Below are positions 1 to 64,000 of a stretch of DNA of 64,000 bases, piece by piece. Source of the stretch: an uncultured virus (IMG/VR IMGVR_UViG_3300027963_000002) (lineage: Duplodnaviria > Heunggongvirae > Uroviricota > Caudoviricetes); the IMG/VR virus record IMGVR_UViG_3300027963_000002; one strand, given 5' to 3'. Both the position numbers and the translations under genes were made by a program. The notes beneath the pieces were generated by a model. The model was not told the origin of the DNA. It saw nothing but the letters and a program-made list of their open reading frames with translations, and did not search any database. Numbering within the stretch: the first letter of the stretch is position 1; each line of letters begins with the position of its first letter.

Positions 1-54
1 GTTAGCCTTCAGGGTTGGTTGAGCGAACAAATTGGAATCTTTAACGCCAAATGA
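1..54 (+). CDS. 3' end of upstream ORF, possibly Rz-like spanin (partial)
   Basis: Frame 1 reads VSLQGWLSEQIGIFNAK*, overlapping the endolysin start (ATGA); LQGW..EQ resembles i-spanin C-termini. Confidence 0.4.
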   Translation, partial: VSLQGWLSEQIGIFNAK

Positions 55-638
55 ACAGCTTGCAATTAAAAGAACTTGGCATAGACACCAAATGGGAAAT
101 TCCGTTAAATCAAGTCTTTGTTAAATATGACCTCGACACACCTAAGCGTCAAGCAGCGTTTATTGGTCAGTGTGCTGTTGAGAGTGCTAACTTTACTCGT
201 TTACAAGAGAACCTTAATTACTCCGCCCAAAGACTAACGCAAGTCTGGCCTAGTCGTTTTCCTAATATTAGTATGGCAGAACCTTACGCTAACAACCCAG
301 AAAAGCTGGCTAACTTTGTATACGCTGGACGGATGGGTAATCTCCAAGACGGCGATGGATGGAAGTTTCACGGTAGAGGTTTAATACAACTAACAGGTAG
401 AGAGAATTATGCGAATTGCGGAAGTGGTGTTGGTGTCGATCTTATTAATAACCCTGATTTATTACTCACTCCCAAATATGCCGTTTTAAGTGCGGGCTGG
501 TTTTGGAACAAAAAGGGCTTAAACACTCTTGCAGACACACAAGAATACGGCGCAATGACCAGAAGAATTAACGGCGGTCTTACGGGTTTAGACGAAAGAA
601 TTGCTAAAATAACCAAAGCACTACAGGTACTAGGGTAA
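51..638 (+). CDS. Glycoside hydrolase family 19 endolysin
   Basis: AAFIGQCAVES, ENLNYS, GDGWKFHGRGLIQLTGRENY, TRRINGG motifs. Confidence 0.9.
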   Translation: MNSLQLKELGIDTKWEIPLNQVFVKYDLDTPKRQAAFIGQCAVESANFTRLQENLNYSAQRLTQVWPSRFPNISMAEPYANNPEKLANFVYAGRMGNLQDGDGWKFHGRGLIQLTGRENYANCGSGVGVDLINNPDLLLTPKYAVLSAGWFWNKKGLNTLADTQEYGAMTRRINGGLTGLDERIAKITKALQVLG

Positions 639-640
639 CT

Positions 641-2800
641 ATGCCATTACAGAAAATTCAATTGCGCCCCGGTTTAAATCGTGAAGGCACTAACTACTCG
701 AATGAGGGTGGATATTATGATGGTGATAAGATTCGTTTCCGTTCTGGCTACCCTGAAAAAATTGGTGGTTGGACACGGTTAAGCATTAACTACTTCCTTG
801 GTGTTGCTAGGTCGTTATGGAACTGGGCTACATTAGCTGGTGCCAACTTACTTGGTATTGGAACTAACCTTAAATACTATATTGAAAACGGTGGCATTTA
901 CTACGACATTACACCAATCGTTGCCACCGCTAATGAAGTTAATGCTATATCGGTTGGCTTTACAACCCTAGTTAACACTATTTCAAACTCTACTACAACT
1001 GTAGTAATGACTAATGCTAGGTATATGCCCACTCAAAATGGCATTATTAAGATTGATACGGAACAGATTTTTTATAGCACCCTAACAGCCAATACTGCCT
1101 CTTCATGCGTAAGAGGGTTTAACAATACTACGGCAGCTTCTCATACGGCTGGCGCTAATGTATCTAGCGGGTTCTTTCAATGGTATGACACTAATAACGA
1201 TGCTAACAATGGCGATTTTGTTATTATTTCTAACTGCTCGGTATCTAACGTAGGTGGCATAGCTAACACAACTATTAACGGCGAACATCAGACTTTCAAA
1301 TATGCAGCTAACTACAACTACATTTTATCTGCTCCCGGATCTGACAATAACTTATCCAATATTACTTTTAGTACTTCTTCTGCCACAAACTTAGCTAATA
1401 TAACGGTTCAAAATGAATACCCGGTTGGTTTAGCTATTTACTCTATTGGTAATGGCTGGGGTGCTGGGCCTTGGAGTCGAGGTACTTGGGGTTCTGCTTA
1501 TGATACTGGCGCTGGCGTGGGTCAACAGTTGCGGCTTTGGTCTAACGATAACTATGGTCAGGACTTAGTTCTTGCTCCTCGTGGTGGCCCAATTTTTTAC
1601 TGGACGGCGGCAAACGGTACAGGATCTAGAGCGGAGTATCTATCGGCATTAGCTAATACGGCATCCTATAGCGGGCAGTTTGTTCCTAAAATAACCAATG
1701 AAGTTGTAGCTTCAGATATTCAACGATTTGTAATGACTTTTGGTGCTAATTCGTATGACCCTACAAATGCTAATACTGATTTTGATCCTATGTTGGTACG
1801 TTGGTCAGATCAAGAAAACCCCTACGAATGGGTTCCAGCTATAACCAATCAAGCTGGTGAGTTTAGACTTTCGCACGGTTCATATATTGTTTCAACTATT
1901 AACACCCGCCAAGAAGTTTTAGTGTTAACAGATTCGACCGTGTATTCAATGCAGTATTTAGGGCCACCCTATGTTTGGGGCTTCCAAGTAATTATGGATA
2001 ACACTTCAATTATGGGGCCAAATGCAATTATTACAATTAACAACATTACTTACTGGATGGGTACGGACAAGTTCTATATGTATTCTGGTAGGGTGGAAAC
2101 TTTGCCTTGTGCGCTGCGGCAATATGTTTTTGCTGATATTAATAAAGATCAAGCATGGCAAGTTACCGTAGGATCTAATGAAGGATTTAATGAAATTTGG
2201 TGGTTCTATTGCTCACAAAACAGTACGGTAATTGATAAGTATGTAATCTATAACTACTTAGATCGTGTTTGGTCTTATGGTAATTTAAACCGTACTTCGT
2301 GGCTAGATTCTGGTATTCGTCCAAACCCAATGGGTGTGTATATTGTTGGCGCAGATGCTTTATTAAACCCAACAGGGCGAGTTGTTTACCATGAGGTTGG
2401 TAATGACGATGCGGGCGGTTTATCTAGTTTACCCATTAGCGCTTATGTGCAGTCTTCCGATTTTGATATTGGGGATGGGAATAACTTTGCTTATGTCTGG
2501 AGAATGTTGCCCGATGTTAACTTTAATGGCTCAAATGTAGACCAGCCTTCTGTTGTTATGGAACTTCAACCCCGCCAAAACTCAGGTTCAGCCTATGGAG
2601 ATGCAGCTAACGCCACTACAACAAGTTCACAGAACTATGTAACATACCCCCAATATACGGTACAACAGTTTACAGGACAGGTTTATACCCGCTTACGTGG
2701 TCGCCAAATGGCAATGAAAATTAGCTCAAATGGATTGGGTGTAGCTTGGCAGTTAGGCGCACCAAGGATTGATATTAGACCAGACGGAAGACGCTCATGA
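641..2800 (+). CDS. Tail hub/nozzle protein (P22 gp10 / T7 gp12-like)
   Basis: 719 aa, beta-rich, VRWSDQEN and EIWWFY motifs; directly upstream of ejection genes. Confidence 0.65.
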   Translation: MPLQKIQLRPGLNREGTNYSNEGGYYDGDKIRFRSGYPEKIGGWTRLSINYFLGVARSLWNWATLAGANLLGIGTNLKYYIENGGIYYDITPIVATANEVNAISVGFTTLVNTISNSTTTVVMTNARYMPTQNGIIKIDTEQIFYSTLTANTASSCVRGFNNTTAASHTAGANVSSGFFQWYDTNNDANNGDFVIISNCSVSNVGGIANTTINGEHQTFKYAANYNYILSAPGSDNNLSNITFSTSSATNLANITVQNEYPVGLAIYSIGNGWGAGPWSRGTWGSAYDTGAGVGQQLRLWSNDNYGQDLVLAPRGGPIFYWTAANGTGSRAEYLSALANTASYSGQFVPKITNEVVASDIQRFVMTFGANSYDPTNANTDFDPMLVRWSDQENPYEWVPAITNQAGEFRLSHGSYIVSTINTRQEVLVLTDSTVYSMQYLGPPYVWGFQVIMDNTSIMGPNAIITINNITYWMGTDKFYMYSGRVETLPCALRQYVFADINKDQAWQVTVGSNEGFNEIWWFYCSQNSTVIDKYVIYNYLDRVWSYGNLNRTSWLDSGIRPNPMGVYIVGADALLNPTGRVVYHEVGNDDAGGLSSLPISAYVQSSDFDIGDGNNFAYVWRMLPDVNFNGSNVDQPSVVMELQPRQNSGSAYGDAANATTTSSQNYVTYPQYTVQQFTGQVYTRLRGRQMAMKISSNGLGVAWQLGAPRIDIRPDGRRS

Positions 2801-3102
2801 GTACAGGCACTACTAAAGCACCTAACTTACCAATTGCGCCGGTGGAGTATAACCAACAATTCCAAGACCAATTTAATAACGTCTTGCGGCTTTACTTTAA
2901 CCAGCTAGATAATCCGGGACCCTCGGTAATGTCTACACAACGTAACGGAACGGCGGTCATTTCTGCCCTTAATTTTAGCCAAGCCAATGCCACAGGAGTT
3001 AGAGTGATTAGTCTTCCAACCCAGTCTGATTTAGCCAATATTACGGTGGGTTCGGTTTATGTTGATACAGCTAACGCTAATGTTTTGAAAGTCAAGATTT
3101 AA
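2797..3102 (+). CDS. Small virion/tail-associated protein
   Basis: APNLPIAPVEY..NNVLRLYFNQLD N-terminus; coupled to tail hub gene. Confidence 0.55.
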   Translation: MSTGTTKAPNLPIAPVEYNQQFQDQFNNVLRLYFNQLDNPGPSVMSTQRNGTAVISALNFSQANATGVRVISLPTQSDLANITVGSVYVDTANANVLKVKI

Positions 3103-3112
3103 ATGGTAAAAT
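3085..3112 (+). promoter_or_regulatory. Sigma70-like promoter
   Basis: TTGAAA-16nt-TAAAAT with extended TGn. Confidence 0.5.
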
Positions 3113-3140
3113 TCAATAACTCTAACCCCGTGAGGCCCAC

Positions 3141-5483
3141 ATGAGTCTACATAATTTAGCAAACCACGTCCAGTCGTTAGGGCGAGGAAAAGACTCGCAA
3201 TTAGTTCATATGACACCTAGAGAAGTTGGGGGTTTACAAACCTTAGCTAGAGCGCACGGTGGGTCTCTAAGTATTAACCCTAATACGGGTTTACCCGAAG
3301 CTGGATTTTTAAGTGATATTTTGCCTACTATAGCTGGATCGGTTGTAGGGGCATATGCGGGCCCGGCGGCAGGCGCAGCCGTAGGTGGTGGGTTAGGGTA
3401 TGCCATGAGTGGTGGTAATCTGCAAAAAGGCTTGATGTCAGGCATTGGCGCTTATGGTGGTTCGCAGATAGGTTCTAATTTTATGGATGTTGGATCTTCT
3501 TCTGTGGCATCTGGAATAGTACCCCAAGCTGAATTGGCTGGCACGGAAGCGCTTAAAAATGCAGGATTTCAATATGGAGCTAACGGCCCAATAACACCAG
3601 AAGATGTTGGTAAATACGTATCTTCTGGACAAATTACGCAAGAACAATCTAAGTTATATGGTGACGCATATTCAAAAGCATTTAGCGGAGCCCCTTCTTC
3701 TTTAGCAGCAGGTTTATCGGATAGTAGTGCATGGGCAAAAAATGCAATGCCATTAGGCATGCTTGCTTTAGGTTCTCTTGGTGCAGCTAATTCAGGTACT
3801 ACAGGAGTAAATGCCCCAGCGGGTACGCTAACTCCCGGATATATCCGTCCTTATACATATTCACAAACTAAAAATTCAAATTTTGGTCAACCCGGACAAC
3901 CTTATTTTAACCAATCGTATTCGGCACAAACACCAATCTTAGCTTCAAATTACAACACTACTGCTATGTATCCGCAATCGACTACCGCTGCTGGCGGCGG
4001 TTTAATGGCTTTAGCTGGCGGTGGTATGGCAATGGATCAAAACCCAATGTATCCGGGCAGCCAGCAAGTGCCATCTCAGTACGCCACGCCTTCTCAAGCA
4101 CCAATAAGCTCAAGCGCTCTTAACGCTAGTTACGAAACAAAAACAGACCCATATACTGGTGAAATGAAACTAGCTAATGGTGGAATTGCTTCTATACAAC
4201 GCTATGATGATGGTGGGGACGTACAGCAGCAAGCACCCCAAGCAGAATCTACTTGGAAACCTACTGACCCAGTAAAACTGCAATCAATGGATCAAATGTT
4301 AGCTGGAGATAATAGCGGTAAATCCTACAATCCTACTGAGCATGGATATAAATGGAATGGTAGAGGATTTGTTAACCCTAATGGTGCAACTTTATCAGTA
4401 GACCAAAATGGTACAGTAACCCAAGCGCTACCTTCTCATAAAGATTACGAATTTAATGGCAAATACTGGAATCCAGCAGGCGAAAACATAGCTTGGAATC
4501 CAGAAAAAAACCAAACTGCATATAAAGTTGATGGGGTTGAAGTACCTATTGAACGACAAGCTACAAAAGGTATTGCTGCATTTACTGATGCTAAAGGCAA
4601 ACCCCAGATGCAAATGGGTAAAGAAGGCTTACCAGTTTTTACTGAACCAGAAGGATTGAGGCAATCAAAACTTTGGATGGATGAATATGGCGCACCAGCA
4701 TTGGCTGGTTTAGCGTTAGGTGGAGCTGGCGCTTTAGCTGGTGGTGCATTTGGTGCTGCTGGTACAACAATGGCAGGAGAAACTGCTGCGGGTGCTGGCG
4801 GTGCTGGGGCTATGGGAAGTGAAAATGTATTTAGTGGTTTTTCACCAACTGGGTCTAGTGCTGGATATGCAGGATCAAGTAGTCCCGGTGCTTTTCCCGG
4901 TGTATCTTCCGCTGATTTGGGTATGACGGCTACTAATGCAGCTTCTAGTGCTATACCTAATGCTGTTCCTGCTGCCGGAAGCTTAATGCCAAATTCAAAC
5001 TATATGTTAGGAACATATTTAGCTTCACAAGCACTTGGTGGTAGAGGTGGTATAGGTGGTAGTGGTGGTGATGTAGGCGGCGGAATTGGTAATCCATATC
5101 CAACAACATCTGCATTACAAATACCACAATACAATTCTGCAACGCACCAATATGTAAACGCTGCTCAAGGTGGAATAATGGGGCACTATGCGTCTGGCGG
5201 CATATCTAATTTAGGCGGTTATTCAGATGGTGGGCGCTTATTAAAAGGTCCCGGTGATGGCGTATCAGATAGCATCCCAGCACAAATTGGAAATAACCAA
5301 CCAGCTAGACTTGCAGATGGTGAGTTTGTAGTACCCGCCCGCATAGTGTCAGAACTTGGAAATGGTAGTACGGAAGCTGGCGCAAAGCAGCTATATAAGA
5401 TGATGGATCGGATTCAAGCAAAACGCCGTAAAACTAAAAATATGGCTACCGATACAAAATCATATAAAGCTTTACCAGCATGA
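3141..5483 (+). CDS. Putative internal virion / DNA ejection protein
   Basis: Gly/Ala-rich; GSLSINPNTGLPE N-terminus and GPGDGVSDSIPA..ARLADGEFVVPA C-terminal domain. Confidence 0.6.
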   Translation: MSLHNLANHVQSLGRGKDSQLVHMTPREVGGLQTLARAHGGSLSINPNTGLPEAGFLSDILPTIAGSVVGAYAGPAAGAAVGGGLGYAMSGGNLQKGLMSGIGAYGGSQIGSNFMDVGSSSVASGIVPQAELAGTEALKNAGFQYGANGPITPEDVGKYVSSGQITQEQSKLYGDAYSKAFSGAPSSLAAGLSDSSAWAKNAMPLGMLALGSLGAANSGTTGVNAPAGTLTPGYIRPYTYSQTKNSNFGQPGQPYFNQSYSAQTPILASNYNTTAMYPQSTTAAGGGLMALAGGGMAMDQNPMYPGSQQVPSQYATPSQAPISSSALNASYETKTDPYTGEMKLANGGIASIQRYDDGGDVQQQAPQAESTWKPTDPVKLQSMDQMLAGDNSGKSYNPTEHGYKWNGRGFVNPNGATLSVDQNGTVTQALPSHKDYEFNGKYWNPAGENIAWNPEKNQTAYKVDGVEVPIERQATKGIAAFTDAKGKPQMQMGKEGLPVFTEPEGLRQSKLWMDEYGAPALAGLALGGAGALAGGAFGAAGTTMAGETAAGAGGAGAMGSENVFSGFSPTGSSAGYAGSSSPGAFPGVSSADLGMTATNAASSAIPNAVPAAGSLMPNSNYMLGTYLASQALGGRGGIGGSGGDVGGGIGNPYPTTSALQIPQYNSATHQYVNAAQGGIMGHYASGGISNLGGYSDGGRLLKGPGDGVSDSIPAQIGNNQPARLADGEFVVPARIVSELGNGSTEAGAKQLYKMMDRIQAKRRKTKNMATDTKSYKALPA

Positions 5484-5920
5484 ATCTTGAACTTACTTTA
5501 ATACCTATAGGCCATGTATCAGAAACAATACCTAGCATACTTAAGTACCTTAAAGAGTCTGAAACATGGACTAGAGGACGGCTTAAAGTTGATGACGTAT
5601 TACGCCTTGTTCTTACTGGAAGCATGCAGTTATGGGTCGTATTTTCCCCAGACGACAACCAAGTCTATGGACACATCATTACCGAAATCAAACAATACCC
5701 GCAAACCAAAATGTTAATTATTCAAGACTGCTGTGTTGAACCGCACCACTTAGCCTACATTGAAGATAAAATGCAGGATATAGCAGAACGTTTTGCTAAA
5801 GATTCCGGTTGTAGTGGTATTGAATTCACAGGCCGTCCCGGTTGGGGCAAGCGCATTAGTAAGTATGGATATGATTTATATAGCATAACCTATCAAAGAT
5901 TTTTTAAGGAACAATTATGA
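5480..5920 (+). CDS. GNAT-like protein in the ejection module
   Basis: FAKDSGCSGIEFTGRPGW motif. Confidence 0.55.
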   Translation: MNLELTLIPIGHVSETIPSILKYLKESETWTRGRLKVDDVLRLVLTGSMQLWVVFSPDDNQVYGHIITEIKQYPQTKMLIIQDCCVEPHHLAYIEDKMQDIAERFAKDSGCSGIEFTGRPGWGKRISKYGYDLYSITYQRFFKEQL

Positions 5921-7089
5921 ATTCAGGCGGCGGCGGGTCTTCGCAACCCACACAACAAACAACGCAGCAATCTAGCGTGCCTTCATATGTACAACCGTAT
6001 GTTGAAAACGTATTGGGGCGCTCTGCGGCTTTAACAGACATCAACCAAAACCCATATACGCCATATTCTGGGCAGCAAGTAGCTGATGCTTCGTCACTTC
6101 AACAACAGTCTTATACAGGAGCCGCTAACTTAGCAACACCCGGACAATTTGGTCAAGCTACAAATTATGCTACTCAAGCAGGTCAAGGTATGTTGGGAAC
6201 TACCGGTTCGGCTTTAGGTTATGGTTCTCAAGGCGCTGGCTACGGTTCTCAAGGGGCTGGCTTAGGAATTTCTGGCGGCGCACAATATGGTTCTCAAGGC
6301 GCTGGCTACGGTCAACAAGCTACACAAGCAGGGCAGAATTATCAGAATTTAGCTACTAGTCCTGCGGCTATGCAAGCCTACATGAATCCTTATATTCAAC
6401 AATCTTTACAGCCCCAGCTACAACTTTTAAACCAACAACAAGCTATACAAGCCCAAGACATTAATGCTAAAGCTGCTGGTCAAGGTGCTTTTGGTGGTAA
6501 CCGTGCAACCCTAGCACAAGGACTAAACGCACAGAATTTTGATTTAGCAAGACAAAATGCCATTGGTCAAGGGTATAACACGGCATTTACTAATGCTCAA
6601 CAGGCGCAACAGTTTGGTTCTAACTTAGGTCTTCAAGGTCTTCAAACTGGTATACAAGGCGCTAATACAGGTTTAGCTGGAGTTAATGCGCAATTAGCTG
6701 GTACTGCTCAAGGTATGCAGGGCGCTCAAGTTGGGTTGCAAGGCGTTGCTGGTGCGCAAGCTGGGTATTCTGGAGCTAACCAAGCGGCTGGAACATTAAG
6801 TGGTATTGGATCTGCACAGAATTCAGCTAATTTAAATAACTTAAGTATGCAAAACCAGCTTGGTGGTCAACAACAAGCTCTTAATCAAGCACAGCTTAAT
6901 GTGCCATATCAACAGTACCAAGAGAATCTTAACTACCCATACAAACAATTGGCATTTCAACAAGGTATGTTTAGTGGTTTACCAATGTCACAATCAGCTC
7001 AAACTATGTACCAACAACAGCCTAATACGGGTCAACAAGCCCTAGGATTAGGTCTTGGCGCATTGGGTGCATACAGAGCGTTTGCTTAA
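5917..7089 (+). CDS. Putative DNA pilot/ejection protein
   Basis: Q/G/A-rich; YMNPY and GAFGGNR motifs; hydrophobic C-terminal GLGLGALG. Confidence 0.6.
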   Translation: MNSGGGGSSQPTQQTTQQSSVPSYVQPYVENVLGRSAALTDINQNPYTPYSGQQVADASSLQQQSYTGAANLATPGQFGQATNYATQAGQGMLGTTGSALGYGSQGAGYGSQGAGLGISGGAQYGSQGAGYGQQATQAGQNYQNLATSPAAMQAYMNPYIQQSLQPQLQLLNQQQAIQAQDINAKAAGQGAFGGNRATLAQGLNAQNFDLARQNAIGQGYNTAFTNAQQAQQFGSNLGLQGLQTGIQGANTGLAGVNAQLAGTAQGMQGAQVGLQGVAGAQAGYSGANQAAGTLSGIGSAQNSANLNNLSMQNQLGGQQQALNQAQLNVPYQQYQENLNYPYKQLAFQQGMFSGLPMSQSAQTMYQQQPNTGQQALGLGLGALGAYRAFA

Positions 7090-7098
7090 GGAAATAAT

Positions 7099-8607
7099 AT
7101 GAATGCAATTATGCCATCTATGGGTTCACGGGGTATGTCCGGTATTGGAGCCCCACCCATTCAAAGTCCAGCACAAAACCCACAAGGTATGCCTCAAGAA
7201 AACATGGGGCAAGTAATGGCTTTAGCTCGCAAAATGAGTGACATGCAGTTGGCTGACGTGTTGTCTGGTAAAAATATGGACGTACCCCAGTTTGCCGCAA
7301 TGACGGAAGCTATGGGTCGTAGGTCTTTACGTAATGCAATGAAGGGCGCACAAGCGCAGGGGCAGTTACAAAAACCCAATCTTAAACAACAAACCCTTGC
7401 TGAGTTACAAGCAGAACAAGCACCACCGTTAACTCCTCAAATGAATCCAGCATTACAGCCACAACAAGCACAGCCAACCATGACGGCAGCTGAAGGTGGG
7501 TTGGCTTCTTTACCTGCTCCTAATATGGAGTCTATGGATATGGCTGCTGGTGGTATTGTTGCGTTTGCTGATGAAAGTAATGATCAAGAAGTGCGAGATC
7601 CAAATAAGCCATTAACTAAAGAAGAAATGGAAGCTGTGTTGCAAGGACGAGGCTTACCAAGCACTAAAAAATTATCAGCAATTCAAGAGTTTTTTCAACT
7701 TCCAGAAAACATTGGCAGCAGCCAAAGAATGCGCCCCTATACGCAAGAACGTAAAGCACAAAAGGCAGCAGCAGCGTTAACACCAGAAGCATTAGATGCT
7801 AAAGCTAGAAGTGAGGGTGTTTTTCCAGAAGGATCACCAGCTTTGCCGGGTTCTAACTTAGCTGTTGCTCCACCAGTTGCTACCCCACCCGCCGGTCTTG
7901 CTGCTGCCGCTGCTCGTGCACCTGTTCCTGCTGGTAAGGTTGTTGCAGCTCCAGTTGTTGATGATTTTAAATCGTACATGGACATGATTAAAAACAATTC
8001 TAATGATTATTTGTCTAAACTTGAAGGGCTAAGTGAAAAACAACGTTCCGGTCTTGCACAAATACGTAAAGAAAGTGGCGGGGAGGCTATGATGCAAATG
8101 GCAGCCGCACTACTTGGCACTCCAAATATGGCTATGGGTGTATCAAAAGGCTTACCAATGGTTGCATCTACTGCCGCTTCATCACGTAAAGAACAACGAG
8201 ACATTGAACGTGCTGCTGGGGAAATGGATTTAAATATAGCTAAAGCCCGTGAAGCAGCTAAAAGAGGCGATATGGATTCTGCTTTGGCATACAAAAAATT
8301 AGCAGATGACGCGGCTTATAGAAAACAAAACCTTGCTTTACAACAAGCCCAATTAAATCAAGCTCCTGATGCAATACGTACTTTACAAGCATTGCGTGAT
8401 CCAAAAATGATGGAACTTTACAAAGAAATGAATGCGGCTAAAAAACCAACGGACGTAGTACCAAGAGCGACTGCGCTTAAAGAATACAACGATGATCGTA
8501 AGTTACAAAGGCTATACCCCGATTTTGAAACATATTATAAGATGATTAACAACCAGTTATTATCTGCTACAATTCCGGGACAGGGCGCACCAACAAGACC
8601 GTACTAG
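7099..8607 (+). CDS. Putative internal virion protein
   Basis: Helical low-complexity 502 aa between pilot and giant protein. Confidence 0.5.
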   Translation: MNAIMPSMGSRGMSGIGAPPIQSPAQNPQGMPQENMGQVMALARKMSDMQLADVLSGKNMDVPQFAAMTEAMGRRSLRNAMKGAQAQGQLQKPNLKQQTLAELQAEQAPPLTPQMNPALQPQQAQPTMTAAEGGLASLPAPNMESMDMAAGGIVAFADESNDQEVRDPNKPLTKEEMEAVLQGRGLPSTKKLSAIQEFFQLPENIGSSQRMRPYTQERKAQKAAAALTPEALDAKARSEGVFPEGSPALPGSNLAVAPPVATPPAGLAAAAARAPVPAGKVVAAPVVDDFKSYMDMIKNNSNDYLSKLEGLSEKQRSGLAQIRKESGGEAMMQMAAALLGTPNMAMGVSKGLPMVASTAASSRKEQRDIERAAGEMDLNIAKAREAAKRGDMDSALAYKKLADDAAYRKQNLALQQAQLNQAPDAIRTLQALRDPKMMELYKEMNAAKKPTDVVPRATALKEYNDDRKLQRLYPDFETYYKMINNQLLSATIPGQGAPTRPY

Positions 8608-8638
8608 TATCGCCAACTAGTTTTTAAAACAGAAAAAT

Positions 8639-11600
8639 ATGCCCTATTTGCGCTTACCTGATGGTTCGTACATGGAAGTCCCGGAAGGGGTGTCCCAAGG
8701 TGAAGCTTTAGCGCACGCTAGAGAAAAATACAAAGAATTATTTACGCCTGCAGTAAAACCAGATACGGGTCTTACAGGTGCCGCTAAAGCAGGTTACCAA
8801 ACACTTAAAGGCGATATAGCCGCCTTAGCCGGTAAAACCGGTTTAATGGATGTAGAAGAAGCTCAAAAGTATCAACAAGAACGCCAAGCAGAAGCCGCTC
8901 GTGTATTTAAACCAACTGAAGAAGGTTGGACAGAAGCTCCGTTTTTAAAAGCCCGTGAATTAATTGGTGGTTCTTTACCGTATATGGCAGCACCAGTTGC
9001 TGCTGGTCTTGGCGCATTAGCTTTACCTGCTACCGCTCCAGCCGCACTTGTTACGGGCACTGCTATGGGTTTAGCTGGCTTAGCGTCAGGCGCACAATTT
9101 ACTGGTTCAAATCTTTCCCGTCAAATGGAAGAGGGCAAACAGCTTAAAGATACAGATTTAGTTGCCGCTGGCGCTGCAGCAATTCCACAAGCCGCCCTAG
9201 ATGTTATTGGTTTCCGTTATATTCCCGGTATTCAAAGAATCTTTAAGTCGGCAGGTAAAGAAATATCCGAACAAGCTGCTAAAAAAATGCTAGATCAAGG
9301 CATTATGAAAACTGCAGGGCAGTACATTGCTGGCGGCGCTAAGATTAGCGGTATTGAAGGTGCTACAGAAGCTGGGCAACAAGTTTTTGAACGTTTACAA
9401 GCTGGGTTAAATATTGCTGATAAGCAAGCCCGTGATGAGTATTTTGATAGCTTTATTGGTGGCGCTGCTTTAGGTGCTATTGCCTCACCATTTGGTGTTC
9501 GTGGTCAACGTGGTCAAGCCAAAGAAGTAGTAGCCAAAGCAGAAGCAAAACGTGCAGACGAACTTGCCGCAGAGCAAGCCAATAAAAAAGAACAAACTAA
9601 ACTACAAAAAGAACAACAAGCTACCGGCAATTTGTTTGGAGAAGCCGCCCCTACAGCTAAAGAAGTAAGCCCCTTACCCGGAGCAGCAAGCACATTAACT
9701 GTACGGGAACGTGAGGCTGAAGCTGGTAATTTAAAAGAAACCCAGCAAACAGAGCGTAGTCAGTTATTAAAAGAATCAGATTTGTATGCTAAACAAATAG
9801 CAGACATTGAAAAACAACGTGATGCTGCCGCTGAAAAAGGCGATATTAAAACATTTGGTGCGTTAGACGCTCAAGCTAGATCTTTAGAAGCTGCTACCAA
9901 CACTATTAATAGCAAGTTAAAAGAACTACCGGTTAATTTGTCGCCAGAAATGGAAATGGCTAAACTTCGTGGTGAGCAAAAGAACTTAGTTAAACAGCTA
10001 CAAGGCATGACTGGCCCTTCATACGACTCCAAAAAAGCCGCAACAATAACTGAAAAACTTAGCAAAATAGAAACACAACTTGCGGAAGTTGCTCCCGGTG
10101 CTGCACAACTGGATATGTTTGATCCAGCTAAAATGCAAGCCGAAGCACGGGAAACAAGTGAACAACAAAAAGAAGCTCGCGCTCAAGAACAAACAGATTT
10201 GTTTGCTCAAGTACAAGGCAAAGGTAGAAAAGAAGTTCTTGATGCCGCAGCTATTGAAAGGTATCAAAAAGGTTTAGTTGATTTAGAAGAAGCCTACGCA
10301 TCTGGCGCAGATGAGCGCATTGTTAACAAGTTAATTGATGAATTACAAAAAGCAGGTAAAGAAAAAGATCAAGCTGTTGCTAAAGCAGGGGCTAAAACTG
10401 GGGCAGAACAAGAACAAGGCATTGCTAAACTTGAGCGTATTAAGCGTTCTATTAATGAAGAAGCAGCTAAGTTAGCCGGAGCCACAACTGATGAAGAAGT
10501 AAATGCCATTCGCACTAATATTGCAGCTTTACAAACTCGTTATGGAGCTGCACAAACCGAAAGAGCTACTGCAAACCCAGAAATTGTAGAGTCTGAAGCC
10601 AACCAAGAACAAAAAGATGCTGTATTAACTGCTGTAGAAGGCGCTCGTTCTATTTTATCTGGTGATTATTTAAATAGTAAGAACGTAGATGTAGCCTCAT
10701 CTTTAAAATCAGGCATTGAAACTGACATACGTGACGCAGGCGCTGCTTATATTAGAGCCGCTATTAAAGAAATTAATGCAGTACGGGCTATTAACAAACA
10801 ACAGCCTTTAACTAATGACGAAGCCCTTAAAGCCGCCCAAGCTATTAAGTCTCGTTTTGATTACATTGCAAAAGACCCTACGTATTTAGCTAACAGAGAA
10901 ATTGAAATATCTCGCCTTAAAAAACAACTTGCTAATACTCCTAAAGCTGACACCAAACGTATTACCCGTCTTGAAACCGCAATTAGTGGCTTAGAAAAAG
11001 ATCGCAATAAAAACCTTACAGTGTTTAAAGATGCTTTAGAAAAAATAAAGGTATCTAACTTTAAAGGCCCAACTAAGTTACAAAGAACAACCCCAACGCT
11101 TAAACAAGAACGTGACCCATTAGCTATGATGCGTAAAGAAATGGCAAAAACTGAGCCAGATCCAAAACGCATTGCCCAAATACAAAAAGAAATTGATGCT
11201 GGTAAAGCAGAAGATGCTCGTATTGAAGCAGAAAAAGCTAAACAAGAACAAGTTGAATTGCCGGGTGTTAACCCAGACCAACGTAGTTTGTTTGCTGAAA
11301 AAGAAGTACCTGCCTTGGCAACCGTACGCGCAACACCCGCAAACTTTATGCGGTTTGTTAACGCTCAAGCCGGTAAATTTAAAGTAGCAAAAGAAGCCGC
11401 TGAACGCGCTTTAAAAATACCAATGCAAAAAATTAAACAATTGCTTGGCAAAACATACGCTTTACATTTTGCAGAATTAGAAAAAACACGTTTAGAATTA
11501 GAAAATGTACGTGCAAAACAAATTCCAGAAATATACGTACCTACTGAAAATGCTTTAAAAAGTTACACAAAGTTGTTTATAGATGATCGGGTTAAAAGGT

Positions 11601-14600
11601 CTATTAAAATAAAAGAAGCACATTTAGCCAAAATTAAAGAACTTGAAAACCGAGAAAAAAACATATTAAAAGTTATTCGTGGGGTAGAAATAGACACGCT
11701 TCCTGATACTTTATCTTCACAAGTTGAACAACAAAAACAATTTATTAATGACGTTGTAAAAGCTGATGAAATAGCCAGTAATTTGCGATTTAATGCCGAG
11801 CAATTGTGGACTGCTAAAACTAAAATACAAAGAGCTTTAGCAAATGCAACAAAAAAAGAAGCGCTTATTTATGAACAAGCACTAAAACAACTTGAAGAAC
11901 AAGCTCCAGAAATAACAAAAGCAATAGATTCTTTTCATGCTAGGGCTAATGAACTTTTAAACGCTAACATAAATGTAGAAAAAGCAATACTACGTGGACT
12001 AGAAAAAAAACTAGCTGCATCGACAAAAGGTAGCCCTGCACAAATAGAAAATAGTAAACGGGCAGAAAAAATAAGAACGCAAATAGGACTTGAAGAAGTT
12101 TCTTTACGTCAACAACAAGAAAAACAAATTAAAGAAAAACGTGTAGCAGAAGAAAAACAAGCGGCTAGTTTAAAAGAAATGCCATCTACTGTTCGTGAAA
12201 CAGTTGAAACGCTTAAGAAAGTTAAAGGCAAAGCTGGAGAAGCTATTCGCCGTGAAAAAATTACACGCCGCGAAGTTCCACTTACCGCAAAAGAAAAACG
12301 TGCCAAAGTAATAGAAAACGCTAAGGCTGGCGCAGCAGAACGTAAAGCAGATAAAGAAGCTATTGCCGCACGTCTTGGTACAAATCAAATTGTTGAATCT
12401 AAAGAGCTTACCGCTGTATTAGACCGTCAAGCTGGTCGTGGTATTGAACGTATTGCTGCTCAGCCCGTTCGTACTGAACGTAAAAAGCTTTTAAAAACAG
12501 GTGTTAAAAAAGTTAATGTAACTGCGCAAGGACTTAAAGCTGCCCGTGATGTAGAGCAAGAAGCTCGTGATGCTGGTATTAGTCGTGAAGATTTTGAATT
12601 TGTTGAGCGTGGTTTAATGTTTGGGTTTAAAGCGCGTAGTGAGCCAGCTATTACCGGAACAGGTCTTACACAAGACGCAACGCAAGCTGTTGTTGACAAA
12701 GTCAAATTGCCAAAAGGTTTAAAAATAACTGTACTAAGTAAACTTACGCCTTCTTTACAAGCTGCCATTAAAAACAATGGGTATGATCCTGCCACTGTTA
12801 AAGGTGGTGTATTGCCTGACGGCTCGGTATTTATTGTGGCTGAAAACCATGCAGATGCTAAAGATGTACAACGCACAATAGCCCACGAAGTTACAGGTCA
12901 CCTTGGAGTAGAAAGTTTAATCGGCGAAGCTGGTATGGATGCGTTAGCAAAACGTGTTGCTAAGCAAGAGGGTGGTATATTAGGCTTGGCAGAAAAGCTG
13001 GGCGTTCAAGAAGAAGCCCTTGGCGCATACATGTCTGCTAAACAATCAGGTAAATCTGATGAGTTTGCTGCAGCTAAAGCTTTGCGTGAAGTTATAGCCC
13101 ATACTGAAGAAGCTCGTGTTGATAAGAATTTTTTAGGTAAAGCTAATGAGTTTATTAAAGCTTTAGTGGGTTCTATAAGAGCTGCTTTAAGAAAAATGGG
13201 ATTGGATTTAGATTTAAATACCAGCGACGTATACAAAATGTTGCGGGATGCGCGTAAAGAATTTGATACTGTAGCGCCCGGAATGTACAAAGGACGTGAT
13301 GGGGAAATTCAAGTTAGATCTGGTGGCGCTAAGTATGGCCCCGGTGGTGTAGTAGTTGCAGATGCCGCCGATAAGATTCTTACCCAAAAGCAAAAACAAA
13401 AGATTATGCCAGCTAACTTTGGCTTGTTGTTTGAACAAAGGGTTGTATCGGCTACGGCAGGATTAATGCGTGCTTTTGAAAACAAAGGCATGAAAAATTC
13501 AGTAGAAGCTTTACAGACTAAATACTATATAGCTAACCATAACCAGCGTTTTGTTTGGGCTTCTCATGCTCTTACTAATGGCGTACCAGTTCTTGAACCT
13601 GTTAAGCGTTCCGATGGCAAAACAGAATATGTATTAAAACAATCTAAAGGTGCTAGTGTCCAAGGTATTATTGATGCCTTAAGTAAAGCTAAATGGGGTA
13701 ATGCGCAGGGTGTTAATAACGTATGGAGCCTGCATAGAATTTTACTTCGTGCCAAATCTGTTGGGTTTGATAAATTAAATTTTGATAAAGCAGATGTAAC
13801 TGAAAAGCTTTTACAGGCTAATGAAGCTGTTATTAACTCAAACCCATCTTTAAAAGCCGCTATTAAAGAAGCTGACGACATATATAACCAATACAACCGT
13901 GATTTGTTAACCCGCTTTTTAGTTAGCACGGGCGCAATGAGTAAAGAATTGGCAAATAACCTTGTTAAAGGTGACGCATACATACCATATTATAGAAAAG
14001 AAACTGACGGTACTATTGTTCTTGATTTAAATGAAGGCGTTAAAAATATTCGCATTGGCAATATTAAAGACCAACCTTACTTAAAAGAACTTGTTGGTGG
14101 TAATGAACGCATTGTAGATGCTTTTACAGGTATATTGCAAAATACTAACTTGCTAATGGATATGGGTTTACGTAATTTAGCTACTCGTCAAACAGCCTTT
14201 GCGTTAGACTCTATGGGGTTACTTGAAAAAGGCAAAGATAAAGAGGGCATTGAAAAGCGCACTGGTATACGCAAAGGCCATGATATAGCTAGTGATAAAG
14301 CTATTAGGTTTTACTTAAATGGGGATCCAGTATACGCAGTAGTTGACACAGAAACTGTTGGTGTTCCGTCTGAATTAGTTGTTGAAGGTCTTGGCGGTGT
14401 AAGTACTAGCGTGCCAACTATTGTAAAAATGATGGGAATTCCAGCAAGTATTTTGCGCACATTTATTACCCGCAATCCTGTATATGCTTTGCGTCAGGCA
14501 GCTCGTGATCCTTTAAATGCTGTTATGACAAACGGTATTGAATTAAAAGCTATGGGTAACTCCTATAAGATTTTAGGTAAAGCATTAAGAGGAGATAAAG

Positions 14601-15949
14601 AAGCTACTAGCGATGTATTTAAGTATGGCATTACGGGCAGTAACGTATATACCGGAACTGTTGAAGACATGCAAAAACAAATGATGCGCATGCTTGATGG
14701 TAAAAATGGCATAGATAAGTTCTATGCTAAGCTAGATACGCTTGCGGTTAATGCAGACTCTGCTACTCGCCAAGCAGCTTTTACTAATTTCCGTAAGCAA
14801 GGTATGACGGAAATGGAAGCTATGCTAGCTACATATGAATTAATGCCATTTACCCAGCGTGGTACTTCGGCTAGTGTGTTTTGGCTTTCTACAATGGTGC
14901 CATTCTTAAATGCGCAAATACAAGGTCTAAACGTTTTATATAAAGCCATGTCAGGTAAAGCTACGTTCCAAGAAAAGCTAAAAGTTAAACAACAGTTTTA
15001 TGCTAAGGGCGCTATGATGTTTGGTATGTCAATTGCTTATGCGTTAATGATGAGTGATGATGAAGCTTACCAAAATGCTAACGATGATGAAAAATACAAC
15101 AACTGGTTTGTATACACACCATTTTCTAAAGAACCTTTTAAAGTACCAATTCCATTTGAATTAGGTATTTTGTTTAAAGCTATTCCAGAAGCTATGGTTA
15201 ACGTAGCTAAAGGTGATAGAGAAGCTAGCGAAGCGTTTAATGCAATCCGTAAACTTATTCAAAGTAATTCGCCAATTGGTTTAAGTTCTCTACCGCAAGC
15301 CGTTAAACCACTTATTGAAATTACTGCAGACTATTCGTTCTACACAGGGCGCAGTATTATTGGCGGAAGATTAAAAGGCGTTGACCCTAGCGAACGCTAT
15401 AACGCCAACACTAACGAAATTCTTAAACTTATTGGTAAAGGAACAGGTTCTATTCCTGTTTTAGGTGAGTACTTGTCACCTGTTCAACTTGAGTATTTAG
15501 TTCGTGGCTATCTTGGTAGTTTGCCATTAGCTTTGGCTTCTATTACAAATCCTGCTTTTAGTACTGGAGAAGAACCCGAAGGTCGTGGTTTAATAAGTAG
15601 TACAGCGCCAGTTATCGGATCTCTTTTCCAACCGCTTGATGCGGGCGGTATGATTAATCGTGCTTACAAAGATATGGAACGTATTCAGCGTACTCAAGCA
15701 ACATACAACAAATTAGTTGAAGATGGTAATCAAAAAGCCGCTGATAATTTATTAGATACTAGAGCAGACGAATTAAATTTAGCTCCGCTTGCTGGAAGTT
15801 TCCGTAAACGTATGGGCCAATTAGCTAAAGAAGAACGAGAAATTAAAGCGGATCCAACTTTATCAGGGCCAGAAAAACGTAAACAATTGGATGAACTTCG
15901 CCAAGATAGAATTGCTTACGCCAAAGATTTTATTAGCGAACTCGAGTAA
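8639..15949 (+). CDS. Large polyvalent (ejected) protein with zincin-like HExxxH motif and C-terminal LPD38-like domain
   Basis: 2436 aa; IAHEVTGH; VPFLNAQIQGL..EKYNNW..PIPFELG. Confidence 0.7.
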   Translation: MPYLRLPDGSYMEVPEGVSQGEALAHAREKYKELFTPAVKPDTGLTGAAKAGYQTLKGDIAALAGKTGLMDVEEAQKYQQERQAEAARVFKPTEEGWTEAPFLKARELIGGSLPYMAAPVAAGLGALALPATAPAALVTGTAMGLAGLASGAQFTGSNLSRQMEEGKQLKDTDLVAAGAAAIPQAALDVIGFRYIPGIQRIFKSAGKEISEQAAKKMLDQGIMKTAGQYIAGGAKISGIEGATEAGQQVFERLQAGLNIADKQARDEYFDSFIGGAALGAIASPFGVRGQRGQAKEVVAKAEAKRADELAAEQANKKEQTKLQKEQQATGNLFGEAAPTAKEVSPLPGAASTLTVREREAEAGNLKETQQTERSQLLKESDLYAKQIADIEKQRDAAAEKGDIKTFGALDAQARSLEAATNTINSKLKELPVNLSPEMEMAKLRGEQKNLVKQLQGMTGPSYDSKKAATITEKLSKIETQLAEVAPGAAQLDMFDPAKMQAEARETSEQQKEARAQEQTDLFAQVQGKGRKEVLDAAAIERYQKGLVDLEEAYASGADERIVNKLIDELQKAGKEKDQAVAKAGAKTGAEQEQGIAKLERIKRSINEEAAKLAGATTDEEVNAIRTNIAALQTRYGAAQTERATANPEIVESEANQEQKDAVLTAVEGARSILSGDYLNSKNVDVASSLKSGIETDIRDAGAAYIRAAIKEINAVRAINKQQPLTNDEALKAAQAIKSRFDYIAKDPTYLANREIEISRLKKQLANTPKADTKRITRLETAISGLEKDRNKNLTVFKDALEKIKVSNFKGPTKLQRTTPTLKQERDPLAMMRKEMAKTEPDPKRIAQIQKEIDAGKAEDARIEAEKAKQEQVELPGVNPDQRSLFAEKEVPALATVRATPANFMRFVNAQAGKFKVAKEAAERALKIPMQKIKQLLGKTYALHFAELEKTRLELENVRAKQIPEIYVPTENALKSYTKLFIDDRVKRSIKIKEAHLAKIKELENREKNILKVIRGVEIDTLPDTLSSQVEQQKQFINDVVKADEIASNLRFNAEQLWTAKTKIQRALANATKKEALIYEQALKQLEEQAPEITKAIDSFHARANELLNANINVEKAILRGLEKKLAASTKGSPAQIENSKRAEKIRTQIGLEEVSLRQQQEKQIKEKRVAEEKQAASLKEMPSTVRETVETLKKVKGKAGEAIRREKITRREVPLTAKEKRAKVIENAKAGAAERKADKEAIAARLGTNQIVESKELTAVLDRQAGRGIERIAAQPVRTERKKLLKTGVKKVNVTAQGLKAARDVEQEARDAGISREDFEFVERGLMFGFKARSEPAITGTGLTQDATQAVVDKVKLPKGLKITVLSKLTPSLQAAIKNNGYDPATVKGGVLPDGSVFIVAENHADAKDVQRTIAHEVTGHLGVESLIGEAGMDALAKRVAKQEGGILGLAEKLGVQEEALGAYMSAKQSGKSDEFAAAKALREVIAHTEEARVDKNFLGKANEFIKALVGSIRAALRKMGLDLDLNTSDVYKMLRDARKEFDTVAPGMYKGRDGEIQVRSGGAKYGPGGVVVADAADKILTQKQKQKIMPANFGLLFEQRVVSATAGLMRAFENKGMKNSVEALQTKYYIANHNQRFVWASHALTNGVPVLEPVKRSDGKTEYVLKQSKGASVQGIIDALSKAKWGNAQGVNNVWSLHRILLRAKSVGFDKLNFDKADVTEKLLQANEAVINSNPSLKAAIKEADDIYNQYNRDLLTRFLVSTGAMSKELANNLVKGDAYIPYYRKETDGTIVLDLNEGVKNIRIGNIKDQPYLKELVGGNERIVDAFTGILQNTNLLMDMGLRNLATRQTAFALDSMGLLEKGKDKEGIEKRTGIRKGHDIASDKAIRFYLNGDPVYAVVDTETVGVPSELVVEGLGGVSTSVPTIVKMMGIPASILRTFITRNPVYALRQAARDPLNAVMTNGIELKAMGNSYKILGKALRGDKEATSDVFKYGITGSNVYTGTVEDMQKQMMRMLDGKNGIDKFYAKLDTLAVNADSATRQAAFTNFRKQGMTEMEAMLATYELMPFTQRGTSASVFWLSTMVPFLNAQIQGLNVLYKAMSGKATFQEKLKVKQQFYAKGAMMFGMSIAYALMMSDDEAYQNANDDEKYNNWFVYTPFSKEPFKVPIPFELGILFKAIPEAMVNVAKGDREASEAFNAIRKLIQSNSPIGLSSLPQAVKPLIEITADYSFYTGRSIIGGRLKGVDPSERYNANTNEILKLIGKGTGSIPVLGEYLSPVQLEYLVRGYLGSLPLALASITNPAFSTGEEPEGRGLISSTAPVIGSLFQPLDAGGMINRAYKDMERIQRTQATYNKLVEDGNQKAADNLLDTRADELNLAPLAGSFRKRMGQLAKEEREIKADPTLSGPEKRKQLDELRQDRIAYAKDFISELE

Positions 15950-16127
15950 ACCACACGCCTAGTTTGCCGTTATTAGTGCCAAAATCTGCTTTAGCTATCA
16001 TGCCATAATGAAGCGCCGCCTTTAATCCCGCTTCTTTAGTTTCTTTTAACTTCAAAGACGGAACGAAGAACGCCCCTTGTGGGGGCGTAGTAGACCAAGG
16101 GTAATGTACCTTAATCTTCTTTGTCAT
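15933..16127 (-). CDS. Hypothetical protein
   Basis: 64-aa ORF coupled to primase gene. Confidence 0.6.
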   Translation of the reverse strand: MTKKIKVHYPWSTTPPQGAFFVPSLKLKETKEAGLKAALHYGMIAKADFGTNNGKLGVWFTRVR

Positions 16128-18972
16128 CTTCTGTTATAGGGCGGCTTATCTTCATTACGTTAACCCGCATAGTTGGCCCACGAGTTTTAGCTAGTAGGTT
16201 TGGTCGTGCGTAATTAATCTTAAAGTTAGGTAACTTCTCTAGCTGTTCTTTAAAGTCCGAATATCCGTAGCTCATCGCTACACAGTGCGCTTTAAGTAGT
16301 TGCTCTTCAATATAGTAATCCACATGTCCGGGCGTTACATTATGCTCAACCCTACCAGCTACATCTGACCTAGTTAACGACTGGTCAATTTCCCCATTAC
16401 CGCCTAGCGTCGCTTGCAGATTGCCATTGAGGGCTTTAATAACCACAAATTTACCAAAGTATTCACGAGTATAGGCATTCAATACGTCCTCTGCGGTGCG
16501 CTTACTTCCATATATAACTGAACGGGCATCGGTTACCATCATACGTAGAACATCTAATACAGGCCCGATTGGTATATCAATAATGTTAGCATACTTCTTA
16601 CCTAGCAAAATAATCGTGGCAATGATGCAACTGTTTCCAGCCGTCCAATACCGCTCCTCATCATTACTAGCAAACTCCCGATCAAGGCGCTCAGTTGTTT
16701 CTTCTAATACCTTAGCAACAGTAGCCTGATTCTTAACTACCCAACGAATAAAGTCACGCCCAGCTACACCAAAGTTTTTCTTAAGTAGCTTTAATGTGGT
16801 TCTTTCCTCAGTAGTCCAAGTAAGCTTTTTGTGCATCTGTAGTTCAAGGATACGAAACATTTCTGCCTGTGATGCGTGCTTACGTGCGCCCGATAAATAA
16901 TCCATGACGTGCGTATTTGATGAGAAAAGACACAGTAGTTTCCATGTAGTGTCGTTAACCCGTTCCTTATTGCTACCCGATTCCATGCGGTCTTTGCCTT
17001 TACCCTGCGTTAAATCTAACAGGAATTCAGGCAACCACTCAAAATCTTCTCGGCTCTTGTTTGTGGTTTCGTCAATGATGAAAGGTAGGCTATTTAATAA
17101 ACCCTGTCTTTGTTGCGATGCCACAATAGATGTGCTTTGCGTAACCCTATACCGTTCAGGATGCCCAAAGAAACTAGCCGCTAATTCCAGCGCCAAAGAT
17201 TTACCCATACCAGAATCGGATGATCCCAGATGGTATACACAGCCGTTATAGATAGTAAAGTTCATCAAAATAGAAGCTGGGCCAACTAAAGACATAGCTA
17301 AGATCTGCCACTCTTGCTTAGCTATAAGCATGTTAAATACTTTTCTCCACTCATCTACTGAACCAGTAGGTGTCGTAGCACGGTTTATGTTTTCTAACGA
17401 GGGGGTTGGTACATAAACTTCTGCGCCGTCTGAGGTAAATATGCGGCTGTTAAATACAAACGTCTTGTCTTCTTGCCAACCACAGTTACTTGGTATTTTC
17501 AACGCCCTTTTGTTGGCGCTAACAAATTCTACACACCCACGAACATACTCAAATAGGTTCTTGTCGTTGCCTGAACCGTAGGCTGCAATGATGTTTTGGT
17601 TGGCTAGCGCCTTAACCGTTTCGTCTTTACTTACTATCGACTTCTGTGGAATCAAAATATCAATAACCCCGTCAGGACGAAACGCCAACATATGTACCAT
17701 GTGGTCGCCATTGCTATTAAGGATGTCTACTGCAAACAAGTCATACGGAAGTACCATGATCTGCTTACGAGTTTTACCTTTGCCATCTTCATCGTCTAAA
17801 AGCCTGTCCATAAATACGCCACCATTAGAGCCGTAGCTAAAGCCTTTGGGTGGAATTGGGCGTGTTACGGTAATCTGTTGTGGGTCACAATCCTCGTCTG
17901 ACTTTTTCTCGACTACTATTTCCTTAGCCTCATTAGCAGTTTTGATTTCCCGCCCTAAAGCTAAGGGGTTAGTTATCTTGCCAAAATGGGGGCATTTTTC
18001 ACAAATTCCGGGGTTTGCTTCGTCTAGCTTAAGGCAACCATAAGGCCCTTTAATCTCGTTCCATTTAGTGTTATGGCGGTCAATATCGTATGGGTGTAGG
18101 GCTGATAGGGCTAAACCTTCTTCTACCCCGTCCTCGCATGATTTAGCTAGGCTGAGGATGCCACGCCACAAAGGCTCCATGCCGTCATCAGTTGCGTTAT
18201 CTTTGTAGTAGTGGATCTGCCCACAAGTTGTGATGTTTTTAAAGAAAGTAACGCTGTTTTCTATTAACTTAACGCTATTGGCATTAAGGGCTAATTGAGG
18301 GCGTTTTCCGGGCAGTTGTAGCGTAGGTAGGTTCTCGTATGCCGCACCATTCATCTTGTCCCGTAGGGCGCTTGCAACCGTCTCAAAATCAAAAGTTTTG
18401 GGGCTAGCCTCAACCATAATCTTGACCTTGCGGGGGGTCTCTTGCTTGTAGTTGCTGGTATCAGGAACTCTTAGTACACGGGCGGCATCGCCAGTAACCA
18501 TTGCATCAATCTTAAGCCCCTCTTTTTTACAGAGTCTCTTTAGGTTCTCAGCAACAGGTTTCCAAACATCAATATCTACTTCTTCCGTAAAAGGCCAGTA
18601 CACATGCAAGCCACCACCACTAGAAACAATCCAAGGCGTACCTAGTTCTGCTAAAGCAGTTGTGGACAAGAATGTATCAAGGGCAGTTGCCGCCTCACCT
18701 TTAGTTGCATAAGACTTACTATCGCCACAATCTATATCCAAGAACAAAGACTTAATCTTTAATGCATTTTCTGTCTTGCGTTCTTTTACGTCATTAAATG
18801 TAGCCAACGCATAAAACGTGTTGTAGCCCTTCTTATCAAATGCCATTGCGGCGTTATACAGTTCGTCAATCGAGCTAACGAATACATGTTCTTTTTTTGC
18901 TGTGCTTAACTCAACGGCGCAATATTTACCCGAAGACGGTAGCACAGTCGCTAGGAATTCCTGCGACTTCAT
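16111..18972 (-). CDS. Primase-helicase (AEP/RepB-like primase + DUF927/Cch-type helicase)
   Basis: LFLDID, SSGGGLHVYW, RVLRVP primase motifs; Walker A SDSGMGKS; IIDE Walker B. Confidence 0.85.
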   Translation of the reverse strand: MKSQEFLATVLPSSGKYCAVELSTAKKEHVFVSSIDELYNAAMAFDKKGYNTFYALATFNDVKERKTENALKIKSLFLDIDCGDSKSYATKGEAATALDTFLSTTALAELGTPWIVSSGGGLHVYWPFTEEVDIDVWKPVAENLKRLCKKEGLKIDAMVTGDAARVLRVPDTSNYKQETPRKVKIMVEASPKTFDFETVASALRDKMNGAAYENLPTLQLPGKRPQLALNANSVKLIENSVTFFKNITTCGQIHYYKDNATDDGMEPLWRGILSLAKSCEDGVEEGLALSALHPYDIDRHNTKWNEIKGPYGCLKLDEANPGICEKCPHFGKITNPLALGREIKTANEAKEIVVEKKSDEDCDPQQITVTRPIPPKGFSYGSNGGVFMDRLLDDEDGKGKTRKQIMVLPYDLFAVDILNSNGDHMVHMLAFRPDGVIDILIPQKSIVSKDETVKALANQNIIAAYGSGNDKNLFEYVRGCVEFVSANKRALKIPSNCGWQEDKTFVFNSRIFTSDGAEVYVPTPSLENINRATTPTGSVDEWRKVFNMLIAKQEWQILAMSLVGPASILMNFTIYNGCVYHLGSSDSGMGKSLALELAASFFGHPERYRVTQSTSIVASQQRQGLLNSLPFIIDETTNKSREDFEWLPEFLLDLTQGKGKDRMESGSNKERVNDTTWKLLCLFSSNTHVMDYLSGARKHASQAEMFRILELQMHKKLTWTTEERTTLKLLKKNFGVAGRDFIRWVVKNQATVAKVLEETTERLDREFASNDEERYWTAGNSCIIATIILLGKKYANIIDIPIGPVLDVLRMMVTDARSVIYGSKRTAEDVLNAYTREYFGKFVVIKALNGNLQATLGGNGEIDQSLTRSDVAGRVEHNVTPGHVDYYIEEQLLKAHCVAMSYGYSDFKEQLEKLPNFKINYARPNLLAKTRGPTMRVNVMKISRPITEDDKED

Positions 18973-18987
18973 GTGAGACCTTTCGAG

Positions 18988-19140
18988 TTAGTTGTTTACT
19001 TTTCTATCAAACCGTCTAATTAATTCAAGCTGAAATTCTTTAGGTAGCCCATCTTTATAAAATAATCGCTCAGCATACTTAACCAATTCTTTATCAGTAA
19101 GGGACGGTGGGTTTAAATGTGTTACTGTTTCTTCATGCAT
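18988..19140 (-). CDS. Hypothetical protein (50 aa, not in ORF track)
   Basis: MHEETVTHLNPPSLTDKELVKYAERLF...VNN* fills the gap between HTH and primase genes. Confidence 0.5.
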   Translation of the reverse strand: MHEETVTHLNPPSLTDKELVKYAERLFYKDGLPKEFQLELIRRFDRKVNN

Positions 19141-19388
19141 GTTCGAAGTGCCTCTTCTGAAGTCTGACTTGATTGTAGTATGTTCAACAAAGACATTACG
19201 CTTGTACGATATGCGGGGGTTACGTCTCTCCCACTAAACCAGTTATATACCGTCTGTCTTGTTGCGCCTGTGTAATTTGCAATCTGTATTACTGGAAAAT
19301 CTAAATGAATCGCCCAGCGTCCTAGCTGATTGCCTAACGTTTTGGGTGCGGCTTTAGTTGTGCTTTTAATTGTGTCTGAATAAGCCAT
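19122..19388 (-). CDS. HTH DNA-binding protein
   Basis: IANYTGATRQTVYNWFSG Cro/CI-type helix-turn-helix. Confidence 0.75.
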   Translation of the reverse strand: MAYSDTIKSTTKAAPKTLGNQLGRWAIHLDFPVIQIANYTGATRQTVYNWFSGRDVTPAYRTSVMSLLNILQSSQTSEEALRTCMKKQ

Positions 19389-19401
19389 ATGGAATCCGTG
19401 T

Positions 19402-19417
19402 GGGGGCCGAAGCCCCC
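19402..19417 (-). other. GC hairpin with C(UUCG)G tetraloop
   Basis: GGGGGC-TTCG-GCCCCC on - strand, no U-tract. Confidence 0.5.
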
Positions 19418-19422
19418 GTTAT

Positions 19423-19575
19423 TTAAAAACAAGTAGTATTGCAGTTATTGTACGAATCACAACAAGTAGTGCAGACAGTAAACCTATCGCCTGCTACTAC
19501 CGTTTGCGTTGTGCATGCCGCATAAACCATCGAAGTTCCCAAAAGGAACCAAAGCCCAATAAATAGTTTATTCAT
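19423..19575 (-). CDS. Small Cys-rich exported peptide (50 aa, not in ORF track)
   Basis: MNKLFIGLWFLLGTSMVYA signal-like leader + ACTTQTVVAGDRFTVCTTCCDSYNNCNTTCF. Confidence 0.6.
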   Translation of the reverse strand: MNKLFIGLWFLLGTSMVYAACTTQTVVAGDRFTVCTTCCDSYNNCNTTCF

Positions 19576-20467
19576 CATCCCACTCCGAAACAGTAGAGGC
19601 TAAGCTACTAGCTTTCTTTTCAGGAACGGCTGATGTTTTAACTGCTGGCTTACGCTTTTCAGGTTCATCAACTTCTGCATCTGCTTCCACTTCAACCGAA
19701 GCAAGTTTAGCTTTAGCTGGCTTAGCGCCTTCTAGTTTTAATGGCTTATCATTTTTTGATACCGTCATGGTAATGGCTCGCTTAGCATCGGTGGATGCGC
19801 CCTTCTCAACTGCAATAGCGTACTCGTCATCCTCTAACCAACGTACTGGTTGGAAAAACAACTTGGGTACTGCCACCTTAGTATCGAAACGCAACCGTGT
19901 TACCAAAGTCTCAGGGTTGATGTTCTGTGCCGCAAGATAGCGAGCATAGGCTTGTAATGGGCGCTTATCGCCGTCTTCCTTACCGAACAATGAAGTTGCG
20001 GCTAAATCTAGTTGCATTACATCACCACCAATATCATTAGCTAGTGTTACAGCAAGACGTTGCTTAAAGCGGCATGCTTTGCTTTCACCCTGACCTGAAC
20101 CTTTTACGTTCTGTGGGCATGTAGCACAGCTAGCCGCTTGTGGTTCTTCAACGGATGCATCAGGAGTTTCACCATCAGCAGACCAACAATCGGGGCCTTT
20201 TTGTGAACCCTCTTCGTATACACCAGCGTAGTATGTACGACTGATTTTTGGTGCGGCATTAACAATTACAACATCAAGATGACGGTCGTCGATAGACGTA
20301 ATCTCTTTACTACCTACCATCAAGCGGAATACACCGCCTTTAATAGAAATGCGCTTGCCGTCAAAACCAGTGCCTCCTCCCGAAAGGCTTTTAGCAAGAG
20401 ATGATAATTCTGCTTTCTTAGCAAAAGCAGGGGTTTGTGCGGGATTAAATTTGGCTAGTTCGCCCAT
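19568..20467 (-). CDS. Putative single-stranded DNA-binding protein
   Basis: RISIKGGVF, PDCWS, CATCPQN..GS motifs, acidic C-terminus EWDDE; replication context. Confidence 0.6.
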   Translation of the reverse strand: MGELAKFNPAQTPAFAKKAELSSLAKSLSGGGTGFDGKRISIKGGVFRLMVGSKEITSIDDRHLDVVIVNAAPKISRTYYAGVYEEGSQKGPDCWSADGETPDASVEEPQAASCATCPQNVKGSGQGESKACRFKQRLAVTLANDIGGDVMQLDLAATSLFGKEDGDKRPLQAYARYLAAQNINPETLVTRLRFDTKVAVPKLFFQPVRWLEDDEYAIAVEKGASTDAKRAITMTVSKNDKPLKLEGAKPAKAKLASVEVEADAEVDEPEKRKPAVKTSAVPEKKASSLASTVSEWDDE

Positions 20468-20480
20468 AATACTTCCTTCT

Positions 20481-20885
20481 TTATTTAGTTGGTTTGCGTA
20501 CCGTTACTGCATACTCTGACATAGAATTCAACCCCGCCGGTACGACTCCGGGATTTTCTTCCAAAAACATAGACATATTCTTTTGCGCTATGCGCTTTTC
20601 AAACAGGTCTAATGCATCGTGCTCTACTACAAAATTCTTGAATGAATCCCAATCGTTTGTGTAGTAACGCGTTTTCTGCGACAAGATAATAGTGCCTTCA
20701 TCAGTACGAACTGAATTCGTGCCAAGCAACAACATTTGATCCTTCATTGCGCTCTTTAATTCATCTTGTTGCATCTTGAGTTTTTCAATCTCGCTCTCGT
20801 ATTCTTGAGTAAGTTCTTGAACTCTACCGTATATCTTTCGATATACTCTTGCTAGTTTATCTAGCGGTATACTTTCTTCGATCAT
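20481..20885 (-). CDS. Replication-module protein, function unknown
   Basis: Coiled-coil N-terminus; DWDSF..FV..LFEKRI; PAGLN. Confidence 0.55.
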   Translation of the reverse strand: MIEESIPLDKLARVYRKIYGRVQELTQEYESEIEKLKMQQDELKSAMKDQMLLLGTNSVRTDEGTIILSQKTRYYTNDWDSFKNFVVEHDALDLFEKRIAQKNMSMFLEENPGVVPAGLNSMSEYAVTVRKPTK

Positions 20886-20905
20886 TATAATTCTCCTTGT
20901 AAAAT

Positions 20906-20934
20906 ATTATACATCTAAACCGACAGGTTTACAA
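20906..20934 (-). promoter_or_regulatory. Sigma70-like promoter
   Basis: TTGTAA-17nt-TATAAT on - strand upstream of AAGGAG RBS. Confidence 0.7.
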
Positions 20935-20951
20935 CCAACATAGGGTTTTCC

Positions 20952-22514
20952 TTAGTTGCCTATTTCTTCCCTATACAAGCTAAGCAATATGCCGTGCCCT
21001 TCAACACGTTTTTCCAATTGCTTAAACATCCGCTTTTCGATTTCACTACCTTGTAAGTGTATCACGGTTACGTTGGTTGAATCTTGCCCAATCCTATCCG
21101 CTCTAGCAATACACTGCAAGTATGTTTCGACAGACATTACAGGCCCATAAAATATTACTGTATCTGCCGCAGTTAATGTTACACCATGTGATGCCGCCTG
21201 TGGTTGAATTACCAAAACCCTAGGCGCATCGGTGGTTTGAAAACGTTTAAATATATCGGTGCGTTTGTTAACTCCTACGTCACCATGAATGACTTCCGCT
21301 TGTACGTTGTGTTTTAAAAGAAAAGTGTGTATCGTTTCAATGCTATGCCTAAATGGCGCAAAGATTATAACCTTACGACTTGTTTCTTCTAACACTTCTA
21401 ACAACACGTTTAAGCGTGGGGCACAATCAAATTCAACTACCTCATGTTCATCTGTGTATGCCGCACCAGCGCTAATTTGAAGTAACTTACTAACACCAGC
21501 CGCCGCATTTACTGCGGTAATTGTTTCGCCTGCGGCTTGCACTAGCATGCGGTCTTTCAGCATCCTGTAATATTTAACTTGTTGTGGAGTTAAAGGTACT
21601 TCTCGTGTTTCTGTAAGTACAGGTGGTAAATCAGTACATTCTTCTTTTGTGTAACGTATTGCTGGTTGAAGAGCATCATATACTTCTTGTGCCGCACCTG
21701 ATTTTGGAACCCATTTAAATTTAGTAAGTTTGTTCATTACTTTGTCACGCCATGCAGTAGCAAATCTAGGTACACCTGATGGGTTAACAAGTTTAGCTAA
21801 ACCATACGCATCAACTGGCGATTGTGAAGCAGGGGTTCCAGTCATCATCCACAGCATAGTCTCAGGCTTAAGTATTTTGTTTAAAGATTTCCAGCGCTTA
21901 GTAGAAGCATTTTTGTATGCGTTTGCTTCATCAACAATAACTAAATCAAAGCGCCCATCATTAATAACTTCGTCAGCAATTAGATTTAAACCATCGTAAT
22001 TAACAACTACAAATTCATAGTCGCCTTGTACCATTTCAATACGTCTTGAGGCTTGCACATGGTGTGCGGCAATAACTGATCTGTGTATAACGCTTTTACT
22101 AATACTACTTATCCATGCGTCATGCATAATTGAAAGGGGGCACAAAATTAAACATCTTCTTATTTGCTTTAAATTCATTAAATAATCAGCCGCCCATAAT
22201 GCTGAAAATGTTTTGCCAGTTCCGGGGTCGTTAAATACAAACGCCCTGCGGTGCATTGTCAAGAAAGATGCAGTATCTTTTTGATGGGCAAACGGTTTAT
22301 GCCGTCCGGGCCAGTTGTAGCGAGCCGTTATGGGGGACTGCACATCTTTAACGCCTAGGTTGCGGAGCACACGCACTTCATCTAAACCCCAGTACACAGC
22401 TATTTCAAATGTGCCATTGTCTTCGCTAACAATTTTACTTCTTGGGATAATGCTGTACTTATGGGGTGATCTTGTTTTAAACAAGAGTGCTTTATTTTCT
22501 ATTATCTGCATCAT
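20952..22514 (-). CDS. SNF2-family helicase
   Basis: PGTGKT, VIVDEA, MTGTP, HGVTLTAA, QCIARADRIGQ. Confidence 0.9.
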   Translation of the reverse strand: MMQIIENKALLFKTRSPHKYSIIPRSKIVSEDNGTFEIAVYWGLDEVRVLRNLGVKDVQSPITARYNWPGRHKPFAHQKDTASFLTMHRRAFVFNDPGTGKTFSALWAADYLMNLKQIRRCLILCPLSIMHDAWISSISKSVIHRSVIAAHHVQASRRIEMVQGDYEFVVVNYDGLNLIADEVINDGRFDLVIVDEANAYKNASTKRWKSLNKILKPETMLWMMTGTPASQSPVDAYGLAKLVNPSGVPRFATAWRDKVMNKLTKFKWVPKSGAAQEVYDALQPAIRYTKEECTDLPPVLTETREVPLTPQQVKYYRMLKDRMLVQAAGETITAVNAAAGVSKLLQISAGAAYTDEHEVVEFDCAPRLNVLLEVLEETSRKVIIFAPFRHSIETIHTFLLKHNVQAEVIHGDVGVNKRTDIFKRFQTTDAPRVLVIQPQAASHGVTLTAADTVIFYGPVMSVETYLQCIARADRIGQDSTNVTVIHLQGSEIEKRMFKQLEKRVEGHGILLSLYREEIGN

Positions 22515-22810
22515 TCTATAATCCGATAAACAACTTTAAAACTATTAGCTAGTTCATGTTTTTCTAAATGCGCTGTGGCGAGCAAACGTATAGTAGCAAT
22601 ACGCCAAAACTTGTCTTCCGCAATAACTTCTTGGTCTACCCACGAATCTCTAAAGCGAGCAGTCCACATGTCCGCTACTGCTGATAACGGAACAGCCATA
22701 ATTTCTTCTTTTAAATTTTGTTCTGTTATGGCTGGCTGTACTGTTACTGTTTTACTTTTATTTCTTGTTGCTTCTATTGCTTTGGCATACGCTTCGTCTG
22801 TGATTGCCAT
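22511..22810 (-). CDS. Hypothetical protein
   Basis: 99-aa ORF in tightly packed operon. Confidence 0.6.
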   Translation of the reverse strand: MAITDEAYAKAIEATRNKSKTVTVQPAITEQNLKEEIMAVPLSAVADMWTARFRDSWVDQEVIAEDKFWRIATIRLLATAHLEKHELANSFKVVYRIIE

Positions 22811-22811
22811 T

Positions 22812-23081
22812 TTATTTTATAGCTCCTTTTGATGTACGTTTATATGAACGATTTGCATTATCATCTTTTACTCGTAGATTACTTCTAGTTGTTGTGCCAC
22901 CTTTACTTAGTGGTTGTTTGTGATCAACGTCTTTGCCATCACCTTTATGTACCAAACCTTCACGCTCAAGCATGCGCCTAGCTTTATTACGTTGGGCTCT
23001 TTTCTTTTTAATAAGTTCTGTACCGTCGTAAGCCGCATATTCGGCTTTGTAATCTCTTTTATATGATGGTGATGAAGGCAT
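22812..23081 (-). CDS. HNH endonuclease
   Basis: DVDHKQPLSKGG..SNLRV..NANRS. Confidence 0.8.
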   Translation of the reverse strand: MPSSPSYKRDYKAEYAAYDGTELIKKKRAQRNKARRMLEREGLVHKGDGKDVDHKQPLSKGGTTTRSNLRVKDDNANRSYKRTSKGAIK

Positions 23082-23089
23082 ACTATTCC

Positions 23090-23755
23090 TTAGTGTTTGG
23101 GGTTAAATTCACAGGTCTTGACTTGGCACCATCCACATAGGGGAGTGCTGGTTGGATTCCATACGTTATTGTCGTACGAAGCGGCTAATTTGCCTACTCT
23201 TTCTCGGTACTGCAACCAAAAGAATTCTTTCTGATCTACGGTCATCATTTGTTTAACCATGCTACCTTTAACAACAAAGAGCAAAGCCGAACTAACTTGG
23301 CGTACGTGGGGGAAGTGGGCAAACACCATCAAAGACATAAGGGTTAACTGGTCTCTGTCAGGGTATTTATCTTTGCCTGTCTTGTAGTCTACAACCCTAG
23401 CTTTTAAGCCATCATCGTCGATGATTAACAAGTCTGCAATGCCACGACACCATACATCGGAATCATTAAAGTCACAAGGTGTTAGGTCTTCTTTAATGCC
23501 CATCTTGTGCTCGGTTAGCTTGCGCCCCTTCTTCTTTAGTAATTCGTTAAGCGTTGGCACAATGAAATCAAACTCAGGGGGTACAGGCGTGCCGTCCTTA
23601 ACATAAAGTTCAGCCGCTTCATGGACTTGTTTACCATATATGGTATGTACTGTATCCGTAAAGGGATAATTCTTAAGAACTTTAATCTCATGGAAACGTC
23701 TTGCACAACCTTCAAAATCTTTAAGTCCTGAGTGACTCCATTTAACCTTGGGCAT
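23090..23755 (-). CDS. PD-(D/E)XK Cas4-like exonuclease
   Basis: WSHS..F..C, RGIADL, VVDYKTG, QL, LCGWC..C. Confidence 0.85.
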   Translation of the reverse strand: MPKVKWSHSGLKDFEGCARRFHEIKVLKNYPFTDTVHTIYGKQVHEAAELYVKDGTPVPPEFDFIVPTLNELLKKKGRKLTEHKMGIKEDLTPCDFNDSDVWCRGIADLLIIDDDGLKARVVDYKTGKDKYPDRDQLTLMSLMVFAHFPHVRQVSSALLFVVKGSMVKQMMTVDQKEFFWLQYRERVGKLAASYDNNVWNPTSTPLCGWCQVKTCEFNPKH

Positions 23756-23760
23756 CTTTA

Positions 23761-24048
23761 TTAAAACCTCGCAGTTTTTACAGCTTGATCTAGCCTATCC
23801 GAGAAAGCACTTACAAACTTCTCGTTAAACGCTAGATTGTTATCCATATCGTGCAGAATGGCGTGGGTTAATTCATGCCAAAAGGTATTGGCTTGTTCCG
23901 TGCTTGTGTACTTATAATGTGAACCGTTTCGTGCTATTTCTATTAGCTTAGCGTCGTAATTAATTTGACCACGACAGCCTTTAAGCGTATCTACTTTAAC
24001 TACTGCTATTTGTTTTTTTCCAACCTTAACTTGCTTTGGTATCTTCAC
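23761..24048 (-). CDS. Small HExxH metallopeptidase-like protein
   Basis: TFWHELTHAIL..NEKFV. Confidence 0.65.
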   Translation of the reverse strand: MKIPKQVKVGKKQIAVVKVDTLKGCRGQINYDAKLIEIARNGSHYKYTSTEQANTFWHELTHAILHDMDNNLAFNEKFVSAFSDRLDQAVKTARF

Positions 24049-26021
24049 TTTGCTTCTCCGTATCGTTTGTGTGCGTCTGCTTCTGCATCTAGGGGTATAC
24101 CCTGCATATACTGTGGATCTTTAATCATCTGCTCTAGAACCCATTGTGTAGCTTCGACGGCTTCATCTTCAGGAACTAGTACTACAACCTCGTCGTGCAC
24201 GGTTAATACACAGGAATACCTCTTTTGTATTCTCAGCATACCGTCCGTCATAACGCATCTTGCTACCGCCTGTACTACGTTTTCTACTATCTTACCACCA
24301 TACAAACGCTTACTATCGTCGCCATAAAGCCACTGGATTCGTCCTTTTTCATCGGATTCGCCTCTCAGTCTTGGGTACTTTAATGCCAACCCACTAGGTA
24401 ATATTATAGCTTCTTTTGTAAATGTCAAGCATTTGTGCGTGTACTCCTTGCCGTTGACTAAGCTATGGATTATTAGGCCACTGCACTTATTCCATAACTC
24501 AACTACTGGATTAGCCGCTTCCCTATACTTATCAATAATCTTCTTTGCCGCCATGCAATGAATTAGTAGTTCTTTATCAGAACAAGTGTGAGGTATGCTG
24601 GTCATCAATTCTACGTTGCGATTCCAACCAAGGAAGTCATTAACGTCTTGTGCATTTACACCAAGCTGTTTAGCAAAAGCCTTATCGTATAGCGTAGGTG
24701 GCGCACCAAGGAAACCAGTTAGTAACTGAGCCGCAAAGCTAGCCCAACCCATACCATAGCCACAACCTAATAGCGCTGACTTAGCTGACTGACGTAGCTC
24801 AGGGTGGGATTCTTTTGTTAGGTATGTAATGCCGAACATCGACGCTCCAAAAGCCGCATACGCATCTTGCCCCGCTCTGAAAATGGAAAGGAGGGCTTTG
24901 TAGTCTGACAGATACGCGAGTACCCTTGGTTCAATCTGTGCAAGATCGCAGACAACGAGCGTGTAGCCATTCGGGGCGTGTATGCTTTTACGTAAGAACG
25001 ACCCTCGTTTGAGATTTTGTAAATTGAGCCCCGAACCCTTGGATGCCGACCAACGACCTGTGTGGGCTCCGTAATAATTGAGTGGGACAGGTAACGTACC
25101 TCGTTGCGATATATCAAGAAATCTTTGCGCTCTTGTGCGTTCCAGCGTAGATTTAACTTTGAGGCGTGCCTCGCAAATAAGGGCAATATCTTCGTTAGAA
25201 CTATTAAGCAACGCTTGGAAGAGTGCGTCATTTTTAGCGAATGCAAAAGCTTCTTTCCCAGTCGTCTTGCTAATTTTCTTCGGCGGTATAACGCCAAGTG
25301 TTTCAAGAACTCCAGCAAATTTATCGTTGCTAGCCAATGCCTTTTCTTCAATGCCAACCTTTTGAAGCACCGCCTCCCTCTTTGTGCGCTCATCGTCGAT
25401 CGCTTCACTTAACATTTCTCCGTCTAGTTCTAATACAGGGTTAGTAAACATCCTGAGCGTCATATCAATTAGCTTAAGTTCTTTTAATGGATAGCCGCCC
25501 TCAACCTCAAGCATAAGGTATTGAAATATACTTTCGCATAGCACAACGTCGTGTGCACAATACTCAGCAAGTTCTTGTTCTGTTTCATACGTTATGTGTT
25601 CTAGCCCGTTGGTACTATTAACTGCCTTACCTTTGGGTGGTAGCTTGTAGTCTTCTGCTAACTTCATTAAGCTGTTACCTACTTCTACACCACGTAATGC
25701 CCTAGCCATACTAAGGGAATCAAATATAAAACAAGGATTAGCTCCATACACCCAAGACAATATGGCAATATCAAACTGGGCATTATGCGCTAGCACCGCC
25801 GTCCGACTCCAATCAACTGAGCTAACCCAATTTGCTATATCGTCGCATGATACCCATACAGGCTCCATAGGTTGGTCAAGATACTTATAGCACAACCCAA
25901 ACGCTTTAAACCTAGGGTCACGGATATACTGCTCAGTTGTCATTTTTGATAGCGTGTACTCCTTGCTATCCCAACGTGTTTCAAAATCAATAACTACTAC
26001 GTCATCAAAAGGTACGCTCAA
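24045..26021 (-). CDS. polA: Family A DNA polymerase with 3'-5' exonuclease
   Basis: IDFET exo I; HTGRWS; DLAQIEPR motif A; KSALLGCGYG motif B; VHDEV motif C. Confidence 0.93.
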   Translation of the reverse strand: MSVPFDDVVVIDFETRWDSKEYTLSKMTTEQYIRDPRFKAFGLCYKYLDQPMEPVWVSCDDIANWVSSVDWSRTAVLAHNAQFDIAILSWVYGANPCFIFDSLSMARALRGVEVGNSLMKLAEDYKLPPKGKAVNSTNGLEHITYETEQELAEYCAHDVVLCESIFQYLMLEVEGGYPLKELKLIDMTLRMFTNPVLELDGEMLSEAIDDERTKREAVLQKVGIEEKALASNDKFAGVLETLGVIPPKKISKTTGKEAFAFAKNDALFQALLNSSNEDIALICEARLKVKSTLERTRAQRFLDISQRGTLPVPLNYYGAHTGRWSASKGSGLNLQNLKRGSFLRKSIHAPNGYTLVVCDLAQIEPRVLAYLSDYKALLSIFRAGQDAYAAFGASMFGITYLTKESHPELRQSAKSALLGCGYGMGWASFAAQLLTGFLGAPPTLYDKAFAKQLGVNAQDVNDFLGWNRNVELMTSIPHTCSDKELLIHCMAAKKIIDKYREAANPVVELWNKCSGLIIHSLVNGKEYTHKCLTFTKEAIILPSGLALKYPRLRGESDEKGRIQWLYGDDSKRLYGGKIVENVVQAVARCVMTDGMLRIQKRYSCVLTVHDEVVVLVPEDEAVEATQWVLEQMIKDPQYMQGIPLDAEADAHKRYGEAK

Positions 26022-26182
26022 AATGGCGCCTCCTCAAATTTATAGAAAAAGGGTTCTTGCTCGGGCGTACGAAAGAAGCTGTAGCGCCAGTTAGGTTTGT
26101 TAGATATAAGTTGCTTAGCTTCCTCTAACCAGCGAACCACACGCATTTTTTCGTTATCTTCGTTGTATATTGAATAAGGCAT
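26018..26182 (-). CDS. Hypothetical protein (54 aa, not in ORF track)
   Basis: MPYSIYNEDNEKMRVV..FEEAPF*, coupled to both neighbours. Confidence 0.5.
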   Translation of the reverse strand: MPYSIYNEDNEKMRVVRWLEEAKQLISNKPNWRYSFFRTPEQEPFFYKFEEAPF

Positions 26183-26973
26183 TAAGCGCTCCGTGGTAAG
26201 GTGCCGCTGAAGTTGTATGAACCCGTATGACTAAAGCTAGCCCAAGGCGCACAGAAAACTTTAAATCCAGCCATCCTTGAAATCTTGCAGAAGTGGTAGT
26301 CCTCTGACAACAGGCGGTTAGATTCTTCATCAATGCTGGTAGCAAAGAATTCTTTAATGATCTTAACCTTACGTACAACATCAACTGCGTGGTACATATC
26401 GTTGGTATAGCTTGGTACTTTATCAGCTAGGTGCTCAAAGACCTTGCGCTTAATCAGCATAAAGCCTGTGCCGCCGTTAGCAATTTCAATAGGCTCATTA
26501 ACGTTGCCTGTAGTCTGACTCTCACCATGCGCTAGGTTAAGAACAAATGCGCCAGTATGAAGATGTAGTTGGTCGGGTGGTACTCCAGCTTTTACGGATT
26601 CGGCTACTTGCACCCAGTTAATTTCTTTCTTAGGATACAAGCCACAGATAATGTCCTTGTCTGCCGCAATCATGCGTGGAATATCAGCGGGGTTAAAAGC
26701 TATATCCGCATCGATAAACATTAGGTGAGTGGCATCGGATTCCATAAAGTCGTAAGCCATCGAGTTTCTAGCACGGGTAATCAACGACTCGTTCATCATA
26801 AAAGAGTAGTACATTTGAATGTTGTTCTGTCCACAAACGCCTACCATCTGCATTACGGCAGAAGAATACATGCCTGTACACATACCACCATACATCGGGG
26901 TAGCTACAAACAACTTAGTCTGTTGTGGTGGCTTTTGTACTTGTATCATTTGTGGTTTCTTTTTAAAGCTCAT
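26182..26973 (-). CDS. GT-A fold glycosyltransferase-like protein
   Basis: LFVATPMYGG, ESLITRARN, LMFIDAD (DxD), GTGFMLIKR, SEDYHFC. Confidence 0.75.
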   Translation of the reverse strand: MSFKKKPQMIQVQKPPQQTKLFVATPMYGGMCTGMYSSAVMQMVGVCGQNNIQMYYSFMMNESLITRARNSMAYDFMESDATHLMFIDADIAFNPADIPRMIAADKDIICGLYPKKEINWVQVAESVKAGVPPDQLHLHTGAFVLNLAHGESQTTGNVNEPIEIANGGTGFMLIKRKVFEHLADKVPSYTNDMYHAVDVVRKVKIIKEFFATSIDEESNRLLSEDYHFCKISRMAGFKVFCAPWASFSHTGSYNFSGTLPRSA

Positions 26974-27122
26974 TTCTTTTCTCCAATAGCGTTATAAACT
27001 TGTGCTGATACTTTTAATACGTAGGCAATATCGTTAGGACTTAATTGACCTAATAGTTGTAATATCTTCATTACTGCAACATCATTATCCAAAGGCTGTG
27101 CCTTAACTAAACTCTCAATCAT
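26970..27122 (-). CDS. Hypothetical protein (50 aa, not in ORF track)
   Basis: MIESLVKAQPLDNDVAVMKILQLLGQLSP..; ATGA overlaps at both ends. Confidence 0.5.
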   Translation of the reverse strand: MIESLVKAQPLDNDVAVMKILQLLGQLSPNDIAYVLKVSAQVYNAIGEKK

Positions 27123-27844
27123 TTCTTTCTCCAAGGTAAAGGCTCACCATAAGATTTTTTTATGGCTTCATTACCCTCTGCAAACATCTTAAGTAGTCTT
27201 TCGGGCGCTCGGTAATTAACCGTAGCCTCTCCTGTGCATCCGAAGGCAGGCAAGCCTGTGCTGGCAGCTTTATAGAAGGGACGGTCTGCGCCCCACTGAC
27301 CATAAAAACTGTGCGCCACAGTAACCAAGAATTCACGCCGAAAGCAATAACAATTAGTATCAACAAAATTGAGAGAATGGTCATAAAACGTCGGGTAGCG
27401 ACCGAGTGATTCGCAATCATCGTCACAAACATATTGTCCTGATTCATCGCAGATTCTCCTTAAACTATAAGCCCACATTAGGTCTTTACTTTTGATCTTG
27501 TTAATCATTGTTTCTACATGGTTAGGCTCGAACCAATTATCTTCGTCTAAAAACAGAATATAGTCGGCATTAACCATTAGCGGCATAGCTGCATAAACTC
27601 GGTGCCCATACCAGCCATTACCCCCTACGTTTTCTGGTAAAGGAATAAACTGTAACGGGTTATCGTAGTTGGGGCTGATTTTATTTAAAAGCATATTGGC
27701 AAAGCGGGTGTATATATCCCCGTTTCCGTCTACCACAACTAAATGCTCAGTCTTGATAGTTTGGTTCCGCACACTTTCTATTGCCTTCAATAGCGTATTT
27801 TTCCCAGTAGTCGGGGTGATTACCATAACCCTAGACATTCCCAA
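27119..27844 (-). CDS. Glycosyltransferase family 2
   Basis: VITPT..AIESVRNQT..VVVDG; YILFLDEDN; WGADR. Confidence 0.85.
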   Translation of the reverse strand: MGMSRVMVITPTTGKNTLLKAIESVRNQTIKTEHLVVVDGNGDIYTRFANMLLNKISPNYDNPLQFIPLPENVGGNGWYGHRVYAAMPLMVNADYILFLDEDNWFEPNHVETMINKIKSKDLMWAYSLRRICDESGQYVCDDDCESLGRYPTFYDHSLNFVDTNCYCFRREFLVTVAHSFYGQWGADRPFYKAASTGLPAFGCTGEATVNYRAPERLLKMFAEGNEAIKKSYGEPLPWRKK

Positions 27845-28082
27845 TCTCCCGCTCTTTAATCATGGCATCGGCTAACTCGTAAGCACGTTTAGCGGCAATC
27901 TCGTCCCATGTTTTATTGGTCAAATCAAACTTCCAGTCAGCCGCAATAATGCCAGCCATAATTGATTTAGCAAATTCGTCCCGCAATCTTGTTCTCATGT
28001 ACCCTGCTTCAATTTCTGCTCTTTCTAAGGCAGTTTGATATCGTAACTCAAGGTCTGCATCTATTGGTTTCTTAGTTGCCAT
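27831..28082 (-). CDS. Hypothetical protein
   Basis: LRDEFA...AYELADAMIKER motif common in small phage proteins. Confidence 0.6.
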   Translation of the reverse strand: MATKKPIDADLELRYQTALERAEIEAGYMRTRLRDEFAKSIMAGIIAADWKFDLTNKTWDEIAAKRAYELADAMIKEREIGNV

Positions 28083-28800
28083 ACCACTCCTTTGGTAGTT
28101 TTAATTCAGGCATATCTAATACGTTACGGGCATCTAGTGGGTGGGGTAAATCTTCTACAAAACCAAGCGCCTCACTTCTGTCTTTACGTAATAGGGTTAA
28201 TTCAAATACCCGTGGCAAATGAATGTCACCAGCCACTACACTTCCACAGTTATTGTTAGGATGGTTGTGCACCACATGAAAGTCTTCGGTTAACTTAGCA
28301 AAGAATGTAGCTACGGTGTTCCAAGCAATTGGATTAAACCACGCATCGGTGTCGTGAATCTCTACACAGATAATCCTAAACTTTTTTAATACACATAGCG
28401 GGGTGGCTATGATAGTTGCATATTCGGCGCCTTCAATATCCATTTGAAGAATCAAGTCCTCACCAAACTGATACGCATCTGTTCCCAATACCCAAGAAAA
28501 TAAAGTTATGTTGTTCTCATCGTTGTATCCGTCTAGATACTTTTTAGTAAACGATAGTGGTGTAATGCCTTTAGGAGCGCCGTCAACAGATCCGTCTGCA
28601 AGGTGTGACCCAATACCCCTACAACACAATCCCACTTCAAAGCTAGCCGTATCAGCAACCCCGGGCGAGAAGCAAGCCGCTATACCATCTAAATCGTCAG
28701 GTATAAGGTATCCACCGTCATTAGCGCCGCCTACCCGTATGAGCTTAAACTTTGTTTGCACAGGGCGTAGTGCTTTAATTAGTTCTTTTAGTTCGTTCAT
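28072..28800 (-). CDS. FkbM-like SAM-dependent methyltransferase
   Basis: RVGGANDGGY, LILQMDIEGAEY, CVEIH, HNHPNN; start taken at MNELKE. Confidence 0.75.
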   Translation of the reverse strand: MNELKELIKALRPVQTKFKLIRVGGANDGGYLIPDDLDGIAACFSPGVADTASFEVGLCCRGIGSHLADGSVDGAPKGITPLSFTKKYLDGYNDENNITLFSWVLGTDAYQFGEDLILQMDIEGAEYATIIATPLCVLKKFRIICVEIHDTDAWFNPIAWNTVATFFAKLTEDFHVVHNHPNNNCGSVVAGDIHLPRVFELTLLRKDRSEALGFVEDLPHPLDARNVLDMPELKLPKEWYGN

Positions 28801-29672
28801 ATCTTCCTCACGTTGTCGCACGATTTACATATACTGCACTTATTAAACTCAGGCTTCTCGTTCATAGCAATAAGATCGAGTAAGGGTTTACTTGTAAATA
28901 TCTCATCATAAGTTTGGGTTAATAAGTTACCTATAACGTGTTTTAGGTTGTAGTCCATACAGCACAGCACTACATCACCATTGGGTAATAAAACGTTGCG
29001 ATCATAGAATGGTGTAGAGGCACAGGTTAAGGCAAAGGCATGGCGTGGGGTAACGCTTAATGCTTGGTCGCCTACTTGTTCTACGTTAAGGCTATCTGCT
29101 CTTGTATGACCTTTCCAACCAGCTAAGTCACCAATCATGTCTTGAAGATCCGCATGAACCTTACCTGAACCATCCATAGTCATGGCGTTAAACCCACAAG
29201 GTAATTCAAGCTGGGTCATTATCTTTAGCGACTCTACCCACTCATCGGAATACTTCCAGCCCTTCATGTTGCCGTTGGAATCGGGCAAATGAAACATAAT
29301 TACTTCTACTTGTTTAGGGTGGTCTTCTAGTAACTTCTTAACCTTGCGAGCATCTTCATTAGTCATACCATACAAAGTTGTATATATCGCTACATTAAAG
29401 CCCATGTATATAACTTCTTCTAACATAGTCGTGCAATCGGGGTTAGCCCAAGGTTCCGACATTCCTGAGAAATCAATTCGGGTATTGCGTGGTAGCTTAC
29501 ACAACACAGTTACCAAATCCATCGGTTGCATATACTTAGTTTTATCGCCGTAGTTATTCCGCAAATTTTCCTGCGGGCAAAAGCTACACATGAGCGGACA
29601 CCCTACCATCGTAGTCAACTCCATTACAGGCGAGTGTGGGTGCTGTATGCCGTACTTGCCTCTCATTAGCAA
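28797..29672 (-). CDS. Radical SAM protein with SPASM/twitch domain
   Basis: CPLMCSFC (CxxxCxxC); GMSEP; PNGDVVLCCMD..IGNL..CKSC. Confidence 0.85.
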   Translation of the reverse strand: MLMRGKYGIQHPHSPVMELTTMVGCPLMCSFCPQENLRNNYGDKTKYMQPMDLVTVLCKLPRNTRIDFSGMSEPWANPDCTTMLEEVIYMGFNVAIYTTLYGMTNEDARKVKKLLEDHPKQVEVIMFHLPDSNGNMKGWKYSDEWVESLKIMTQLELPCGFNAMTMDGSGKVHADLQDMIGDLAGWKGHTRADSLNVEQVGDQALSVTPRHAFALTCASTPFYDRNVLLPNGDVVLCCMDYNLKHVIGNLLTQTYDEIFTSKPLLDLIAMNEKPEFNKCSICKSCDNVRKI

Positions 29673-29878
29673 CGTCCGTCCATATCTAAATCTTTTACTA
29701 ATTCTCTTATTCGTTTAGGCTGTTTCTTTGCAAGCGACTCTGACATACCCAATGCTTTACTTAAAACGGATACAAACCCCTCACCTATTAACCAGTCCTT
29801 AGCTTCTTTATCTAGATCAAGCTCGCAAATAGCTGAACCGTCTTTTCTTTCTTTACGTAGTTTAGTTATTATTTTCAT
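29666..29878 (-). CDS. Hypothetical protein
   Basis: 70-aa coupled ORF. Confidence 0.55.
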   Translation of the reverse strand: MKIITKLRKERKDGSAICELDLDKEAKDWLIGEGFVSVLSKALGMSESLAKKQPKRIRELVKDLDMDGRC

Positions 29879-30729
29879 GTAATGCTCCTCACAAATTGAA
29901 TTGCGCCAGCTAAACTTGGCGCTTGGTTAAGTAATGGTTGTTCATACATCTCTTTATATAAACCAAATTCTCTATCGAACCAGCTTATATCGTGCAAAAA
30001 TATTTCTGTTCTTTTAAAATCTTGGTAGTTAATAAATGCTTTTCTATTAAAGTCGTCGTTAACCGATATGTCACCGCTATACAATGGCACAGTAAGTCCA
30101 GCGTATGCATCAATTAACTTCTCTGTAACGTATCCGTCATAGATTGAATTCTCAGGGCATAGGCAGAACTTATACTCAGGAAGTATGTCGAACTTAGATT
30201 TGCGTAGTGAGTTACCAAACATCAACCCATAGCCATCTACTTGCTTGTATTGCGAAAGGGTATTAAACAAATTAACCCGTAGCCCTTCAGGATTGCCAGC
30301 AATCATGGCACAGAACTTATTCTTAATACTCATGTCCAGCTTACGTGCTTGTGTAAGACTTTTAATGTCAAGCAGTTGTTCATATCCATGATTGTGGGCA
30401 TTAGGTTTTCTAAGCTTTTGTTTAAACCCATCCCATGCTAAGCGGCTCCACCATAAAGGCAAACGAAAATTACGCCCACCATAATTATCGTAGTCAAAAG
30501 AAAGAGAGTGACCGTAGTTAATAAAGTTTGGGCGAACATTCTCACCGATATACATAATCGTTTTCTTAGGGTCAGTTTGTGTATGACCAAAGACTGAGCT
30601 AATAACCACATCAGCTTCGTGTGGGTTAAGCACATAGTCAATACCGTCAAAGGCTGTGCGAAAGAAGAAGTCAAAGAAGTCCCCATCAAACGCACCATCC
30701 CAAAAATTAACGACGCATACCTTTTTCAT
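29875..30729 (-). CDS. GT10 alpha-1,3/4-fucosyltransferase-like protein
   Basis: YIGENVRP; YKFCLCPENSIYDGYVTEKLIDAY..TVPLYSG. Confidence 0.85.
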   Translation of the reverse strand: MKKVCVVNFWDGAFDGDFFDFFFRTAFDGIDYVLNPHEADVVISSVFGHTQTDPKKTIMYIGENVRPNFINYGHSLSFDYDNYGGRNFRLPLWWSRLAWDGFKQKLRKPNAHNHGYEQLLDIKSLTQARKLDMSIKNKFCAMIAGNPEGLRVNLFNTLSQYKQVDGYGLMFGNSLRKSKFDILPEYKFCLCPENSIYDGYVTEKLIDAYAGLTVPLYSGDISVNDDFNRKAFINYQDFKRTEIFLHDISWFDREFGLYKEMYEQPLLNQAPSLAGAIQFVRSIT

Positions 30730-30914
30730 GTCTTCACATATTTTTGTAGTCGTGCTATGCGTTGATGTAAATAATTTACTTGTGCTTCGTAGTATTCCAT
30801 ATGTGTTTGTGAGCGCAACAGTTCTCTGCGTGCTTCTTCTAGTTCTGTAATGGCTAACTCATGACTAGGCGCTGGTCCAAAAACTGAGTTGTATAGTCTG
30901 TTAAGGTATTTCAT
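30726..30914 (-). CDS. Hypothetical coiled-coil protein
   Basis: 62-aa coupled ORF. Confidence 0.55.
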   Translation of the reverse strand: MKYLNRLYNSVFGPAPSHELAITELEEARRELLRSQTHMEYYEAQVNYLHQRIARLQKYVKT

Positions 30915-31069
30915 TATTTACTCCCGTGTATTTTGCTAGGTGTCCATAAGCTAGGCAAACGTCTAAACTCTTCTAAACGATTAGCTTGTGGGTGTGGCTC
31001 AGGCACATATGGTGTTGCTGGGTTGTGCTTGCGGGGTAATGCTTTCTTGAATTTAGTTATATCTATCAT
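30914..31069 (-). CDS. Hypothetical protein (51 aa, not in ORF track)
   Basis: MIDITKFKKALPRKHNP..; TAATG coupling. Confidence 0.45.
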   Translation of the reverse strand: MIDITKFKKALPRKHNPATPYVPEPHPQANRLEEFRRLPSLWTPSKIHGSK

Positions 31070-31299
31070 TAGTTTAATGTCCTATGTTTGTGTGTTTCTG
31101 CGCAATGTCCACTAACTTCGGCGGCGGCTTCTATTAGTAACATTGGCACTTCTTCTTCTTCTAGATTTAAACCATACACTTTTACTGTGTTTTGGTCGTT
31201 GTTAAGTATTACTACTACTGCTGAATATGGCGAGTCCTCAACAGCGCATTTTTTAATAGCATCTTGCACTGTTTTGTATGCCCTATCTTTATACGTCAT
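31069..31299 (-). CDS. Hypothetical protein
   Basis: 76-aa coupled ORF. Confidence 0.55.
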   Translation of the reverse strand: MTYKDRAYKTVQDAIKKCAVEDSPYSAVVVILNNDQNTVKVYGLNLEEEEVPMLLIEAAAEVSGHCAETHKHRTLN

Positions 31300-31580
31300 A
31301 GTGTTTCCAATAAGTTGTTTACGTCTATTATGTTGTTTTCATTTACAACTAACGTATGCCCACCAACGGCACTAATCTTTCTTAACTCTGCTTCTTGCAA
31401 TGCAGTAGGTTTATTACTACCTGACTTACACTCAATCCCAATAAATATACTATTGAAACAAGCGACAATATCAGGCACACCACTCCTACCATACCCACCA
31501 GTAGCAGGGAAGAAATAATAAGCGCCGTGTTCTTTAAGAACATTAACTACCTTCTTCTTGACTTTGGCTTCGGGAGTCAT
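31296..31580 (-). CDS. VRR-NUC nuclease (putative Holliday junction resolvase)
   Basis: TPEAKVK, GVPDI, GIECK, PTALQ. Confidence 0.85.
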   Translation of the reverse strand: MTPEAKVKKKVVNVLKEHGAYYFFPATGGYGRSGVPDIVACFNSIFIGIECKSGSNKPTALQEAELRKISAVGGHTLVVNENNIIDVNNLLETL

Positions 31581-31761
31581 ACCGTCTCCTTACGTCATCG
31601 ATACGCTGTAAACATACTACGATTGAATCAATTTGTTTTTGTAGCATGTGTTGATCACTAACGGCGTTGGCTTTAAGAGCCAAAATAACCTCAGCTTCAA
31701 GGTTACATAGCGCCGCATTCTCACGCATCATAAAAAGTATTTCAGCTTCGGGCATAGACAT
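31543..31761 (-). CDS. Hypothetical protein
   Basis: 72-aa ORF in operon. Confidence 0.45.
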   Translation of the reverse strand: MSMPEAEILFMMRENAALCNLEAEVILALKANAVSDQHMLQKQIDSIVVCLQRIDDVRRRYDSRSQSQEEGS

Positions 31762-32041
31762 GCTTCAATTCCTCTATACATTTTTCGCCTTTGGCAGTTA
31801 AAGTAAATCCAGTTAAACGCTTATCTTCTTTATCCCGCTTATTGTTTACTAACTTCTTTGTAACAAGCGACAGTAAGTATTTGTGCGCAGTAGCTGGCGA
31901 CATAGTGTCTTGCTTTTCAGCCATATCTAACACGTTTGTCGTGCTCATCTTACCTATTGTTGAGATCATTCCTAGGAAATACTCTTCTTCCCATCGGATA
32001 CGATACTTCTCACGAACAGGTTGTGTTAAAAATACATTCAT
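31742..32041 (-). CDS. MarR-like winged-helix regulator
   Basis: SPATAHKYLLSLVTKKLV..DKEDKR..LTAKG. Confidence 0.75.
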   Translation of the reverse strand: MNVFLTQPVREKYRIRWEEEYFLGMISTIGKMSTTNVLDMAEKQDTMSPATAHKYLLSLVTKKLVNNKRDKEDKRLTGFTLTAKGEKCIEELKHVYARS

Positions 32042-32091
32042 ATTGAACCCCTTTGTATTACATTTGCATTTAATATAATCATTATATCTTA

Positions 32092-32997
32092 CTAAAAACT
32101 AAATTTGCTTAGGATCGCATCGACTTCTGCTTTCACGTTGGTGCGTGTTGGCATGTCCTTGCGCAGGTCTTTAACATCTAACCCATTGATCGCTTTGTTA
32201 AGGGCTTTGCGTGCCTCTTCAATCTGTGGGTCATTGGTAATGTTTAAGTCCTTAGCCCACTCACATATCTCATGGGCGCTATCCAGTAACGAATCATGGA
32301 ACTTGCGGGGCTTGAGTTCGCCAGCAATTACATCAACTTCTAGTCTGTCCGACATACGCTTTAAGTGCTCTAGCATGCGTGTCTTAAACGAGTTCATTGC
32401 ATTGTCTACCCGTTCATCAGCAAACTTAGCTAACTTCTCCTTAAGTTCTTGCTGAGCATCATTACCTACATCTACCCTAAAGTCACCCGAAGATGGCACA
32501 GGCATAAAGTTGGTGTTGAACCTAAAGCGGTGTGCAATATCACTAGGGTCAGGGTAGTCGGCTCTGTTGAACATATCACCCAAAGCCATAGCTTGAGCAG
32601 TTATCAAGGACGGGTAAACCCTTACGAACTCATCGACCAGTCCATGAAACTTATCTTCGTAGGTTTGTAGCTTGCTATTGAATTCCATGAACTTACTAGA
32701 TGGCAACAAGCGAATACCCGCATCACTCCAAGGTAACGTGTTGTCATACACATAAGAACGTGTCTCTCCAATGTGTTGGTTAATGATTTCAAGTTCAACG
32801 CGTCCAGCTAAAAGGTGCTTGTTAACACGCGCCGCACCTTTATCGCCTGCGTTTTTGTCCTTGATGATTTCGTCTGTTGTCGACTTATCTAGTTTCCTAG
32901 CAGTCCATTGCGATACGCTCAACTCGACGAGAAGAGCGCATGTATCTATGTTATATCGAGTCATGGTTTCCTTTACCGTTACTGCGTGATACACCAA
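32092..32997 (-). CDS. DUF3150-like protein
   Basis: TLPWSDAGIRLLP, LGDMFNRADYP; adjacent to MoxR/vWA pair. Confidence 0.55.
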   Translation of the reverse strand: MVYHAVTVKETMTRYNIDTCALLVELSVSQWTARKLDKSTTDEIIKDKNAGDKGAARVNKHLLAGRVELEIINQHIGETRSYVYDNTLPWSDAGIRLLPSSKFMEFNSKLQTYEDKFHGLVDEFVRVYPSLITAQAMALGDMFNRADYPDPSDIAHRFRFNTNFMPVPSSGDFRVDVGNDAQQELKEKLAKFADERVDNAMNSFKTRMLEHLKRMSDRLEVDVIAGELKPRKFHDSLLDSAHEICEWAKDLNITNDPQIEEARKALNKAINGLDVKDLRKDMPTRTNVKAEVDAILSKFSF

Positions 32998-33403
32998 GAT
33001 CCATTAACAACTGATCAAAGTCGTCCATGATTTCATGGCGTGTAAGTATTACAGTCTTCTTGTCCGTAGACGTGCCTACCTTATGCGAACCATTACCCCA
33101 TTCTTTACAAGCAATAGCTGATGCCGAACGATACACAGTTTCTAAATCGAGCGGTGCAACTGGGATATAGGTAGTTGAATTTACTTCTGTTGTATCAATG
33201 TATGGTTTAACATACTTAACAACTGCACCGAACGGATAGCGTAGCGCACGACGCTTTGCTTTAGTCTTGGGCATCATTGCTTTCTTCTTAACTTCCAAAT
33301 CACCATGTATCATTCCGTCACTATCAAGGACGGCATACTTAGCGCCTATTGCATTGAGTAATTTGATTGCGTTGTTTAATGCTTTTTCATGTATTGTGTT
33401 CAT
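32951..33403 (-). CDS. Hypothetical early protein
   Basis: 150-aa ORF preceded by AAACGAAAGAAA. Confidence 0.6.
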   Translation of the reverse strand: MNTIHEKALNNAIKLLNAIGAKYAVLDSDGMIHGDLEVKKKAMMPKTKAKRRALRYPFGAVVKYVKPYIDTTEVNSTTYIPVAPLDLETVYRSASAIACKEWGNGSHKVGTSTDKKTVILTRHEIMDDFDQLLMDLGVSRSNGKGNHDSI

Positions 33404-33416
33404 TTGTTTCTTTCGT

Positions 33417-34601
33417 TTAGTTTGAGTAAATGCGAACTACTTTGCCTTCGCTTGGCACAAAGTGGTCGTTATCAACAACGCCCCACAATGTAGGAAAACC
33501 CGTATTGGCATTAGATCCGTCTAGATAACCATCGGTTAACCAAACAACACCTTTCGGGGTATATTTCTTTTCAGTAATGTATTGCACAACACACTCAGGG
33601 CTAGTGCCACCACCACCTGATGGTTTGAGTAACTCGGCAATACGACCAAATTCATGTGGCTTGAAATACTGCTCGCCACATACTGCTGAATCCCACCAGA
33701 TCACTCTCACGCCGTCTGGTTTAACGCTCTCGGCTATGCGTGCAATCTCGCCAAATAGCGTGCCATATATGCCACTCATTGAACCTGATGTATCGGCATT
33801 AATGATTAGCTCGCCAGTAGCTTCGCTGAAATGCGATGGCATAAGAATACCAAGGGGTAATAAACGTTTGTTTGGCGGGGCAAATCTTGAATACTCATCA
33901 CCATCACATAGCGCTGTAATCCAATCACGCATATGTTCACGCCACGCTGTATCACGCTTCTGTGTAACACGATCAATAGCACCACCTTGGGAAATCTTGC
34001 CAGCTAACTTATCAGCCAGTATCTTTCCTTGACGTAATGCATCATCGCATTGACGTTGGTGTTCTTTGATCTCGCCATCACCTTTAACTTCACCAACCTT
34101 ATGCTCATCTAATGGTTGACCTTCCCCATCTATGCTGATGACTGAAGTATTATTAAGAAGATCCCTAAAGACCTCGATGAATGACCAGCCCCGATACTTG
34201 GCATCTATCAAAGGCTTGGGGTTAGTAGTCCACTCAACAAAGGACTGAGTGGGATCGATCTCATCTATCGTGCCGTTAACTACATAGTCCATAGCAATGT
34301 TAGTGAGTAGTGGGTATTGCTCGCATAACTTAGGGTAAAGAATGCAATGTTGTAATGCCTTATGCAATGACTCATGCGCTACTACAAAGCGTAACTGCTT
34401 ACGGGTAAGCCCCATAGTAAAGTCTTCGCCATACCATACATCACGACCATTAGTGCCAGCAGTAGGTATGTTTTTGTCGATCTTGACTGAACCGATATAA
34501 GTAAAGCCTGACAACTGAGCAAAGTCTTTGTTCTGACTTATGTCCACATGAACTGCTATAACACGATCGCTTGCTTGTAACTTATCCCATGATTTACTCA
34601 T
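33417..34601 (-). CDS. Metallopeptidase + vWA domain protein (DUF2201-like)
   Basis: TAGTNG, AHESLH (HExxH), DTSGSM MIDAS, GGGGT, LTDGY. Confidence 0.8.
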   Translation of the reverse strand: MSKSWDKLQASDRVIAVHVDISQNKDFAQLSGFTYIGSVKIDKNIPTAGTNGRDVWYGEDFTMGLTRKQLRFVVAHESLHKALQHCILYPKLCEQYPLLTNIAMDYVVNGTIDEIDPTQSFVEWTTNPKPLIDAKYRGWSFIEVFRDLLNNTSVISIDGEGQPLDEHKVGEVKGDGEIKEHQRQCDDALRQGKILADKLAGKISQGGAIDRVTQKRDTAWREHMRDWITALCDGDEYSRFAPPNKRLLPLGILMPSHFSEATGELIINADTSGSMSGIYGTLFGEIARIAESVKPDGVRVIWWDSAVCGEQYFKPHEFGRIAELLKPSGGGGTSPECVVQYITEKKYTPKGVVWLTDGYLDGSNANTGFPTLWGVVDNDHFVPSEGKVVRIYSN

Positions 34602-34831
34602 GTAGCTTCTCCTATTAATTTAGCTGGGTATGAACATAGCGCTGGTTCAGTTACCTCGTCTTCTTTGTCAGTAACTTCCTCATCTTCACGGCATGACTCA
34701 GTTACTATGTAACCCCCTCTACTGGCAAAATCTTCTAATGCTGGCAAACAAGCCGCATACAATTCTTCACTAGCAAACTGTGCTTCTACATTAGAAGCCC
34801 TACCATTCTCAAAATAAACAACAATCTTCAT
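34598..34831 (-). CDS. Hypothetical protein
   Basis: 77-aa coupled ORF. Confidence 0.55.
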   Translation of the reverse strand: MKIVVYFENGRASNVEAQFASEELYAACLPALEDFASRGGYIVTESCREDEEVTDKEDEVTEPALCSYPAKLIGEAT

Positions 34832-34832
34832 A

Positions 34833-35051
34833 TCACGCCTCTATTTCTTCCATGTTTTCTTCGTATGTAAGGTAATCTTTCCAAGCCCTACGCTTTTGAC
34901 CAAAGGCATAGTGCCAAGGGTTGTTTGTAAGTATTACCTCACGCTTTTCTTTAACTGTCTTAGCTAGCTTTAGCTTATGCACGATAGAGTTCTCAAGCTC
35001 TTTCTGTATCATGCTAATCCTAGTGCTATGGTTTTTCTTATAGGTTGCCAT
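34833..35051 (-). CDS. Hypothetical protein
   Basis: 72-aa ORF. Confidence 0.5.
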   Translation of the reverse strand: MATYKKNHSTRISMIQKELENSIVHKLKLAKTVKEKREVILTNNPWHYAFGQKRRAWKDYLTYEENMEEIEA

Positions 35052-35060
35052 ACATCTTTC

Positions 35061-36179
35061 TTATTTAGTTGAGAAGTAAATGCGGTTGTCTTGCATGAGT
35101 TGTTGGAATGGTTTAACAGTAACGAACACCGACGCACGAACAGACTCAGCGATGTTGTTGGCAAAGATGCTCTGTAACTCACGGCGATTGCGTAATACAT
35201 ACTCGGTGCACGCCTCGGCTTCTTCTCTGTTACCTGCCTGTGTAACGCACTTCAATACAGTAATGAGTTGTGCAACAGGATTGGTAGGGATAGGGCACGT
35301 AGATGGTGAGGCTACGATCTTAGCGAACGGCGGTGTCTCATCACCGAAGCGAATGTATGCACCTAACACCTCAGCGGCGGCTCGACCAATAGTGCCTGTC
35401 AAGGTAGCTTGAAGAGTGTCCGCGTCAACCTTATCCCGATTAGCTACAACATCTGATGCCGCGTGCAATGATCTAGGATTAACATAAGCGAACTGAGTTA
35501 TGCGTGGGTTGAAGATGACATCGTTGTGCTTCTCTTGCGGTGTGCCTGCATACTTGCCACCATCTTCGTAGTCAAGAAAGCTATCGAACCACATAGGGTT
35601 CTGCTCAGAACACGCTAACAAGATAGGGTCAATGCCAGCATCAACACCCCAGCTATACCACTCAGGTTGCGTAGGCTTACGCAATGTAATGAACATCAAC
35701 CGACTACGCAAGTGAGCCGCAATAGAATCGCCTAAGCCCTCAGTAGATAGATTGGTTGCACAGAACACAACGCTACCCTCAGCCATCTCGTAGTTACCAA
35801 CACGTCGCTCATACACGATAGGTGCTAGCACATCTTTAATATACTGCTTAGCCTTGGCAATCTCATCAAGGAATACAAGCGATGGTCGAGCACCATTGAT
35901 ACCCTTTTGATTTACTTTGCTAACACCAAAGCGCTCATTGGGTAACTCACGACTAACACCTAACTCACGATCAATGTCGGGCATCCATACAGAACCATCA
36001 GACATCTGCGTGCAGTCTAGCTTGACCGCAATGTGATCACGGAACTCTGCATCTTTCTCTAGTTCATGGAAGATAGCCGTCTTACCAACACCATTCTCGC
36101 CTTGAATAACAATGGTGCGCTCTTTACCAAAGGCTTTAACTGCTGATACTGCTTGCTTATGATTTAAAAATAAGTGCAT
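35061..36179 (-). CDS. MoxR-like AAA+ ATPase
   Basis: GENGVGKT Walker A, FLDEI Walker B, ATN, LRSR, NPRS. Confidence 0.85.
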   Translation of the reverse strand: MHLFLNHKQAVSAVKAFGKERTIVIQGENGVGKTAIFHELEKDAEFRDHIAVKLDCTQMSDGSVWMPDIDRELGVSRELPNERFGVSKVNQKGINGARPSLVFLDEIAKAKQYIKDVLAPIVYERRVGNYEMAEGSVVFCATNLSTEGLGDSIAAHLRSRLMFITLRKPTQPEWYSWGVDAGIDPILLACSEQNPMWFDSFLDYEDGGKYAGTPQEKHNDVIFNPRITQFAYVNPRSLHAASDVVANRDKVDADTLQATLTGTIGRAAAEVLGAYIRFGDETPPFAKIVASPSTCPIPTNPVAQLITVLKCVTQAGNREEAEACTEYVLRNRRELQSIFANNIAESVRASVFVTVKPFQQLMQDNRIYFSTK

Positions 36180-36275
36180 GATTTTCTTTCGTTTGTTTAT
36201 GATTTATAGATACGATGATAACATAGATTATACAATCCACTACTACTTCTACTACTATTTTGATTGGGGTTTACC

Positions 36276-37229
36276 CTATCTCCTATAGAAAAACTTTCTC
36301 GGTAACTTGTTAGCAAACTGTGGTAAAGGCACAGCTTCCGAGCCAGCCTTGAGATTTGCTAGGTTTAATAGCTCAGTTACTAGGCTAGTCCTCATATCGT
36401 CATGGGTTATGGCTTGGATAATATCTTGCTTAATTTCAAGCAAGTCCGCTTTTATGGCAGGGTCATTGCGGTTACGCCAAGTATCTAATTCGGTGTATTT
36501 GCTGTTGTTCCATACCCGCTTACTGGCTAGCATATTAAAGCTATGCTGGGCTACATCATCGAACGCCATAGCAAACTCTTGGGACTCCAAGGGCAACACA
36601 TCTTGTCGTAAGAATTCCTGCATCTTAGCCCGCATACCATAAGATAAGCCCGACTCCCCGAAAGGTCTTCCTTGCCGTTCAGTTGCATTGCAGTTATTCT
36701 TAAGACTAGCTAGTTTGAACATCTGAAGCGTGATGTATGCTTCAAGATCCTTTTTAAGTTTCTGTCGTTTGGCTTTGTCCTCGCCAGTAGACTTCAAAAT
36801 AAATACGGGATAGTGCTTTGACTTCTCCACAATAAGTTTGTGAGAACTGTCGAATGTTAAAAGCGCTGAGAATTTTTCAGTTTCCCTATCGTAGTAGCAG
36901 GGGTTTAATGGCACGACAACTCGATTGCCCTCGGTAGTTTCTACCCCAAAGGAATGATATACACCTACATACCTATGTATCAATGGCAGATCTAATGAGC
37001 GCCCATTCCAACGCAGCCCTACTTCGTGTTCACCTTGTTCATTGGGCGGGTAAAGGGTAGCTACTTCACTACCATTAATCTTATACACATAGTTGTCGTT
37101 GTCTTTCTCTAACATCAACCAGCTTTCTTGCACACGCCTTAGTGGGCGTTGGTTTTCTGAATACTTCTTACTGCGTGGTGGTTTCTTGGTTGATTCAAAT
37201 AGATTCTTTGCGTGTTCGTATGTAACCAT
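36276..37229 (-). CDS. Hypothetical early protein
   Basis: 317-aa ORF with AGGAG RBS. Confidence 0.65.
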   Translation of the reverse strand: MVTYEHAKNLFESTKKPPRSKKYSENQRPLRRVQESWLMLEKDNDNYVYKINGSEVATLYPPNEQGEHEVGLRWNGRSLDLPLIHRYVGVYHSFGVETTEGNRVVVPLNPCYYDRETEKFSALLTFDSSHKLIVEKSKHYPVFILKSTGEDKAKRQKLKKDLEAYITLQMFKLASLKNNCNATERQGRPFGESGLSYGMRAKMQEFLRQDVLPLESQEFAMAFDDVAQHSFNMLASKRVWNNSKYTELDTWRNRNDPAIKADLLEIKQDIIQAITHDDMRTSLVTELLNLANLKAGSEAVPLPQFANKLPRKFFYRR

Positions 37230-37230
37230 A

Positions 37231-37728
37231 TTAAACTCCTATCGCTTTGTTAAACTGCTCGGTTATATTTACTTCTACTGTTTCTTGTGAATGTTTGGCT
37301 GACATTTCTACATACACACCATTTGTTTTGCTGATAAGCATATGTTCGTGCGAAGAATTGCCCCACTCGTCTGATATATTTACACTAAAAAACTTACCCA
37401 TTCGTATGAAATCACACCCATCTAAACTACCGCTTATAGTGCTTGCGGTTTTAAATGGCAGTATGCCCTCGTCATGAATTGTTATATCAATCCATTTGGG
37501 TATCTCACCATATTCTTGGTTGTTGTATATGTCTTCGGTAATTTCAATGTGGTGCTTGCAACCGTTTCTTAGCAACCCCCATGCTTCATTCCAATCTTCT
37601 AGCTCAGTATCTTTGGGCGTATCAAGTAACCACGCATTGTCGCCGTCGTGGTAATTTACATATCTAACCGTGTTGGGCATCTTCGTCCTCGTCTTCGTAT
37701 AGTTTGTGATTAAAGTCTGTCTCAGCAT
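37231..37728 (-). CDS. Hypothetical protein (start probably at the internal MPNTV)
   Basis: ORF track; overlap with upstream ORF suggests a later start. Confidence 0.5.
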   Translation of the reverse strand: MLRQTLITNYTKTRTKMPNTVRYVNYHDGDNAWLLDTPKDTELEDWNEAWGLLRNGCKHHIEITEDIYNNQEYGEIPKWIDITIHDEGILPFKTASTISGSLDGCDFIRMGKFFSVNISDEWGNSSHEHMLISKTNGVYVEMSAKHSQETVEVNITEQFNKAIGV

Positions 37729-37942
37729 CGAGAACAGGTGCGTCTAGGCACTCGGTAAAGCGTAACACTTGCTCTTGTAATTCTTTCATGCTGTCACCCA
37801 ATACACATGGGTCGCAATAAGCACATGGCTCATTGGCTTGGTTGTAATACACTTCCTGAATTTGGTATAGGATCTCAACTTCTTTATCTTCCCCTACGCC
37901 ATACTCGGTTTTGGTTTTAACTACTCTGTGATTCCAATACAT
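37664..37942 (-). CDS. Conserved small phage protein
   Basis: MYWNHRVV..QIQEVYY motif; GGGGAG RBS. Confidence 0.6.
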   Translation of the reverse strand: MYWNHRVVKTKTEYGVGEDKEVEILYQIQEVYYNQANEPCAYCDPCVLGDSMKELQEQVLRFTECLDAPVLDAETDFNHKLYEDEDEDAQHG

Positions 37943-37969
37943 AGTGCTCCCCTTAAATGACCGTAGTCT

Positions 37970-38971
37970 TTAGTTAATAGTGATGTGCCGAGCTTGGTCT
38001 GCTAACCAAGGGAATGACTCTCGTGCAGTAGCAAAGTCCGACATGATACGCACGAACCAATCCTCGTCAATGTCTTTTTCTAATGCCATGTATGTTATTT
38101 CCCAAAACGAATCAATGCCAAACTTACGGGCAAACTCTGCACCCTGTCGTCTGCTTAACTTACCAGCCCTAGTAAACCCAGCTAACTCTAGGTCAGTAAG
38201 CGCATCTTCTACCTCTACCTCTATGTCATACTTGTCGTCACCCCAGCGCTCATTGTCATAGTAACCTGACTCATAGCCATGTGCATACCCCTCATACCCA
38301 ATACTCTTGGTGTAGTTATATACAACAGGGGGCTTATCTATCTCTGACTTAGCTAGTTTGCTGTCGTGTAGCGTATCTTCTTTCTTGCCAGCAGTAGCTG
38401 GTGCAGTCCACGCATAGGTATTAGATAACCAGCGCCCACCCCAAAACACACCTGAGTCCTTGTTAATGGTAGAAGTTCTACCAAAGTTATCCATGAAAAC
38501 AAACTTATTACTAGTCCCAATGTGATCACCCATGATGTCTATAAAGCTAGGGTGAAAGGCGAAGTCGGGGTTGTTATGTAGCATGGGGCGTAGGTAATCA
38601 TTGATGTAGTGCCATGTATCAGACTTAGTTACATCAGCCTTGTTGTCTGTATGTAGTATGCCGTTGTGCATTAGCCATAGGTCAATGCCATGTTGCTTGC
38701 GGTTTAATACAGGGTAAGGGTGGCAGTTAGTCATGTCGATAGCACCATGAGTCTTCATGCGTAAGTGGAACGCACAGTCCTTACCATCTATATGCTTGGC
38801 ATAGAACTCTAAGAAGTCACTAGCTGTGGTTGGTAACATCTTCTCAACAACTAAGATATTATCCTTGGCATACATAACACCTACGCCATCAGGGTTAGAT
38901 GAATACATATCGACCAGCCAGTCAGATGTGATGGTCGGTGCGCTTGCGGATTGGGTAACTAATAAACACAT
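37970..38971 (-). CDS. Class II (Ntn) glutamine amidotransferase
   Basis: N-terminal MC, NPDGVG, HLRMKTHG, NCHPY, MHNG, SDT. Confidence 0.85.
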   Translation of the reverse strand: MCLLVTQSASAPTITSDWLVDMYSSNPDGVGVMYAKDNILVVEKMLPTTASDFLEFYAKHIDGKDCAFHLRMKTHGAIDMTNCHPYPVLNRKQHGIDLWLMHNGILHTDNKADVTKSDTWHYINDYLRPMLHNNPDFAFHPSFIDIMGDHIGTSNKFVFMDNFGRTSTINKDSGVFWGGRWLSNTYAWTAPATAGKKEDTLHDSKLAKSEIDKPPVVYNYTKSIGYEGYAHGYESGYYDNERWGDDKYDIEVEVEDALTDLELAGFTRAGKLSRRQGAEFARKFGIDSFWEITYMALEKDIDEDWFVRIMSDFATARESFPWLADQARHITIN

Positions 38972-38991
38972 GGTAAATCCTTTCGTTTGAT

Positions 38992-40494
38992 TTAGATTGC
39001 GGTTTCGATTGGTTGTGATGGTGCATCACTATTACGAGGGTTGTCCTTCATTACTGCTGGCTTGGGTAGCGAATAGCCTTTCTCTTTTAGGTATGTGCGT
39101 AGATACTTGGTATCCTTGCGTTGATTGGGCTGGCATATGAACTCGATAAACTTGGCGCTAGTCAGCTCGCTTACCCCTGTATCACGACAGAAGAACCATG
39201 TTGCGTATGTAAACTCAAGACAAGCCATGATTGTTTCGTAGCGTAGCGTGCCTTTGAATAGCCTGAACTCTATGGTGTTAGGGTTCTGAAAGTTAAGTGC
39301 CTCAGTCCTATCGTCATTCAGTCTATTGAGTGGGTTGTCGTAACCCCTTGCATCTTTGAGCCATTGATAGCTTGCTTTCTTATTACCTATCTTGGCATAG
39401 TAGTGATTGCTACGGCGTGCTATGTCCCTGATAAGTTTCTGATTGTTACTGTCGTTGATAAAGAACACCATCTTGCACGCATGGAATAGGCTTACATCTT
39501 TCTTATCTATATGCACATGAAGTCCACAAGTCTTAGTGTCATGGCTACGCACACCACGCCAAGGTGTCTTAAAGAACTTGAGCATATCAGCATGAACATC
39601 TAGCCCTGTATACCCTGTGACTATCTCGAAGCCATGACTTAACGAGCCGTCGTCTTCAATGAATATGTATTGGTGGTCAGGCGTAGCCCACTTGATCTCG
39701 TCATACAATTCTTCTGCCTTATCAGCCCGACTATGATCACTACCTATCTCAACCTCTAACTCCATACCCATTAGAACGCTAGGCTTGCGGTTGTCAAACG
39801 CTGAGGGTATATGACCTAGCACATTCTTATTGTCATGCCTGTCACCAATGATGCCCCCTCTGTTATCTTCCTCTCGTTCTTCTTCCTCTTGTTCCTCGTC
39901 ATAGTCATCTTGCGTTATGTAGGTATCCCGATTGTCTGAATACACATAGCTATCATCAAGGCATGACGAGCACACCCAATAGTCATCATATGCAGTCGAG
40001 CCATTGTCATCATAGTCAACAGTATTACAGTCGTTGCATTGGCATACGCTGTTGATGTTGAACTTATCGTTGAGTAACTCAGCCCAGTCACCACTACCCT
40101 TTTCACGCACATGGCGGTATGTAGAGTCTTGTAATGCCTCAAGCACAGGGTCACAATCATCATCTTTAATGGCTTGTGCAAACAAGTCACCAAACAATTT
40201 AAACTCTCGCTTGTGTTTAACCCTAAGCATGGCTTGTGTGTATAGGCGGTGATTCCTATGCGGTGAACTGATGTTGATCTCCATTGTGTGCTTACACGCA
40301 AGCATTACTTCGGCAACAGACCATATCTGAGGGCTGTTTATGTGGCGGTTCATCATGTCCGCATACTCACCTAGTAGTGGCGGGCAATGAATGGTGGGGC
40401 TATGTATTGTTTGTTGTATCTTCCGCACAAACAACAGGCGTGGGTCGATAGCTGGTAAGGGTGGTGCTGGTATTGCTGTTAGCTGATTAGGCAT
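38992..40494 (-). CDS. Putative amidoligase (COOH-NH2 ligase fold) with N-terminal Cys motifs
   Basis: GMELEVE, DDGSL..GFEIVT, CGLHVH, ALNF..TIEFRLFKGTL. Confidence 0.8.
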   Translation of the reverse strand: MPNQLTAIPAPPLPAIDPRLLFVRKIQQTIHSPTIHCPPLLGEYADMMNRHINSPQIWSVAEVMLACKHTMEINISSPHRNHRLYTQAMLRVKHKREFKLFGDLFAQAIKDDDCDPVLEALQDSTYRHVREKGSGDWAELLNDKFNINSVCQCNDCNTVDYDDNGSTAYDDYWVCSSCLDDSYVYSDNRDTYITQDDYDEEQEEEEREEDNRGGIIGDRHDNKNVLGHIPSAFDNRKPSVLMGMELEVEIGSDHSRADKAEELYDEIKWATPDHQYIFIEDDGSLSHGFEIVTGYTGLDVHADMLKFFKTPWRGVRSHDTKTCGLHVHIDKKDVSLFHACKMVFFINDSNNQKLIRDIARRSNHYYAKIGNKKASYQWLKDARGYDNPLNRLNDDRTEALNFQNPNTIEFRLFKGTLRYETIMACLEFTYATWFFCRDTGVSELTSAKFIEFICQPNQRKDTKYLRTYLKEKGYSLPKPAVMKDNPRNSDAPSQPIETAI

Positions 40495-40546
40495 GGTTGA
40501 TTACTCCTTTGTTTTGGTTGGTAATGTGTTGCTGTAATGCGTTTAG

Positions 40547-40699
40547 TTATTTGATTGTGTTTCCTTTCATCATGTTGATTGCGTTGACTATCTCGTTGCG
40601 TGTGTAGTTTAGGCTTAGATCAGACAGGGCTTTCTGTATTTCCTCTATGGTCTTGCCGTTGTCGTATAGCTCAACGATCCCTTCTATTACCCCTTTCAT
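40547..40699 (-). CDS. Hypothetical protein (50 aa, not in ORF track)
   Basis: MKGVIEGIVELYDNGKTIEEIQKAL.. Confidence 0.45.
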   Translation of the reverse strand: MKGVIEGIVELYDNGKTIEEIQKALSDLSLNYTRNEIVNAINMMKGNTIK

Positions 40700-40704
40700 G
40701 GCAC

Positions 40705-40799
40705 TCATATGATGCCTACTGCTACGACACGCACTATTTGACAGAACATAACTACAAGGGCGAGAGTTACTATTGCCCAGCCATACTTGTCCATATTAC

Positions 40800-40803
<4 letters not shown>
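40705..40803 (-). CDS. Small membrane peptide (32 aa, not in ORF track)
   Basis: MSNMDKYGWAIVTLALVVMFCQIVRVVAVGII*. Confidence 0.4.
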
Positions 40804-41072
<269 letters not shown>

Positions 41073-41073
41073 G

Positions 41074-41589
41074 CTACACCTGCCTTTCTTTGGTTTGGGA
41101 CACCTGTCCCAGTCGTTGTAATTCTTCTTTGGTTCTGCGGTAATTTGCTAAATGGATTGGTATTAGGGGATTGCTTGGATCTTTACTCTTTAACGCATGG
41201 TATCTATTGTTATGTGACCTCGCTTCTTTTTTCAGGGTTGCAATCAGGTTTGTAAGTGGCTCGTCTTTTTTCTTTTGCCAGTAAGCCCGCATTACTCTTG
41301 ACCTAATTTTTGGTAGGCTTTCTACCATTTGTTTTATTTTAGCTTCGCCAACTAGCTGGTGCATATCGCCTGATGCCATCTTATTCTTTATTTCTTTTAC
41401 GGATAGCTTGCGTCTTTTGCTTTCCCTTGGTTTTCGGCACGCCTTGCAGTTCTTGCTTATGCTGGTGTGCCTTGTGCTTATTGTTGATGAACGTAGTAAA
41501 GCCTTGGTCTGCCGTAGTGTGAGGGTGCGCTTGAACTCTGCCTTGGGCTTGTGTTCTTTGCATAGGGCGCATTGTTTAGTAGTGTTCAT
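41074..41589 (-). CDS. Basic Zn-finger protein
   Basis: CALCKEHKP..F and CKAC; very K/R-rich. Confidence 0.6.
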   Translation of the reverse strand: MNTTKQCALCKEHKPKAEFKRTLTLRQTKALLRSSTISTRHTSISKNCKACRKPRESKRRKLSVKEIKNKMASGDMHQLVGEAKIKQMVESLPKIRSRVMRAYWQKKKDEPLTNLIATLKKEARSHNNRYHALKSKDPSNPLIPIHLANYRRTKEELQRLGQVSQTKERQV

Positions 41590-41618
41590 AGTATTTTGGT
41601 CAGGTGATTTCGGGTTTG

Positions 41619-41892
41619 GTCAACTTATTGGTCAAGGTAGACGAGAGGTAGCCAAGTGGGTAAGCACATAGTATATAGGGTTATGGGGTCAACGGCTAGA
41701 TGTATACGTAATTTCGGGAACTATAAAAGGAGAAAGAATAATAGTTATTAGGTGGTCACGCTTTCTTTAATTTACTATTATCTATTCTATTCTATATATT
41801 TATATATACACATGATCCATATGTTGACCACGCCATAATGGGCTTGGGGTAGGTGGTGGCTATGTGTAGTCCACTAGCGCCAATAAGTTGAC
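41619..41892. other. Putative replication origin: nested inverted repeats around AT-rich core
   Basis: GTCAACTTATTGG (41619) / CCAATAAGTTGAC (41880) plus inner pairs; AT core ~41763-41809; non-coding. Confidence 0.55.
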
Positions 41893-41932
41893 AAATGTCC
41901 ACCTACCCTATTCCACAACAGGTTACAGAGAA

Positions 41933-42175
41933 CTACTGATGTATTGCGTATTTGTCTGCATTGAGTAGCCCTTTCTCTATCAGGTAGTTGAATGTAGATG
42001 CCTTGGTAATGATGGTGCGTGATGGGTCACGCTTGAATGTCTTAACCCAAAACTTGCTGGCACTAGCCCCGTTCTTAAACCAATGAGATGCCACACCTGT
42101 ATTGCGGTCAATGATAAATGCACCACCACCACCAATGCGGGCTATGGGCTTGGATACTAAGGTAGATACTTTCAT
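41933..42175 (-). CDS. Hypothetical early protein
   Basis: 80 aa; GAGAGTAATCAAATG RBS. Confidence 0.6.
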   Translation of the reverse strand: MKVSTLVSKPIARIGGGGAFIIDRNTGVASHWFKNGASASKFWVKTFKRDPSRTIITKASTFNYLIEKGLLNADKYAIHQ

Positions 42176-42200
42176 TTGATTACTCTCTTTCTTGGTTAGG

Positions 42201-42353
42201 TTAATACTTACTGCGGTTGTATTCAGTCACGCTGAATTGTTTGAACGCCTGACCCATTGACTGTGTAATAGGTTGTGGCTTGGGTGTTGTCTTGATTACA
42301 GGTGCTACTGTTTGCGCCAGCTTGAGCAAAGCGCATTGTTGATTGGATAGCAT
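42201..42353 (-). CDS. Hypothetical early protein (50 aa, not in ORF track)
   Basis: MLSNQQCALLKLAQ..; AAAGGAATTAACC RBS. Confidence 0.5.
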   Translation of the reverse strand: MLSNQQCALLKLAQTVAPVIKTTPKPQPITQSMGQAFKQFSVTEYNRSKY

Positions 42354-42355
42354 GG

Positions 42356-42520
42356 TTAATTCCTTTCTGTGCGGAAATCTCTTTCCTTCATTAGCTCATC
42401 AATCAATGCTTCGAGCAGGTAGTCGTTTACTTCGTTTAGTTTGTGCTGATGGATAAGGCGTTCAGCTCTTTGGGTTGCTATTGATACTAGCGTTTTACCG
42501 CATGGTTTTGCCGCTTGCAT
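42356..42520 (-). CDS. Hypothetical early protein (54 aa, not in ORF track)
   Basis: MQAAKPCGKTL..; AAGGAGTAATC-ATG. Confidence 0.55.
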   Translation of the reverse strand: MQAAKPCGKTLVSIATQRAERLIHQHKLNEVNDYLLEALIDELMKERDFRTERN

Positions 42521-42529
42521 GATTACTCC

Positions 42530-42646
42530 TTAACGTATTTGTAAGAGATAACGACCATCACGTTTGGTGATGCCGCAACGGATACCAGCAGACTTCAAGC
42601 TGGCTAAGAACTCGGTTACTTCTTTCTTTGTATTGAAATAAATCAT
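42530..42646 (-). CDS. Hypothetical early protein (38 aa, not in ORF track)
   Basis: MIYFNTKKEVTEFL..; AAGGAGTAATC-ATG. Confidence 0.55.
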   Translation of the reverse strand: MIYFNTKKEVTEFLASLKSAGIRCGITKRDGRYLLQIR

Positions 42647-42748
42647 GATTACTCCTTGGTTAGTGGTGATAGGTTTGACAGAATATGGAATAGCTGAGCA
42701 TTGTCTTGCTTGCCCTGTTTATCTATACGCTGTCAAACTTGTTGTGGA

Positions 42749-43162
42749 CTACTTGGCAAATGCAATCTCAACTGCTTTTAATACCTGAGCCTTGGTCATA
42801 CCCCATGCCTTGATTGCCTTGGACTTGCGGGTAATAGGGTCAACCTGTTTGCTAACTTGTTTGGTAGAAGTTCTACCATTCTTCTTCTTTGTAACAAGTG
42901 GGAAGTAATAGACATACATTGACCTTGCGGCGTTACCTGCCTTGGTCTTTCTATCGAACCCGACTGTGCCTCGGTTAGTGATGATAGGCTTAACCTTATA
43001 CTCAACACCGATTAGCTTAGCCACTTCCATTTGGTATTGGACTTGCACATCAGGCTTAGCTTTGTCGTATACGGGCTTGATAGCATCAAGGGCTTGGCGT
43101 AATGTCTTGCCAGCTTTGATGTGAGTAGTGATTGCAACAAGCAACTGTTTTAATTCGTTCAT
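42749..43162 (-). CDS. First early gene, basic hypothetical protein
   Basis: 137 aa; AGGAGAATCAAATG RBS. Confidence 0.65.
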   Translation of the reverse strand: MNELKQLLVAITTHIKAGKTLRQALDAIKPVYDKAKPDVQVQYQMEVAKLIGVEYKVKPIITNRGTVGFDRKTKAGNAARSMYVYYFPLVTKKKNGRTSTKQVSKQVDPITRKSKAIKAWGMTKAQVLKAVEIAFAK

Positions 43163-43177
43163 TTGATTCTCCTAAAT

Positions 43178-43201
43178 AAAAAGCCGAGCAAGTGGCTCGG
43201 C
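43178..43201 (-). terminator. Intrinsic terminator-like hairpin in early leader
   Basis: GCCGAGC-CACTT-GCTCGGC-TTTTT on - strand. Confidence 0.55.
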
Positions 43202-43234
43202 ATCACATCAACTAATTCCTTAATCGATACCTCT

Positions 43235-43243
43235 ATTATAACA
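43235..43243 (-). promoter_or_regulatory. Extended -10 early promoter
   Basis: TGTTATAAT on - strand. Confidence 0.6.
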
Positions 43244-43397
43244 TAGTAGGTTTGGGAGAACTGTGCTTTGGGCTAGGTTAGACCCCACTAGGGGGGCATG
43301 AACCCTTATGTTGACGAGGTAGGCTTGGTCACCCGATCACTATTCCTTAACCACAATTTTAAAAAATGTCAAAATTTGTAAAAAATAAAGGGGAGTA

Positions 43398-43413
43398 TGT
43401 CTAATCTTAGACA
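43398..43413. promoter_or_regulatory. Palindromic operator-like site
   Basis: TGTCTAA-TC-TTAGACA in the divergent intergenic region. Confidence 0.4.
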
Positions 43414-43420
43414 CAAGGGT

Positions 43421-43509
43421 GGGGCGTAGATTTGGTAGTTAGTACACGCTAAGCAGAAAGCCGCAAAATTCTTAGCTACTACATCCTCTAATGGCGGCTT
43501 AACCGCCCC
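43421..43509. ncRNA. Candidate pseudoknotted structured RNA
   Basis: GGGGCG/CGCCCC closing stem, GCTAAG/CTTAGC hairpin, loop AAGCCGC complementary to GCGGCTT. Confidence 0.5.
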
Positions 43510-43510
43510 T

Positions 43511-43538
43511 AAAAAAACCCCGGCACGGAGCCGGGGGT
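43511..43538 (-). terminator. Intrinsic terminator
   Basis: CCCCGGC-TCCGT-GCCGGGG-TTTTTTT on - strand. Confidence 0.8.
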
Positions 43539-43607
43539 AAAGTCACCGAGCTAATCAGACTCATGTGAAGGAGTACGTAACCAACAAACGAAGGAAAAGT
43601 GGCACGT
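43511..43607 (-). ncRNA. Candidate trans-acting anti-RBS small RNA
   Basis: -10 TATACT (43614-43619), CU-rich body, intrinsic terminator; complementary to early-gene RBS motifs. Confidence 0.55.
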
Positions 43608-43692
43608 AAAAAAAGTATACACCAAAAAATAAATACATATATAATCCAAACAATATCGTGTGTTTCCTACGCCCTTAAGGAGAAGTTGCAGT

Positions 43693-44292
43693 TTGTTTTT
43701 AGACCACCTCATCTCACCCGCCTTAGCGGATTTTATTCCGGAACTTACCAGCTCCGACGCTTCGTTTGTCTCTCTTGATACTCTTACCCCCGCACAAACC
43801 CTAAGTGCCCAAAAGAAAACCAGCGACTGGATACAAAGCTTTTCAGAAGAAGACGAAGAAATCCTGACCCATGCGCAGGAAGAGAAAGTGGCAAACATAT
43901 TTAATGCCCTAACGCTACGAGACCCTGACGCAAAAGACAAGTTACTTCAAATGGAAGTACCCGAAGAAGTGCAAAGCGCCATAAACATGGTAACTGCATA
44001 CCAATGGAAGTTTGTTGAGCAAGCAGAAAACTTAAGAAGCCTAGCAGTTACCAAAATTGTTAAAGATACCAGCCATCCAGATGCCAGAATACGTCTTAAA
44101 GCCTTAGAGTTGCTGGGTAAAGTCACAGAAGTAGCCCTGTTTACGGACAGAGTAGAGGTTAAACGCCAAGAAATGAGCGATGAAGAGCTAGAAAAGCGCA
44201 TTAAAGAGAAACTTGGGCGCTATATGGGGGCAGTAGACGTGGTAGATGTGGTTGAAAAGATAAGAATAGTAAAGAAAACTGATGAATCTTGA
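43693..44292 (+). CDS. terS: Probable terminase small subunit
   Basis: Directly upstream of TerL; RLKALELLGK..ALFTDR; TTG start after AAGGAG. Confidence 0.6.
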   Translation: MFLDHLISPALADFIPELTSSDASFVSLDTLTPAQTLSAQKKTSDWIQSFSEEDEEILTHAQEEKVANIFNALTLRDPDAKDKLLQMEVPEEVQSAINMVTAYQWKFVEQAENLRSLAVTKIVKDTSHPDARIRLKALELLGKVTEVALFTDRVEVKRQEMSDEELEKRIKEKLGRYMGAVDVVDVVEKIRIVKKTDES

Positions 44293-45817
44293 TTTTTTAA
44301 CACCACAAGAAGCTCTAGCTGCGCAATTAGCGTTAAAAGACATGAACCGTTTTGAGAAGTTGGCGTTTTTGGACGACTTGAACGAACAAGAAAATAGGTT
44401 TTCTTTAAAAGCGGCACAAAGCGACCCTATATCTTTTGCAAAACAGGTATATCCGGGATTTAAAGTAGGCCCACAACACAGAAAACTGGCTAAAATATTT
44501 CAAGACGTGATTGACGGTAAGAAAAAGCGCGTGATCATCAACATAGCCCCTCGTATGGGTAAGTCAGAGTTCAGTTCTTACTTGTTTCCGGCGTACTTCT
44601 TGGGTAAATACCCAGATAAAAAGATTATTATGGCAACCCACACGGCTGGATTGTCCGAAGATTTTGGTAGAAGAGTAAGGAATCTAATTGAAAGCGATGA
44701 ATATAAAGAAGTTTTTCCCAACACGGTTGTCGCAGATGATCAAAAAGCTGCTGGGAAGTGGAGTACTGGGGCTGGTGGACAATACTACGCTGTTGGTGTT
44801 GGCGGTGCTCTTGCTGGACGTGGTGCTGATTTATTTGTTATTGATGACCCTCATTCCGAACAAGATATAAAGGTTAATAGCCGGGCGGCGTTTGATAATG
44901 CTTGGTCTTGGTTTCAAACGGGGCCACTACAAAGGCTTATGCCGGGCGGTGCGATTATTGTGATTATGACTCGGTGGTCTTTGATAGACTTAACTGGGCG
45001 GTTAATTGACTACAACATTAAGAACCCGGACAGCGTTCCTTGGGAACTAGTAGAACTGCCAGCCATCCTAGACGCTGGTACAGATCATGAAAAAAGCCTT
45101 TGGCCTGCGCAATGGCCCTTAGAATTACTGCAAGCAACAAGACAACAGCTTGACCCACGGTATTGGAACGCCCAGTACATGCAGAACCCCACGTCAGACA
45201 TGGCGGCTTTAATCTCAAGAAAAGACTGGCAAATATGGGATAAAGAAGACCCACCTAAATGTGAGTATGTTATCCAGTCTTGGGATACGGCACACGAAAC
45301 AAAGACTACATCGGACTATTCCGCATGTACAACATGGGGCGTTTGGTATAACAATGAGGATAAAAACAACCCCAACTTGATTCTATTGGACGCTTTTAAA
45401 GATAGGCTTACGTTTCCAGAACTAAAGATAGCAGCGTTAAAGCATTACAAAGAATGGAAACCAGATGCCTTTATAGTTGAGAAAAAAGCAGCCGGTGCTC
45501 CGTTAATCCAAGAGCTAAGAATGATTGGCATTCCGGTACAAGAATTCACCCCATCAAGGGGTAACGATAAAATGGTTAGACTAAATGCCGTGGCAGATTT
45601 GTTTACATCTGGTAAAGTATGGGCTCCAGATACGCGTTGGGCAAAAGAAGTAATTGAAGAAATTGCATCGTTTCCTGTCGGCGAACACGATGACTTTGTG
45701 GACACCTGCACCCAAGCGCTTCTGCGTTACAGACAAGGCGGGTTTATTAGTTTAGATTCAGATGAGAAAGATGACGATATGCAGTATCGCTATCGTCGTA
45801 AAGCGGCGTACTACTAG
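44282..45817 (+). CDS. terL: Terminase large subunit
   Basis: APRMGKS Walker A, VIDDP Walker B, MTRW, SWDTA nuclease, HDDFVD. Confidence 0.95.
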   Translation: MNLDFLTPQEALAAQLALKDMNRFEKLAFLDDLNEQENRFSLKAAQSDPISFAKQVYPGFKVGPQHRKLAKIFQDVIDGKKKRVIINIAPRMGKSEFSSYLFPAYFLGKYPDKKIIMATHTAGLSEDFGRRVRNLIESDEYKEVFPNTVVADDQKAAGKWSTGAGGQYYAVGVGGALAGRGADLFVIDDPHSEQDIKVNSRAAFDNAWSWFQTGPLQRLMPGGAIIVIMTRWSLIDLTGRLIDYNIKNPDSVPWELVELPAILDAGTDHEKSLWPAQWPLELLQATRQQLDPRYWNAQYMQNPTSDMAALISRKDWQIWDKEDPPKCEYVIQSWDTAHETKTTSDYSACTTWGVWYNNEDKNNPNLILLDAFKDRLTFPELKIAALKHYKEWKPDAFIVEKKAAGAPLIQELRMIGIPVQEFTPSRGNDKMVRLNAVADLFTSGKVWAPDTRWAKEVIEEIASFPVGEHDDFVDTCTQALLRYRQGGFISLDSDEKDDDMQYRYRRKAAYY

Positions 45818-45825
45818 GAAAAATT

Positions 45826-48282
45826 ATGGCAATAGATAAAACGTTATACCAAGCCCCACAAGGATTAGCACAATTGGCAGAAGGTGAACCAGACATCGAA
45901 GTTGAGATTGAAGATCCAGAAGCTGTGCGCATTAGCGCAGACGGCGAAGAAATCCTTAGCATAGAAAAAGATGGCGAGGACGAAGACTTTGATGAGAACC
46001 TTGCAGAAGTTGTTAGTGAAGGTGAACTCCAAGCATTAGCTGGCGATTTAATTGGTGACATAGACAACGACTTAGCTTCCAGAAAAGACTGGGAGAAGAT
46101 GTACAAAGACGGTATTACATTGCTAGGTTTAAAGTTTGAAGAAAGAACAGAACCTTGGGATGGCGCTTGCGGTGTATTCCACCCAATGATTACAGAAGCA
46201 GTGGTGCGCTTTCAATCAGACACCATTATGGAAACGTTTCCAGCCAAAGGCCCAGTACGTACACAAATTATAGGTAAAGAAACTCCTGAGAAAAAAGAAG
46301 CGGCTGTTCGTGTAGAAGAAGACATGAACTACCAGCTAACGGAGAAGATGCCTGAGTACCGCACAGAGCACGAAAAAATGTTATGGAACTTGCCATCGGC
46401 GGGTTCTGCATTTAAGAAAGTTTACTTTGACCCCAGCCTTGGTCGTCAAGTTTCTGTGTTTATTCCAGCAGAAGACGTGATTTTGCCGTACGGCGTTAGT
46501 GACATTAATACTTGTTTTCGCATCTCGCATCGCATGCGTAAGACCAAGAACGAGCTACTTAAACTAATGAACGCTGGGTTTTATCGTGACATTGAGTTAG
46601 GCGAACCAGAAAAGTTCCAAACAGATATACAAGAACGTAAAGACAGAGAAACCGGATTTAGTGCTAGCTACGACGACCGCTTTGAGCTATACGAGATACA
46701 TGCCGATTTAGATTTACCCGGCTACGAAGATACAGACGAAGATGGCGAGCTTACAGGTATAGCCCTTCCATACGTAATAACAATGATTAGGGGCACAAGT
46801 GAGATTCTGTCTATTCGCCGTAACTGGAAAGAAGAAGATCCGCTTAAGTTAAAACGCCACCACTTTGTTCATTACCAATATATTCCCGGCTACGGAGCTT
46901 ATGGCTTTGGCTTGTTCCACTTGATTGGTGGCTTTGCAAAATCTGCAACGAGCATTATTCGTCAGCTCGTAGACGCGGGAACCCTTAGTAATTTACCCGG
47001 TGGTTTAAAAAGCCGTGGTTTAAGAATTAAAGGCGACGACACCCCTATTGCTCCGGGCGAGTTTAGGGACGTGGATGTTGGATCAGGCACTATTCGAGAT
47101 AACATTTTGCCATTGCCTTATAAAGAACCTTCGATGGTTTTGTCGGGTTTATTGGATAAGATTGTTGAAGAAGGTCGTCGCTTTGCGGCTACTTCGGATA
47201 TGCAGATTTCTGACATGTCTAATCAAGCACCTGTTGGAACAACGCTTGCAATTTTGGAACGTACGCTTAAGGTTATGTCGGCTGTTCAAGCCCGTGTCCA
47301 CTTTGCGTTAAAACAAGAGTTGCAGCTTCTTGCGGGCATCATTAGGGATTACACAGACCCAGACTATACATACGAGCCAGAAGAAGGCACGCCTCGTGCC
47401 AAACAAGCTGACTACAACAATGTAGAAGTTTTGCCAGTATCAGATCCTAATGCAGCAACTTTGAGCCAACGGGTAGTTCAGTATCAAGCAGTTATCCAAT
47501 TAGCTCAAATGGCACCACAGATTTATGACTTGCCTTTCTTACACCGCCAGATGTTAGAAGTATTGGGTGTTAAGCATGCAGCCAAAATTGTGCCAATGCC
47601 AGACGATCAAAAACCAAAAGACCCAGTTACGGAAAACCAAGACGCACTTAAAGGCAAACCACTTAAAGCGTTTATTTACCAAGACCATGAGTCACACATT
47701 AAAGTCCACACGTCAGCAATGCAAGATCCTATTGTTCAACAGCTTATTGGGCAAAACCCACAAGTTCAAGTTATTCAAGGGGCTATGCAGTCTCACATTG
47801 CAGAACACGTAGGATTTGCTTATAGGCAGAAAATTGAACAGGCTCTTGGCGTTTCGTTGCCAAACCCAGAAGATGAAATGCCAGCGGATATGGAACGGGA
47901 AATTAGCCGCCTAATGGCAGAAGCTGCACCGCAAGTGTTAGCAGAAAGTCAAGCTATGGCAGCTCAACAGCAAGCCCAGCAAAATGCCCAAGATCCAGTA
48001 TTGCAAATACAGATGCAAGAACTGCAGCTAAAAGCTAAAGATGTTGATATTAAAGAAAGAAAGCTTGCAGCAGATGCGGCAGCTAAAGCTGACCAAATTG
48101 AGATCGAGAAAGAAAAGATAGCTTCAAATGAAAGAATAGCTGGAGTAACGGTTGGTGCCAAAGCAGAAAATGACAAGGCTATGTTACAAGCTAGGCAAGA
48201 AGAAGCTGGTGTAAAAATTGGAGCCGATATAGCCCATAAAAAGGCACTACTGCAAAAAGAAAATAAAAAGGAAACTAAATAA
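45826..48282 (+). CDS. Portal protein
   Basis: 818 aa after TerL; GSAFKKVYFD, RQLVDAGTLSNLPGG; Q-rich C-terminal barrel as in P22-like portals. Confidence 0.85.
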   Translation: MAIDKTLYQAPQGLAQLAEGEPDIEVEIEDPEAVRISADGEEILSIEKDGEDEDFDENLAEVVSEGELQALAGDLIGDIDNDLASRKDWEKMYKDGITLLGLKFEERTEPWDGACGVFHPMITEAVVRFQSDTIMETFPAKGPVRTQIIGKETPEKKEAAVRVEEDMNYQLTEKMPEYRTEHEKMLWNLPSAGSAFKKVYFDPSLGRQVSVFIPAEDVILPYGVSDINTCFRISHRMRKTKNELLKLMNAGFYRDIELGEPEKFQTDIQERKDRETGFSASYDDRFELYEIHADLDLPGYEDTDEDGELTGIALPYVITMIRGTSEILSIRRNWKEEDPLKLKRHHFVHYQYIPGYGAYGFGLFHLIGGFAKSATSIIRQLVDAGTLSNLPGGLKSRGLRIKGDDTPIAPGEFRDVDVGSGTIRDNILPLPYKEPSMVLSGLLDKIVEEGRRFAATSDMQISDMSNQAPVGTTLAILERTLKVMSAVQARVHFALKQELQLLAGIIRDYTDPDYTYEPEEGTPRAKQADYNNVEVLPVSDPNAATLSQRVVQYQAVIQLAQMAPQIYDLPFLHRQMLEVLGVKHAAKIVPMPDDQKPKDPVTENQDALKGKPLKAFIYQDHESHIKVHTSAMQDPIVQQLIGQNPQVQVIQGAMQSHIAEHVGFAYRQKIEQALGVSLPNPEDEMPADMEREISRLMAEAAPQVLAESQAMAAQQQAQQNAQDPVLQIQMQELQLKAKDVDIKERKLAADAAAKADQIEIEKEKIASNERIAGVTVGAKAENDKAMLQARQEEAGVKIGADIAHKKALLQKENKKETK

Positions 48283-48488
48283 TGGACTTAGCCACAATGG
48301 ATGTGTTGCAGTTTTTACGCGACAAAATTCGAGAGGACATAAGAAATTACACAGACGATTTGGCAAACGGACAGTGTACAGATTTTGCAGTTTATAAACA
48401 GCTTTGTGGGGTGATTCGAGGTCTATCCTATGCAGAGCGCCACTTACTTGACCTCGCAGAAAATATGGAAAACGCTAATAATGAGTGA
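48282..48488 (+). CDS. Small head-module protein
   Basis: YKQLCGVIRGL motif; between portal and GroES. Confidence 0.6.
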   Translation: MDLATMDVLQFLRDKIREDIRNYTDDLANGQCTDFAVYKQLCGVIRGLSYAERHLLDLAENMENANNE

Positions 48489-48912
48489 AGCTATAGCAAT
48501 GCCGGAATCAGAATTGATCCTGCCGCCCGGAATGAAAATTCCAAAAATGGATCATGAATACGAAACAGCAGAACAAAAAGCACAATCGTTACCTGAACCA
48601 AAAGGGTGGCGCTTATTGTGTGCTTTAGTAGAAGCTGGCGATACTTACGATAGTGGTATTGTTAAATCAGGCCAAACAATTAAAACAGAGGAAATTACTT
48701 CTCCAGTTCTATTTGTTGTTAAAACGGGCCCGACTGCGTATAAAGACCCTGATAAGTTCCCTGACGGTGCATGGTGTGCGGTAGGCGATTTTGTTATTAC
48801 CCGCCCCTACAGTGGTACACGCATCATGATTCATGGAAAAGAGTTTCGTTTGATTAATGATGATCAAGTTGAAGCAACAGTCGAAGACCCACGCGGCATT
48901 TCCCGCGTTTAA
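48481..48912 (+). CDS. groES: GroES-like co-chaperonin
   Basis: PKGWRLL, SGIV, GPTAY, VGDFV..YSGT..GKEFRLINDDQV. Confidence 0.8.
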   Translation: MSEAIAMPESELILPPGMKIPKMDHEYETAEQKAQSLPEPKGWRLLCALVEAGDTYDSGIVKSGQTIKTEEITSPVLFVVKTGPTAYKDPDKFPDGAWCAVGDFVITRPYSGTRIMIHGKEFRLINDDQVEATVEDPRGISRV

Positions 48913-48924
48913 CAGGAGATTTAC

Positions 48925-49902
48925 ATGGCAGATAATGATGATTTTAAGTTTCCGCATGAAACGGAAGAAGTAGAAAGTAAGGGTAAACCCGAAGATGATA
49001 TTGAAATTGACATATCGGGCGAATCAGACATTTCTATTGAAATTGAAGACGACACACCGGTTCGTGATAGAACGGCTAAGCCACTTGATGAAGAAGTAAC
49101 AGATCCTACCGATGAAGAAATCGAAGGGTATACCAAGGGTGCTCAAGCACGAATTAAACAACTAACCCATGCACGCCACGACGAACGGCGTGAAAAAGAA
49201 GCGGCACAACGTGAAAAGCAAGAGCTTGAAAAACTGGCTCAGCAAATCATGGATGAAAACCGCAAACTTAAACAATACGTACAGACTGGCGAAAAAACTT
49301 TTGGCGAAATGCAACAGGCTAAAGCTGAAGCCGAGCTAGAAATGGCACGGCGGAAGTATAAAGAAGCCCAAGAATCATATGATTCCGACGCTATGCTTGA
49401 TGCACAAGAGTCTTTAACCGATGCAAAGATGAGGCTTGAAGCTGCAAAGAATTTTAGGCCAACCCCTTTACAAACGGAAGAAAGTAGTGTACAAACGTAT
49501 TCATCGACACCTCAAGCACCTAGACTTGACGACAAAACCTTGCGCTGGCAAGCTAAAAACCAGTGGTTTGGGTCTCCGGGGTACGAAGAACTGACAGCCT
49601 TTGCACTAGGGCTGCACCAAAAACTAGTTGCTACCGGGGTTGATCCCCGCTCTGATGAATACTTCGATCGTGTTGACGGTCGCTTAAAACAAGTATTCCC
49701 TGAAGTGTTTAAAGACACTACGGCGGCGAAAGCTGAGCCAACAAGGAAACCTGCAAATGTTGTGGCTCCTGCTTCTCGTTCTACGGGAGCAAAAAAAGTA
49801 ATCACATTGAATGCGACGCAAGCTCGTTTAGCAGACAAATTTGGTTTAACTCACAAACAATATGCACAGGAAGTTCTTAAATTGGAGGTTCAAAATGGCT
49901 GA
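48925..49902 (+). CDS. Capsid scaffolding protein
   Basis: Acidic N-terminus, long coiled coil, position before capsid genes. Confidence 0.7.
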   Translation: MADNDDFKFPHETEEVESKGKPEDDIEIDISGESDISIEIEDDTPVRDRTAKPLDEEVTDPTDEEIEGYTKGAQARIKQLTHARHDERREKEAAQREKQELEKLAQQIMDENRKLKQYVQTGEKTFGEMQQAKAEAELEMARRKYKEAQESYDSDAMLDAQESLTDAKMRLEAAKNFRPTPLQTEESSVQTYSSTPQAPRLDDKTLRWQAKNQWFGSPGYEELTAFALGLHQKLVATGVDPRSDEYFDRVDGRLKQVFPEVFKDTTAAKAEPTRKPANVVAPASRSTGAKKVITLNATQARLADKFGLTHKQYAQEVLKLEVQNG

Positions 49903-50344
49903 TAACCGCAAACCCCGTGACTTAGATTCACGCGAAAATAACCCAACTCGTTATGTTTATACACCAGCGAGTACGTTACCCAGTCCTACACCAGATCCAG
50001 ACTACGATTTTTTCTATGTAGCTACATCTGTTGCAGGACAAGATCATGCGACCAATGTTTCACAAAAGTTTCGTGATGGCTGGGTACCGGTAAAGGCAGT
50101 AGATCATCCTGAGTTACAGGTATCTCCTAACAAAGACGGAAACGTTGAAATTGGCGGTTTGCTTTTATGCAAAAAACCAAAAGAAATGAATCAGGCTCGT
50201 CGGGAATATTTTGAGAAAAAAGCTCAAGCTCAAATGGACTCTGTCGACAATAGTTTTATGAAAAACAATAACCCCAACATGCCTTTGTTTAGCGAGCGTA
50301 AAAGCACAACAACTAAAGGACGCGGGTTTGGTAATGGTTCTTAA
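49895..50344 (+). CDS. Head-module protein
   Basis: DGWVPVKA..EIGGLLLCK; start after GGAGG. Confidence 0.6.
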   Translation: MADNRKPRDLDSRENNPTRYVYTPASTLPSPTPDPDYDFFYVATSVAGQDHATNVSQKFRDGWVPVKAVDHPELQVSPNKDGNVEIGGLLLCKKPKEMNQARREYFEKKAQAQMDSVDNSFMKNNNPNMPLFSERKSTTTKGRGFGNGS

Positions 50345-50366
50345 TTTTTTAATCTAGGAGATTTAA

Positions 50367-50993
50367 ATGGCTTATCCAACCGTTTCTGCTCCCTACGGCT
50401 TAGTGCCTGTTAACCGGATCGACTTTATGCCCTATGCTGGGGCTACACGTCTATTGCCAATCGCTAGTACTTATAATACTGCGATTTTCAACGGTGACAT
50501 CGTTATGCTAAAAGGTGGCAATATTATTAAATCAAACGTTACTGTTGATTCAACCACAGACAACACCGCTAATTTGACTTATGGTGTGTTTATGGGTGTT
50601 CAATATGTTAACAGTCAAAGTCAGTTGATTCAGTCGCAATATTACCCCGGTAATGCTGCTGCTACTTCTGCTGTTGCTTATGTTGTTGATGATGCATCTG
50701 CTGCATTTAAAGTAGCTATTACCTATTCTGGTAACACTACAATTACTACAGCTAACTCGTCTATTGTTGGTACGAACCAAACTTTACGTCAAGGTACAGG
50801 ATCCACCACTACTGGTGATTCCGCCGTTTCGCTTATTGCTCCCGTAGTTGGTAGCGGTAACGCAGCAGCAGCACCTGTTCGCGTAGTTGCAGTAGTTCCA
50901 GAAACAGCCTCTAGTGCAAACGCCTACACGGAAGTTATCGTGAAGTTGAATAACCCCCAAATTCTGTTGGCTGCGGCCCAGAATTACGTTTAA
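50367..50993 (+). CDS. Putative capsid decoration protein
   Basis: APYGLVPV, IFNGDIV, GVFMG; immediately upstream of MCP. Confidence 0.6.
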   Translation: MAYPTVSAPYGLVPVNRIDFMPYAGATRLLPIASTYNTAIFNGDIVMLKGGNIIKSNVTVDSTTDNTANLTYGVFMGVQYVNSQSQLIQSQYYPGNAAATSAVAYVVDDASAAFKVAITYSGNTTITTANSSIVGTNQTLRQGTGSTTTGDSAVSLIAPVVGSGNAAAAPVRVVAVVPETASSANAYTEVIVKLNNPQILLAAAQNYV

Positions 50994-51005
50994 GGAGCTA
51001 ATTAA

Positions 51006-51920
51006 ATGGCTATTTCACGCGCACAGCTCCTCAAAGAGCTACTCCCCGGTCTCAACGCTTTGTTTGGTTTAGAATACAAACGCTATGGCGAAGAGCACAA
51101 AGAGATCTACGAAACTGAGAAATCAGAACGTAGTTTTGAAGAAGAAACAAAGCTGTCAGGCTTTAGCGCTGCACCAGTTAAAAACGAAGGCTCTGCCATC
51201 GCTTATGACAATGCACAAGAAGCTTTCACAGCTCGCTACAACCACGAAACCATTGCTTTGGGTTTTTCGATTACTGAAGAAGCAGTCGAAGATAACTTAT
51301 ACGATGCATTATCTGGTCGTTACACCAAAGCCTTAGCTCGTGCTATGGCATACACCAAGCAAGTTAAAGCTGCCGCAATTTTAAACAACGGTTTTACCAA
51401 CTCTAGCCAATATTACGGCGGCGATGGCGTACCTTTGTTTTCAACTGCACATCCTTTAGTTTCTGGTGGTACTAACAGCAACACCCCATCAACTGCCGCT
51501 GACTTGAATGAGACTTCGTTAGAAGCCGCTGTTATTCAAATTGCTGCATGGACTGATGAGCGTGGACTGTTAATTGCCGCTATGCCACGTAAATTAGTTA
51601 TTCCTCCAGCATTGCAATTCGTTGCAACCCGCTTGTTGGAAACTAACCTACGCGTTGGTACTAACGACAATGACATCAATGCCTTGAAAAACAATGGTTC
51701 AATCCCAGAAGGTTACGCAATTAACCACTATCTGACTGACACCAATGGTTGGTTCTTGACAACTGATGTTCCTAACGGCATGAAGCATTTTGAGCGTATG
51801 CCTTTGGCTAACAGCATGGACGGCGATTTCGACACAGGTAACGTACGTTACAAGTCTCGTGAGCGTTATTCGTTTGGTTGGTCAGATCCGCTTGGCATGT
51901 TTGGTTCGCCCGGAGCTTAA
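51006..51920 (+). CDS. Major capsid protein
   Basis: MAISRAQLLKELLPGLNALFG, GGDGVPLFSTAHP, RERYSFGWSDP; strong RBS and terminator. Confidence 0.9.
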   Translation: MAISRAQLLKELLPGLNALFGLEYKRYGEEHKEIYETEKSERSFEEETKLSGFSAAPVKNEGSAIAYDNAQEAFTARYNHETIALGFSITEEAVEDNLYDALSGRYTKALARAMAYTKQVKAAAILNNGFTNSSQYYGGDGVPLFSTAHPLVSGGTNSNTPSTAADLNETSLEAAVIQIAAWTDERGLLIAAMPRKLVIPPALQFVATRLLETNLRVGTNDNDINALKNNGSIPEGYAINHYLTDTNGWFLTTDVPNGMKHFERMPLANSMDGDFDTGNVRYKSRERYSFGWSDPLGMFGSPGA

Positions 51921-51942
51921 GTCTTATATAAGACTAATGAAG

Positions 51943-51970
51943 ACCCCGCTCAAAAGGCGGGGTTTTTCTT
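51943..51970 (+). terminator. Intrinsic terminator after MCP
   Basis: ACCCCGC-7nt-GCGGGGT-TTTTCTT. Confidence 0.75.
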
Positions 51971-52306
51971 TTCTTCAGAATGATGGATTCTGTGGCAGTT
52001 TGCGCATAGTACTATGCACTTTTTAATTTCTTCTTTAGCTTTCTTGTACAAACCTTGTTGGGCTAAGTAATTTACTGATTTATGGTTTGTGCGGTCAACA
52101 TGGTGAAAATCTAATGCTGCTGGGTGGTTAAAACCGCATTTAGTACAAGCAAAGGTTGCTTTAAAAGCTTGCCATTCTATTCGTTTATTTTTTCTATGTT
52201 TAGCATTTGCAACTAAAACTTTTTCTTTATTTTCTGCATAGTGTTTAGCAGAACTTTTTTTAGATGATTCTTTTTTTCTTGGGTCGTTTGGATCTTTATA
52301 AGGCAT
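51950..52306 (-). CDS. HNH endonuclease
   Basis: CTKCG..ALDFHH..KCIVLCANCHRIHH; start taken at MPYKD. Confidence 0.85.
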   Translation of the reverse strand: MPYKDPNDPRKKESSKKSSAKHYAENKEKVLVANAKHRKNKRIEWQAFKATFACTKCGFNHPAALDFHHVDRTNHKSVNYLAQQGLYKKAKEEIKKCIVLCANCHRIHHSEEKKNPAF

Positions 52307-52766
52307 TTTTTGTATATATGGTAGGATGCTTACTATCAAAAGAATAAACTTTAATCTGTCCTCCAGAATACAAATCGACCTGACAGGCCGCCCAACAAGC
52401 GTCTTCGGCTGTATGCCCTAATGACATTCCTGCTAATGCCGCTAAAGTACCACTGCCTAAAGCGTCTTGGGTATGAATTTGCCAAAAACGCAAGTCCTTA
52501 CCAGAAACAAATATACCCGTTTCCGAAAGCAGCATAAAGTCTGCATCATCTGCATCTTTTATAATTGGTACTTTGCCCTTTTTACCTTCCATAAAGTACT
52601 GAACAACTTCTTGAATACTCATCGTACTTCCAGCCCCAGCTAGCCACCCTTGCGGAACCCTATATACTTTATCGCTATTTAATTCTTTAGTATCAGAATC
52701 GTCATCAGAAGTTTGACTATCGGAAACAAGAATCTTTCTTTTAGCATCGCCCACTATAGTAGTCAT
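52296..52766 (-). CDS. Proteasome-beta/HslV-like Ntn peptidase
   Basis: MTTIVG (N-terminal Thr), SDS, DKV, AGAG, GSG, D.YSGG. Confidence 0.7.
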   Translation of the reverse strand: MTTIVGDAKRKILVSDSQTSDDDSDTKELNSDKVYRVPQGWLAGAGSTMSIQEVVQYFMEGKKGKVPIIKDADDADFMLLSETGIFVSGKDLRFWQIHTQDALGSGTLAALAGMSLGHTAEDACWAACQVDLYSGGQIKVYSFDSKHPTIYTKNAL

Positions 52767-52909
52767 TTGGTTGCCATCATCCACAAACCTACATTAGCGC
52801 CAGCGTAACAGATGTAACAGATCAGCATTGGTATGTTTCCCTTAAGACCTTGTTCTACGGCTATGTAAAAATAAATTATGCCAGTTACGATAATAAGCCA
52901 AGCACTCAC
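52763..52909 (-). CDS. Small two-TM membrane protein (48 aa, not in ORF track)
   Basis: MSAWLIIVTGIIYFYIAVEQGLKGNIPMLICYICYAGANVGLWMMATK*, ATGA-coupled. Confidence 0.6.
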   Translation of the reverse strand: MSAWLIIVTGIIYFYIAVEQGLKGNIPMLICYICYAGANVGLWMMATK

Positions 52910-52956
52910 GGCACCCCCACGTATTTATTGGTCTTTGCCTATTTTACCCAATATTC

Positions 52957-52985
52957 TTGCGCATCATTAAAAAAAGTAGTAATAT
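52957..52985 (+). promoter_or_regulatory. Sigma70-like promoter
   Basis: TTGCGC-17nt-TAATAT. Confidence 0.55.
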
Positions 52986-52993
52986 CGTATAAA

Positions 52994-53061
52994 CCGGGAA
53001 AACCGGCTTATCAAACTGTCCCGGCAGACAGCATATTGATTGATAAGCTGATCTTATATGC
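52994..53061 (+). ncRNA. Candidate double-pseudoknot 5'-UTR RNA element
   Basis: Three crossing helices between promoter and RBS. Confidence 0.6.
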
Positions 53062-53075
53062 AAGGACAATTTATC

Positions 53076-53585
53076 ATGACTTTAGCAACTACCTCGTCTT
53101 TATGGCGTTCAACAGGTGGCGATTCTACTCGTACAGCTTATGCTGGCTCAATGGAAATGGTCGCTCAGTTTTACGTCGCCAACTCATCTTCTACTTCTGC
53201 TAATGTAGCAGTTTCAGCTACTAATACGGCTGCAGTTATTCTGCCAGCTAACACGGTTGTTTTGCGTGTAACGATTACTACTGGTTCAACGGGTGCAAAT
53301 TCAGCAGCTAACATAGGGTTTACCCCAATTACTGGCGGCGGCCCCGGACAAGCGATTGCTTTAGGCACTAACGTTCCTGCTGCTTTTACAAGCGCTGCTA
53401 ACGTAGTTGCTCGCACAACTATTAACGTAGGTGGTACAGGCGGCGGCGCTTCTTTAGGCAACGTAGCTAATGCAACTAATTTAATTATTGTTACTTCTGC
53501 TATTGGCGCTGCTGGTGCTGTTGGCGGCCCTGTAACAGGTTTAATTAGTTATTACGTAGCGGACAACGGTCAGCAAAACGTTTAA
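53076..53585 (+). CDS. Putative virion structural protein
   Basis: A/T/N/G-rich beta protein; start after AAGGA. Confidence 0.55.
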   Translation: MTLATTSSLWRSTGGDSTRTAYAGSMEMVAQFYVANSSSTSANVAVSATNTAAVILPANTVVLRVTITTGSTGANSAANIGFTPITGGGPGQAIALGTNVPAAFTSAANVVARTTINVGGTGGGASLGNVANATNLIIVTSAIGAAGAVGGPVTGLISYYVADNGQQNV

Positions 53586-53631
53586 TTAATCTAGGGGGTT
53601 CGCCCCCACTTAAATCTTTAGGAGATTAATT

Positions 53632-53922
53632 ATGGGTATGCAATATGACGTACAAATGGTTCATGCGGATGCAAACGTACAAGCTATTACGGGTCCTGTT
53701 CGGGTAAAAGGTTATCAAGTAGCCTCTGGTGGGGTTGCTGGCGAGATTCAGTTTTGGGATACCGCTTCTAATTCCGCTACTGGCACAGAACGCCTAACAC
53801 TAAATGTCACTACCAATACCGCCGTTATTTCTACATTGATACCGGGCGAAGGTATTCGTTTTAACCTTGGTGTTTATATAAAACTACCAACTAACGCAGC
53901 AGTTACAACATTTTATGGCTAA
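53632..53922 (+). CDS. Putative virion structural protein
   Basis: MQYDV..IPGEGIRF..TFYG. Confidence 0.6.
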   Translation: MGMQYDVQMVHADANVQAITGPVRVKGYQVASGGVAGEIQFWDTASNSATGTERLTLNVTTNTAVISTLIPGEGIRFNLGVYIKLPTNAAVTTFYG

Positions 53923-54172
53923 GAAAAAAGGTCCCTCTCTAGCAATAGGTCGTGGTGAAAAGCTTCCTGTATCTAAGGGGGCTGGGCTAACTGCCAAAGG
54001 CCGTGCAAAGTATAACGCCGCTACTGGATCTAACCTAAAGGCTCCACAGCCCGAAGGTGGTGCTAGGAAGAAGTCGTTCTGCGCCCGTATGTCTGGTATG
54101 CCCGGTCCAATGAAAGACGAGAAGGGTAGACCTACTCGTAAAGCGGCTAGTCTAGCTCGATGGAAATGTTAA
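53915..54172 (+). CDS. Small basic protein
   Basis: GLTAKGRAKYN, RKKSFCARM, SLARWKC. Confidence 0.65.
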   Translation: MAKKKGPSLAIGRGEKLPVSKGAGLTAKGRAKYNAATGSNLKAPQPEGGARKKSFCARMSGMPGPMKDEKGRPTRKAASLARWKC

Positions 54173-54173
54173 A

Positions 54174-54419
54174 ATGAGTATTGACGCAATTGAAACAGCA
54201 AGAGAATTAGCCACCCACGCTAGTAACATTGAACACTTGCAGGAAGATATGGATAAGATGATAAAGGAGATGGCTGAAATTAAAACCACGCTCCAAAACA
54301 TTGAAAAAACCCTGTCTGAAGCTAAGGGTGGATGGAAAACGTTAATGGCTATTGGTGGCTTTATTAGTTTTTTAACTGGTATAGCTGGTTTTATTGCTGG
54401 ATATTGGGGGCAAAAATAA
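54174..54419 (+). CDS. Coiled-coil protein with C-terminal TM helix (holin/XhlA-like)
   Basis: Heptad N-terminus, KGGWKTL + hydrophobic tail. Confidence 0.5.
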   Translation: MSIDAIETARELATHASNIEHLQEDMDKMIKEMAEIKTTLQNIEKTLSEAKGGWKTLMAIGGFISFLTGIAGFIAGYWGQK

Positions 54420-54709
54420 TGCCATCGACATCTAAAAAGCAACACAACTTTATGGCAGCAATTGCGCATAACCCAGCATTTGCAAAGAAGGTAGGAGTTC
54501 CACAGTCCGTGGGACAAGATTTTAACAAAGCCGATAAAGGCAAAACTTTTAAAGAAGGTGGAACTATGAAAAAACCAAATCCTTTTATGGAAATGATTGC
54601 AAAGAAAAAAGAAGCTGCTGGTAAAAAACCAGCTAAAGGTGCTGCAATGCCTATGAAAAAAGGCGGCACAGCTATGAAGAAAATGAATAAAGGCGGAAAG
54701 GCTTGCTAA
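54419..54709 (+). CDS. Small Lys-rich protein
   Basis: MPSTSKKQHNFMAA; xxKGG repeats. Confidence 0.6.
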   Translation: MPSTSKKQHNFMAAIAHNPAFAKKVGVPQSVGQDFNKADKGKTFKEGGTMKKPNPFMEMIAKKKEAAGKKPAKGAAMPMKKGGTAMKKMNKGGKAC

Positions 54710-54711
54710 TT

Positions 54712-54936
54712 ATGAAAAGCGATATGAAAGAAGATACAAAAATGGACAAAGCCCAAGACACGGCTATGATTAAAAAAGCTTTTAAACAGCACGATATGCA
54801 AGAGCATAAAGGCGGTAAAGGTACAACTTTAAAATTAGCCAAAGGCGGATCTGCATCTGCTCGCGCTGATGGTTGCGCTGTTAAAGGCAAAACCAAAGGC
54901 AAAATGATTTCTATGGCTGGCGGCGGGTGCAGCTAA
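54712..54936 (+). CDS. Small Lys-rich protein
   Basis: LAKGG..RADGCAVKGKTKG. Confidence 0.55.
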   Translation: MKSDMKEDTKMDKAQDTAMIKKAFKQHDMQEHKGGKGTTLKLAKGGSASARADGCAVKGKTKGKMISMAGGGCS

Positions 54937-54938
54937 TT

Positions 54939-55178
54939 ATGGCTAAAAACGGCTACGACCAAACGTACGAAAATGATCGCTTGCAAAACGAAGAAGACAA
55001 AGGTCTTCCTAAACGCGCTGCCAAGGCTCTTTTAAATGCAGTAAAACCAAAAGCAACTAAGCCTGATATGGGTGAAACTACTAATCCTATGGGCGACAAG
55101 TATGCTAAAGGCGGTTCTGTATCATCAGCTTCTAAACGTGCAGACGGGTGTTGTATTCGTGGAAAGACAAAAGCATGA
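54939..55178 (+). CDS. Small Lys-rich protein
   Basis: YAKGG..RADGCCIRGKTKA. Confidence 0.55.
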   Translation: MAKNGYDQTYENDRLQNEEDKGLPKRAAKALLNAVKPKATKPDMGETTNPMGDKYAKGGSVSSASKRADGCCIRGKTKA

Positions 55179-55450
55179 GACCTAGTCGTGGTATGGGAGA
55201 CATAATGCCTAGCAAAATGCCGGGCAGAAAAACTATTCATCGTAAAGACAAACCACAAGATGTTGAGATGTTTGCTGAGGGTGGTAAAGTTAATGCTGCT
55301 GGTAATTACACAAAACCAAGTATGCGTAAACGGATTGTTTCTCAAGTTAAAGCTGCTGCAACGCACGGTACTAACGCCGGTCAATGGTCGGCTCGTAAAG
55401 CACAGTTAGTAGCAAAAAAATATAAAGCGGCTGGTGGTGGTTACAAATGA
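55175..55450 (+). CDS. Small basic protein
   Basis: MRPSRGMG, NYTKP, GQWSARKAQL..YKAAGGGYK. Confidence 0.6.
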   Translation: MRPSRGMGDIMPSKMPGRKTIHRKDKPQDVEMFAEGGKVNAAGNYTKPSMRKRIVSQVKAAATHGTNAGQWSARKAQLVAKKYKAAGGGYK

Positions 55451-55698
55451 GCGGATTAGCAAAATCGCAACAATCATTAAAATCTTGGGGCGACCAAAAA
55501 TGGACTACCAAATCGGGCAAGAAATCATCCGAAACGGGCGAGCGGTACTTACCAAAAAAAGCAATTGAGTCACTAAGTTCCCAAGAGTATGCAGCAACTA
55601 CACGTGCTAAACGTGCAGGAAAAGCAAAAGGTAAGCAGTTTGTAGCGCAACCAAAAAGTATTAAAGAAAAAGTAAAACCTTACAGAAAAATAATTTAA
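55447..55698 (+). CDS. Small basic protein
   Basis: SLKSW..QKWTTKSG..GERYLP. Confidence 0.6.
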   Translation: MSGLAKSQQSLKSWGDQKWTTKSGKKSSETGERYLPKKAIESLSSQEYAATTRAKRAGKAKGKQFVAQPKSIKEKVKPYRKII

Positions 55699-55709
55699 AA
55701 GGCTAAAAG

Positions 55710-56462
55710 ATGACCGTAGTTGCTACAGCAACCTTCAATCTTGACTTATCAGAAATTGTCGAAGAAGCATTTGAGCGCTGTGGCTCCGAGCTTAGGACAG
55801 GCTATGATTTGCGTACTGCACGCCGGTCTTTAAATCTTTTGTTTGCCGATTGGGCAAATCGTGGCATTAACATGTGGACTATTGAGCAGGGGCAGATTTC
55901 TCTTGTTCAAGGAACTAATACATATGATTTACCTGTTGATACAGTAGATTTAATTGAGCATGTAATTAGAACCAATCCGGGTGTACAAAACACCCAAGCA
56001 GACTTAACCATTAGCCGTATTTCAGTGGATACATACGCCACCATACCAAACAAGTTACAACAAGCAAGACCTATTCAAGTATGGATTAACCGCCAATCTG
56101 GCGCAACATATGCTGGGGATTCAACTACTACACCCCCTGTTGGTACAGATGCTCCTAAGATAGTTGTGTGGCCTACACCAGACCAAGGTACATCAGCAGC
56201 TCCATACTATACGTTTGTGTACTGGCGTTTGCGTAGAATTCATGACGCTGGTAATGGCGTTAATACAATGGACATACCATTTCGGTTTTTACCCTGTTTA
56301 ATTGCAGGGCTATCATATTATTTAGCTTTAAAAATTCCCGGTGCAGATGCACGGCTGCCAATATTAAAACAGCAGTACGACGAAGCGTGGGACTTGGCTT
56401 CATCAGAAGATCGTGAGAAAGCACCTATTCGGTTTGTTCCACGCAAAATGTTTATTACGTAA
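55710..56462 (+). CDS. Head-tail connector / tail tubular protein
   Basis: EEAFERCG, ARRSLNL..WANRGINMW, WPTPD, PFRFLP. Confidence 0.65.
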   Translation: MTVVATATFNLDLSEIVEEAFERCGSELRTGYDLRTARRSLNLLFADWANRGINMWTIEQGQISLVQGTNTYDLPVDTVDLIEHVIRTNPGVQNTQADLTISRISVDTYATIPNKLQQARPIQVWINRQSGATYAGDSTTTPPVGTDAPKIVVWPTPDQGTSAAPYYTFVYWRLRRIHDAGNGVNTMDIPFRFLPCLIAGLSYYLALKIPGADARLPILKQQYDEAWDLASSEDREKAPIRFVPRKMFIT

Positions 56463-56472
56463 GGACTAATGT

Positions 56473-56895
56473 GTGTCTAATTCTTTTGCTTCCGGTAAAT
56501 GGGCTATATCGCAGTGTGATCGCTGTGGGTTCCGTTATCCGCTTAAAGTATTAAAAACGGAGATTATTAAGACCAAGAAATACGACCTTAAAGTTTGTCC
56601 TCAATGTTGGGATCCAGACCACCCACAGTTACAGTTAGGTATGTACCCAATTGAAGATCCACAGGCTTTAAGAGCACCAAGACCAGATAATACGTATTAC
56701 CAAGCAGGGTATACGGGGTTACAATTGAACCAAAATGCGGGCGCTACAGTGGCAGGTTTTGGCGATCCGACGATGGGTAGCAGGATGATACAGTGGGGTT
56801 GGCGGCCTGTTGGCATGGGATTTGATGGTGGACTAACGCCAAATGATTTGGTAGGATCTGGGCAAGTAGGCAGTGTAACGATTAGCATAACTTAG
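56473..56895 (+). CDS. Structural-module protein with two CxxC motifs
   Basis: CDRCGF..VCPQCWD..HPQL; GTG start. Confidence 0.6.
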   Translation: MSNSFASGKWAISQCDRCGFRYPLKVLKTEIIKTKKYDLKVCPQCWDPDHPQLQLGMYPIEDPQALRAPRPDNTYYQAGYTGLQLNQNAGATVAGFGDPTMGSRMIQWGWRPVGMGFDGGLTPNDLVGSGQVGSVTISIT

Positions 56896-56904
56896 GAGCA
56901 TAAA

Positions 56905-57090
56905 ATGGGATTCAAAAGTGCAGCAGATGGCATTACTAAAAAAGGTCGTACTAAGGGTAAAAACCTTGGTAATTCTGGCCCTAGCGTTGGTTTAGAAAAG
57001 GGCGGCAAAAAAAGCAGCGGCGTTACCAACGAGGCTTTAAAATCACAGGGTCGTAATATGGCTCGTGCAGCTAACCAAAGAGGACGTTAA
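56905..57090 (+). CDS. Small basic protein
   Basis: AADGITKKGRTKG; AGGAG RBS. Confidence 0.55.
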   Translation: MGFKSAADGITKKGRTKGKNLGNSGPSVGLEKGGKKSSGVTNEALKSQGRNMARAANQRGR

Positions 57091-57091
57091 T

Positions 57092-57295
57092 ATGGCTGAA
57101 TATAACCAACCAAAACCGTCAGCAACTGATGAAGCTTCATTAGTTAAAGGTGGTAGCGCTATGGACGAACTTAAGATTGCCGTTGGTGGCATTTCTAAAG
57201 GTGTTAATGCTAAAGGCGTAAAGACTTCAGGCGTTAAGCAACGTGGATCTGGTGCGGCTACTAAAGGCTTTACTTCAAGAGGCCCGATGGCTTAA
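57092..57295 (+). CDS. Small protein
   Basis: RGSGAATKGFTSRGPMA C-terminus. Confidence 0.55.
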   Translation: MAEYNQPKPSATDEASLVKGGSAMDELKIAVGGISKGVNAKGVKTSGVKQRGSGAATKGFTSRGPMA

Positions 57296-57984
57296 TGAAC
57301 TACAACGATCTTTTCTCGCAGGTTCAAGCGTATACGGAGAATCAATTTCCGGCTACGTATCTTGCCAATGGAAGTACAGTCAGCTATACAACGCAGATTA
57401 ATACCTTCATTCAGCAGGCAGAAGCTCGCATCTATAATACGGTGCAGATACCTTCTTTGCGGAAAAACGTTACGGGTAATTGTTCTTCTACCACGACTTA
57501 CTTAGGATGCCCTAACGACTACTTATCTACCTATTCAATGGCGGTTATTGATGGAGATGGGGTTTATGAGTACCTTTTAAATAAGGATGTTAATTTCATT
57601 CGTCAGGCTTACCCAGACCCAACAGCGACAGGACTGCCCCGTTACTACGCTCTTTTTGGCTCTAGACTGAATGATCCTAATGAACTAACTTTCATGCTTG
57701 GCCCAAAACCAGACGCTAATTACGGCGTTGAGCTTCACTATTTCTTTTATCCAGAATCAATTGTTACTGCTGGCACGTCTTGGCTTGGTGATAATTACTC
57801 ACCCGCATTGTTGTATGGGTCTATTTTAGAAGCTTATGTTTATATGAAAGGCGACCCAGATATGATGTTAGCCTATAAAGCCAAGTACGATGAAGCAATG
57901 CAGCAATTAAACCGCTTAGGTACAGGACTTGAAAGAAACGATGCCTATAGAGCAGGCCAAGCTTCAATCAAGGTTAACCCATGA
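57295..57984 (+). CDS. Head-tail adaptor / tail tubular protein A-like
   Basis: FIQQAEARI, GLPRYYA, GPKPD, LLYGSILEA. Confidence 0.65.
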   Translation: MNYNDLFSQVQAYTENQFPATYLANGSTVSYTTQINTFIQQAEARIYNTVQIPSLRKNVTGNCSSTTTYLGCPNDYLSTYSMAVIDGDGVYEYLLNKDVNFIRQAYPDPTATGLPRYYALFGSRLNDPNELTFMLGPKPDANYGVELHYFFYPESIVTAGTSWLGDNYSPALLYGSILEAYVYMKGDPDMMLAYKAKYDEAMQQLNRLGTGLERNDAYRAGQASIKVNP

Positions 57985-58400
57985 AAACTTGTAACGTTTG
58001 CGAAACAGCACGCCCACTATCTGATTTTGGTGTACGTAAAACAGGCCGTATTGGTGATTTAATAATGCCATGTAAGCCATGTAAAGTTCAAGTAAACAGA
58101 CAAAAAAGACGTGCAGACCCTAGGCGTTTCTATGAAATTGAACGTAAAAGCAAATTTAAAACCCAGTATGGGATTACGCCTGAAAAGTATGATGAAATGC
58201 TGGCTGCGCAAAATGGTGGGTGCGCTATTTGTGGGGAAAAAACACCCGGATTGCGTACAAAGAACTTTGCCGTTGATCATTGCCACACAACTGGTAAAGT
58301 AAGAGGTTTACTCTGCACCAAATGCAACAGGGGATTAGGTTTGTTTAACGATAGATCCGATCTGTTAAAATTAGCAACAACTTATTTAATAGGAGCATAG
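57981..58400 (+). CDS. Endonuclease VII-like free-standing endonuclease
   Basis: YGIT..Y..ML..Q...CAIC, VDHCHTTGKVRGLLC..CNRGLG. Confidence 0.85.
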   Translation: MKTCNVCETARPLSDFGVRKTGRIGDLIMPCKPCKVQVNRQKRRADPRRFYEIERKSKFKTQYGITPEKYDEMLAAQNGGCAICGEKTPGLRTKNFAVDHCHTTGKVRGLLCTKCNRGLGLFNDRSDLLKLATTYLIGA

Positions 58401-58401
58401 C

Positions 58402-58836
58402 ATGGCAATTTCACAGGGAATGTGTGATTCGTTCAAGGTACAAATCCTTAGCGGTCAGCAAAATTTAACATCAGGTGCAACACCCGTATATAAGATCGCT
58501 TTGTATACTAGTTCAGCTACTCTATCAAACGCAACAACTGCGTACACGACTTCAAATGAGCAGACTAGCTCTAGCTCAAACTACACCGCTGGTGGTAATA
58601 CACTAACAGTTAGCCAAAGTCCTACCTCTACAGGTAACGTAGCGTTTATGTCGTTCTCGAATAGCTCTTGGACTAATGCGAATATCACAGCTAACGGTGC
58701 GTTGATTTATAACTCTACTGCGAATACTGCTGTTGCGGTCTTGGCTTTTGGTGGCGATAAAACTGCTACTAATGGCACATTTTCGATTATCTTCCCCACC
58801 GCTGATTCTACGAACGCAATTATCCGTATAGCATAG
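58402..58836 (+). CDS. Tail structural protein
   Basis: CDSFK, KIALYTSSA, GALIYN, FGGDKT..FPTA..AIIRIA. Confidence 0.65.
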   Translation: MAISQGMCDSFKVQILSGQQNLTSGATPVYKIALYTSSATLSNATTAYTTSNEQTSSSSNYTAGGNTLTVSQSPTSTGNVAFMSFSNSSWTNANITANGALIYNSTANTAVAVLAFGGDKTATNGTFSIIFPTADSTNAIIRIA

Positions 58837-58845
58837 GAGCTTTAA

Positions 58846-59310
58846 ATGGCTCTTGGGTTATACGATAGGGTTAAAGAAACCAGTAATACTTCTGGTACGG
58901 GGACTATTGTCCTTTTGGGAGCTGTTACAGGCTACCAATCTTTTGCCGTCTTGGGAAATGCAAACACAACTTATTACACGATTGCAGACCAAATCGGAAC
59001 AAACTGGGAAGTTGGAATCGGGACTTACTATACGGGTAACGTCTCTCTCGCCCGCACGACCATTATTTCTTCAAGCAATGCGAATGCAGTAGTTAATTTT
59101 ACTAACGTTACACATGATGTATTTATTACAATGCCCGCAGAGACCTCCGCTTTGGGTGGGGCAGGACAGGCAATTCTAGTAAACCAGACTACGGCAACGG
59201 CAAACTATACGATTGCTACAGGCACAAATGGCTTTTCTGTAGGCCCAATAACAACGGCAAACAACGTATCAGTAACGATTGCTAGCGGACAAAGTTGGAC
59301 GGTAATATGA
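58846..59310 (+). CDS. Tail fibre-associated protein
   Basis: DRVKET..GTGT, WEVGIGT, DVFITMPA. Confidence 0.65.
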   Translation: MALGLYDRVKETSNTSGTGTIVLLGAVTGYQSFAVLGNANTTYYTIADQIGTNWEVGIGTYYTGNVSLARTTIISSSNANAVVNFTNVTHDVFITMPAETSALGGAGQAILVNQTTATANYTIATGTNGFSVGPITTANNVSVTIASGQSWTVI

Positions 59311-60479
59311 GCTATATTGCTTCTGGTAACACTGTTACTACTTCTATTAAAATCTCTGGCGATACAACTGGTAATCTTATCTTCACGACTAGCGGAGCAA
59401 ATACAACTGCGCTTACTTTAGATACTGCACAAACTGCTACTTTTGCTGGTTCTGTTTCTCTCTCAAACATTACCTCATCTAGCAACGTAATTATTACTTC
59501 TACTGCATCAAACGGCACAATCAACATGAACGCTTCTACTGGTGGGCTTATTGTTCCTACTGGTACAACGGCTCAAAGACCAGCCAGTCCAGCAGCAGGC
59601 ACATTTAGATATAACACAAGCAATAACGTAACTGAGGTTTATTCAGGCGTTGCATGGACTTCTATTACTTCACAAACATATTCTGCGTCTTATCTTATTG
59701 TTGCTGGTGGTGGTGGTGCGGCAGGCGATATTTCTGGTGGTGCTGGTGCTGGCGGTGTTTTGTCTGGCACTTACACAATGGATATTGGAACAACTTATTC
59801 CATAGTTATTGGTTCTGGCGGTTCTGCTGGCAATGGAAGCAGACCATCAACAGGTGCAACCAACGGAAGCAATACTACAGCTTTAAGTTTAACAGCCGTA
59901 GGTGGCGGTAAAACATACGGATATGCTTCATCAACTACTCAAGCTGGTGCTTCAGGTGGTAGCGGTGGTGGTGGTGGTGGCTCTGATTCTGGATATACAA
60001 CTCCAGGTGGCGCAGGCACTTCTGGTCAGGGTTACGCAGGCGGCAATGGCGGTTATGGCTCAAATTATGGTGGTGGCGGTGGAGGCGGCGCAGGGGCAGT
60101 AGGTAGCGCAGTAGGTAGCGCAGGAAGTTCTACTGGTGGCGTTGGTGTTTCATCTTCAATTACTGGTTCTGCTGTTTATTACGCAGGTGGAGGCGGTGGT
60201 GGTTATAACGGTTCAGGTAGCGGTTCTGCTGGCGGTTCAGGTGGCGGTGGTACAGGTGGAACTGCATCTGTATCAGCAGTAGCTGGAACTGCCAATACTG
60301 GTGGCGGTGGAGGTGGTGCAACAGGCAGTCAATCAGGTGCGGCTGGTGGTAGCGGAGTAGTTATATTTAGTGTACCAACTACTAACTACACAGCAACTAC
60401 TACTGGTAGCCCAACAGTTACTACTTCTGGTAGCAACACAATTATGAAATTTACAGCATCAGGTTCTTACACGGCTTAA
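59307..60479 (+). CDS. Gly-rich tail fibre/adhesin 1
   Basis: PTGTTAQRP, RYNT, YLIVAGGGG, polyglycine repeats, GGSGVVI. Confidence 0.75.
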   Translation: MSYIASGNTVTTSIKISGDTTGNLIFTTSGANTTALTLDTAQTATFAGSVSLSNITSSSNVIITSTASNGTINMNASTGGLIVPTGTTAQRPASPAAGTFRYNTSNNVTEVYSGVAWTSITSQTYSASYLIVAGGGGAAGDISGGAGAGGVLSGTYTMDIGTTYSIVIGSGGSAGNGSRPSTGATNGSNTTALSLTAVGGGKTYGYASSTTQAGASGGSGGGGGGSDSGYTTPGGAGTSGQGYAGGNGGYGSNYGGGGGGGAGAVGSAVGSAGSSTGGVGVSSSITGSAVYYAGGGGGGYNGSGSGSAGGSGGGGTGGTASVSAVAGTANTGGGGGGATGSQSGAAGGSGVVIFSVPTTNYTATTTGSPTVTTSGSNTIMKFTASGSYTA

Positions 60480-60493
60480 CAAAGGAGATTCTA

Positions 60494-60862
60494 ATGAGCC
60501 ATTATGCAAAAGTAGTAGACGGTAAAGTTACACAAGTAATTGTGGCTGAAGCCGATTTTTTTAACAACTTCGTGGATTCTAGTCCAGGTCAGTGGTTGCA
60601 AACCAGCTATAACACCCGTGGCGGAAAGCATTACGACCCTACTACAGGTCAAGAAGACGGTGGTGTTGCTCTAAGAGGTAATTACGCTGGTATTGGTTAT
60701 TCTTATGACTATATCAATGACGTATTTATTGCACCCAAACCATTCTCAAGCTGGAAACTAAACGATACTACATGGACATGGGAAGCACCAACACCTATGC
60801 CAGACGGTCAGTATCAATGGGATGAAGCCACGACATCGTGGAAAGAAGTAGTACCTGCTTAA
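60494..60862 (+). CDS. Tail fibre-associated protein
   Basis: MSHYAKV, WLQTSYN, NYAGIG, W.APTP. Confidence 0.6.
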   Translation: MSHYAKVVDGKVTQVIVAEADFFNNFVDSSPGQWLQTSYNTRGGKHYDPTTGQEDGGVALRGNYAGIGYSYDYINDVFIAPKPFSSWKLNDTTWTWEAPTPMPDGQYQWDEATTSWKEVVPA

Positions 60863-60871
60863 GGAAAAGCT

Positions 60872-61951
60872 ATGCCAGTAATTATTAGCGGCGGTTCAGG
60901 AAGTGCAAATCTAAGTGGAGACACTGGTCTTACTGCGTCTAATATTACTAGCTCAGCTAACATAACAATTACTTCCACTGCTTCAAATGGCACAATCAAT
61001 ATGAATGCCACTACTGGTGGTTTAATTGTTCCAAAAGGGACAGATGCGCAACGCCCTGTAAATGCAGCGGCTGGTACGTTTCGTTTTAATACAAGCAATA
61101 ATGCAACTGAAGTTTATTCTGGGGTTGCTTGGGTAACATTAACTTCTCAAACATATTCTGCATCTTATCTTGTTGTGGCGGGTGGAGGCGGAGGTGGAGT
61201 TTATGGTGGTGGCGGTGGAGCAGGTGGATTGCTTACTAATTCCACAACATTAAATGGTGGCACAACTTATACAGTTACCATTGGTGCTGGTGGTACAGGT
61301 GGTACATCAAGACCTGTTATTGGTGGAAATGGTGGAAATTCTTCAGTTTTTAGTCAAACTGCTATTGGTGGTGGTGGTGGCGCAAGTGATAATGGTGGAA
61401 CAACTAGCTCTAGCGTAACTGTTGGCGCTTCAGGTGGTTCAGGAGGTGGAGGCTCATATCCAAGTAGTTCTGCTGGTGGAGCAGGTACATCTGGTCAAGG
61501 CTACGCAGGTGGTTCTGGGGTAAATTCTGCTTCTAGCTATGGTGGTGGAGGCGGAGGTGGTTCTTCAGCTATTGGAAGCAATGGCTCTGGTAGTGCTGGA
61601 GGAAATGGTGGTGCTGGTACAGCTTCTTCTATAACTGGCTCTAGTGTTACTTATGCTGGCGGTGGCGGCGGCGGCGCTCAAAGTAGTGGTACTAGAGGCA
61701 CAGGTGGCTCAGGTGGCGGAGGAACAGGTGGCAATAGTTCAAATGTACCGACTGCAGGTACTACAAACTTAGGAAGCGGTGGCGGTGGAGATGGTAATGG
61801 TGTTACTGGAGCAAATGGAGGTTCTGGAATTGTAATTATTAGTGTTCCAACTACAAACTATTCTGGCACTACTACAGGTAGCCCGACAGTTACTACTAGC
61901 GGCTCAAACACAATTATGAGTTTTACTGCTTCTGGTAGTTACACAGCCTAA
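60872..61951 (+). CDS. Gly-rich tail fibre/adhesin 2
   Basis: Paralogue of 59307..60479. Confidence 0.75.
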   Translation: MPVIISGGSGSANLSGDTGLTASNITSSANITITSTASNGTINMNATTGGLIVPKGTDAQRPVNAAAGTFRFNTSNNATEVYSGVAWVTLTSQTYSASYLVVAGGGGGGVYGGGGGAGGLLTNSTTLNGGTTYTVTIGAGGTGGTSRPVIGGNGGNSSVFSQTAIGGGGGASDNGGTTSSSVTVGASGGSGGGGSYPSSSAGGAGTSGQGYAGGSGVNSASSYGGGGGGGSSAIGSNGSGSAGGNGGAGTASSITGSSVTYAGGGGGGAQSSGTRGTGGSGGGGTGGNSSNVPTAGTTNLGSGGGGDGNGVTGANGGSGIVIISVPTTNYSGTTTGSPTVTTSGSNTIMSFTASGSYTA

Positions 61952-62232
61952 TGCCAAGCACAATAAATGCCCAAGCTGGCAACGCCTCACAATGGACTGC
62001 GCTAATTAAAACAGCGAACGGTACGGCAAATCTATCTTTACAAACTAATGGTTCAACTGCTCTACTTATAGATCAGAATCAAAATGCTAACTGTACTTCA
62101 ACGGGCGCTATAAAAATCCCAGCAGGTACAACTGCACAAAGACCTAGCCCAGCAGTAAACGGTATGGTTAGATATAACACAACAAACGCAAAGCTAGAAG
62201 GCTATGCAAACAATTCTTGGGCGGTATTTTGA
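61951..62232 (+). CDS. Short tail fibre-like protein
   Basis: PAGTTAQRP..GMVRYNT module without Gly-rich tip. Confidence 0.6.
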   Translation: MPSTINAQAGNASQWTALIKTANGTANLSLQTNGSTALLIDQNQNANCTSTGAIKIPAGTTAQRPSPAVNGMVRYNTTNAKLEGYANNSWAVF

Positions 62233-64000
62233 CTACTAAACTTAACGCCTCTACAGCAGGTTTAGTTGAAACTGTTGATACTTCTGGAATTTTAGAACTT
62301 CAGACAGCAAACACAACCGCAATAACTATAGATACTAGCCAGAATATTAACTGCGCTTCAACGGGCGCTATTGTTGTTCCACTGGGTACTACAGCACAAA
62401 GACCGACAGCAGCCAATGGGATGCTTAGATATAACACTTCTATATCTAATTTTGAGTCTTATATTAATAACGCATGGGGTGTATTTACTGTTACTTTTGC
62501 TCCTGTTAATTCGGTCGCCCCTGTAATTTCTGGCTCTAATGTCTTTGTAGGGTCTAACTTAACTTCTACTACGGGTACATGGACTAATACTCCAACGTCC
62601 TACGCATACCAATGGTTAGCTAATTCAACCGCCATAGTAGCCAACGCTACGGCTAACGTCTTTACACTAACTGCAACCCAGACGGGCGCTAATATAACCT
62701 GTAATGTAACGGCAGTAAATGCCGCTGGAAACTCGACTCCTGCTACATCAAATACGCTTGGCCCAGTCGTTGCTGGTGTTACTGCTAGTTACCTAGTTGT
62801 AGCTGGTGGTGGTTCTGGAGGTGGTGGGTATAACAGCGGTTCAGGAACTTCTGGTGGTGGCGGTGGCGGCGCTGGCGGACTTTTAACTGGTACAACAATT
62901 CTTCAATTAGCAAATACGTATTCAATCACTATTGGTGCTGGTGGTGCTGGTGTTACTGGTGGCGGTGGTGGTATTAATGGATCTAATTCATCAATTACTG
63001 GTCTTACTACTGTTGTAGGTGGTGGTGGCGGTGGTGGTATTGCCCCTGGCGGTGTATTTACTCAGGCTAAAGCTGGCGGATCAGGTGGTGGTGCTGTTTC
63101 TGGTGCGGCATCTAGTGGCGGAGCAAACGTTGCTAGTCAAGGATATTACGGTGGAAATAATAGTGGTAGTTACGCTTCTGGTAATTATCCAGCTGCTGGT
63201 GGCGGTGGAGCTGGTCAGGTTGGTCAAGATGTTGTTAGCACTTCAGTTGCTGGATCTGGTGGAAATGGTGTAAGTTCATCAATTAGTGGCTCTGCTATAA
63301 CTTATGCTGGCGGTGGCGGTGGATCTACATATAATGGCGGAACTCCAGGATCTGGCGGCTCAGGCGGTGGCGGTGCTGGTGCTAATGGAAGTGCTAACGG
63401 AACTAATGGCGCTACTAATTTAGGTGCTGGTGGTGGCGGAACAAGCTCTACTGGTGGAAACTATACAACTGGCGCTGGCGGTTCAGGCATTGTAATTATC
63501 AGCTACACAGGCGCACAACAATTTGGTGGCGGTGTAATTACAACCGATGGCACAAACACTATCCACACATTCAATACAAGTGGTGTACTAAGTCCTATTA
63601 GTTCTTTATCTGCAAGCTATTTAATAGTAGCTGGTGGCGGTGGTGGCGGTGCAAACTACGGAGGCGGTGGTGGTGCTGGTGGTTTACTTGCTTCTAATGT
63701 AACCATTGATACAAATTCAACTTACACAATTACTGTAGGTTCTGGAGGCGCTGGTTCGCCAGCAGTTATAGCAGGTAATATTGGTGGTAGTGGTTCTAAT
63801 TCAGCATTTAGTGCATATGCTACAGCCGCAGTTGGCGGTGGTGGTGGAGCAGGACAAAATAGTGCTGCTGGTGCTAATGGTGGCTCAGGAGGCGGTTCAG
63901 CCGTATCTGCTTCTGTTTCTTCAGGAACTGCTTCACAAGGAAATGCTGGCGGTCAAGGTGCTACAAGCGCAAACTATGGCGGTGGTGGTGGTGGTGGCGC
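62229..64000 (+). CDS. Gly-rich tail fibre/adhesin 3 with Ig-like domain (partial, not in ORF track)
   Basis: TTG start overlapping upstream TGA; frame open to window end; APVNSVAPVISG..TGTW..YAYQW Ig-like domain then two Gly-rich domains. Confidence 0.75.
   Translation, partial: MTTKLNASTAGLVETVDTSGILELQTANTTAITIDTSQNINCASTGAIVVPLGTTAQRPTAANGMLRYNTSISNFESYINNAWGVFTVTFAPVNSVAPVISGSNVFVGSNLTSTTGTWTNTPTSYAYQWLANSTAIVANATANVFTLTATQTGANITCNVTAVNAAGNSTPATSNTLGPVVAGVTASYLVVAGGGSGGGGYNSGSGTSGGGGGGAGGLLTGTTILQLANTYSITIGAGGAGVTGGGGGINGSNSSITGLTTVVGGGGGGGIAPGGVFTQAKAGGSGGGAVSGAASSGGANVASQGYYGGNNSGSYASGNYPAAGGGGAGQVGQDVVSTSVAGSGGNGVSSSISGSAITYAGGGGGSTYNGGTPGSGGSGGGGAGANGSANGTNGATNLGAGGGGTSSTGGNYTTGAGGSGIVIISYTGAQQFGGGVITTDGTNTIHTFNTSGVLSPISSLSASYLIVAGGGGGGANYGGGGGAGGLLASNVTIDTNSTYTITVGSGGAGSPAVIAGNIGGSGSNSAFSAYATAAVGGGGGAGQNSAAGANGGSGGGSAVSASVSSGTASQGNAGGQGATSANYGGGGGGG

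Follow-up and report, generated by a model that had tools for sequence, protein, structure and literature searches.

To our knowledge, regulatory RNAs have rarely been described from phages other than prophages, and comparative support is available for almost none of them. In bacteria, the LhrC RNAs of Listeria, the 6C RNAs of Actinobacteria and RNAs of the RNAIII type have an intrinsic terminator and hairpin loops carrying an anti-Shine-Dalgarno (anti-SD) sequence, and their targets are the ribosome-binding sites of several mRNAs. The phage antisense RNA C4 uses short sequences exposed in loops against a ribosome-binding region. In the sections of the source drawn on here, C4, from the immI region of phages P1 and P7, is described as required for full repression of ant, as made from the operon that it controls and as having one target region (PMC8198154). 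In phage T4, the part of the literature that concerns us describes two proteins, RegA, which competes with ribosomes at about 30 start regions, and RegB, which cuts GGAG in the translation initiation regions of early genes (PMC3014915). Finally, the account of the virulent Pseudomonas phage PAK_P3, where it deals with sRNA1 and sRNA2, presents them as abundant intergenic transcripts of ~100 nt with a proposed trans action through 11-nt matches (PMC4933390). The open-access literature that we searched for phage small RNAs (sRNAs) with anti-SD loops yielded no description of the RNA considered below.

In this report, we examine an sRNA locus proposed in a preliminary description of the genome of an uncultured freshwater phage; the whole stretch of DNA analyzed, ~64 kb, is referred to as the window. 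Our main finding is that, judging from comparative sequence analysis, the locus is very probably a real small-RNA gene of a freshwater phage clade, and represents a family that was uncatalogued before. The family itself is solid, and the targets and timing considered below are proposals.

The window has a minus-strand early/replication arm (16111-43162) that encodes DNA polymerase A, a primase/helicase, an SNF2 helicase, an AAA ATPase, an amidoligase, a GATase-like protein and many small ORFs, and a plus-strand arm that begins with terS (start near 43687-43693), followed by terL (44282) and the portal gene (45826). Elsewhere, positions 8639-15949 encode a 2436-aa protein with an LPD38 domain at its C-terminus (E 3.8e-30), probably a large polyvalent protein that is part of the virion or is injected. 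Nucleotide comparison with 50,697 deposited phages revealed no DNA-level relative, and the closest TerL proteins from cultured phages, namely pelagiphages HTVC027P and HTVC023P, lake phage DSL-LC04 and Synechococcus/Planktothrix phages, show 46-52% identity. The DNA sequencing runs that contain the stretch are labelled freshwater, lake or sediment metagenome. Relatives were taken from IMG/VR: out of 383 candidate stretches, 380 code for a relative of TerL, and the 80 best of these, with 79-100% identity, are designated L001-L080.

The features of the locus, which lies between the early/replication arm and terS, are collected in Table 1 together with the ranked target sites discussed below. The elements announced in the preliminary description, that is, a minus-strand TATACT, a body of ~95 nt free of convincing ORFs, a terminator stem followed by U7, and a plus-strand TATAAT back-to-back with the sRNA promoter, were all recovered. 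Only a 21-codon ATG frame without a Shine-Dalgarno (SD) sequence and TTG frames antisense to terS run through the body on the minus strand. The predicted fold of the body has a minimum free energy of -30 kcal/mol (z -3.09 against 200 shuffles). An Rfam scan of positions 42000-45000 at E up to 10 returned 10 matches, none of which reached its gathering score (the best, Hrs1, has 22.8 bits for a gathering score of 56.4), and a tRNA search of the window found none. Within its family, the 5' stem-loop (SL1) of the window stands apart, its stem being bulged and its anti-SD core weaker (UCCUU only); a covariance search at default filters missed it, and with filters off the best match of model R2 anywhere in the window was this copy (43581-43602, 18.7 bits, E 0.016).

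Table 1. Features of the sRNA locus, examples of the neighbouring gene in relatives, and start regions ranked for pairing with the sRNA among 88 in the window
Feature	Position	Strand	Remarks
-10 hexamer TATACT of the sRNA	43614..43619	-	G immediately 5', T-rich upstream, no clear -35
Predicted sRNA body, ~95-97 nt	43511..43607	-	5' end placed at ~43606-43607; 3' end within the U tract
5' stem-loop SL1	43575..43607	-	Predicted fold and covariance model R2 match; stem bulged in the window phage
SL1 loop (seed 1), UUUUCCUUCGUUUGUU	43583..43598	-	Family consensus UUUUCC(U)CCUUCGUUUGG
Seed 2, UACUCCUU	43568..43575	-	Single-stranded only at 43574-43569 in the predicted fold
Middle hairpin	43543..43568	-	Specific to the window phage and L001/L002; part variable in relatives
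Intrinsic terminator	43511..43536	-	Stem 43536-43518, 7 G-C pairs, 5-nt loop, U7 at 43517-43511
-10-like TATAAT before terS	43640..43645	+	From sequence; back-to-back with the sRNA promoter
42-aa gene in relatives (examples)	L061:3079-3207, L048:3031-3159, L025:3084-3212	+	Ends at the sRNA terminator
Leader of 95-aa ORF (GTG 24048)	24052..24077	-	Rank 1/88, -10.3 kcal/mol
AAA ATPase leader AACAAACGAAAGAAAA (gene start 36179)	36182..36197	-	Rank 2/88, -9.5 kcal/mol
Next best start region			Rank 3/88, -5.8 kcal/mol
Amidoligase			Rank 4/88, -5.7 kcal/mol, via seed 1, not seed 2
ORF 33403 leader	33407..33418	-	Rank 6/88, -5.0 kcal/mol
GATase-like gene leader	38978..38989	-	Rank 14/88, -3.9 kcal/mol
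ORF 42646			Rank 23/88, -2.4 kcal/mol
ORF 42520			Rank 32/88, -0.7 kcal/mol

A motif search of the terL-anchored loci, the best 80 of 380 TerL relatives, found the sRNA module in 64, with the terminator A run always 747-838 nt upstream of terL. Thirteen of the 16 remaining loci have less than 700 nt of upstream sequence, too short to contain the module; in L031 the module is there but its A run is interrupted, and the module of L026 and L055 is diverged, with C/U-rich stretches after a tight hairpin. There are 38 distinct versions of the sRNA, and exactly one copy per genome in the six genomes scanned (6/6). The same fold plan, consisting of SL1, a variable middle, and a G+C hairpin with a U run, was present in all 26 distinct sequences from relatives. 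Their SL1 loop is 12-20 nt long and follows the consensus given in Table 1 or reads UUUUACUUCUCCUUUCGUUGUG. A CCUU(U)CGUU core is shared by 24/24 seed variants, so that CGUU beside the core is invariant; the fuller CGUUUG(G) is present in 19/24. The variable middle usually has a second C/U-rich stretch, which is absent from the L025/L036/L048 type. At the position of the sRNA promoter, the minus-strand -10, sigma70-like in every copy, reads TATACT, TATAAT, TACTAT, TACAAT or TATTAT, keeping TAnnnT, and the plus-strand box at the position of the terS -10 is TGTATACT or TATATACT. The G+C stem of the terminator differs in sequence each time and is followed by a U run on the minus strand. Reading the relatives thus shows an architecture that is kept and a sequence that drifts; in a whole-region BLAST, intergenic conservation peaks at 43335-43424 and the sRNA stretch appears poorly conserved. 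Near the terL genes of DSL-LC04, HTVC027P and MinM2, a search with model R1 gave nothing credible (best 11.9 bits, E 0.25). In the phage of locus L054, a tRNA-like sequence (L054:3120-3196, plus strand) adjoins the sRNA terminator.

The stem of SL1 covaries. A covariance model built from nine equal-length SL1 sequences recovered 20 SL1 copies at E <0.001, and the alignment analyzed comprises 19 distinct rows and 8 pairs, that is, 152 cells. Pairing is observed in 98.0% of these cells, with compensatory changes on both sides in six of the eight pairs and double changes in 41 cells. None of 500 shuffles matched the double-change count or the covariation score, and sliding the partner by one to three columns reduced pairing to 25-47%. 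This alignment was fitted to the covariance model, which favours the structure somewhat; independent single-sequence folds agree with it. MAFFT followed by RNAalifold on full-length sRNAs was out of register and predicted just three terminator pairs, and MAFFT on SL1 alone was likewise out of register; the covariance-model alignment was therefore adopted.

What might such an RNA do? In the mechanism that we propose, the loop would combine an anti-SD core (CCUU or CUCCUU) with a CGUUUG extension and would pair with AAACGAA(A)GGAG-type ribosome-binding regions, used mainly on the early arm in this phage family; the 30S subunit would thereby be denied access, and the genes concerned would be translated less. 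From the complementarities described below, we lean slightly towards an sRNA that acts through pairing with ribosome-binding regions of phage messages. Its role as an early-to-late switch is speculative, and the type of promoter is uninformative on timing, as similar boxes also precede early-arm genes such as that of the ATPase (TGTATAAT). Two such boxes, of the same -10 type as the sRNA promoter, lie on the minus strand at 36227-36234, ~48 nt before the ATPase gene, and at 20906-20913, ~21 nt before gene 20885. An ATPase message starting from the former would have a short leader, consisting almost wholly of the proposed pairing site.

The phage family has a stereotyped ribosome-binding leader, (C/A)AACGAA(A)GGAG(UAAUACC)AUG, of which the SL1 loop is the mirror image. 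Over 16 related, hence non-independent, genomes, the motif ACGA(R)RG was found 3-25 nt before 46 of 489 starts on the early strand, which is that of the sRNA, versus 14 of 439 on the late strand (odds ratio 3.2, P 1.4e-4). In loci L009-L012 and L067, leaders of at least 20 nt that are almost the same, (C)AACCAACGAAGGAGUAAUACC-AUG, stand before many of the small early genes, and the window has its own version, AAGGAGUAAUC-AUG, before 42520, 42646 and 40494; such standardised leaders could double as recombination points for the exchange of gene cassettes. In genomes G002 and G003, both the SD (AAGGAGGAA) and the first codons (AUG CCAAACGAAGGAG, 13 nt) of one early gene match the sRNA loop (for example, plus strand 39812-39838 of G002), giving two adjacent sites for one loop. 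A bolder reading, which we hold only tentatively, is that the sRNA is a clade-wide RNA counterpart of T4 RegA/RegB: its loop would mirror the uniform leader, (C)AAACGAAGGAGUAAUACC-AUG, that precedes many small early genes, would silence the whole class at once, and would drift with the leader type of each lineage.

Within the window, the complementarities listed in the preliminary description are real. The complement of seed 1 matches the AAA ATPase leader at 15/16 positions and the ORF 33403 leader at 11/12, and it matches the GATase leader with one extra, bulged A; seed 2 is the exact complement of AAGGAGUA at 40502-40509, 42524-42531 and 42650-42657, before the amidoligase gene, ORF 42520 and ORF 42646, respectively. 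At up to two mismatches, the 16-mer finds itself and the ATPase leader, for 0.05 occurrences expected, and none of 100 shuffles reaches two. AAACGAAAG is present three times, always before early-arm start codons (0.75 expected; 2/100 shuffles reach three), and AAGGAGTA six times (2.1 expected; 2/100 shuffles reach six). The excess of seed complements over chance inside the window is modest.

Targets were ranked by a score that combines hybrid energy with the opening energies of both partners, which approximates IntaRNA but is not IntaRNA itself, over 88 start regions of the window. A cruder genome-wide duplex scan was uninformative, being swamped by G-rich coding regions through G-U pairing. 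Early-arm genes make up nine of the ten top-ranked start regions (hypergeometric P 0.023). The best-ranked site precedes a 95-aa ORF that sits within the end of the DNA polymerase gene; its orthologues average the 10th percentile (7 genomes), and the polymerase coding sequence that overlaps the site may account for its conservation. Orthologues of the ATPase leader average the 23rd percentile over 8 genomes, which is good, not outstanding. For the three AAGGAGUA leaders, the net energy of seed 2 is ~0; seed 2 is therefore treated as a generic anti-SD, as an earlier caveat about 8-nt seeds had foreseen, and was rejected as the basis of a second target family. The list of six targets named previously is partly supported, with the ATPase at rank 2, the amidoligase at 4, ORF 33403 at 6, the GATase at 14, ORF 42646 at 23 and ORF 42520 at 32, and these six particular targets are not established. 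The early-arm enrichment of the ranking notwithstanding, loops shuffled around a preserved core score about as well: 51, 98 and 121 of 200 shuffles that keep UCCUU are as good as the window loop in hybrid energy for the top-1, top-3 and top-5 values, respectively, and, with accessibility included, 12/60 match its best value and 5/60 its second best. In the window phage, the case for seed 1 rests mainly on the single 15/16 match to the ATPase. The best target candidates there would be the AAA ATPase leader and the leader of the 95-aa ORF, and the AAGGAGUA leaders appear to be weak candidates.

The loops of several relatives show long contiguous matches to leaders of their own early genes: L067 and L025 have 15 nt each, followed by L079 and L053 (14 nt each), L072 (13 nt) and L048 (12 nt); the match of L067 lies in the leader of the first early gene (140 aa). 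Here too, the control consisted of 200 loops in which the UCCUU core was kept and the remainder permuted. The real loop beats these shuffles in G001, G004, G006, G010 and G012, where 0-14 of 200 equal it when only the best energy counts and 0-4 of 200 when the top-3 and top-5 means are compared; it does less well in G005 and G008, has a marginal advantage in G002, G003 and G015, and has none in G011. When 12 genomes were crossed with 8 loop types, the own loop ranked first of eight in the four genomes with the L048 loop type and in G006, second to fourth in G002, G003, G005 and G015, sixth in the window and G008, and last (8/8) in G011. As the four L048-type genomes are related, these own-loop successes amount to two independent lineages. 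Covariation between seed and ribosome-binding site, which had been suggested as a check, was not found in its strict form: GAAAG and GAAGG leaders stand at 14:5 where the sRNA is of the GAAAGG type and at 14:7 where it is of the GAAGG type, so that the state of the leader does not track that of the sRNA, and leaders are mostly ACGAAAG whatever the sRNA reads.

This last result is what one would expect if the RNA were a generic anti-SD RNA, with a loop that copies the motif by which the ribosome docks on mRNA, and if it acted widely, be it on the messages of the host or on every strong SD, and not on defined early leaders. The same reading draws on the L054/L057-type loops, which contain CCUCCUU, on the core-preserving shuffles that score like the real loop in the window, and on the stronger anti-SD loops of other phages, which outscore the window's own loop on the window's start regions. 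Such an RNA would, however, have no use for the conserved CGUU, or for the CGUUUG(G) of most variants; moreover, leader matches of 12-15 nt beat the controls in two lineages, and the window loop, with only UCCUU, is a weak anti-SD. We regard a purely generic action as rather unlikely.

Other alternatives to pairing with early leaders concern the surroundings of the gene. In many relatives, a conserved plus-strand gene of ~42 aa (MYDFFKP.EL.KTYQQ.EKAIKDAY.FWLDV..DTIKMLKAK), which has a good ribosome-binding site, places its stop codon at the A run of the sRNA terminator; this gene is absent from the window. It is conceivable that the locus is a unit working at the level of DNA or transcription, with pairing secondary, either as a terminator-plus-promoter insulator that separates convergent from divergent units or as a cis-antisense to plus-strand read-through from the upstream small gene into terS. 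Convergence with the 42-aa gene, whose stop codon touches the terminator, and the position of the sRNA promoter, back-to-back with the terS -10, are in line with this. So is one RNA-library contig: two lake metatranscriptome runs contain small parts of the stretch, and a 151-nt contig, which is strandless, lacks ends and may reflect DNA carry-over, covers 43477-43591 and passes the terminator; another contig, with the same limits (strandless, without ends, DNA carry-over possible), lies inside terS. Still, a covarying stem bearing a fixed loop would be superfluous in an insulator, the window does without the 42-aa gene, and the plus-strand -10 is downstream of the sRNA gene, so that the terS transcripts from it do not overlap the sRNA. 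As a general explanation this is decidedly improbable; a cis-antisense role against plus-strand read-through may still apply in those phages that have the 42-aa gene.

The same neighbour bears on whether the RNA is a gene of its own. In phage lambda, a short transcript stops before the late genes unless it is antiterminated, and the sRNA could by analogy be the promoter-proximal, terminated leader of the early operon, with no independent regulatory role. This is conceivable in the window, where the sRNA lies upstream of the early arm, on the same strand, and where a second terminator-like hairpin (43201-43183) comes just before the first early gene. Yet ~350 nt with a conserved palindromic, operator-like site separate the sRNA from that gene, and in the many relatives with a convergent plus-strand gene directly downstream of the terminator the operon-leader reading is ruled out; overall we consider it extremely improbable. 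In those relatives, the sRNA stands alone on the minus strand between two plus-strand genes, and an independent gene is the simplest reading. The earlier proposal of an independent, structured, non-coding sRNA unit, whose exposed segments are anti-ribosome-binding-site sequences, is borne out by the conservation of its own promoter, covarying stem, loop and terminator, as well as by this convergent gene.

Several elements of the region between the sRNA terminator and the early arm deserve mention. The best-conserved part of the divergent intergenic region, 43367-43413, consists of TGTCAAAATTTGTAAAAAA followed by the palindrome TGTCTAATCTTAGACA (TGTCAA-n4-TTGACA in relatives), which from its sequence looks like an operator overlapping -35-like boxes of early promoters. 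Right after the sRNA terminator, 43425-43510 form a structured element of ~85 nt, whose ends, GGGGCG and CGCCCC, can pair and enclose a long inner hairpin. This element is shared by L030, with its orientation unchanged, and by L038, where it is inverted; it has no Rfam or tRNA match, and could be either a mobile hairpin element or another RNA. Other DNA contigs of one lake run contain parts of it (43423-43468) at ~60-fold depth. The second terminator-like hairpin (43183-43201, minus strand), GCCGAGC...GCUCGGC followed by a U run, stands only ~20 nt ahead of the first early gene's ribosome-binding site (gene start 43162) and may be an attenuator or a 5' stabilising hairpin.

Three features identify the minus strand as the RNA strand: the 32 G-U or U-G pairs among the 152 SL1 stem cells fit this strand only, and the orientation of the U run and the minus-strand -10 variants point the same way. 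A functional plus strand, on which a hairpin of the terS leader would display the SD-like loop CCAAACGAAGGAGG as a ribosome standby site or mRNA stabiliser, can claim that this loop is a strong SD and that plus-strand genes flank the unit in relatives, but it is hardly credible when those 32 cells become A-C mismatches, when the U run after the G+C hairpin and the TAnnnT of the -10 variants exist on the minus strand only, and when no start codon follows the motif in relatives. A plus-strand protein starting at GTG 43599 (a 59-aa frame preceded by an SD-like AAGGA) was considered and rejected, as L024, L030, L035, L054 and L074 have no start codon after the motif.

With its 38 distinct versions, covarying stem and fixed anti-ribosome-binding-site loop, this clearly bounded RNA family makes RNA-based control of translation during phage development open to experiment. 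Should the loop silence the genes with the standard leader, the phage would time a whole gene class without a protein repressor, and the loop would provide a compact, programmable repressor design.

How does this RNA compare with described systems? Like C4, which in the sections of the source considered here blocks phage gene expression by pairing within the message, it is a small RNA encoded by a phage; unlike C4 as presented there (PMC8198154), it has its own -10 and terminator, and its loop matches a leader type common to several genes. The operon origin of C4 is not shared either, as the sRNA lies between plus-strand genes in relatives, and the C4 covariance model gave no match in the Rfam scan of 42000-45000 at E up to 10. 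C4 is the closest phage precedent in concept, but on these sequence features the window sRNA is not a member of the C4 family. With RegA and RegB, as far as the part of PMC3014915 cited here describes them, the analogy is functional only, the agents being proteins in T4 and, as proposed, an RNA in our phages. The PAK_P3 RNAs, the best-known small RNAs of a virulent phage, are in the account of them used here known from RNA-seq, with no structural or covariation support given there (PMC4933390), whereas the window sRNA draws its support from comparative sequence analysis, and there is no sequence relation between them. Finally, the sRNA has in common with LhrC, 6C and RNAIII-type RNAs an intrinsic terminator and an anti-SD hairpin loop; those RNAs are host-encoded, with C-rich UCCC loops, whereas the RNA described here is encoded by a phage, and its loop is U-rich and carries a fixed CGUUUG extension.

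Follow-up and report, generated by a model that had tools for sequence, protein, structure and literature searches.

The outer tail proteins of this phage carry an excess of N-x-S/T sequons beyond chance, and the phage encodes a five-gene sugar cassette; together these suggest that the tail may be sugar-coated. The window, meaning the whole 64,000-nucleotide stretch of DNA analysed, covers the greater part of the ~65-kb genome of a short-tailed phage that belongs to the very abundant HTVC023P-like group; no tRNA genes were found in the window. Our main reading, to which we assign a probability of roughly 0.4, is that the surplus on the distal tail parts reflects selection for sequon-directed sugar modification by the phage's own cassette, in the host cytoplasm and before assembly.

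Sequon enrichment in the distal tail proteins

Window and genome are circularly permuted with respect to each other, and 641-2800 belongs to the same tail module as 58402-64000. The virion genes considered here are listed with their sequon counts and the expectations from 2000 whole-protein shuffles.

641..2800, + strand: virion structural protein (phrog_3287), 719 aa; 17 sequons vs 10.8 expected, z 2.15
2797..3102, + strand: tail-module protein, 101 aa; 4 vs 1.9
50367..50993, + strand: protein encoded directly upstream of the major capsid gene, 208 aa; 5 vs 3.2, z 1.1 (reverse motif 7 vs 3.1)
57295..57984, + strand: SU10-type tail adaptor (PF24175, E 1.3e-21); 4 vs 2.3
58402..58836, + strand: tail protein with a fibre-tail-adaptor-like beta fold, 144 aa; 7 sequons among 14 Asn vs 4.2, z 1.7
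58846..59310, + strand: protein with a widespread fibre N-terminal domain over its first ~100 residues, 154 aa; 8 sequons among 14 Asn vs 3.4, z 3.0
59295..60479, + strand: glycine-rich tail fibre (PF21722, Gly_rich_2, E 6.9e-14), 394 aa; 12 vs 6.3, z 2.8
60494..60862, + strand: inter-fibre protein of unknown function (phrog_7759), 122 aa; not sequon-rich, 1 vs 0.9
60872..61951, + strand: glycine-rich tail fibre (PF21722, E 5.2e-18), 359 aa; 12 vs 7.4, z 2.1
61951..62232, + strand: fibre-N-terminal-type protein, 93 aa; 7 sequons among 13 Asn vs 2.5, z 3.35
62217..63998, + strand: glycine-rich tail fibre cut by the window end (Gly_rich_2, E 5.2e-27), 594 aa; 18 vs 11.1, z 2.4

When the six tail proteins of 58402-64000 are pooled, 64 Asn have Ser or Thr at +2, where 35.9 would be expected (z 5.4). 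The signal persists when residues are shuffled within blocks of 20 or 10 (z 5.3 and 4.9), and at all other offsets from -5 to +5 |z| is at most 2.0. Adding 641-2800 and 2797-3102 brings the total to 86 vs 53.4 (z 5.6), with the reverse motif S/T-x-N flat at 56 vs 53.2 (z 0.5). In the same eight proteins D-x-S/T and Q-x-S/T show no surplus (z -0.2 and -1.6), which makes the excess Asn-specific. It is stronger for N-x-T (z 5.3) than for N-x-S (z 2.1), and the X position is never Asp, Glu or Lys (0 vs ~4 expected). The enrichment thus has the signature expected of an acceptor sequon: Asn only, +2 only, and X without Asp, Glu or Lys. Two of the fibres (59295 and 60872) are paralogous at 58% identity; with paralogous segments masked (2073 of ~2560 aa left), the count is 68 vs 42.5 (z 4.7), a value reached by none of 500 shuffles.

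The protein-by-protein counts of the sequence-only reading were all reproduced, and the shuffle and reverse-motif comparison set beforehand as a check gave a forward count above expectation beside a flat reverse one. For the fibre at 59295 that reading had used the ATG start at 59307, from which 11 sequons are counted, as against 12 from the TTG start. The fibre at 62217 includes the WLANSTAIVANATANVFT...GANITCNVTAVNAAGNST stretch that it cited; the full-length counterpart in a relative (L003) has 927 aa and a C-terminal Laminin_G_3 domain.

Enrichment is confined to distal tail proteins. The other 71 ORFs of the window hold 86 sequons vs 100.9 expected (z -1.6), and no enrichment is seen in the major capsid, portal, terminase, internal or replication proteins. 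The major capsid protein is sequon-poor (3 vs 3.0; forward/expected 0.6-0.76 across its family), and the 2436-aa internal protein, for which ~6 sequons had been claimed, has 6 vs 9.6 expected. The five sequons previously attributed to 50367-50993 are present, but they do not amount to a specific forward enrichment, given the reverse count.

The AF2 model of 58402 (pLDDT 90.4) aligns in VIA-align with a baseplate chain of Klebsiella phage KP1 (Z 12.2) and the fibre-tail adaptor of phage GP4 (8jou_a, Z 8.4); Foldseek returned no match for it at E<=0.001. In this model, sequon Asn 21, 43, 60 and 87 lie in loops, and 94, 104 and 124 in a long hairpin. The 58846 family has 153 relatives in IMG/VR, and +2 specificity is absent from its pooled homologues. 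The 61951 protein matches 19 PHROG families of fibre-like N-termini. The exposed distal parts that would be modified are the adaptor-like 58402, the fibre-base proteins 58846 and 61951, the three glycine-rich fibres, and 641-2800 with 2797-3102.

A glycan-building cassette in the replication arm

The sequence-only reading had taken the genes at 26.2-30.7 kb for glycan enzymes. Pfam, PDB, Atlas and Foldseek matches bear this out and identify a real glycan-building cassette.

26182..26973, - strand: GT-A-fold glycosyltransferase with DxD and a weak Anp1 match, adjoining the DNA polymerase gene; candidate first enzyme
27119..27844, - strand: GT2-family glycosyltransferase (PF00535, E 1.1e-11, 45.4 bits vs a cut-off of 23.3)
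28072..28821, - strand: probably an FkbM-family methyltransferase, as a lead from its Atlas feature score of 0.99 to FkbM clusters, 249 aa
28797..29672, - strand: small radical-SAM enzyme with a SPASM domain (PF13186, E 2.1e-10; PF04055, E 3.4e-07)
29875..30729, - strand: homologue of the Helicobacter alpha-1,3-fucosyltransferase, GT10 (PF00852, 56.4 bits; PF18025; PDB 2nzw, E 1.7e-25, residues 3-268)

The 28072 protein has no sequence match in Pfam, NCBIfam or PDB. The radical-SAM enzyme falls into an Atlas cluster of 1554 mostly viral members. More than 8000 homologues of 26182 were found, and its DAD motif is invariant in 27 sequences of the family. The top Foldseek matches of its AF2 model (pLDDT 64.6) are STIV A197, mimivirus R699/R655, ColGalT1 and Mnn9, all at TM ~0.4; PBCV-1 A64R (TM 0.29-0.37) and ppGalNAc-T are also among the matches, all of which are weak (TM ~0.3-0.4). 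On this predicted structure, the weak resemblances thus include viral enzymes linked to virion glycosylation (A197, R699/R655, A64R) and the protein-directed ColGalT1 and ppGalNAc-T. Profile matches to GT41 are absent from the window, as stated earlier, and from five relatives, of which three have a CheckV completeness of 90% or more. STT3 was likewise not found.

Under our main reading, one GT-A-type enzyme, either 26182 or the GT2 protein 27119, would place the first sugar on the tail proteins in the host cytoplasm ahead of tail assembly, and the remaining cassette enzymes would extend, fucosylate and methylate it. The linking residue would be Asn and not the Ser/Thr two places on. A coat of this kind would change the properties of the tail surface; stability, self-adhesion and recognition by host defences or grazers are examples.

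The cassette is part of the early/replication arm and is separated from the fibres by 28 kb, and T4-like phages carry the same GT-A family between the clamp gene (gp45) and gp46. This placement fits a DNA-directed or other role. Against such a role, the cassette travels with tail and capsid-side alleles and not with replication genes: its three glycosyltransferases, methyltransferase-like protein and radical-SAM/SPASM enzyme stay together in 10 genomes that have diverged in replication and packaging genes (TerL 55-83% identical). The 50367 allele class likewise travels with it, at 64-92% identity in all eight cassette-bearing relatives that have 50367 and at most 47% in 13 others.

Sequon surplus and the GT-A family across relatives

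We compared the window with 31 related genomes by summing per-genome forward, reverse and expected counts within groups. The sums are 611/528/442 for cassette-bearing genomes, 350/276/301 for those with the GT-A family only, 197/186/183 for those with a distant GT-A, and 687/668/604 for those without a glycosyltransferase, so that a forward-only surplus goes mainly with possession of the GT-A family. An unbiased scan covered 91 gene clusters in 29 genomes. It put the 26182 family in first place for forward-reverse asymmetry (p 0.0029) and the other cassette genes at the top for forward z (p 0.0005-0.005); neither relatedness nor the number of tests (91) is corrected for in these values. One independent lineage, G030, has only a 40%-identical GT-A and counts of 42/24/24.3. 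Among 80 loci encoding the 58846 family, close relatives of the window rank first to third (z 5.4, 4.8 and 4.2; median ~1).

Orthologues of 641-2800 show a graded forward/expected ratio: 1.54 with the cassette (149 vs 96.8 in nine orthologues), 1.26 with GT-A only, 1.18 with a distant GT-A, and 1.02 without a glycosyltransferase (97 vs 95.2 in ten). The nine cassette-bearing orthologues carry 12-21 sequons each, spread over 42 distinct columns of which 16 are singletons, a turnover at constant density. The sequence-only reading had looked to orthologues without glycosyltransferases as a test, and the answer is divided: 641-2800 is enriched only with the cassette, but the 58402 and 57295 families are forward-enriched where no glycosyltransferase is detectable (1.37 and 1.24).

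Other results weigh against the link. Tail alleles are common to the cassette-bearing genomes, which places the association close to one evolutionary event among non-independent relatives, and the proportion contrast between GT-A-positive and other genomes (window + 31) reaches only ~z 2.1. Several cassette-bearing genomes show little forward/reverse asymmetry (G019 63/59, G046 62/59, G047 82/77). Phage phiM12 has a 38%-identical GT-A homologue and an FkbM methyltransferase, yet in its tail proteins the forward motif occurs 67 times and the reverse motif 82 times, with 73.3 expected. Cassette-bearing and glycosyltransferase-free genomes differ neither in an extended motif nor in a preference for Thr. 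Sequon Asn is no better conserved than other Asn (0.70 vs 0.716), and cassette-bearing orthologues keep only 54% of their sequons. The earlier proposal of selection for N-glycosylation of surface virion proteins is upheld as to the Asn-specific distal-tail enrichment and the existence of a cassette, and weakened by the mixed orthologue result and this unremarkable conservation.

Alternative explanations

It is quite possible, at somewhat below even odds, that the surplus simply comes with the structure or composition of the fibre and adaptor domains, which are beta-rich and rich in Asn, Ser and Thr and would undergo no modification, and that the cassette serves another purpose, such as decorating phage DNA or changing host envelope glycans during infection. 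The first part draws on the baseline enrichment without glycosyltransferases in the 58402 and 57295 families, joined by the 58846 family at 1.21; on the ordinary conservation of sequons; and on the glycosyltransferase-free genomes, which exceed expectation by 12% at both +2 and -2, as strand periodicity predicts. The 641-2800 difference also stems partly from inserted Asn/Ser/Thr-rich segments missing in other orthologues. A structural habit of this kind should, however, push up D-x-S/T or the reverse motif as well; both are flat in the window's tail proteins, and same-fold homologues in most relatives are not enriched.

For the second part, the replication-gene setting, the fixed gp45/gp46 position in T4-like phages and phiM12 all fit another role for the cassette. 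According to PMC12619734 and PMC9599517, what phage glycosyltransferases usually do is modify DNA or the host serotype. The known DNA-hypermodifying enzymes (Pyle et al. 2024, cited in PMC12619734) resemble the cassette in having glycosyltransferase genes within the replication module. Unlike in those systems, the search of the window's 79 ORFs turned up no hydroxymethylase, no TET/JBP-type base oxygenase and nothing else that could supply a base for sugar attachment. Neither GT10 fucosyltransferases nor FkbM-type methyltransferases are, to our knowledge, DNA enzymes.

We consider it unlikely that the tail sequons are glycosylated by a cytoplasmic enzyme of the host, for instance an N-glycosyltransferase of GT41 type, with the cassette being unrelated or doing no more than elaborating the glycan. 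In favour of this reading, none of the known N-linking families is represented in the phage by an initiating enzyme, the 58402 family in some glycosyltransferase-free relatives has 47 sequons vs 34.4 expected (reverse 33), and GT41 homologues do occur in the kinds of bacteria infected by related phages, a control search having matched Caulobacter and Synechococcus. The forward-only surplus nevertheless tracks a phage gene family.

Equally improbable is O-glycosylation of the motif's Ser/Thr by the cassette, with the upstream Asn as recognition residue. Bacterial flagellin glycans and mycobacteriophage virion glycans are both O-linked, the tail proteins are 20-31% Ser+Thr, and one 26182 homologue (43% identical, locus L386) lies in a flagellin-glycosylation-like island. 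Yet the motif found is exactly the classical N-sequon, we know of no O-glycosylation motif in bacteria that reads N-x-S/T, and the flagellin adjoining the homologue is not enriched (11 vs 8.7).

Comparison with known systems

The proposed phage system would resemble HMW1C/ApNGT (GT41) and HMW1-type adhesins in that a fibrous surface protein would be modified at many N-X-S/T sites while still in the cytoplasm, before export or assembly. A 26182 homologue in Luteimonas (L403) directly follows a 1511-aa two-partner-secretion adhesin. The candidate phage enzymes are instead small GT-A and GT2 proteins rather than GT41, the cassette is not adjacent to its putative substrates, and the Luteimonas adhesin is not sequon-rich (11 vs 11.6).

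In L386, the homologue sits between fliT/fliS/fliD/flagellin and O-methyltransferases with a small radical-SAM/SPASM gene, a set resembling the phage cassette. This context was seen in only 1 of 21 bacterial loci examined, and its radical-SAM protein is barely like that of the phage (E 0.001).

In mycobacteriophages, virion proteins are believed to receive a sugar coat from glycosyltransferases that the phage encodes (Freeman et al. 2023, cited in PMC12619734), much as we propose here. The glycans described there occupy the C-termini of capsid and tail-tube subunits, whereas the present signal lies at N-x-S/T on distal fibres and adaptors and the capsid is sequon-poor.

Finally, the giant eukaryotic virus PBCV-1, a chlorovirus, uses its own GT-A enzymes and methyltransferase activity to build methylated, fucose-containing N-glycans on its capsid, independently of the host secretory pathway. 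Its sites are atypical and non-N-X-S/T, unlike the putative ones of the window phage, and its A64R is the enzyme noted above among the weak fold matches of 26182.

Genome organization and relatives

The window is nearly the whole genome of a short-tailed phage, whose main features are listed by ORF start or coordinates and strand.

44282 (+), terminase
45826 (+), portal
51006 (+), HK97-type major capsid protein
55710 and 57295 (+), SU10-type adaptor proteins
58402 to the window end (+), fibre module, which resumes at the window start
51, endolysin, part of the module at the window start
641, structural protein of 719 aa, part of the module at the window start
window start, ejection-like proteins, also part of the module
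8639-15949 (+), internal virion protein of 2436 aa with an LPD38 domain at residues 2141-2314
16-44 kb (-), replication genes and the glycosyltransferase cluster

Cultured phages are distant: the closest, HTVC023P-type pelagiphages and Planktothrix/Synechococcus phages, reach a portal identity of ~44% at best. Related genomes measure 61-67 kb. Comparison over window 44282-52000 reveals strong mosaicism: genomes that share a major capsid protein at 81-97% identity have terminases and portals that are only 49-83% identical. At the place of the 2436-aa internal protein, relatives encode proteins of 1551-2074 aa that are barely alike. A contig 97% identical to the window (L003) shows the content of ~5 kb past its end, where the rest of the 62217-type fibre (927 aa in all, with a Laminin_G_3 end) and a 300-aa unknown protein are followed by a homing endonuclease, a fibre-like protein, a chaperone-like protein and a DUF7338 protein. 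The window carries no tRNA genes, which were sought as a clue to the host.

A directional sequon surplus in the tail proteins

The sequence-only reading had described the external virion proteins as packed with N-x-S/T sequons, and its counts all reproduce on recount. The six proteins of 58402-64000 hold 64 forward sequons (N, then S/T at +2) against 35.9 expected from composition-preserving shuffles (z 5.4), and z remains at 5.3 and 4.9 under 20- and 10-residue block shuffles that keep local composition. Every other offset from -5 to +5 gives |z| <= 2.0 in these proteins, and the remaining 71 window ORFs hold 86 forward sequons against 100.9 expected. With 641-2800 and 2797-3102 added, eight tail proteins carry 86 forward sequons against 53.4 (z 5.6), the many sites typical of N-glycosylation substrates, whereas the reverse motif S/T-x-N stands at 56 against 53.2, and D-x-S/T and Q-x-S/T are flat. 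In this set N-x-T (z 5.3) exceeds N-x-S (z 2.1), and D, E and K never occupy the middle position. The two mid-sized fibres are paralogues (58% identical) and 61951 resembles the start of 62217; with paralogous segments masked, the forward count is 68 against 42.5, a value reached by none of 500 shuffles. The block shuffles, the offsets, the Asp, Gln and reverse controls and the masking therefore establish a real signal that is specific for Asn, position and direction, and composition, low complexity and duplication are ruled out as its source.

Nor do these folds carry the surplus in general. Of 153 IMG/VR relatives of the 58846 family, the 80 that were kept show no +2 peak when pooled (661 at +2, 495-636 at other offsets). 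When Ser/Thr-rich ORFs are scored per locus, close relatives of the window rank first to third by forward z (5.4, 4.8 and 4.2; median ~1). The capsid-side protein 50367, listed as decoration-like in the sequence-only reading, holds more reverse than forward motifs. The portal (45826-48282) and its orthologues have a conserved family quirk, with N-x-S/T depleted to 0.36-0.71 of expectation and S/T-x-N raised to 1.65-2.5 in every genome class.

The predicted fold of 58402 is a beta domain (pLDDT 90.4), and the model resembles baseplate (Z 12.2) and fibre-tail-adaptor (Z 8.4) proteins of other phages; a Foldseek search with it returned no match at E <= 0.001. Four of its seven sequon Asn lie in loops and three in a long hairpin. 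Both 58846 and 61951 are fibre-base-type proteins, and 59295, 60872 and 62217 carry the glycine-rich phage fibre domain PF21722 (52.8, 66.3 and 95.8 bits; cut-off 24.3).

A plausible glycan-building cassette

Five minus-strand genes at 26.2-30.7 kb form the candidate modification cassette.

26182 (-), GT-A-fold protein by predicted structure, with an invariant DAD motif
27119 (-), GT2 (PF00535)
28072 (-), methyltransferase lead
28797 (-), small radical-SAM/SPASM enzyme
29875 (-), clear homologue of the Helicobacter alpha-1,3-fucosyltransferase (GT10)

The phage thus encodes glycosyltransferases of three kinds (GT2; GT10, PF00852; and the GT-A-fold protein), and a glycan-building function of the cassette is plausible. 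The sequence of 29875 places it among the GT10 alpha-1,3/4-fucosyltransferases: it carries both GT10 domains (PF00852, 56.4 bits, cut-off 23.9; PF18025, 35.6 bits, cut-off 27.2) and matches H. pylori FucT (PDB: 2nzw) over residues 3-268 at E 1.7e-25. A language-model search groups 28072 with FkbM methyltransferases (Atlas feature similarity 0.99 to clusters with PF05050 in 55-59% of their members); this serves as a lead only, and the protein has no Pfam or NCBIfam match, PF05050 and TIGR01444 included. Sequence comparison of 26182, 27119 and 28072 with solved structures gave nothing meaningful. At least three of the five genes recur in each of nine other contigs at 57-93% identity, in the early arm in every carrier.

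The cassette departs from the known N-glycosylation systems. Like the substrates of HMW1C/NGT-type (GT41) enzymes, the tail proteins offer many acceptor sites, but the GT41 gene is missing: PF13844 is unmatched among 79 window ORFs, as had been read from the sequence alone, GT41 is not among the L003 genes in the ~5 kb past the window end, and none of five relatives (three at least 90% complete by CheckV) matches at E <= 0.1. The oligosaccharyltransferase system (PglB/AglB/STT3) differs in two respects, since STT3 (PF02516) is found neither in the window nor in the five relatives and the bacterial extended sequon D/E-X-N-X-S/T is not followed (among 85 sequons, position -2 is D three times and never E). 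Mycobacteriophage-type virion glycosylation likewise involves phage-encoded glycosyltransferases; here, their tie to virion proteins is an indirect, statistical association only.

Cassette and surplus among related genomes

We fetched 31 related contigs whole and scored Ser/Thr-rich proteins of at least 90 aa for forward and reverse motifs and shuffled expectation.

Motif totals by genome class (our own sums over per-genome rows)
Cassette present, including the window: n = 10; forward 611; reverse 528; expected 442
GT-A family only: n = 6; forward 350; reverse 276; expected 301
Distant GT-A only: n = 5; forward 197; reverse 186; expected 183
No glycosyltransferase found: n = 11; forward 687; reverse 668; expected 604

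Where the GT-A family is lacking, forward and reverse motifs both rise slightly, as expected from strand periodicity; genomes that have the family show an additional rise that is forward only. Cassette and surplus are statistically linked among the relatives. An unbiased scan covered 91 gene clusters, each present in at least four and missing from at least four of 29 informative genomes (three genomes with <1400 aa of Ser/Thr-rich proteins were excluded). The 26182 family ranks first of the 91 for forward-reverse asymmetry (mean 0.88 vs 0.22, p 0.0029) and the remaining cassette genes lead for forward z (p 0.0005 to 0.005), all p values being uncorrected for relatedness and for the 91 tests; a simple proportion contrast reaches only ~z 2.1 by our arithmetic. 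G030, whose sole GT-A is 40% identical and whose tail alleles are divergent, has 42 forward and 24 reverse motifs against 24.3 expected. Near-zero asymmetry occurs in several cassette-bearing genomes (forward/reverse 63/59 in G019, 62/59 in G046 and 82/77 in G047).

The idea that orthologues from phages lacking glycosyltransferases would lose the enrichment holds for one family and fails for three. Forward/expected in 641-2800 orthologues falls from 1.54 with the cassette through 1.26 and 1.18 to 1.02 with none, part of the difference being inserted segments that other orthologues lack. The 58402, 57295 and 58846 families are still enriched where no glycosyltransferase was found (1.37, 1.24 and 1.21). 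A search of 43 of 48 candidate ORFs in six cassette-free genomes, the other five having window homologues of known kind, yielded only one weak GT-A (in G011). The cassette travels with particular alleles of 50367, 58402, 57295 and 641-2800 (64-96% identity within carriers, 30-65% to others). Because cassette-bearing genomes share these tail alleles, a single event may account for much of the association. The terminase and portal trees cross the cassette split; TerL of G017, for example, is 82% identical to that of the cassette-free G003.

At the level of sites, neither an extended motif (positions -4 to +5, sequons vs other Asn) nor the Thr share sets cassette-bearing genomes apart across three genome classes. 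Site-specific constraint is likewise rejected: conservation is 0.70 at sequon Asn vs 0.716 at other Asn, and 0.734 at +2 Ser/Thr vs 0.697 at other Ser/Thr. Among orthologues from cassette-bearing genomes, just 54% of sequons are retained. Since nine orthologues carry 12-21 sequons each over 42 columns in all, this low persistence fits selection on density; it fits an absence of site-level function equally well. GT2 was discarded as a correlate of enrichment, its Pfam profile giving only weak, sub-threshold matches over 16 contigs that are unrelated to enrichment. Sequon avoidance in non-tail proteins of cassette-bearing genomes was also discarded (~665 vs 672, no depletion).

The GT-A family outside the phage group

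Homologues of the GT-A occur widely, in a mixture of contexts. We examined 21 of 37 bacterial or MAG loci, with ORF sets of 48 of 74 (all of locus L379 and small ORFs left out) and 93 of 137 (small ones left out). At a gammaproteobacterial locus (L386:407-11882), the 26182 homologue lies between fliT/fliS/fliD/flagellin and a block of genes for two methyltransferases, a TylF-like O-methyltransferase and a small radical-SAM/SPASM protein. This set of enzymes is unusual, and the locus is a candidate island for flagellin glycosylation. Another homologue directly follows a two-partner-secretion adhesin in Luteimonas. Neither this adhesin nor the flagellin is sequon-rich, and bacterial neighbours were rejected as natural substrates. 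Several mycobacterial loci pair the GT-A with a methyltransferase and have PE/PPE genes nearby. Chromosomal homologues in Mycobacterium/Actinomycetota (L376, L377 and L373; 49-52% identical) are partnered by a 315-443-aa SAM methyltransferase and an AMP-binding enzyme near PE/PPE genes.

Five of the examined loci are T4-like phage replication modules. In T4-like phages (phiM12 16408-17385, which is L407, and L385, L387, L388, L389 and L406) the gene is fixed beside sliding clamp and clamp-loader genes, a position that may point to a role linked with replication or DNA in these phages. The cultured phage phiM12, with the gene between the clamp and gp46, gave no enrichment as an independent test: its tail proteins hold 67 forward and 82 reverse motifs against 73.3 expected, counted in the first 100 of 195 kb, which contain the annotated structural genes. 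The best cultured carrier of the family is 30-39% identical.

Interpretation

We rank tail glycosylation driven by the cassette as the single most likely explanation, although only slightly ahead, since the surplus is genuine and takes the shape of an acceptor sequon, the cassette is plausible and its presence is statistically associated with the surplus. Just behind it stands a habit of fold or lineage combined with a cassette that has another target. The shared tail alleles and the three families enriched without a glycosyltransferase are consistent with such a habit; the 58846 family without a +2 peak and the forward-only rise in GT-A genomes point back to cassette-driven glycosylation. Also counting against glycosylation are the cassette-bearing genomes with near-zero asymmetry, the ordinary conservation of sequon Asn, the motif balance of 50367, and the adhesin, flagellin and phiM12 tail proteins without enrichment. 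Linkage to Asn is the least secure step of the glycosylation reading.

In its fullest form, this reading proposes that a small GT-A-fold family (26182-like), unrelated to GT41 and oligosaccharyltransferases, would attach the first sugar to Asn in the N-x-S/T sequons that tail fibres and adaptors carry, and would do so in the bacterial cytoplasm. Tail parts assemble in that compartment. The GT2, fucosyltransferase, methyltransferase and radical-SAM enzyme would then complete a methylated, fucosylated coat. We give this combination of a new N-glycan initiator and finishing enzymes, in a common aquatic phage group, a probability of about 15%.

If true, a third and independent way of making N-glycoproteins would exist among bacteria and their viruses, the first to be found in a tailed phage, and its bearers would rank among the most abundant phages of natural waters. 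A small GT-A as the first enzyme would be a new kind of protein glycosyltransferase, useful for glyco-engineering. In IMG/VR the phage group has more than 600 capsid-gene relatives, and over 8000 homologues of the GT-A family are present in the protein collection; a glycan coat would therefore matter for very common environmental viruses, and on host-recognition parts it would affect adsorption, host range, particle stability and decay. To our knowledge, mycobacteriophages are so far the only tailed phages documented to carry sugar coats on their particles. Our literature search found no description of sequon-directed or Asn-linked glycosylation in a tailed phage, and the portions of the HTVC023P-type literature consulted mention glycosyltransferases only in passing. 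The shortlist for testing comprises the five enzymes and three small candidate substrates (58402, 58846 and 61951).

Other genes

An endonuclease VII/HNH gene at 57981-58400 (+) separates the tail adaptor from 58402. Its sole homologue in a comparison with 14 related genomes is that of G003 (38% identity), which makes a mobile homing endonuclease probable. A 162-aa ORF at 52296-52784 (-) sits between the capsid gene and 53058, on the strand opposite to the late structural operon that surrounds it, and its homologue occurs only in G018 (40% identity). The run at 33417-40494 (-) encodes a DUF2201 VWA-like/metallopeptidase protein, an AAA ATPase, a GATase_4-like protein (weak match) and an Amidoligase_2 protein, and may form a system that ligates peptides or metabolites.
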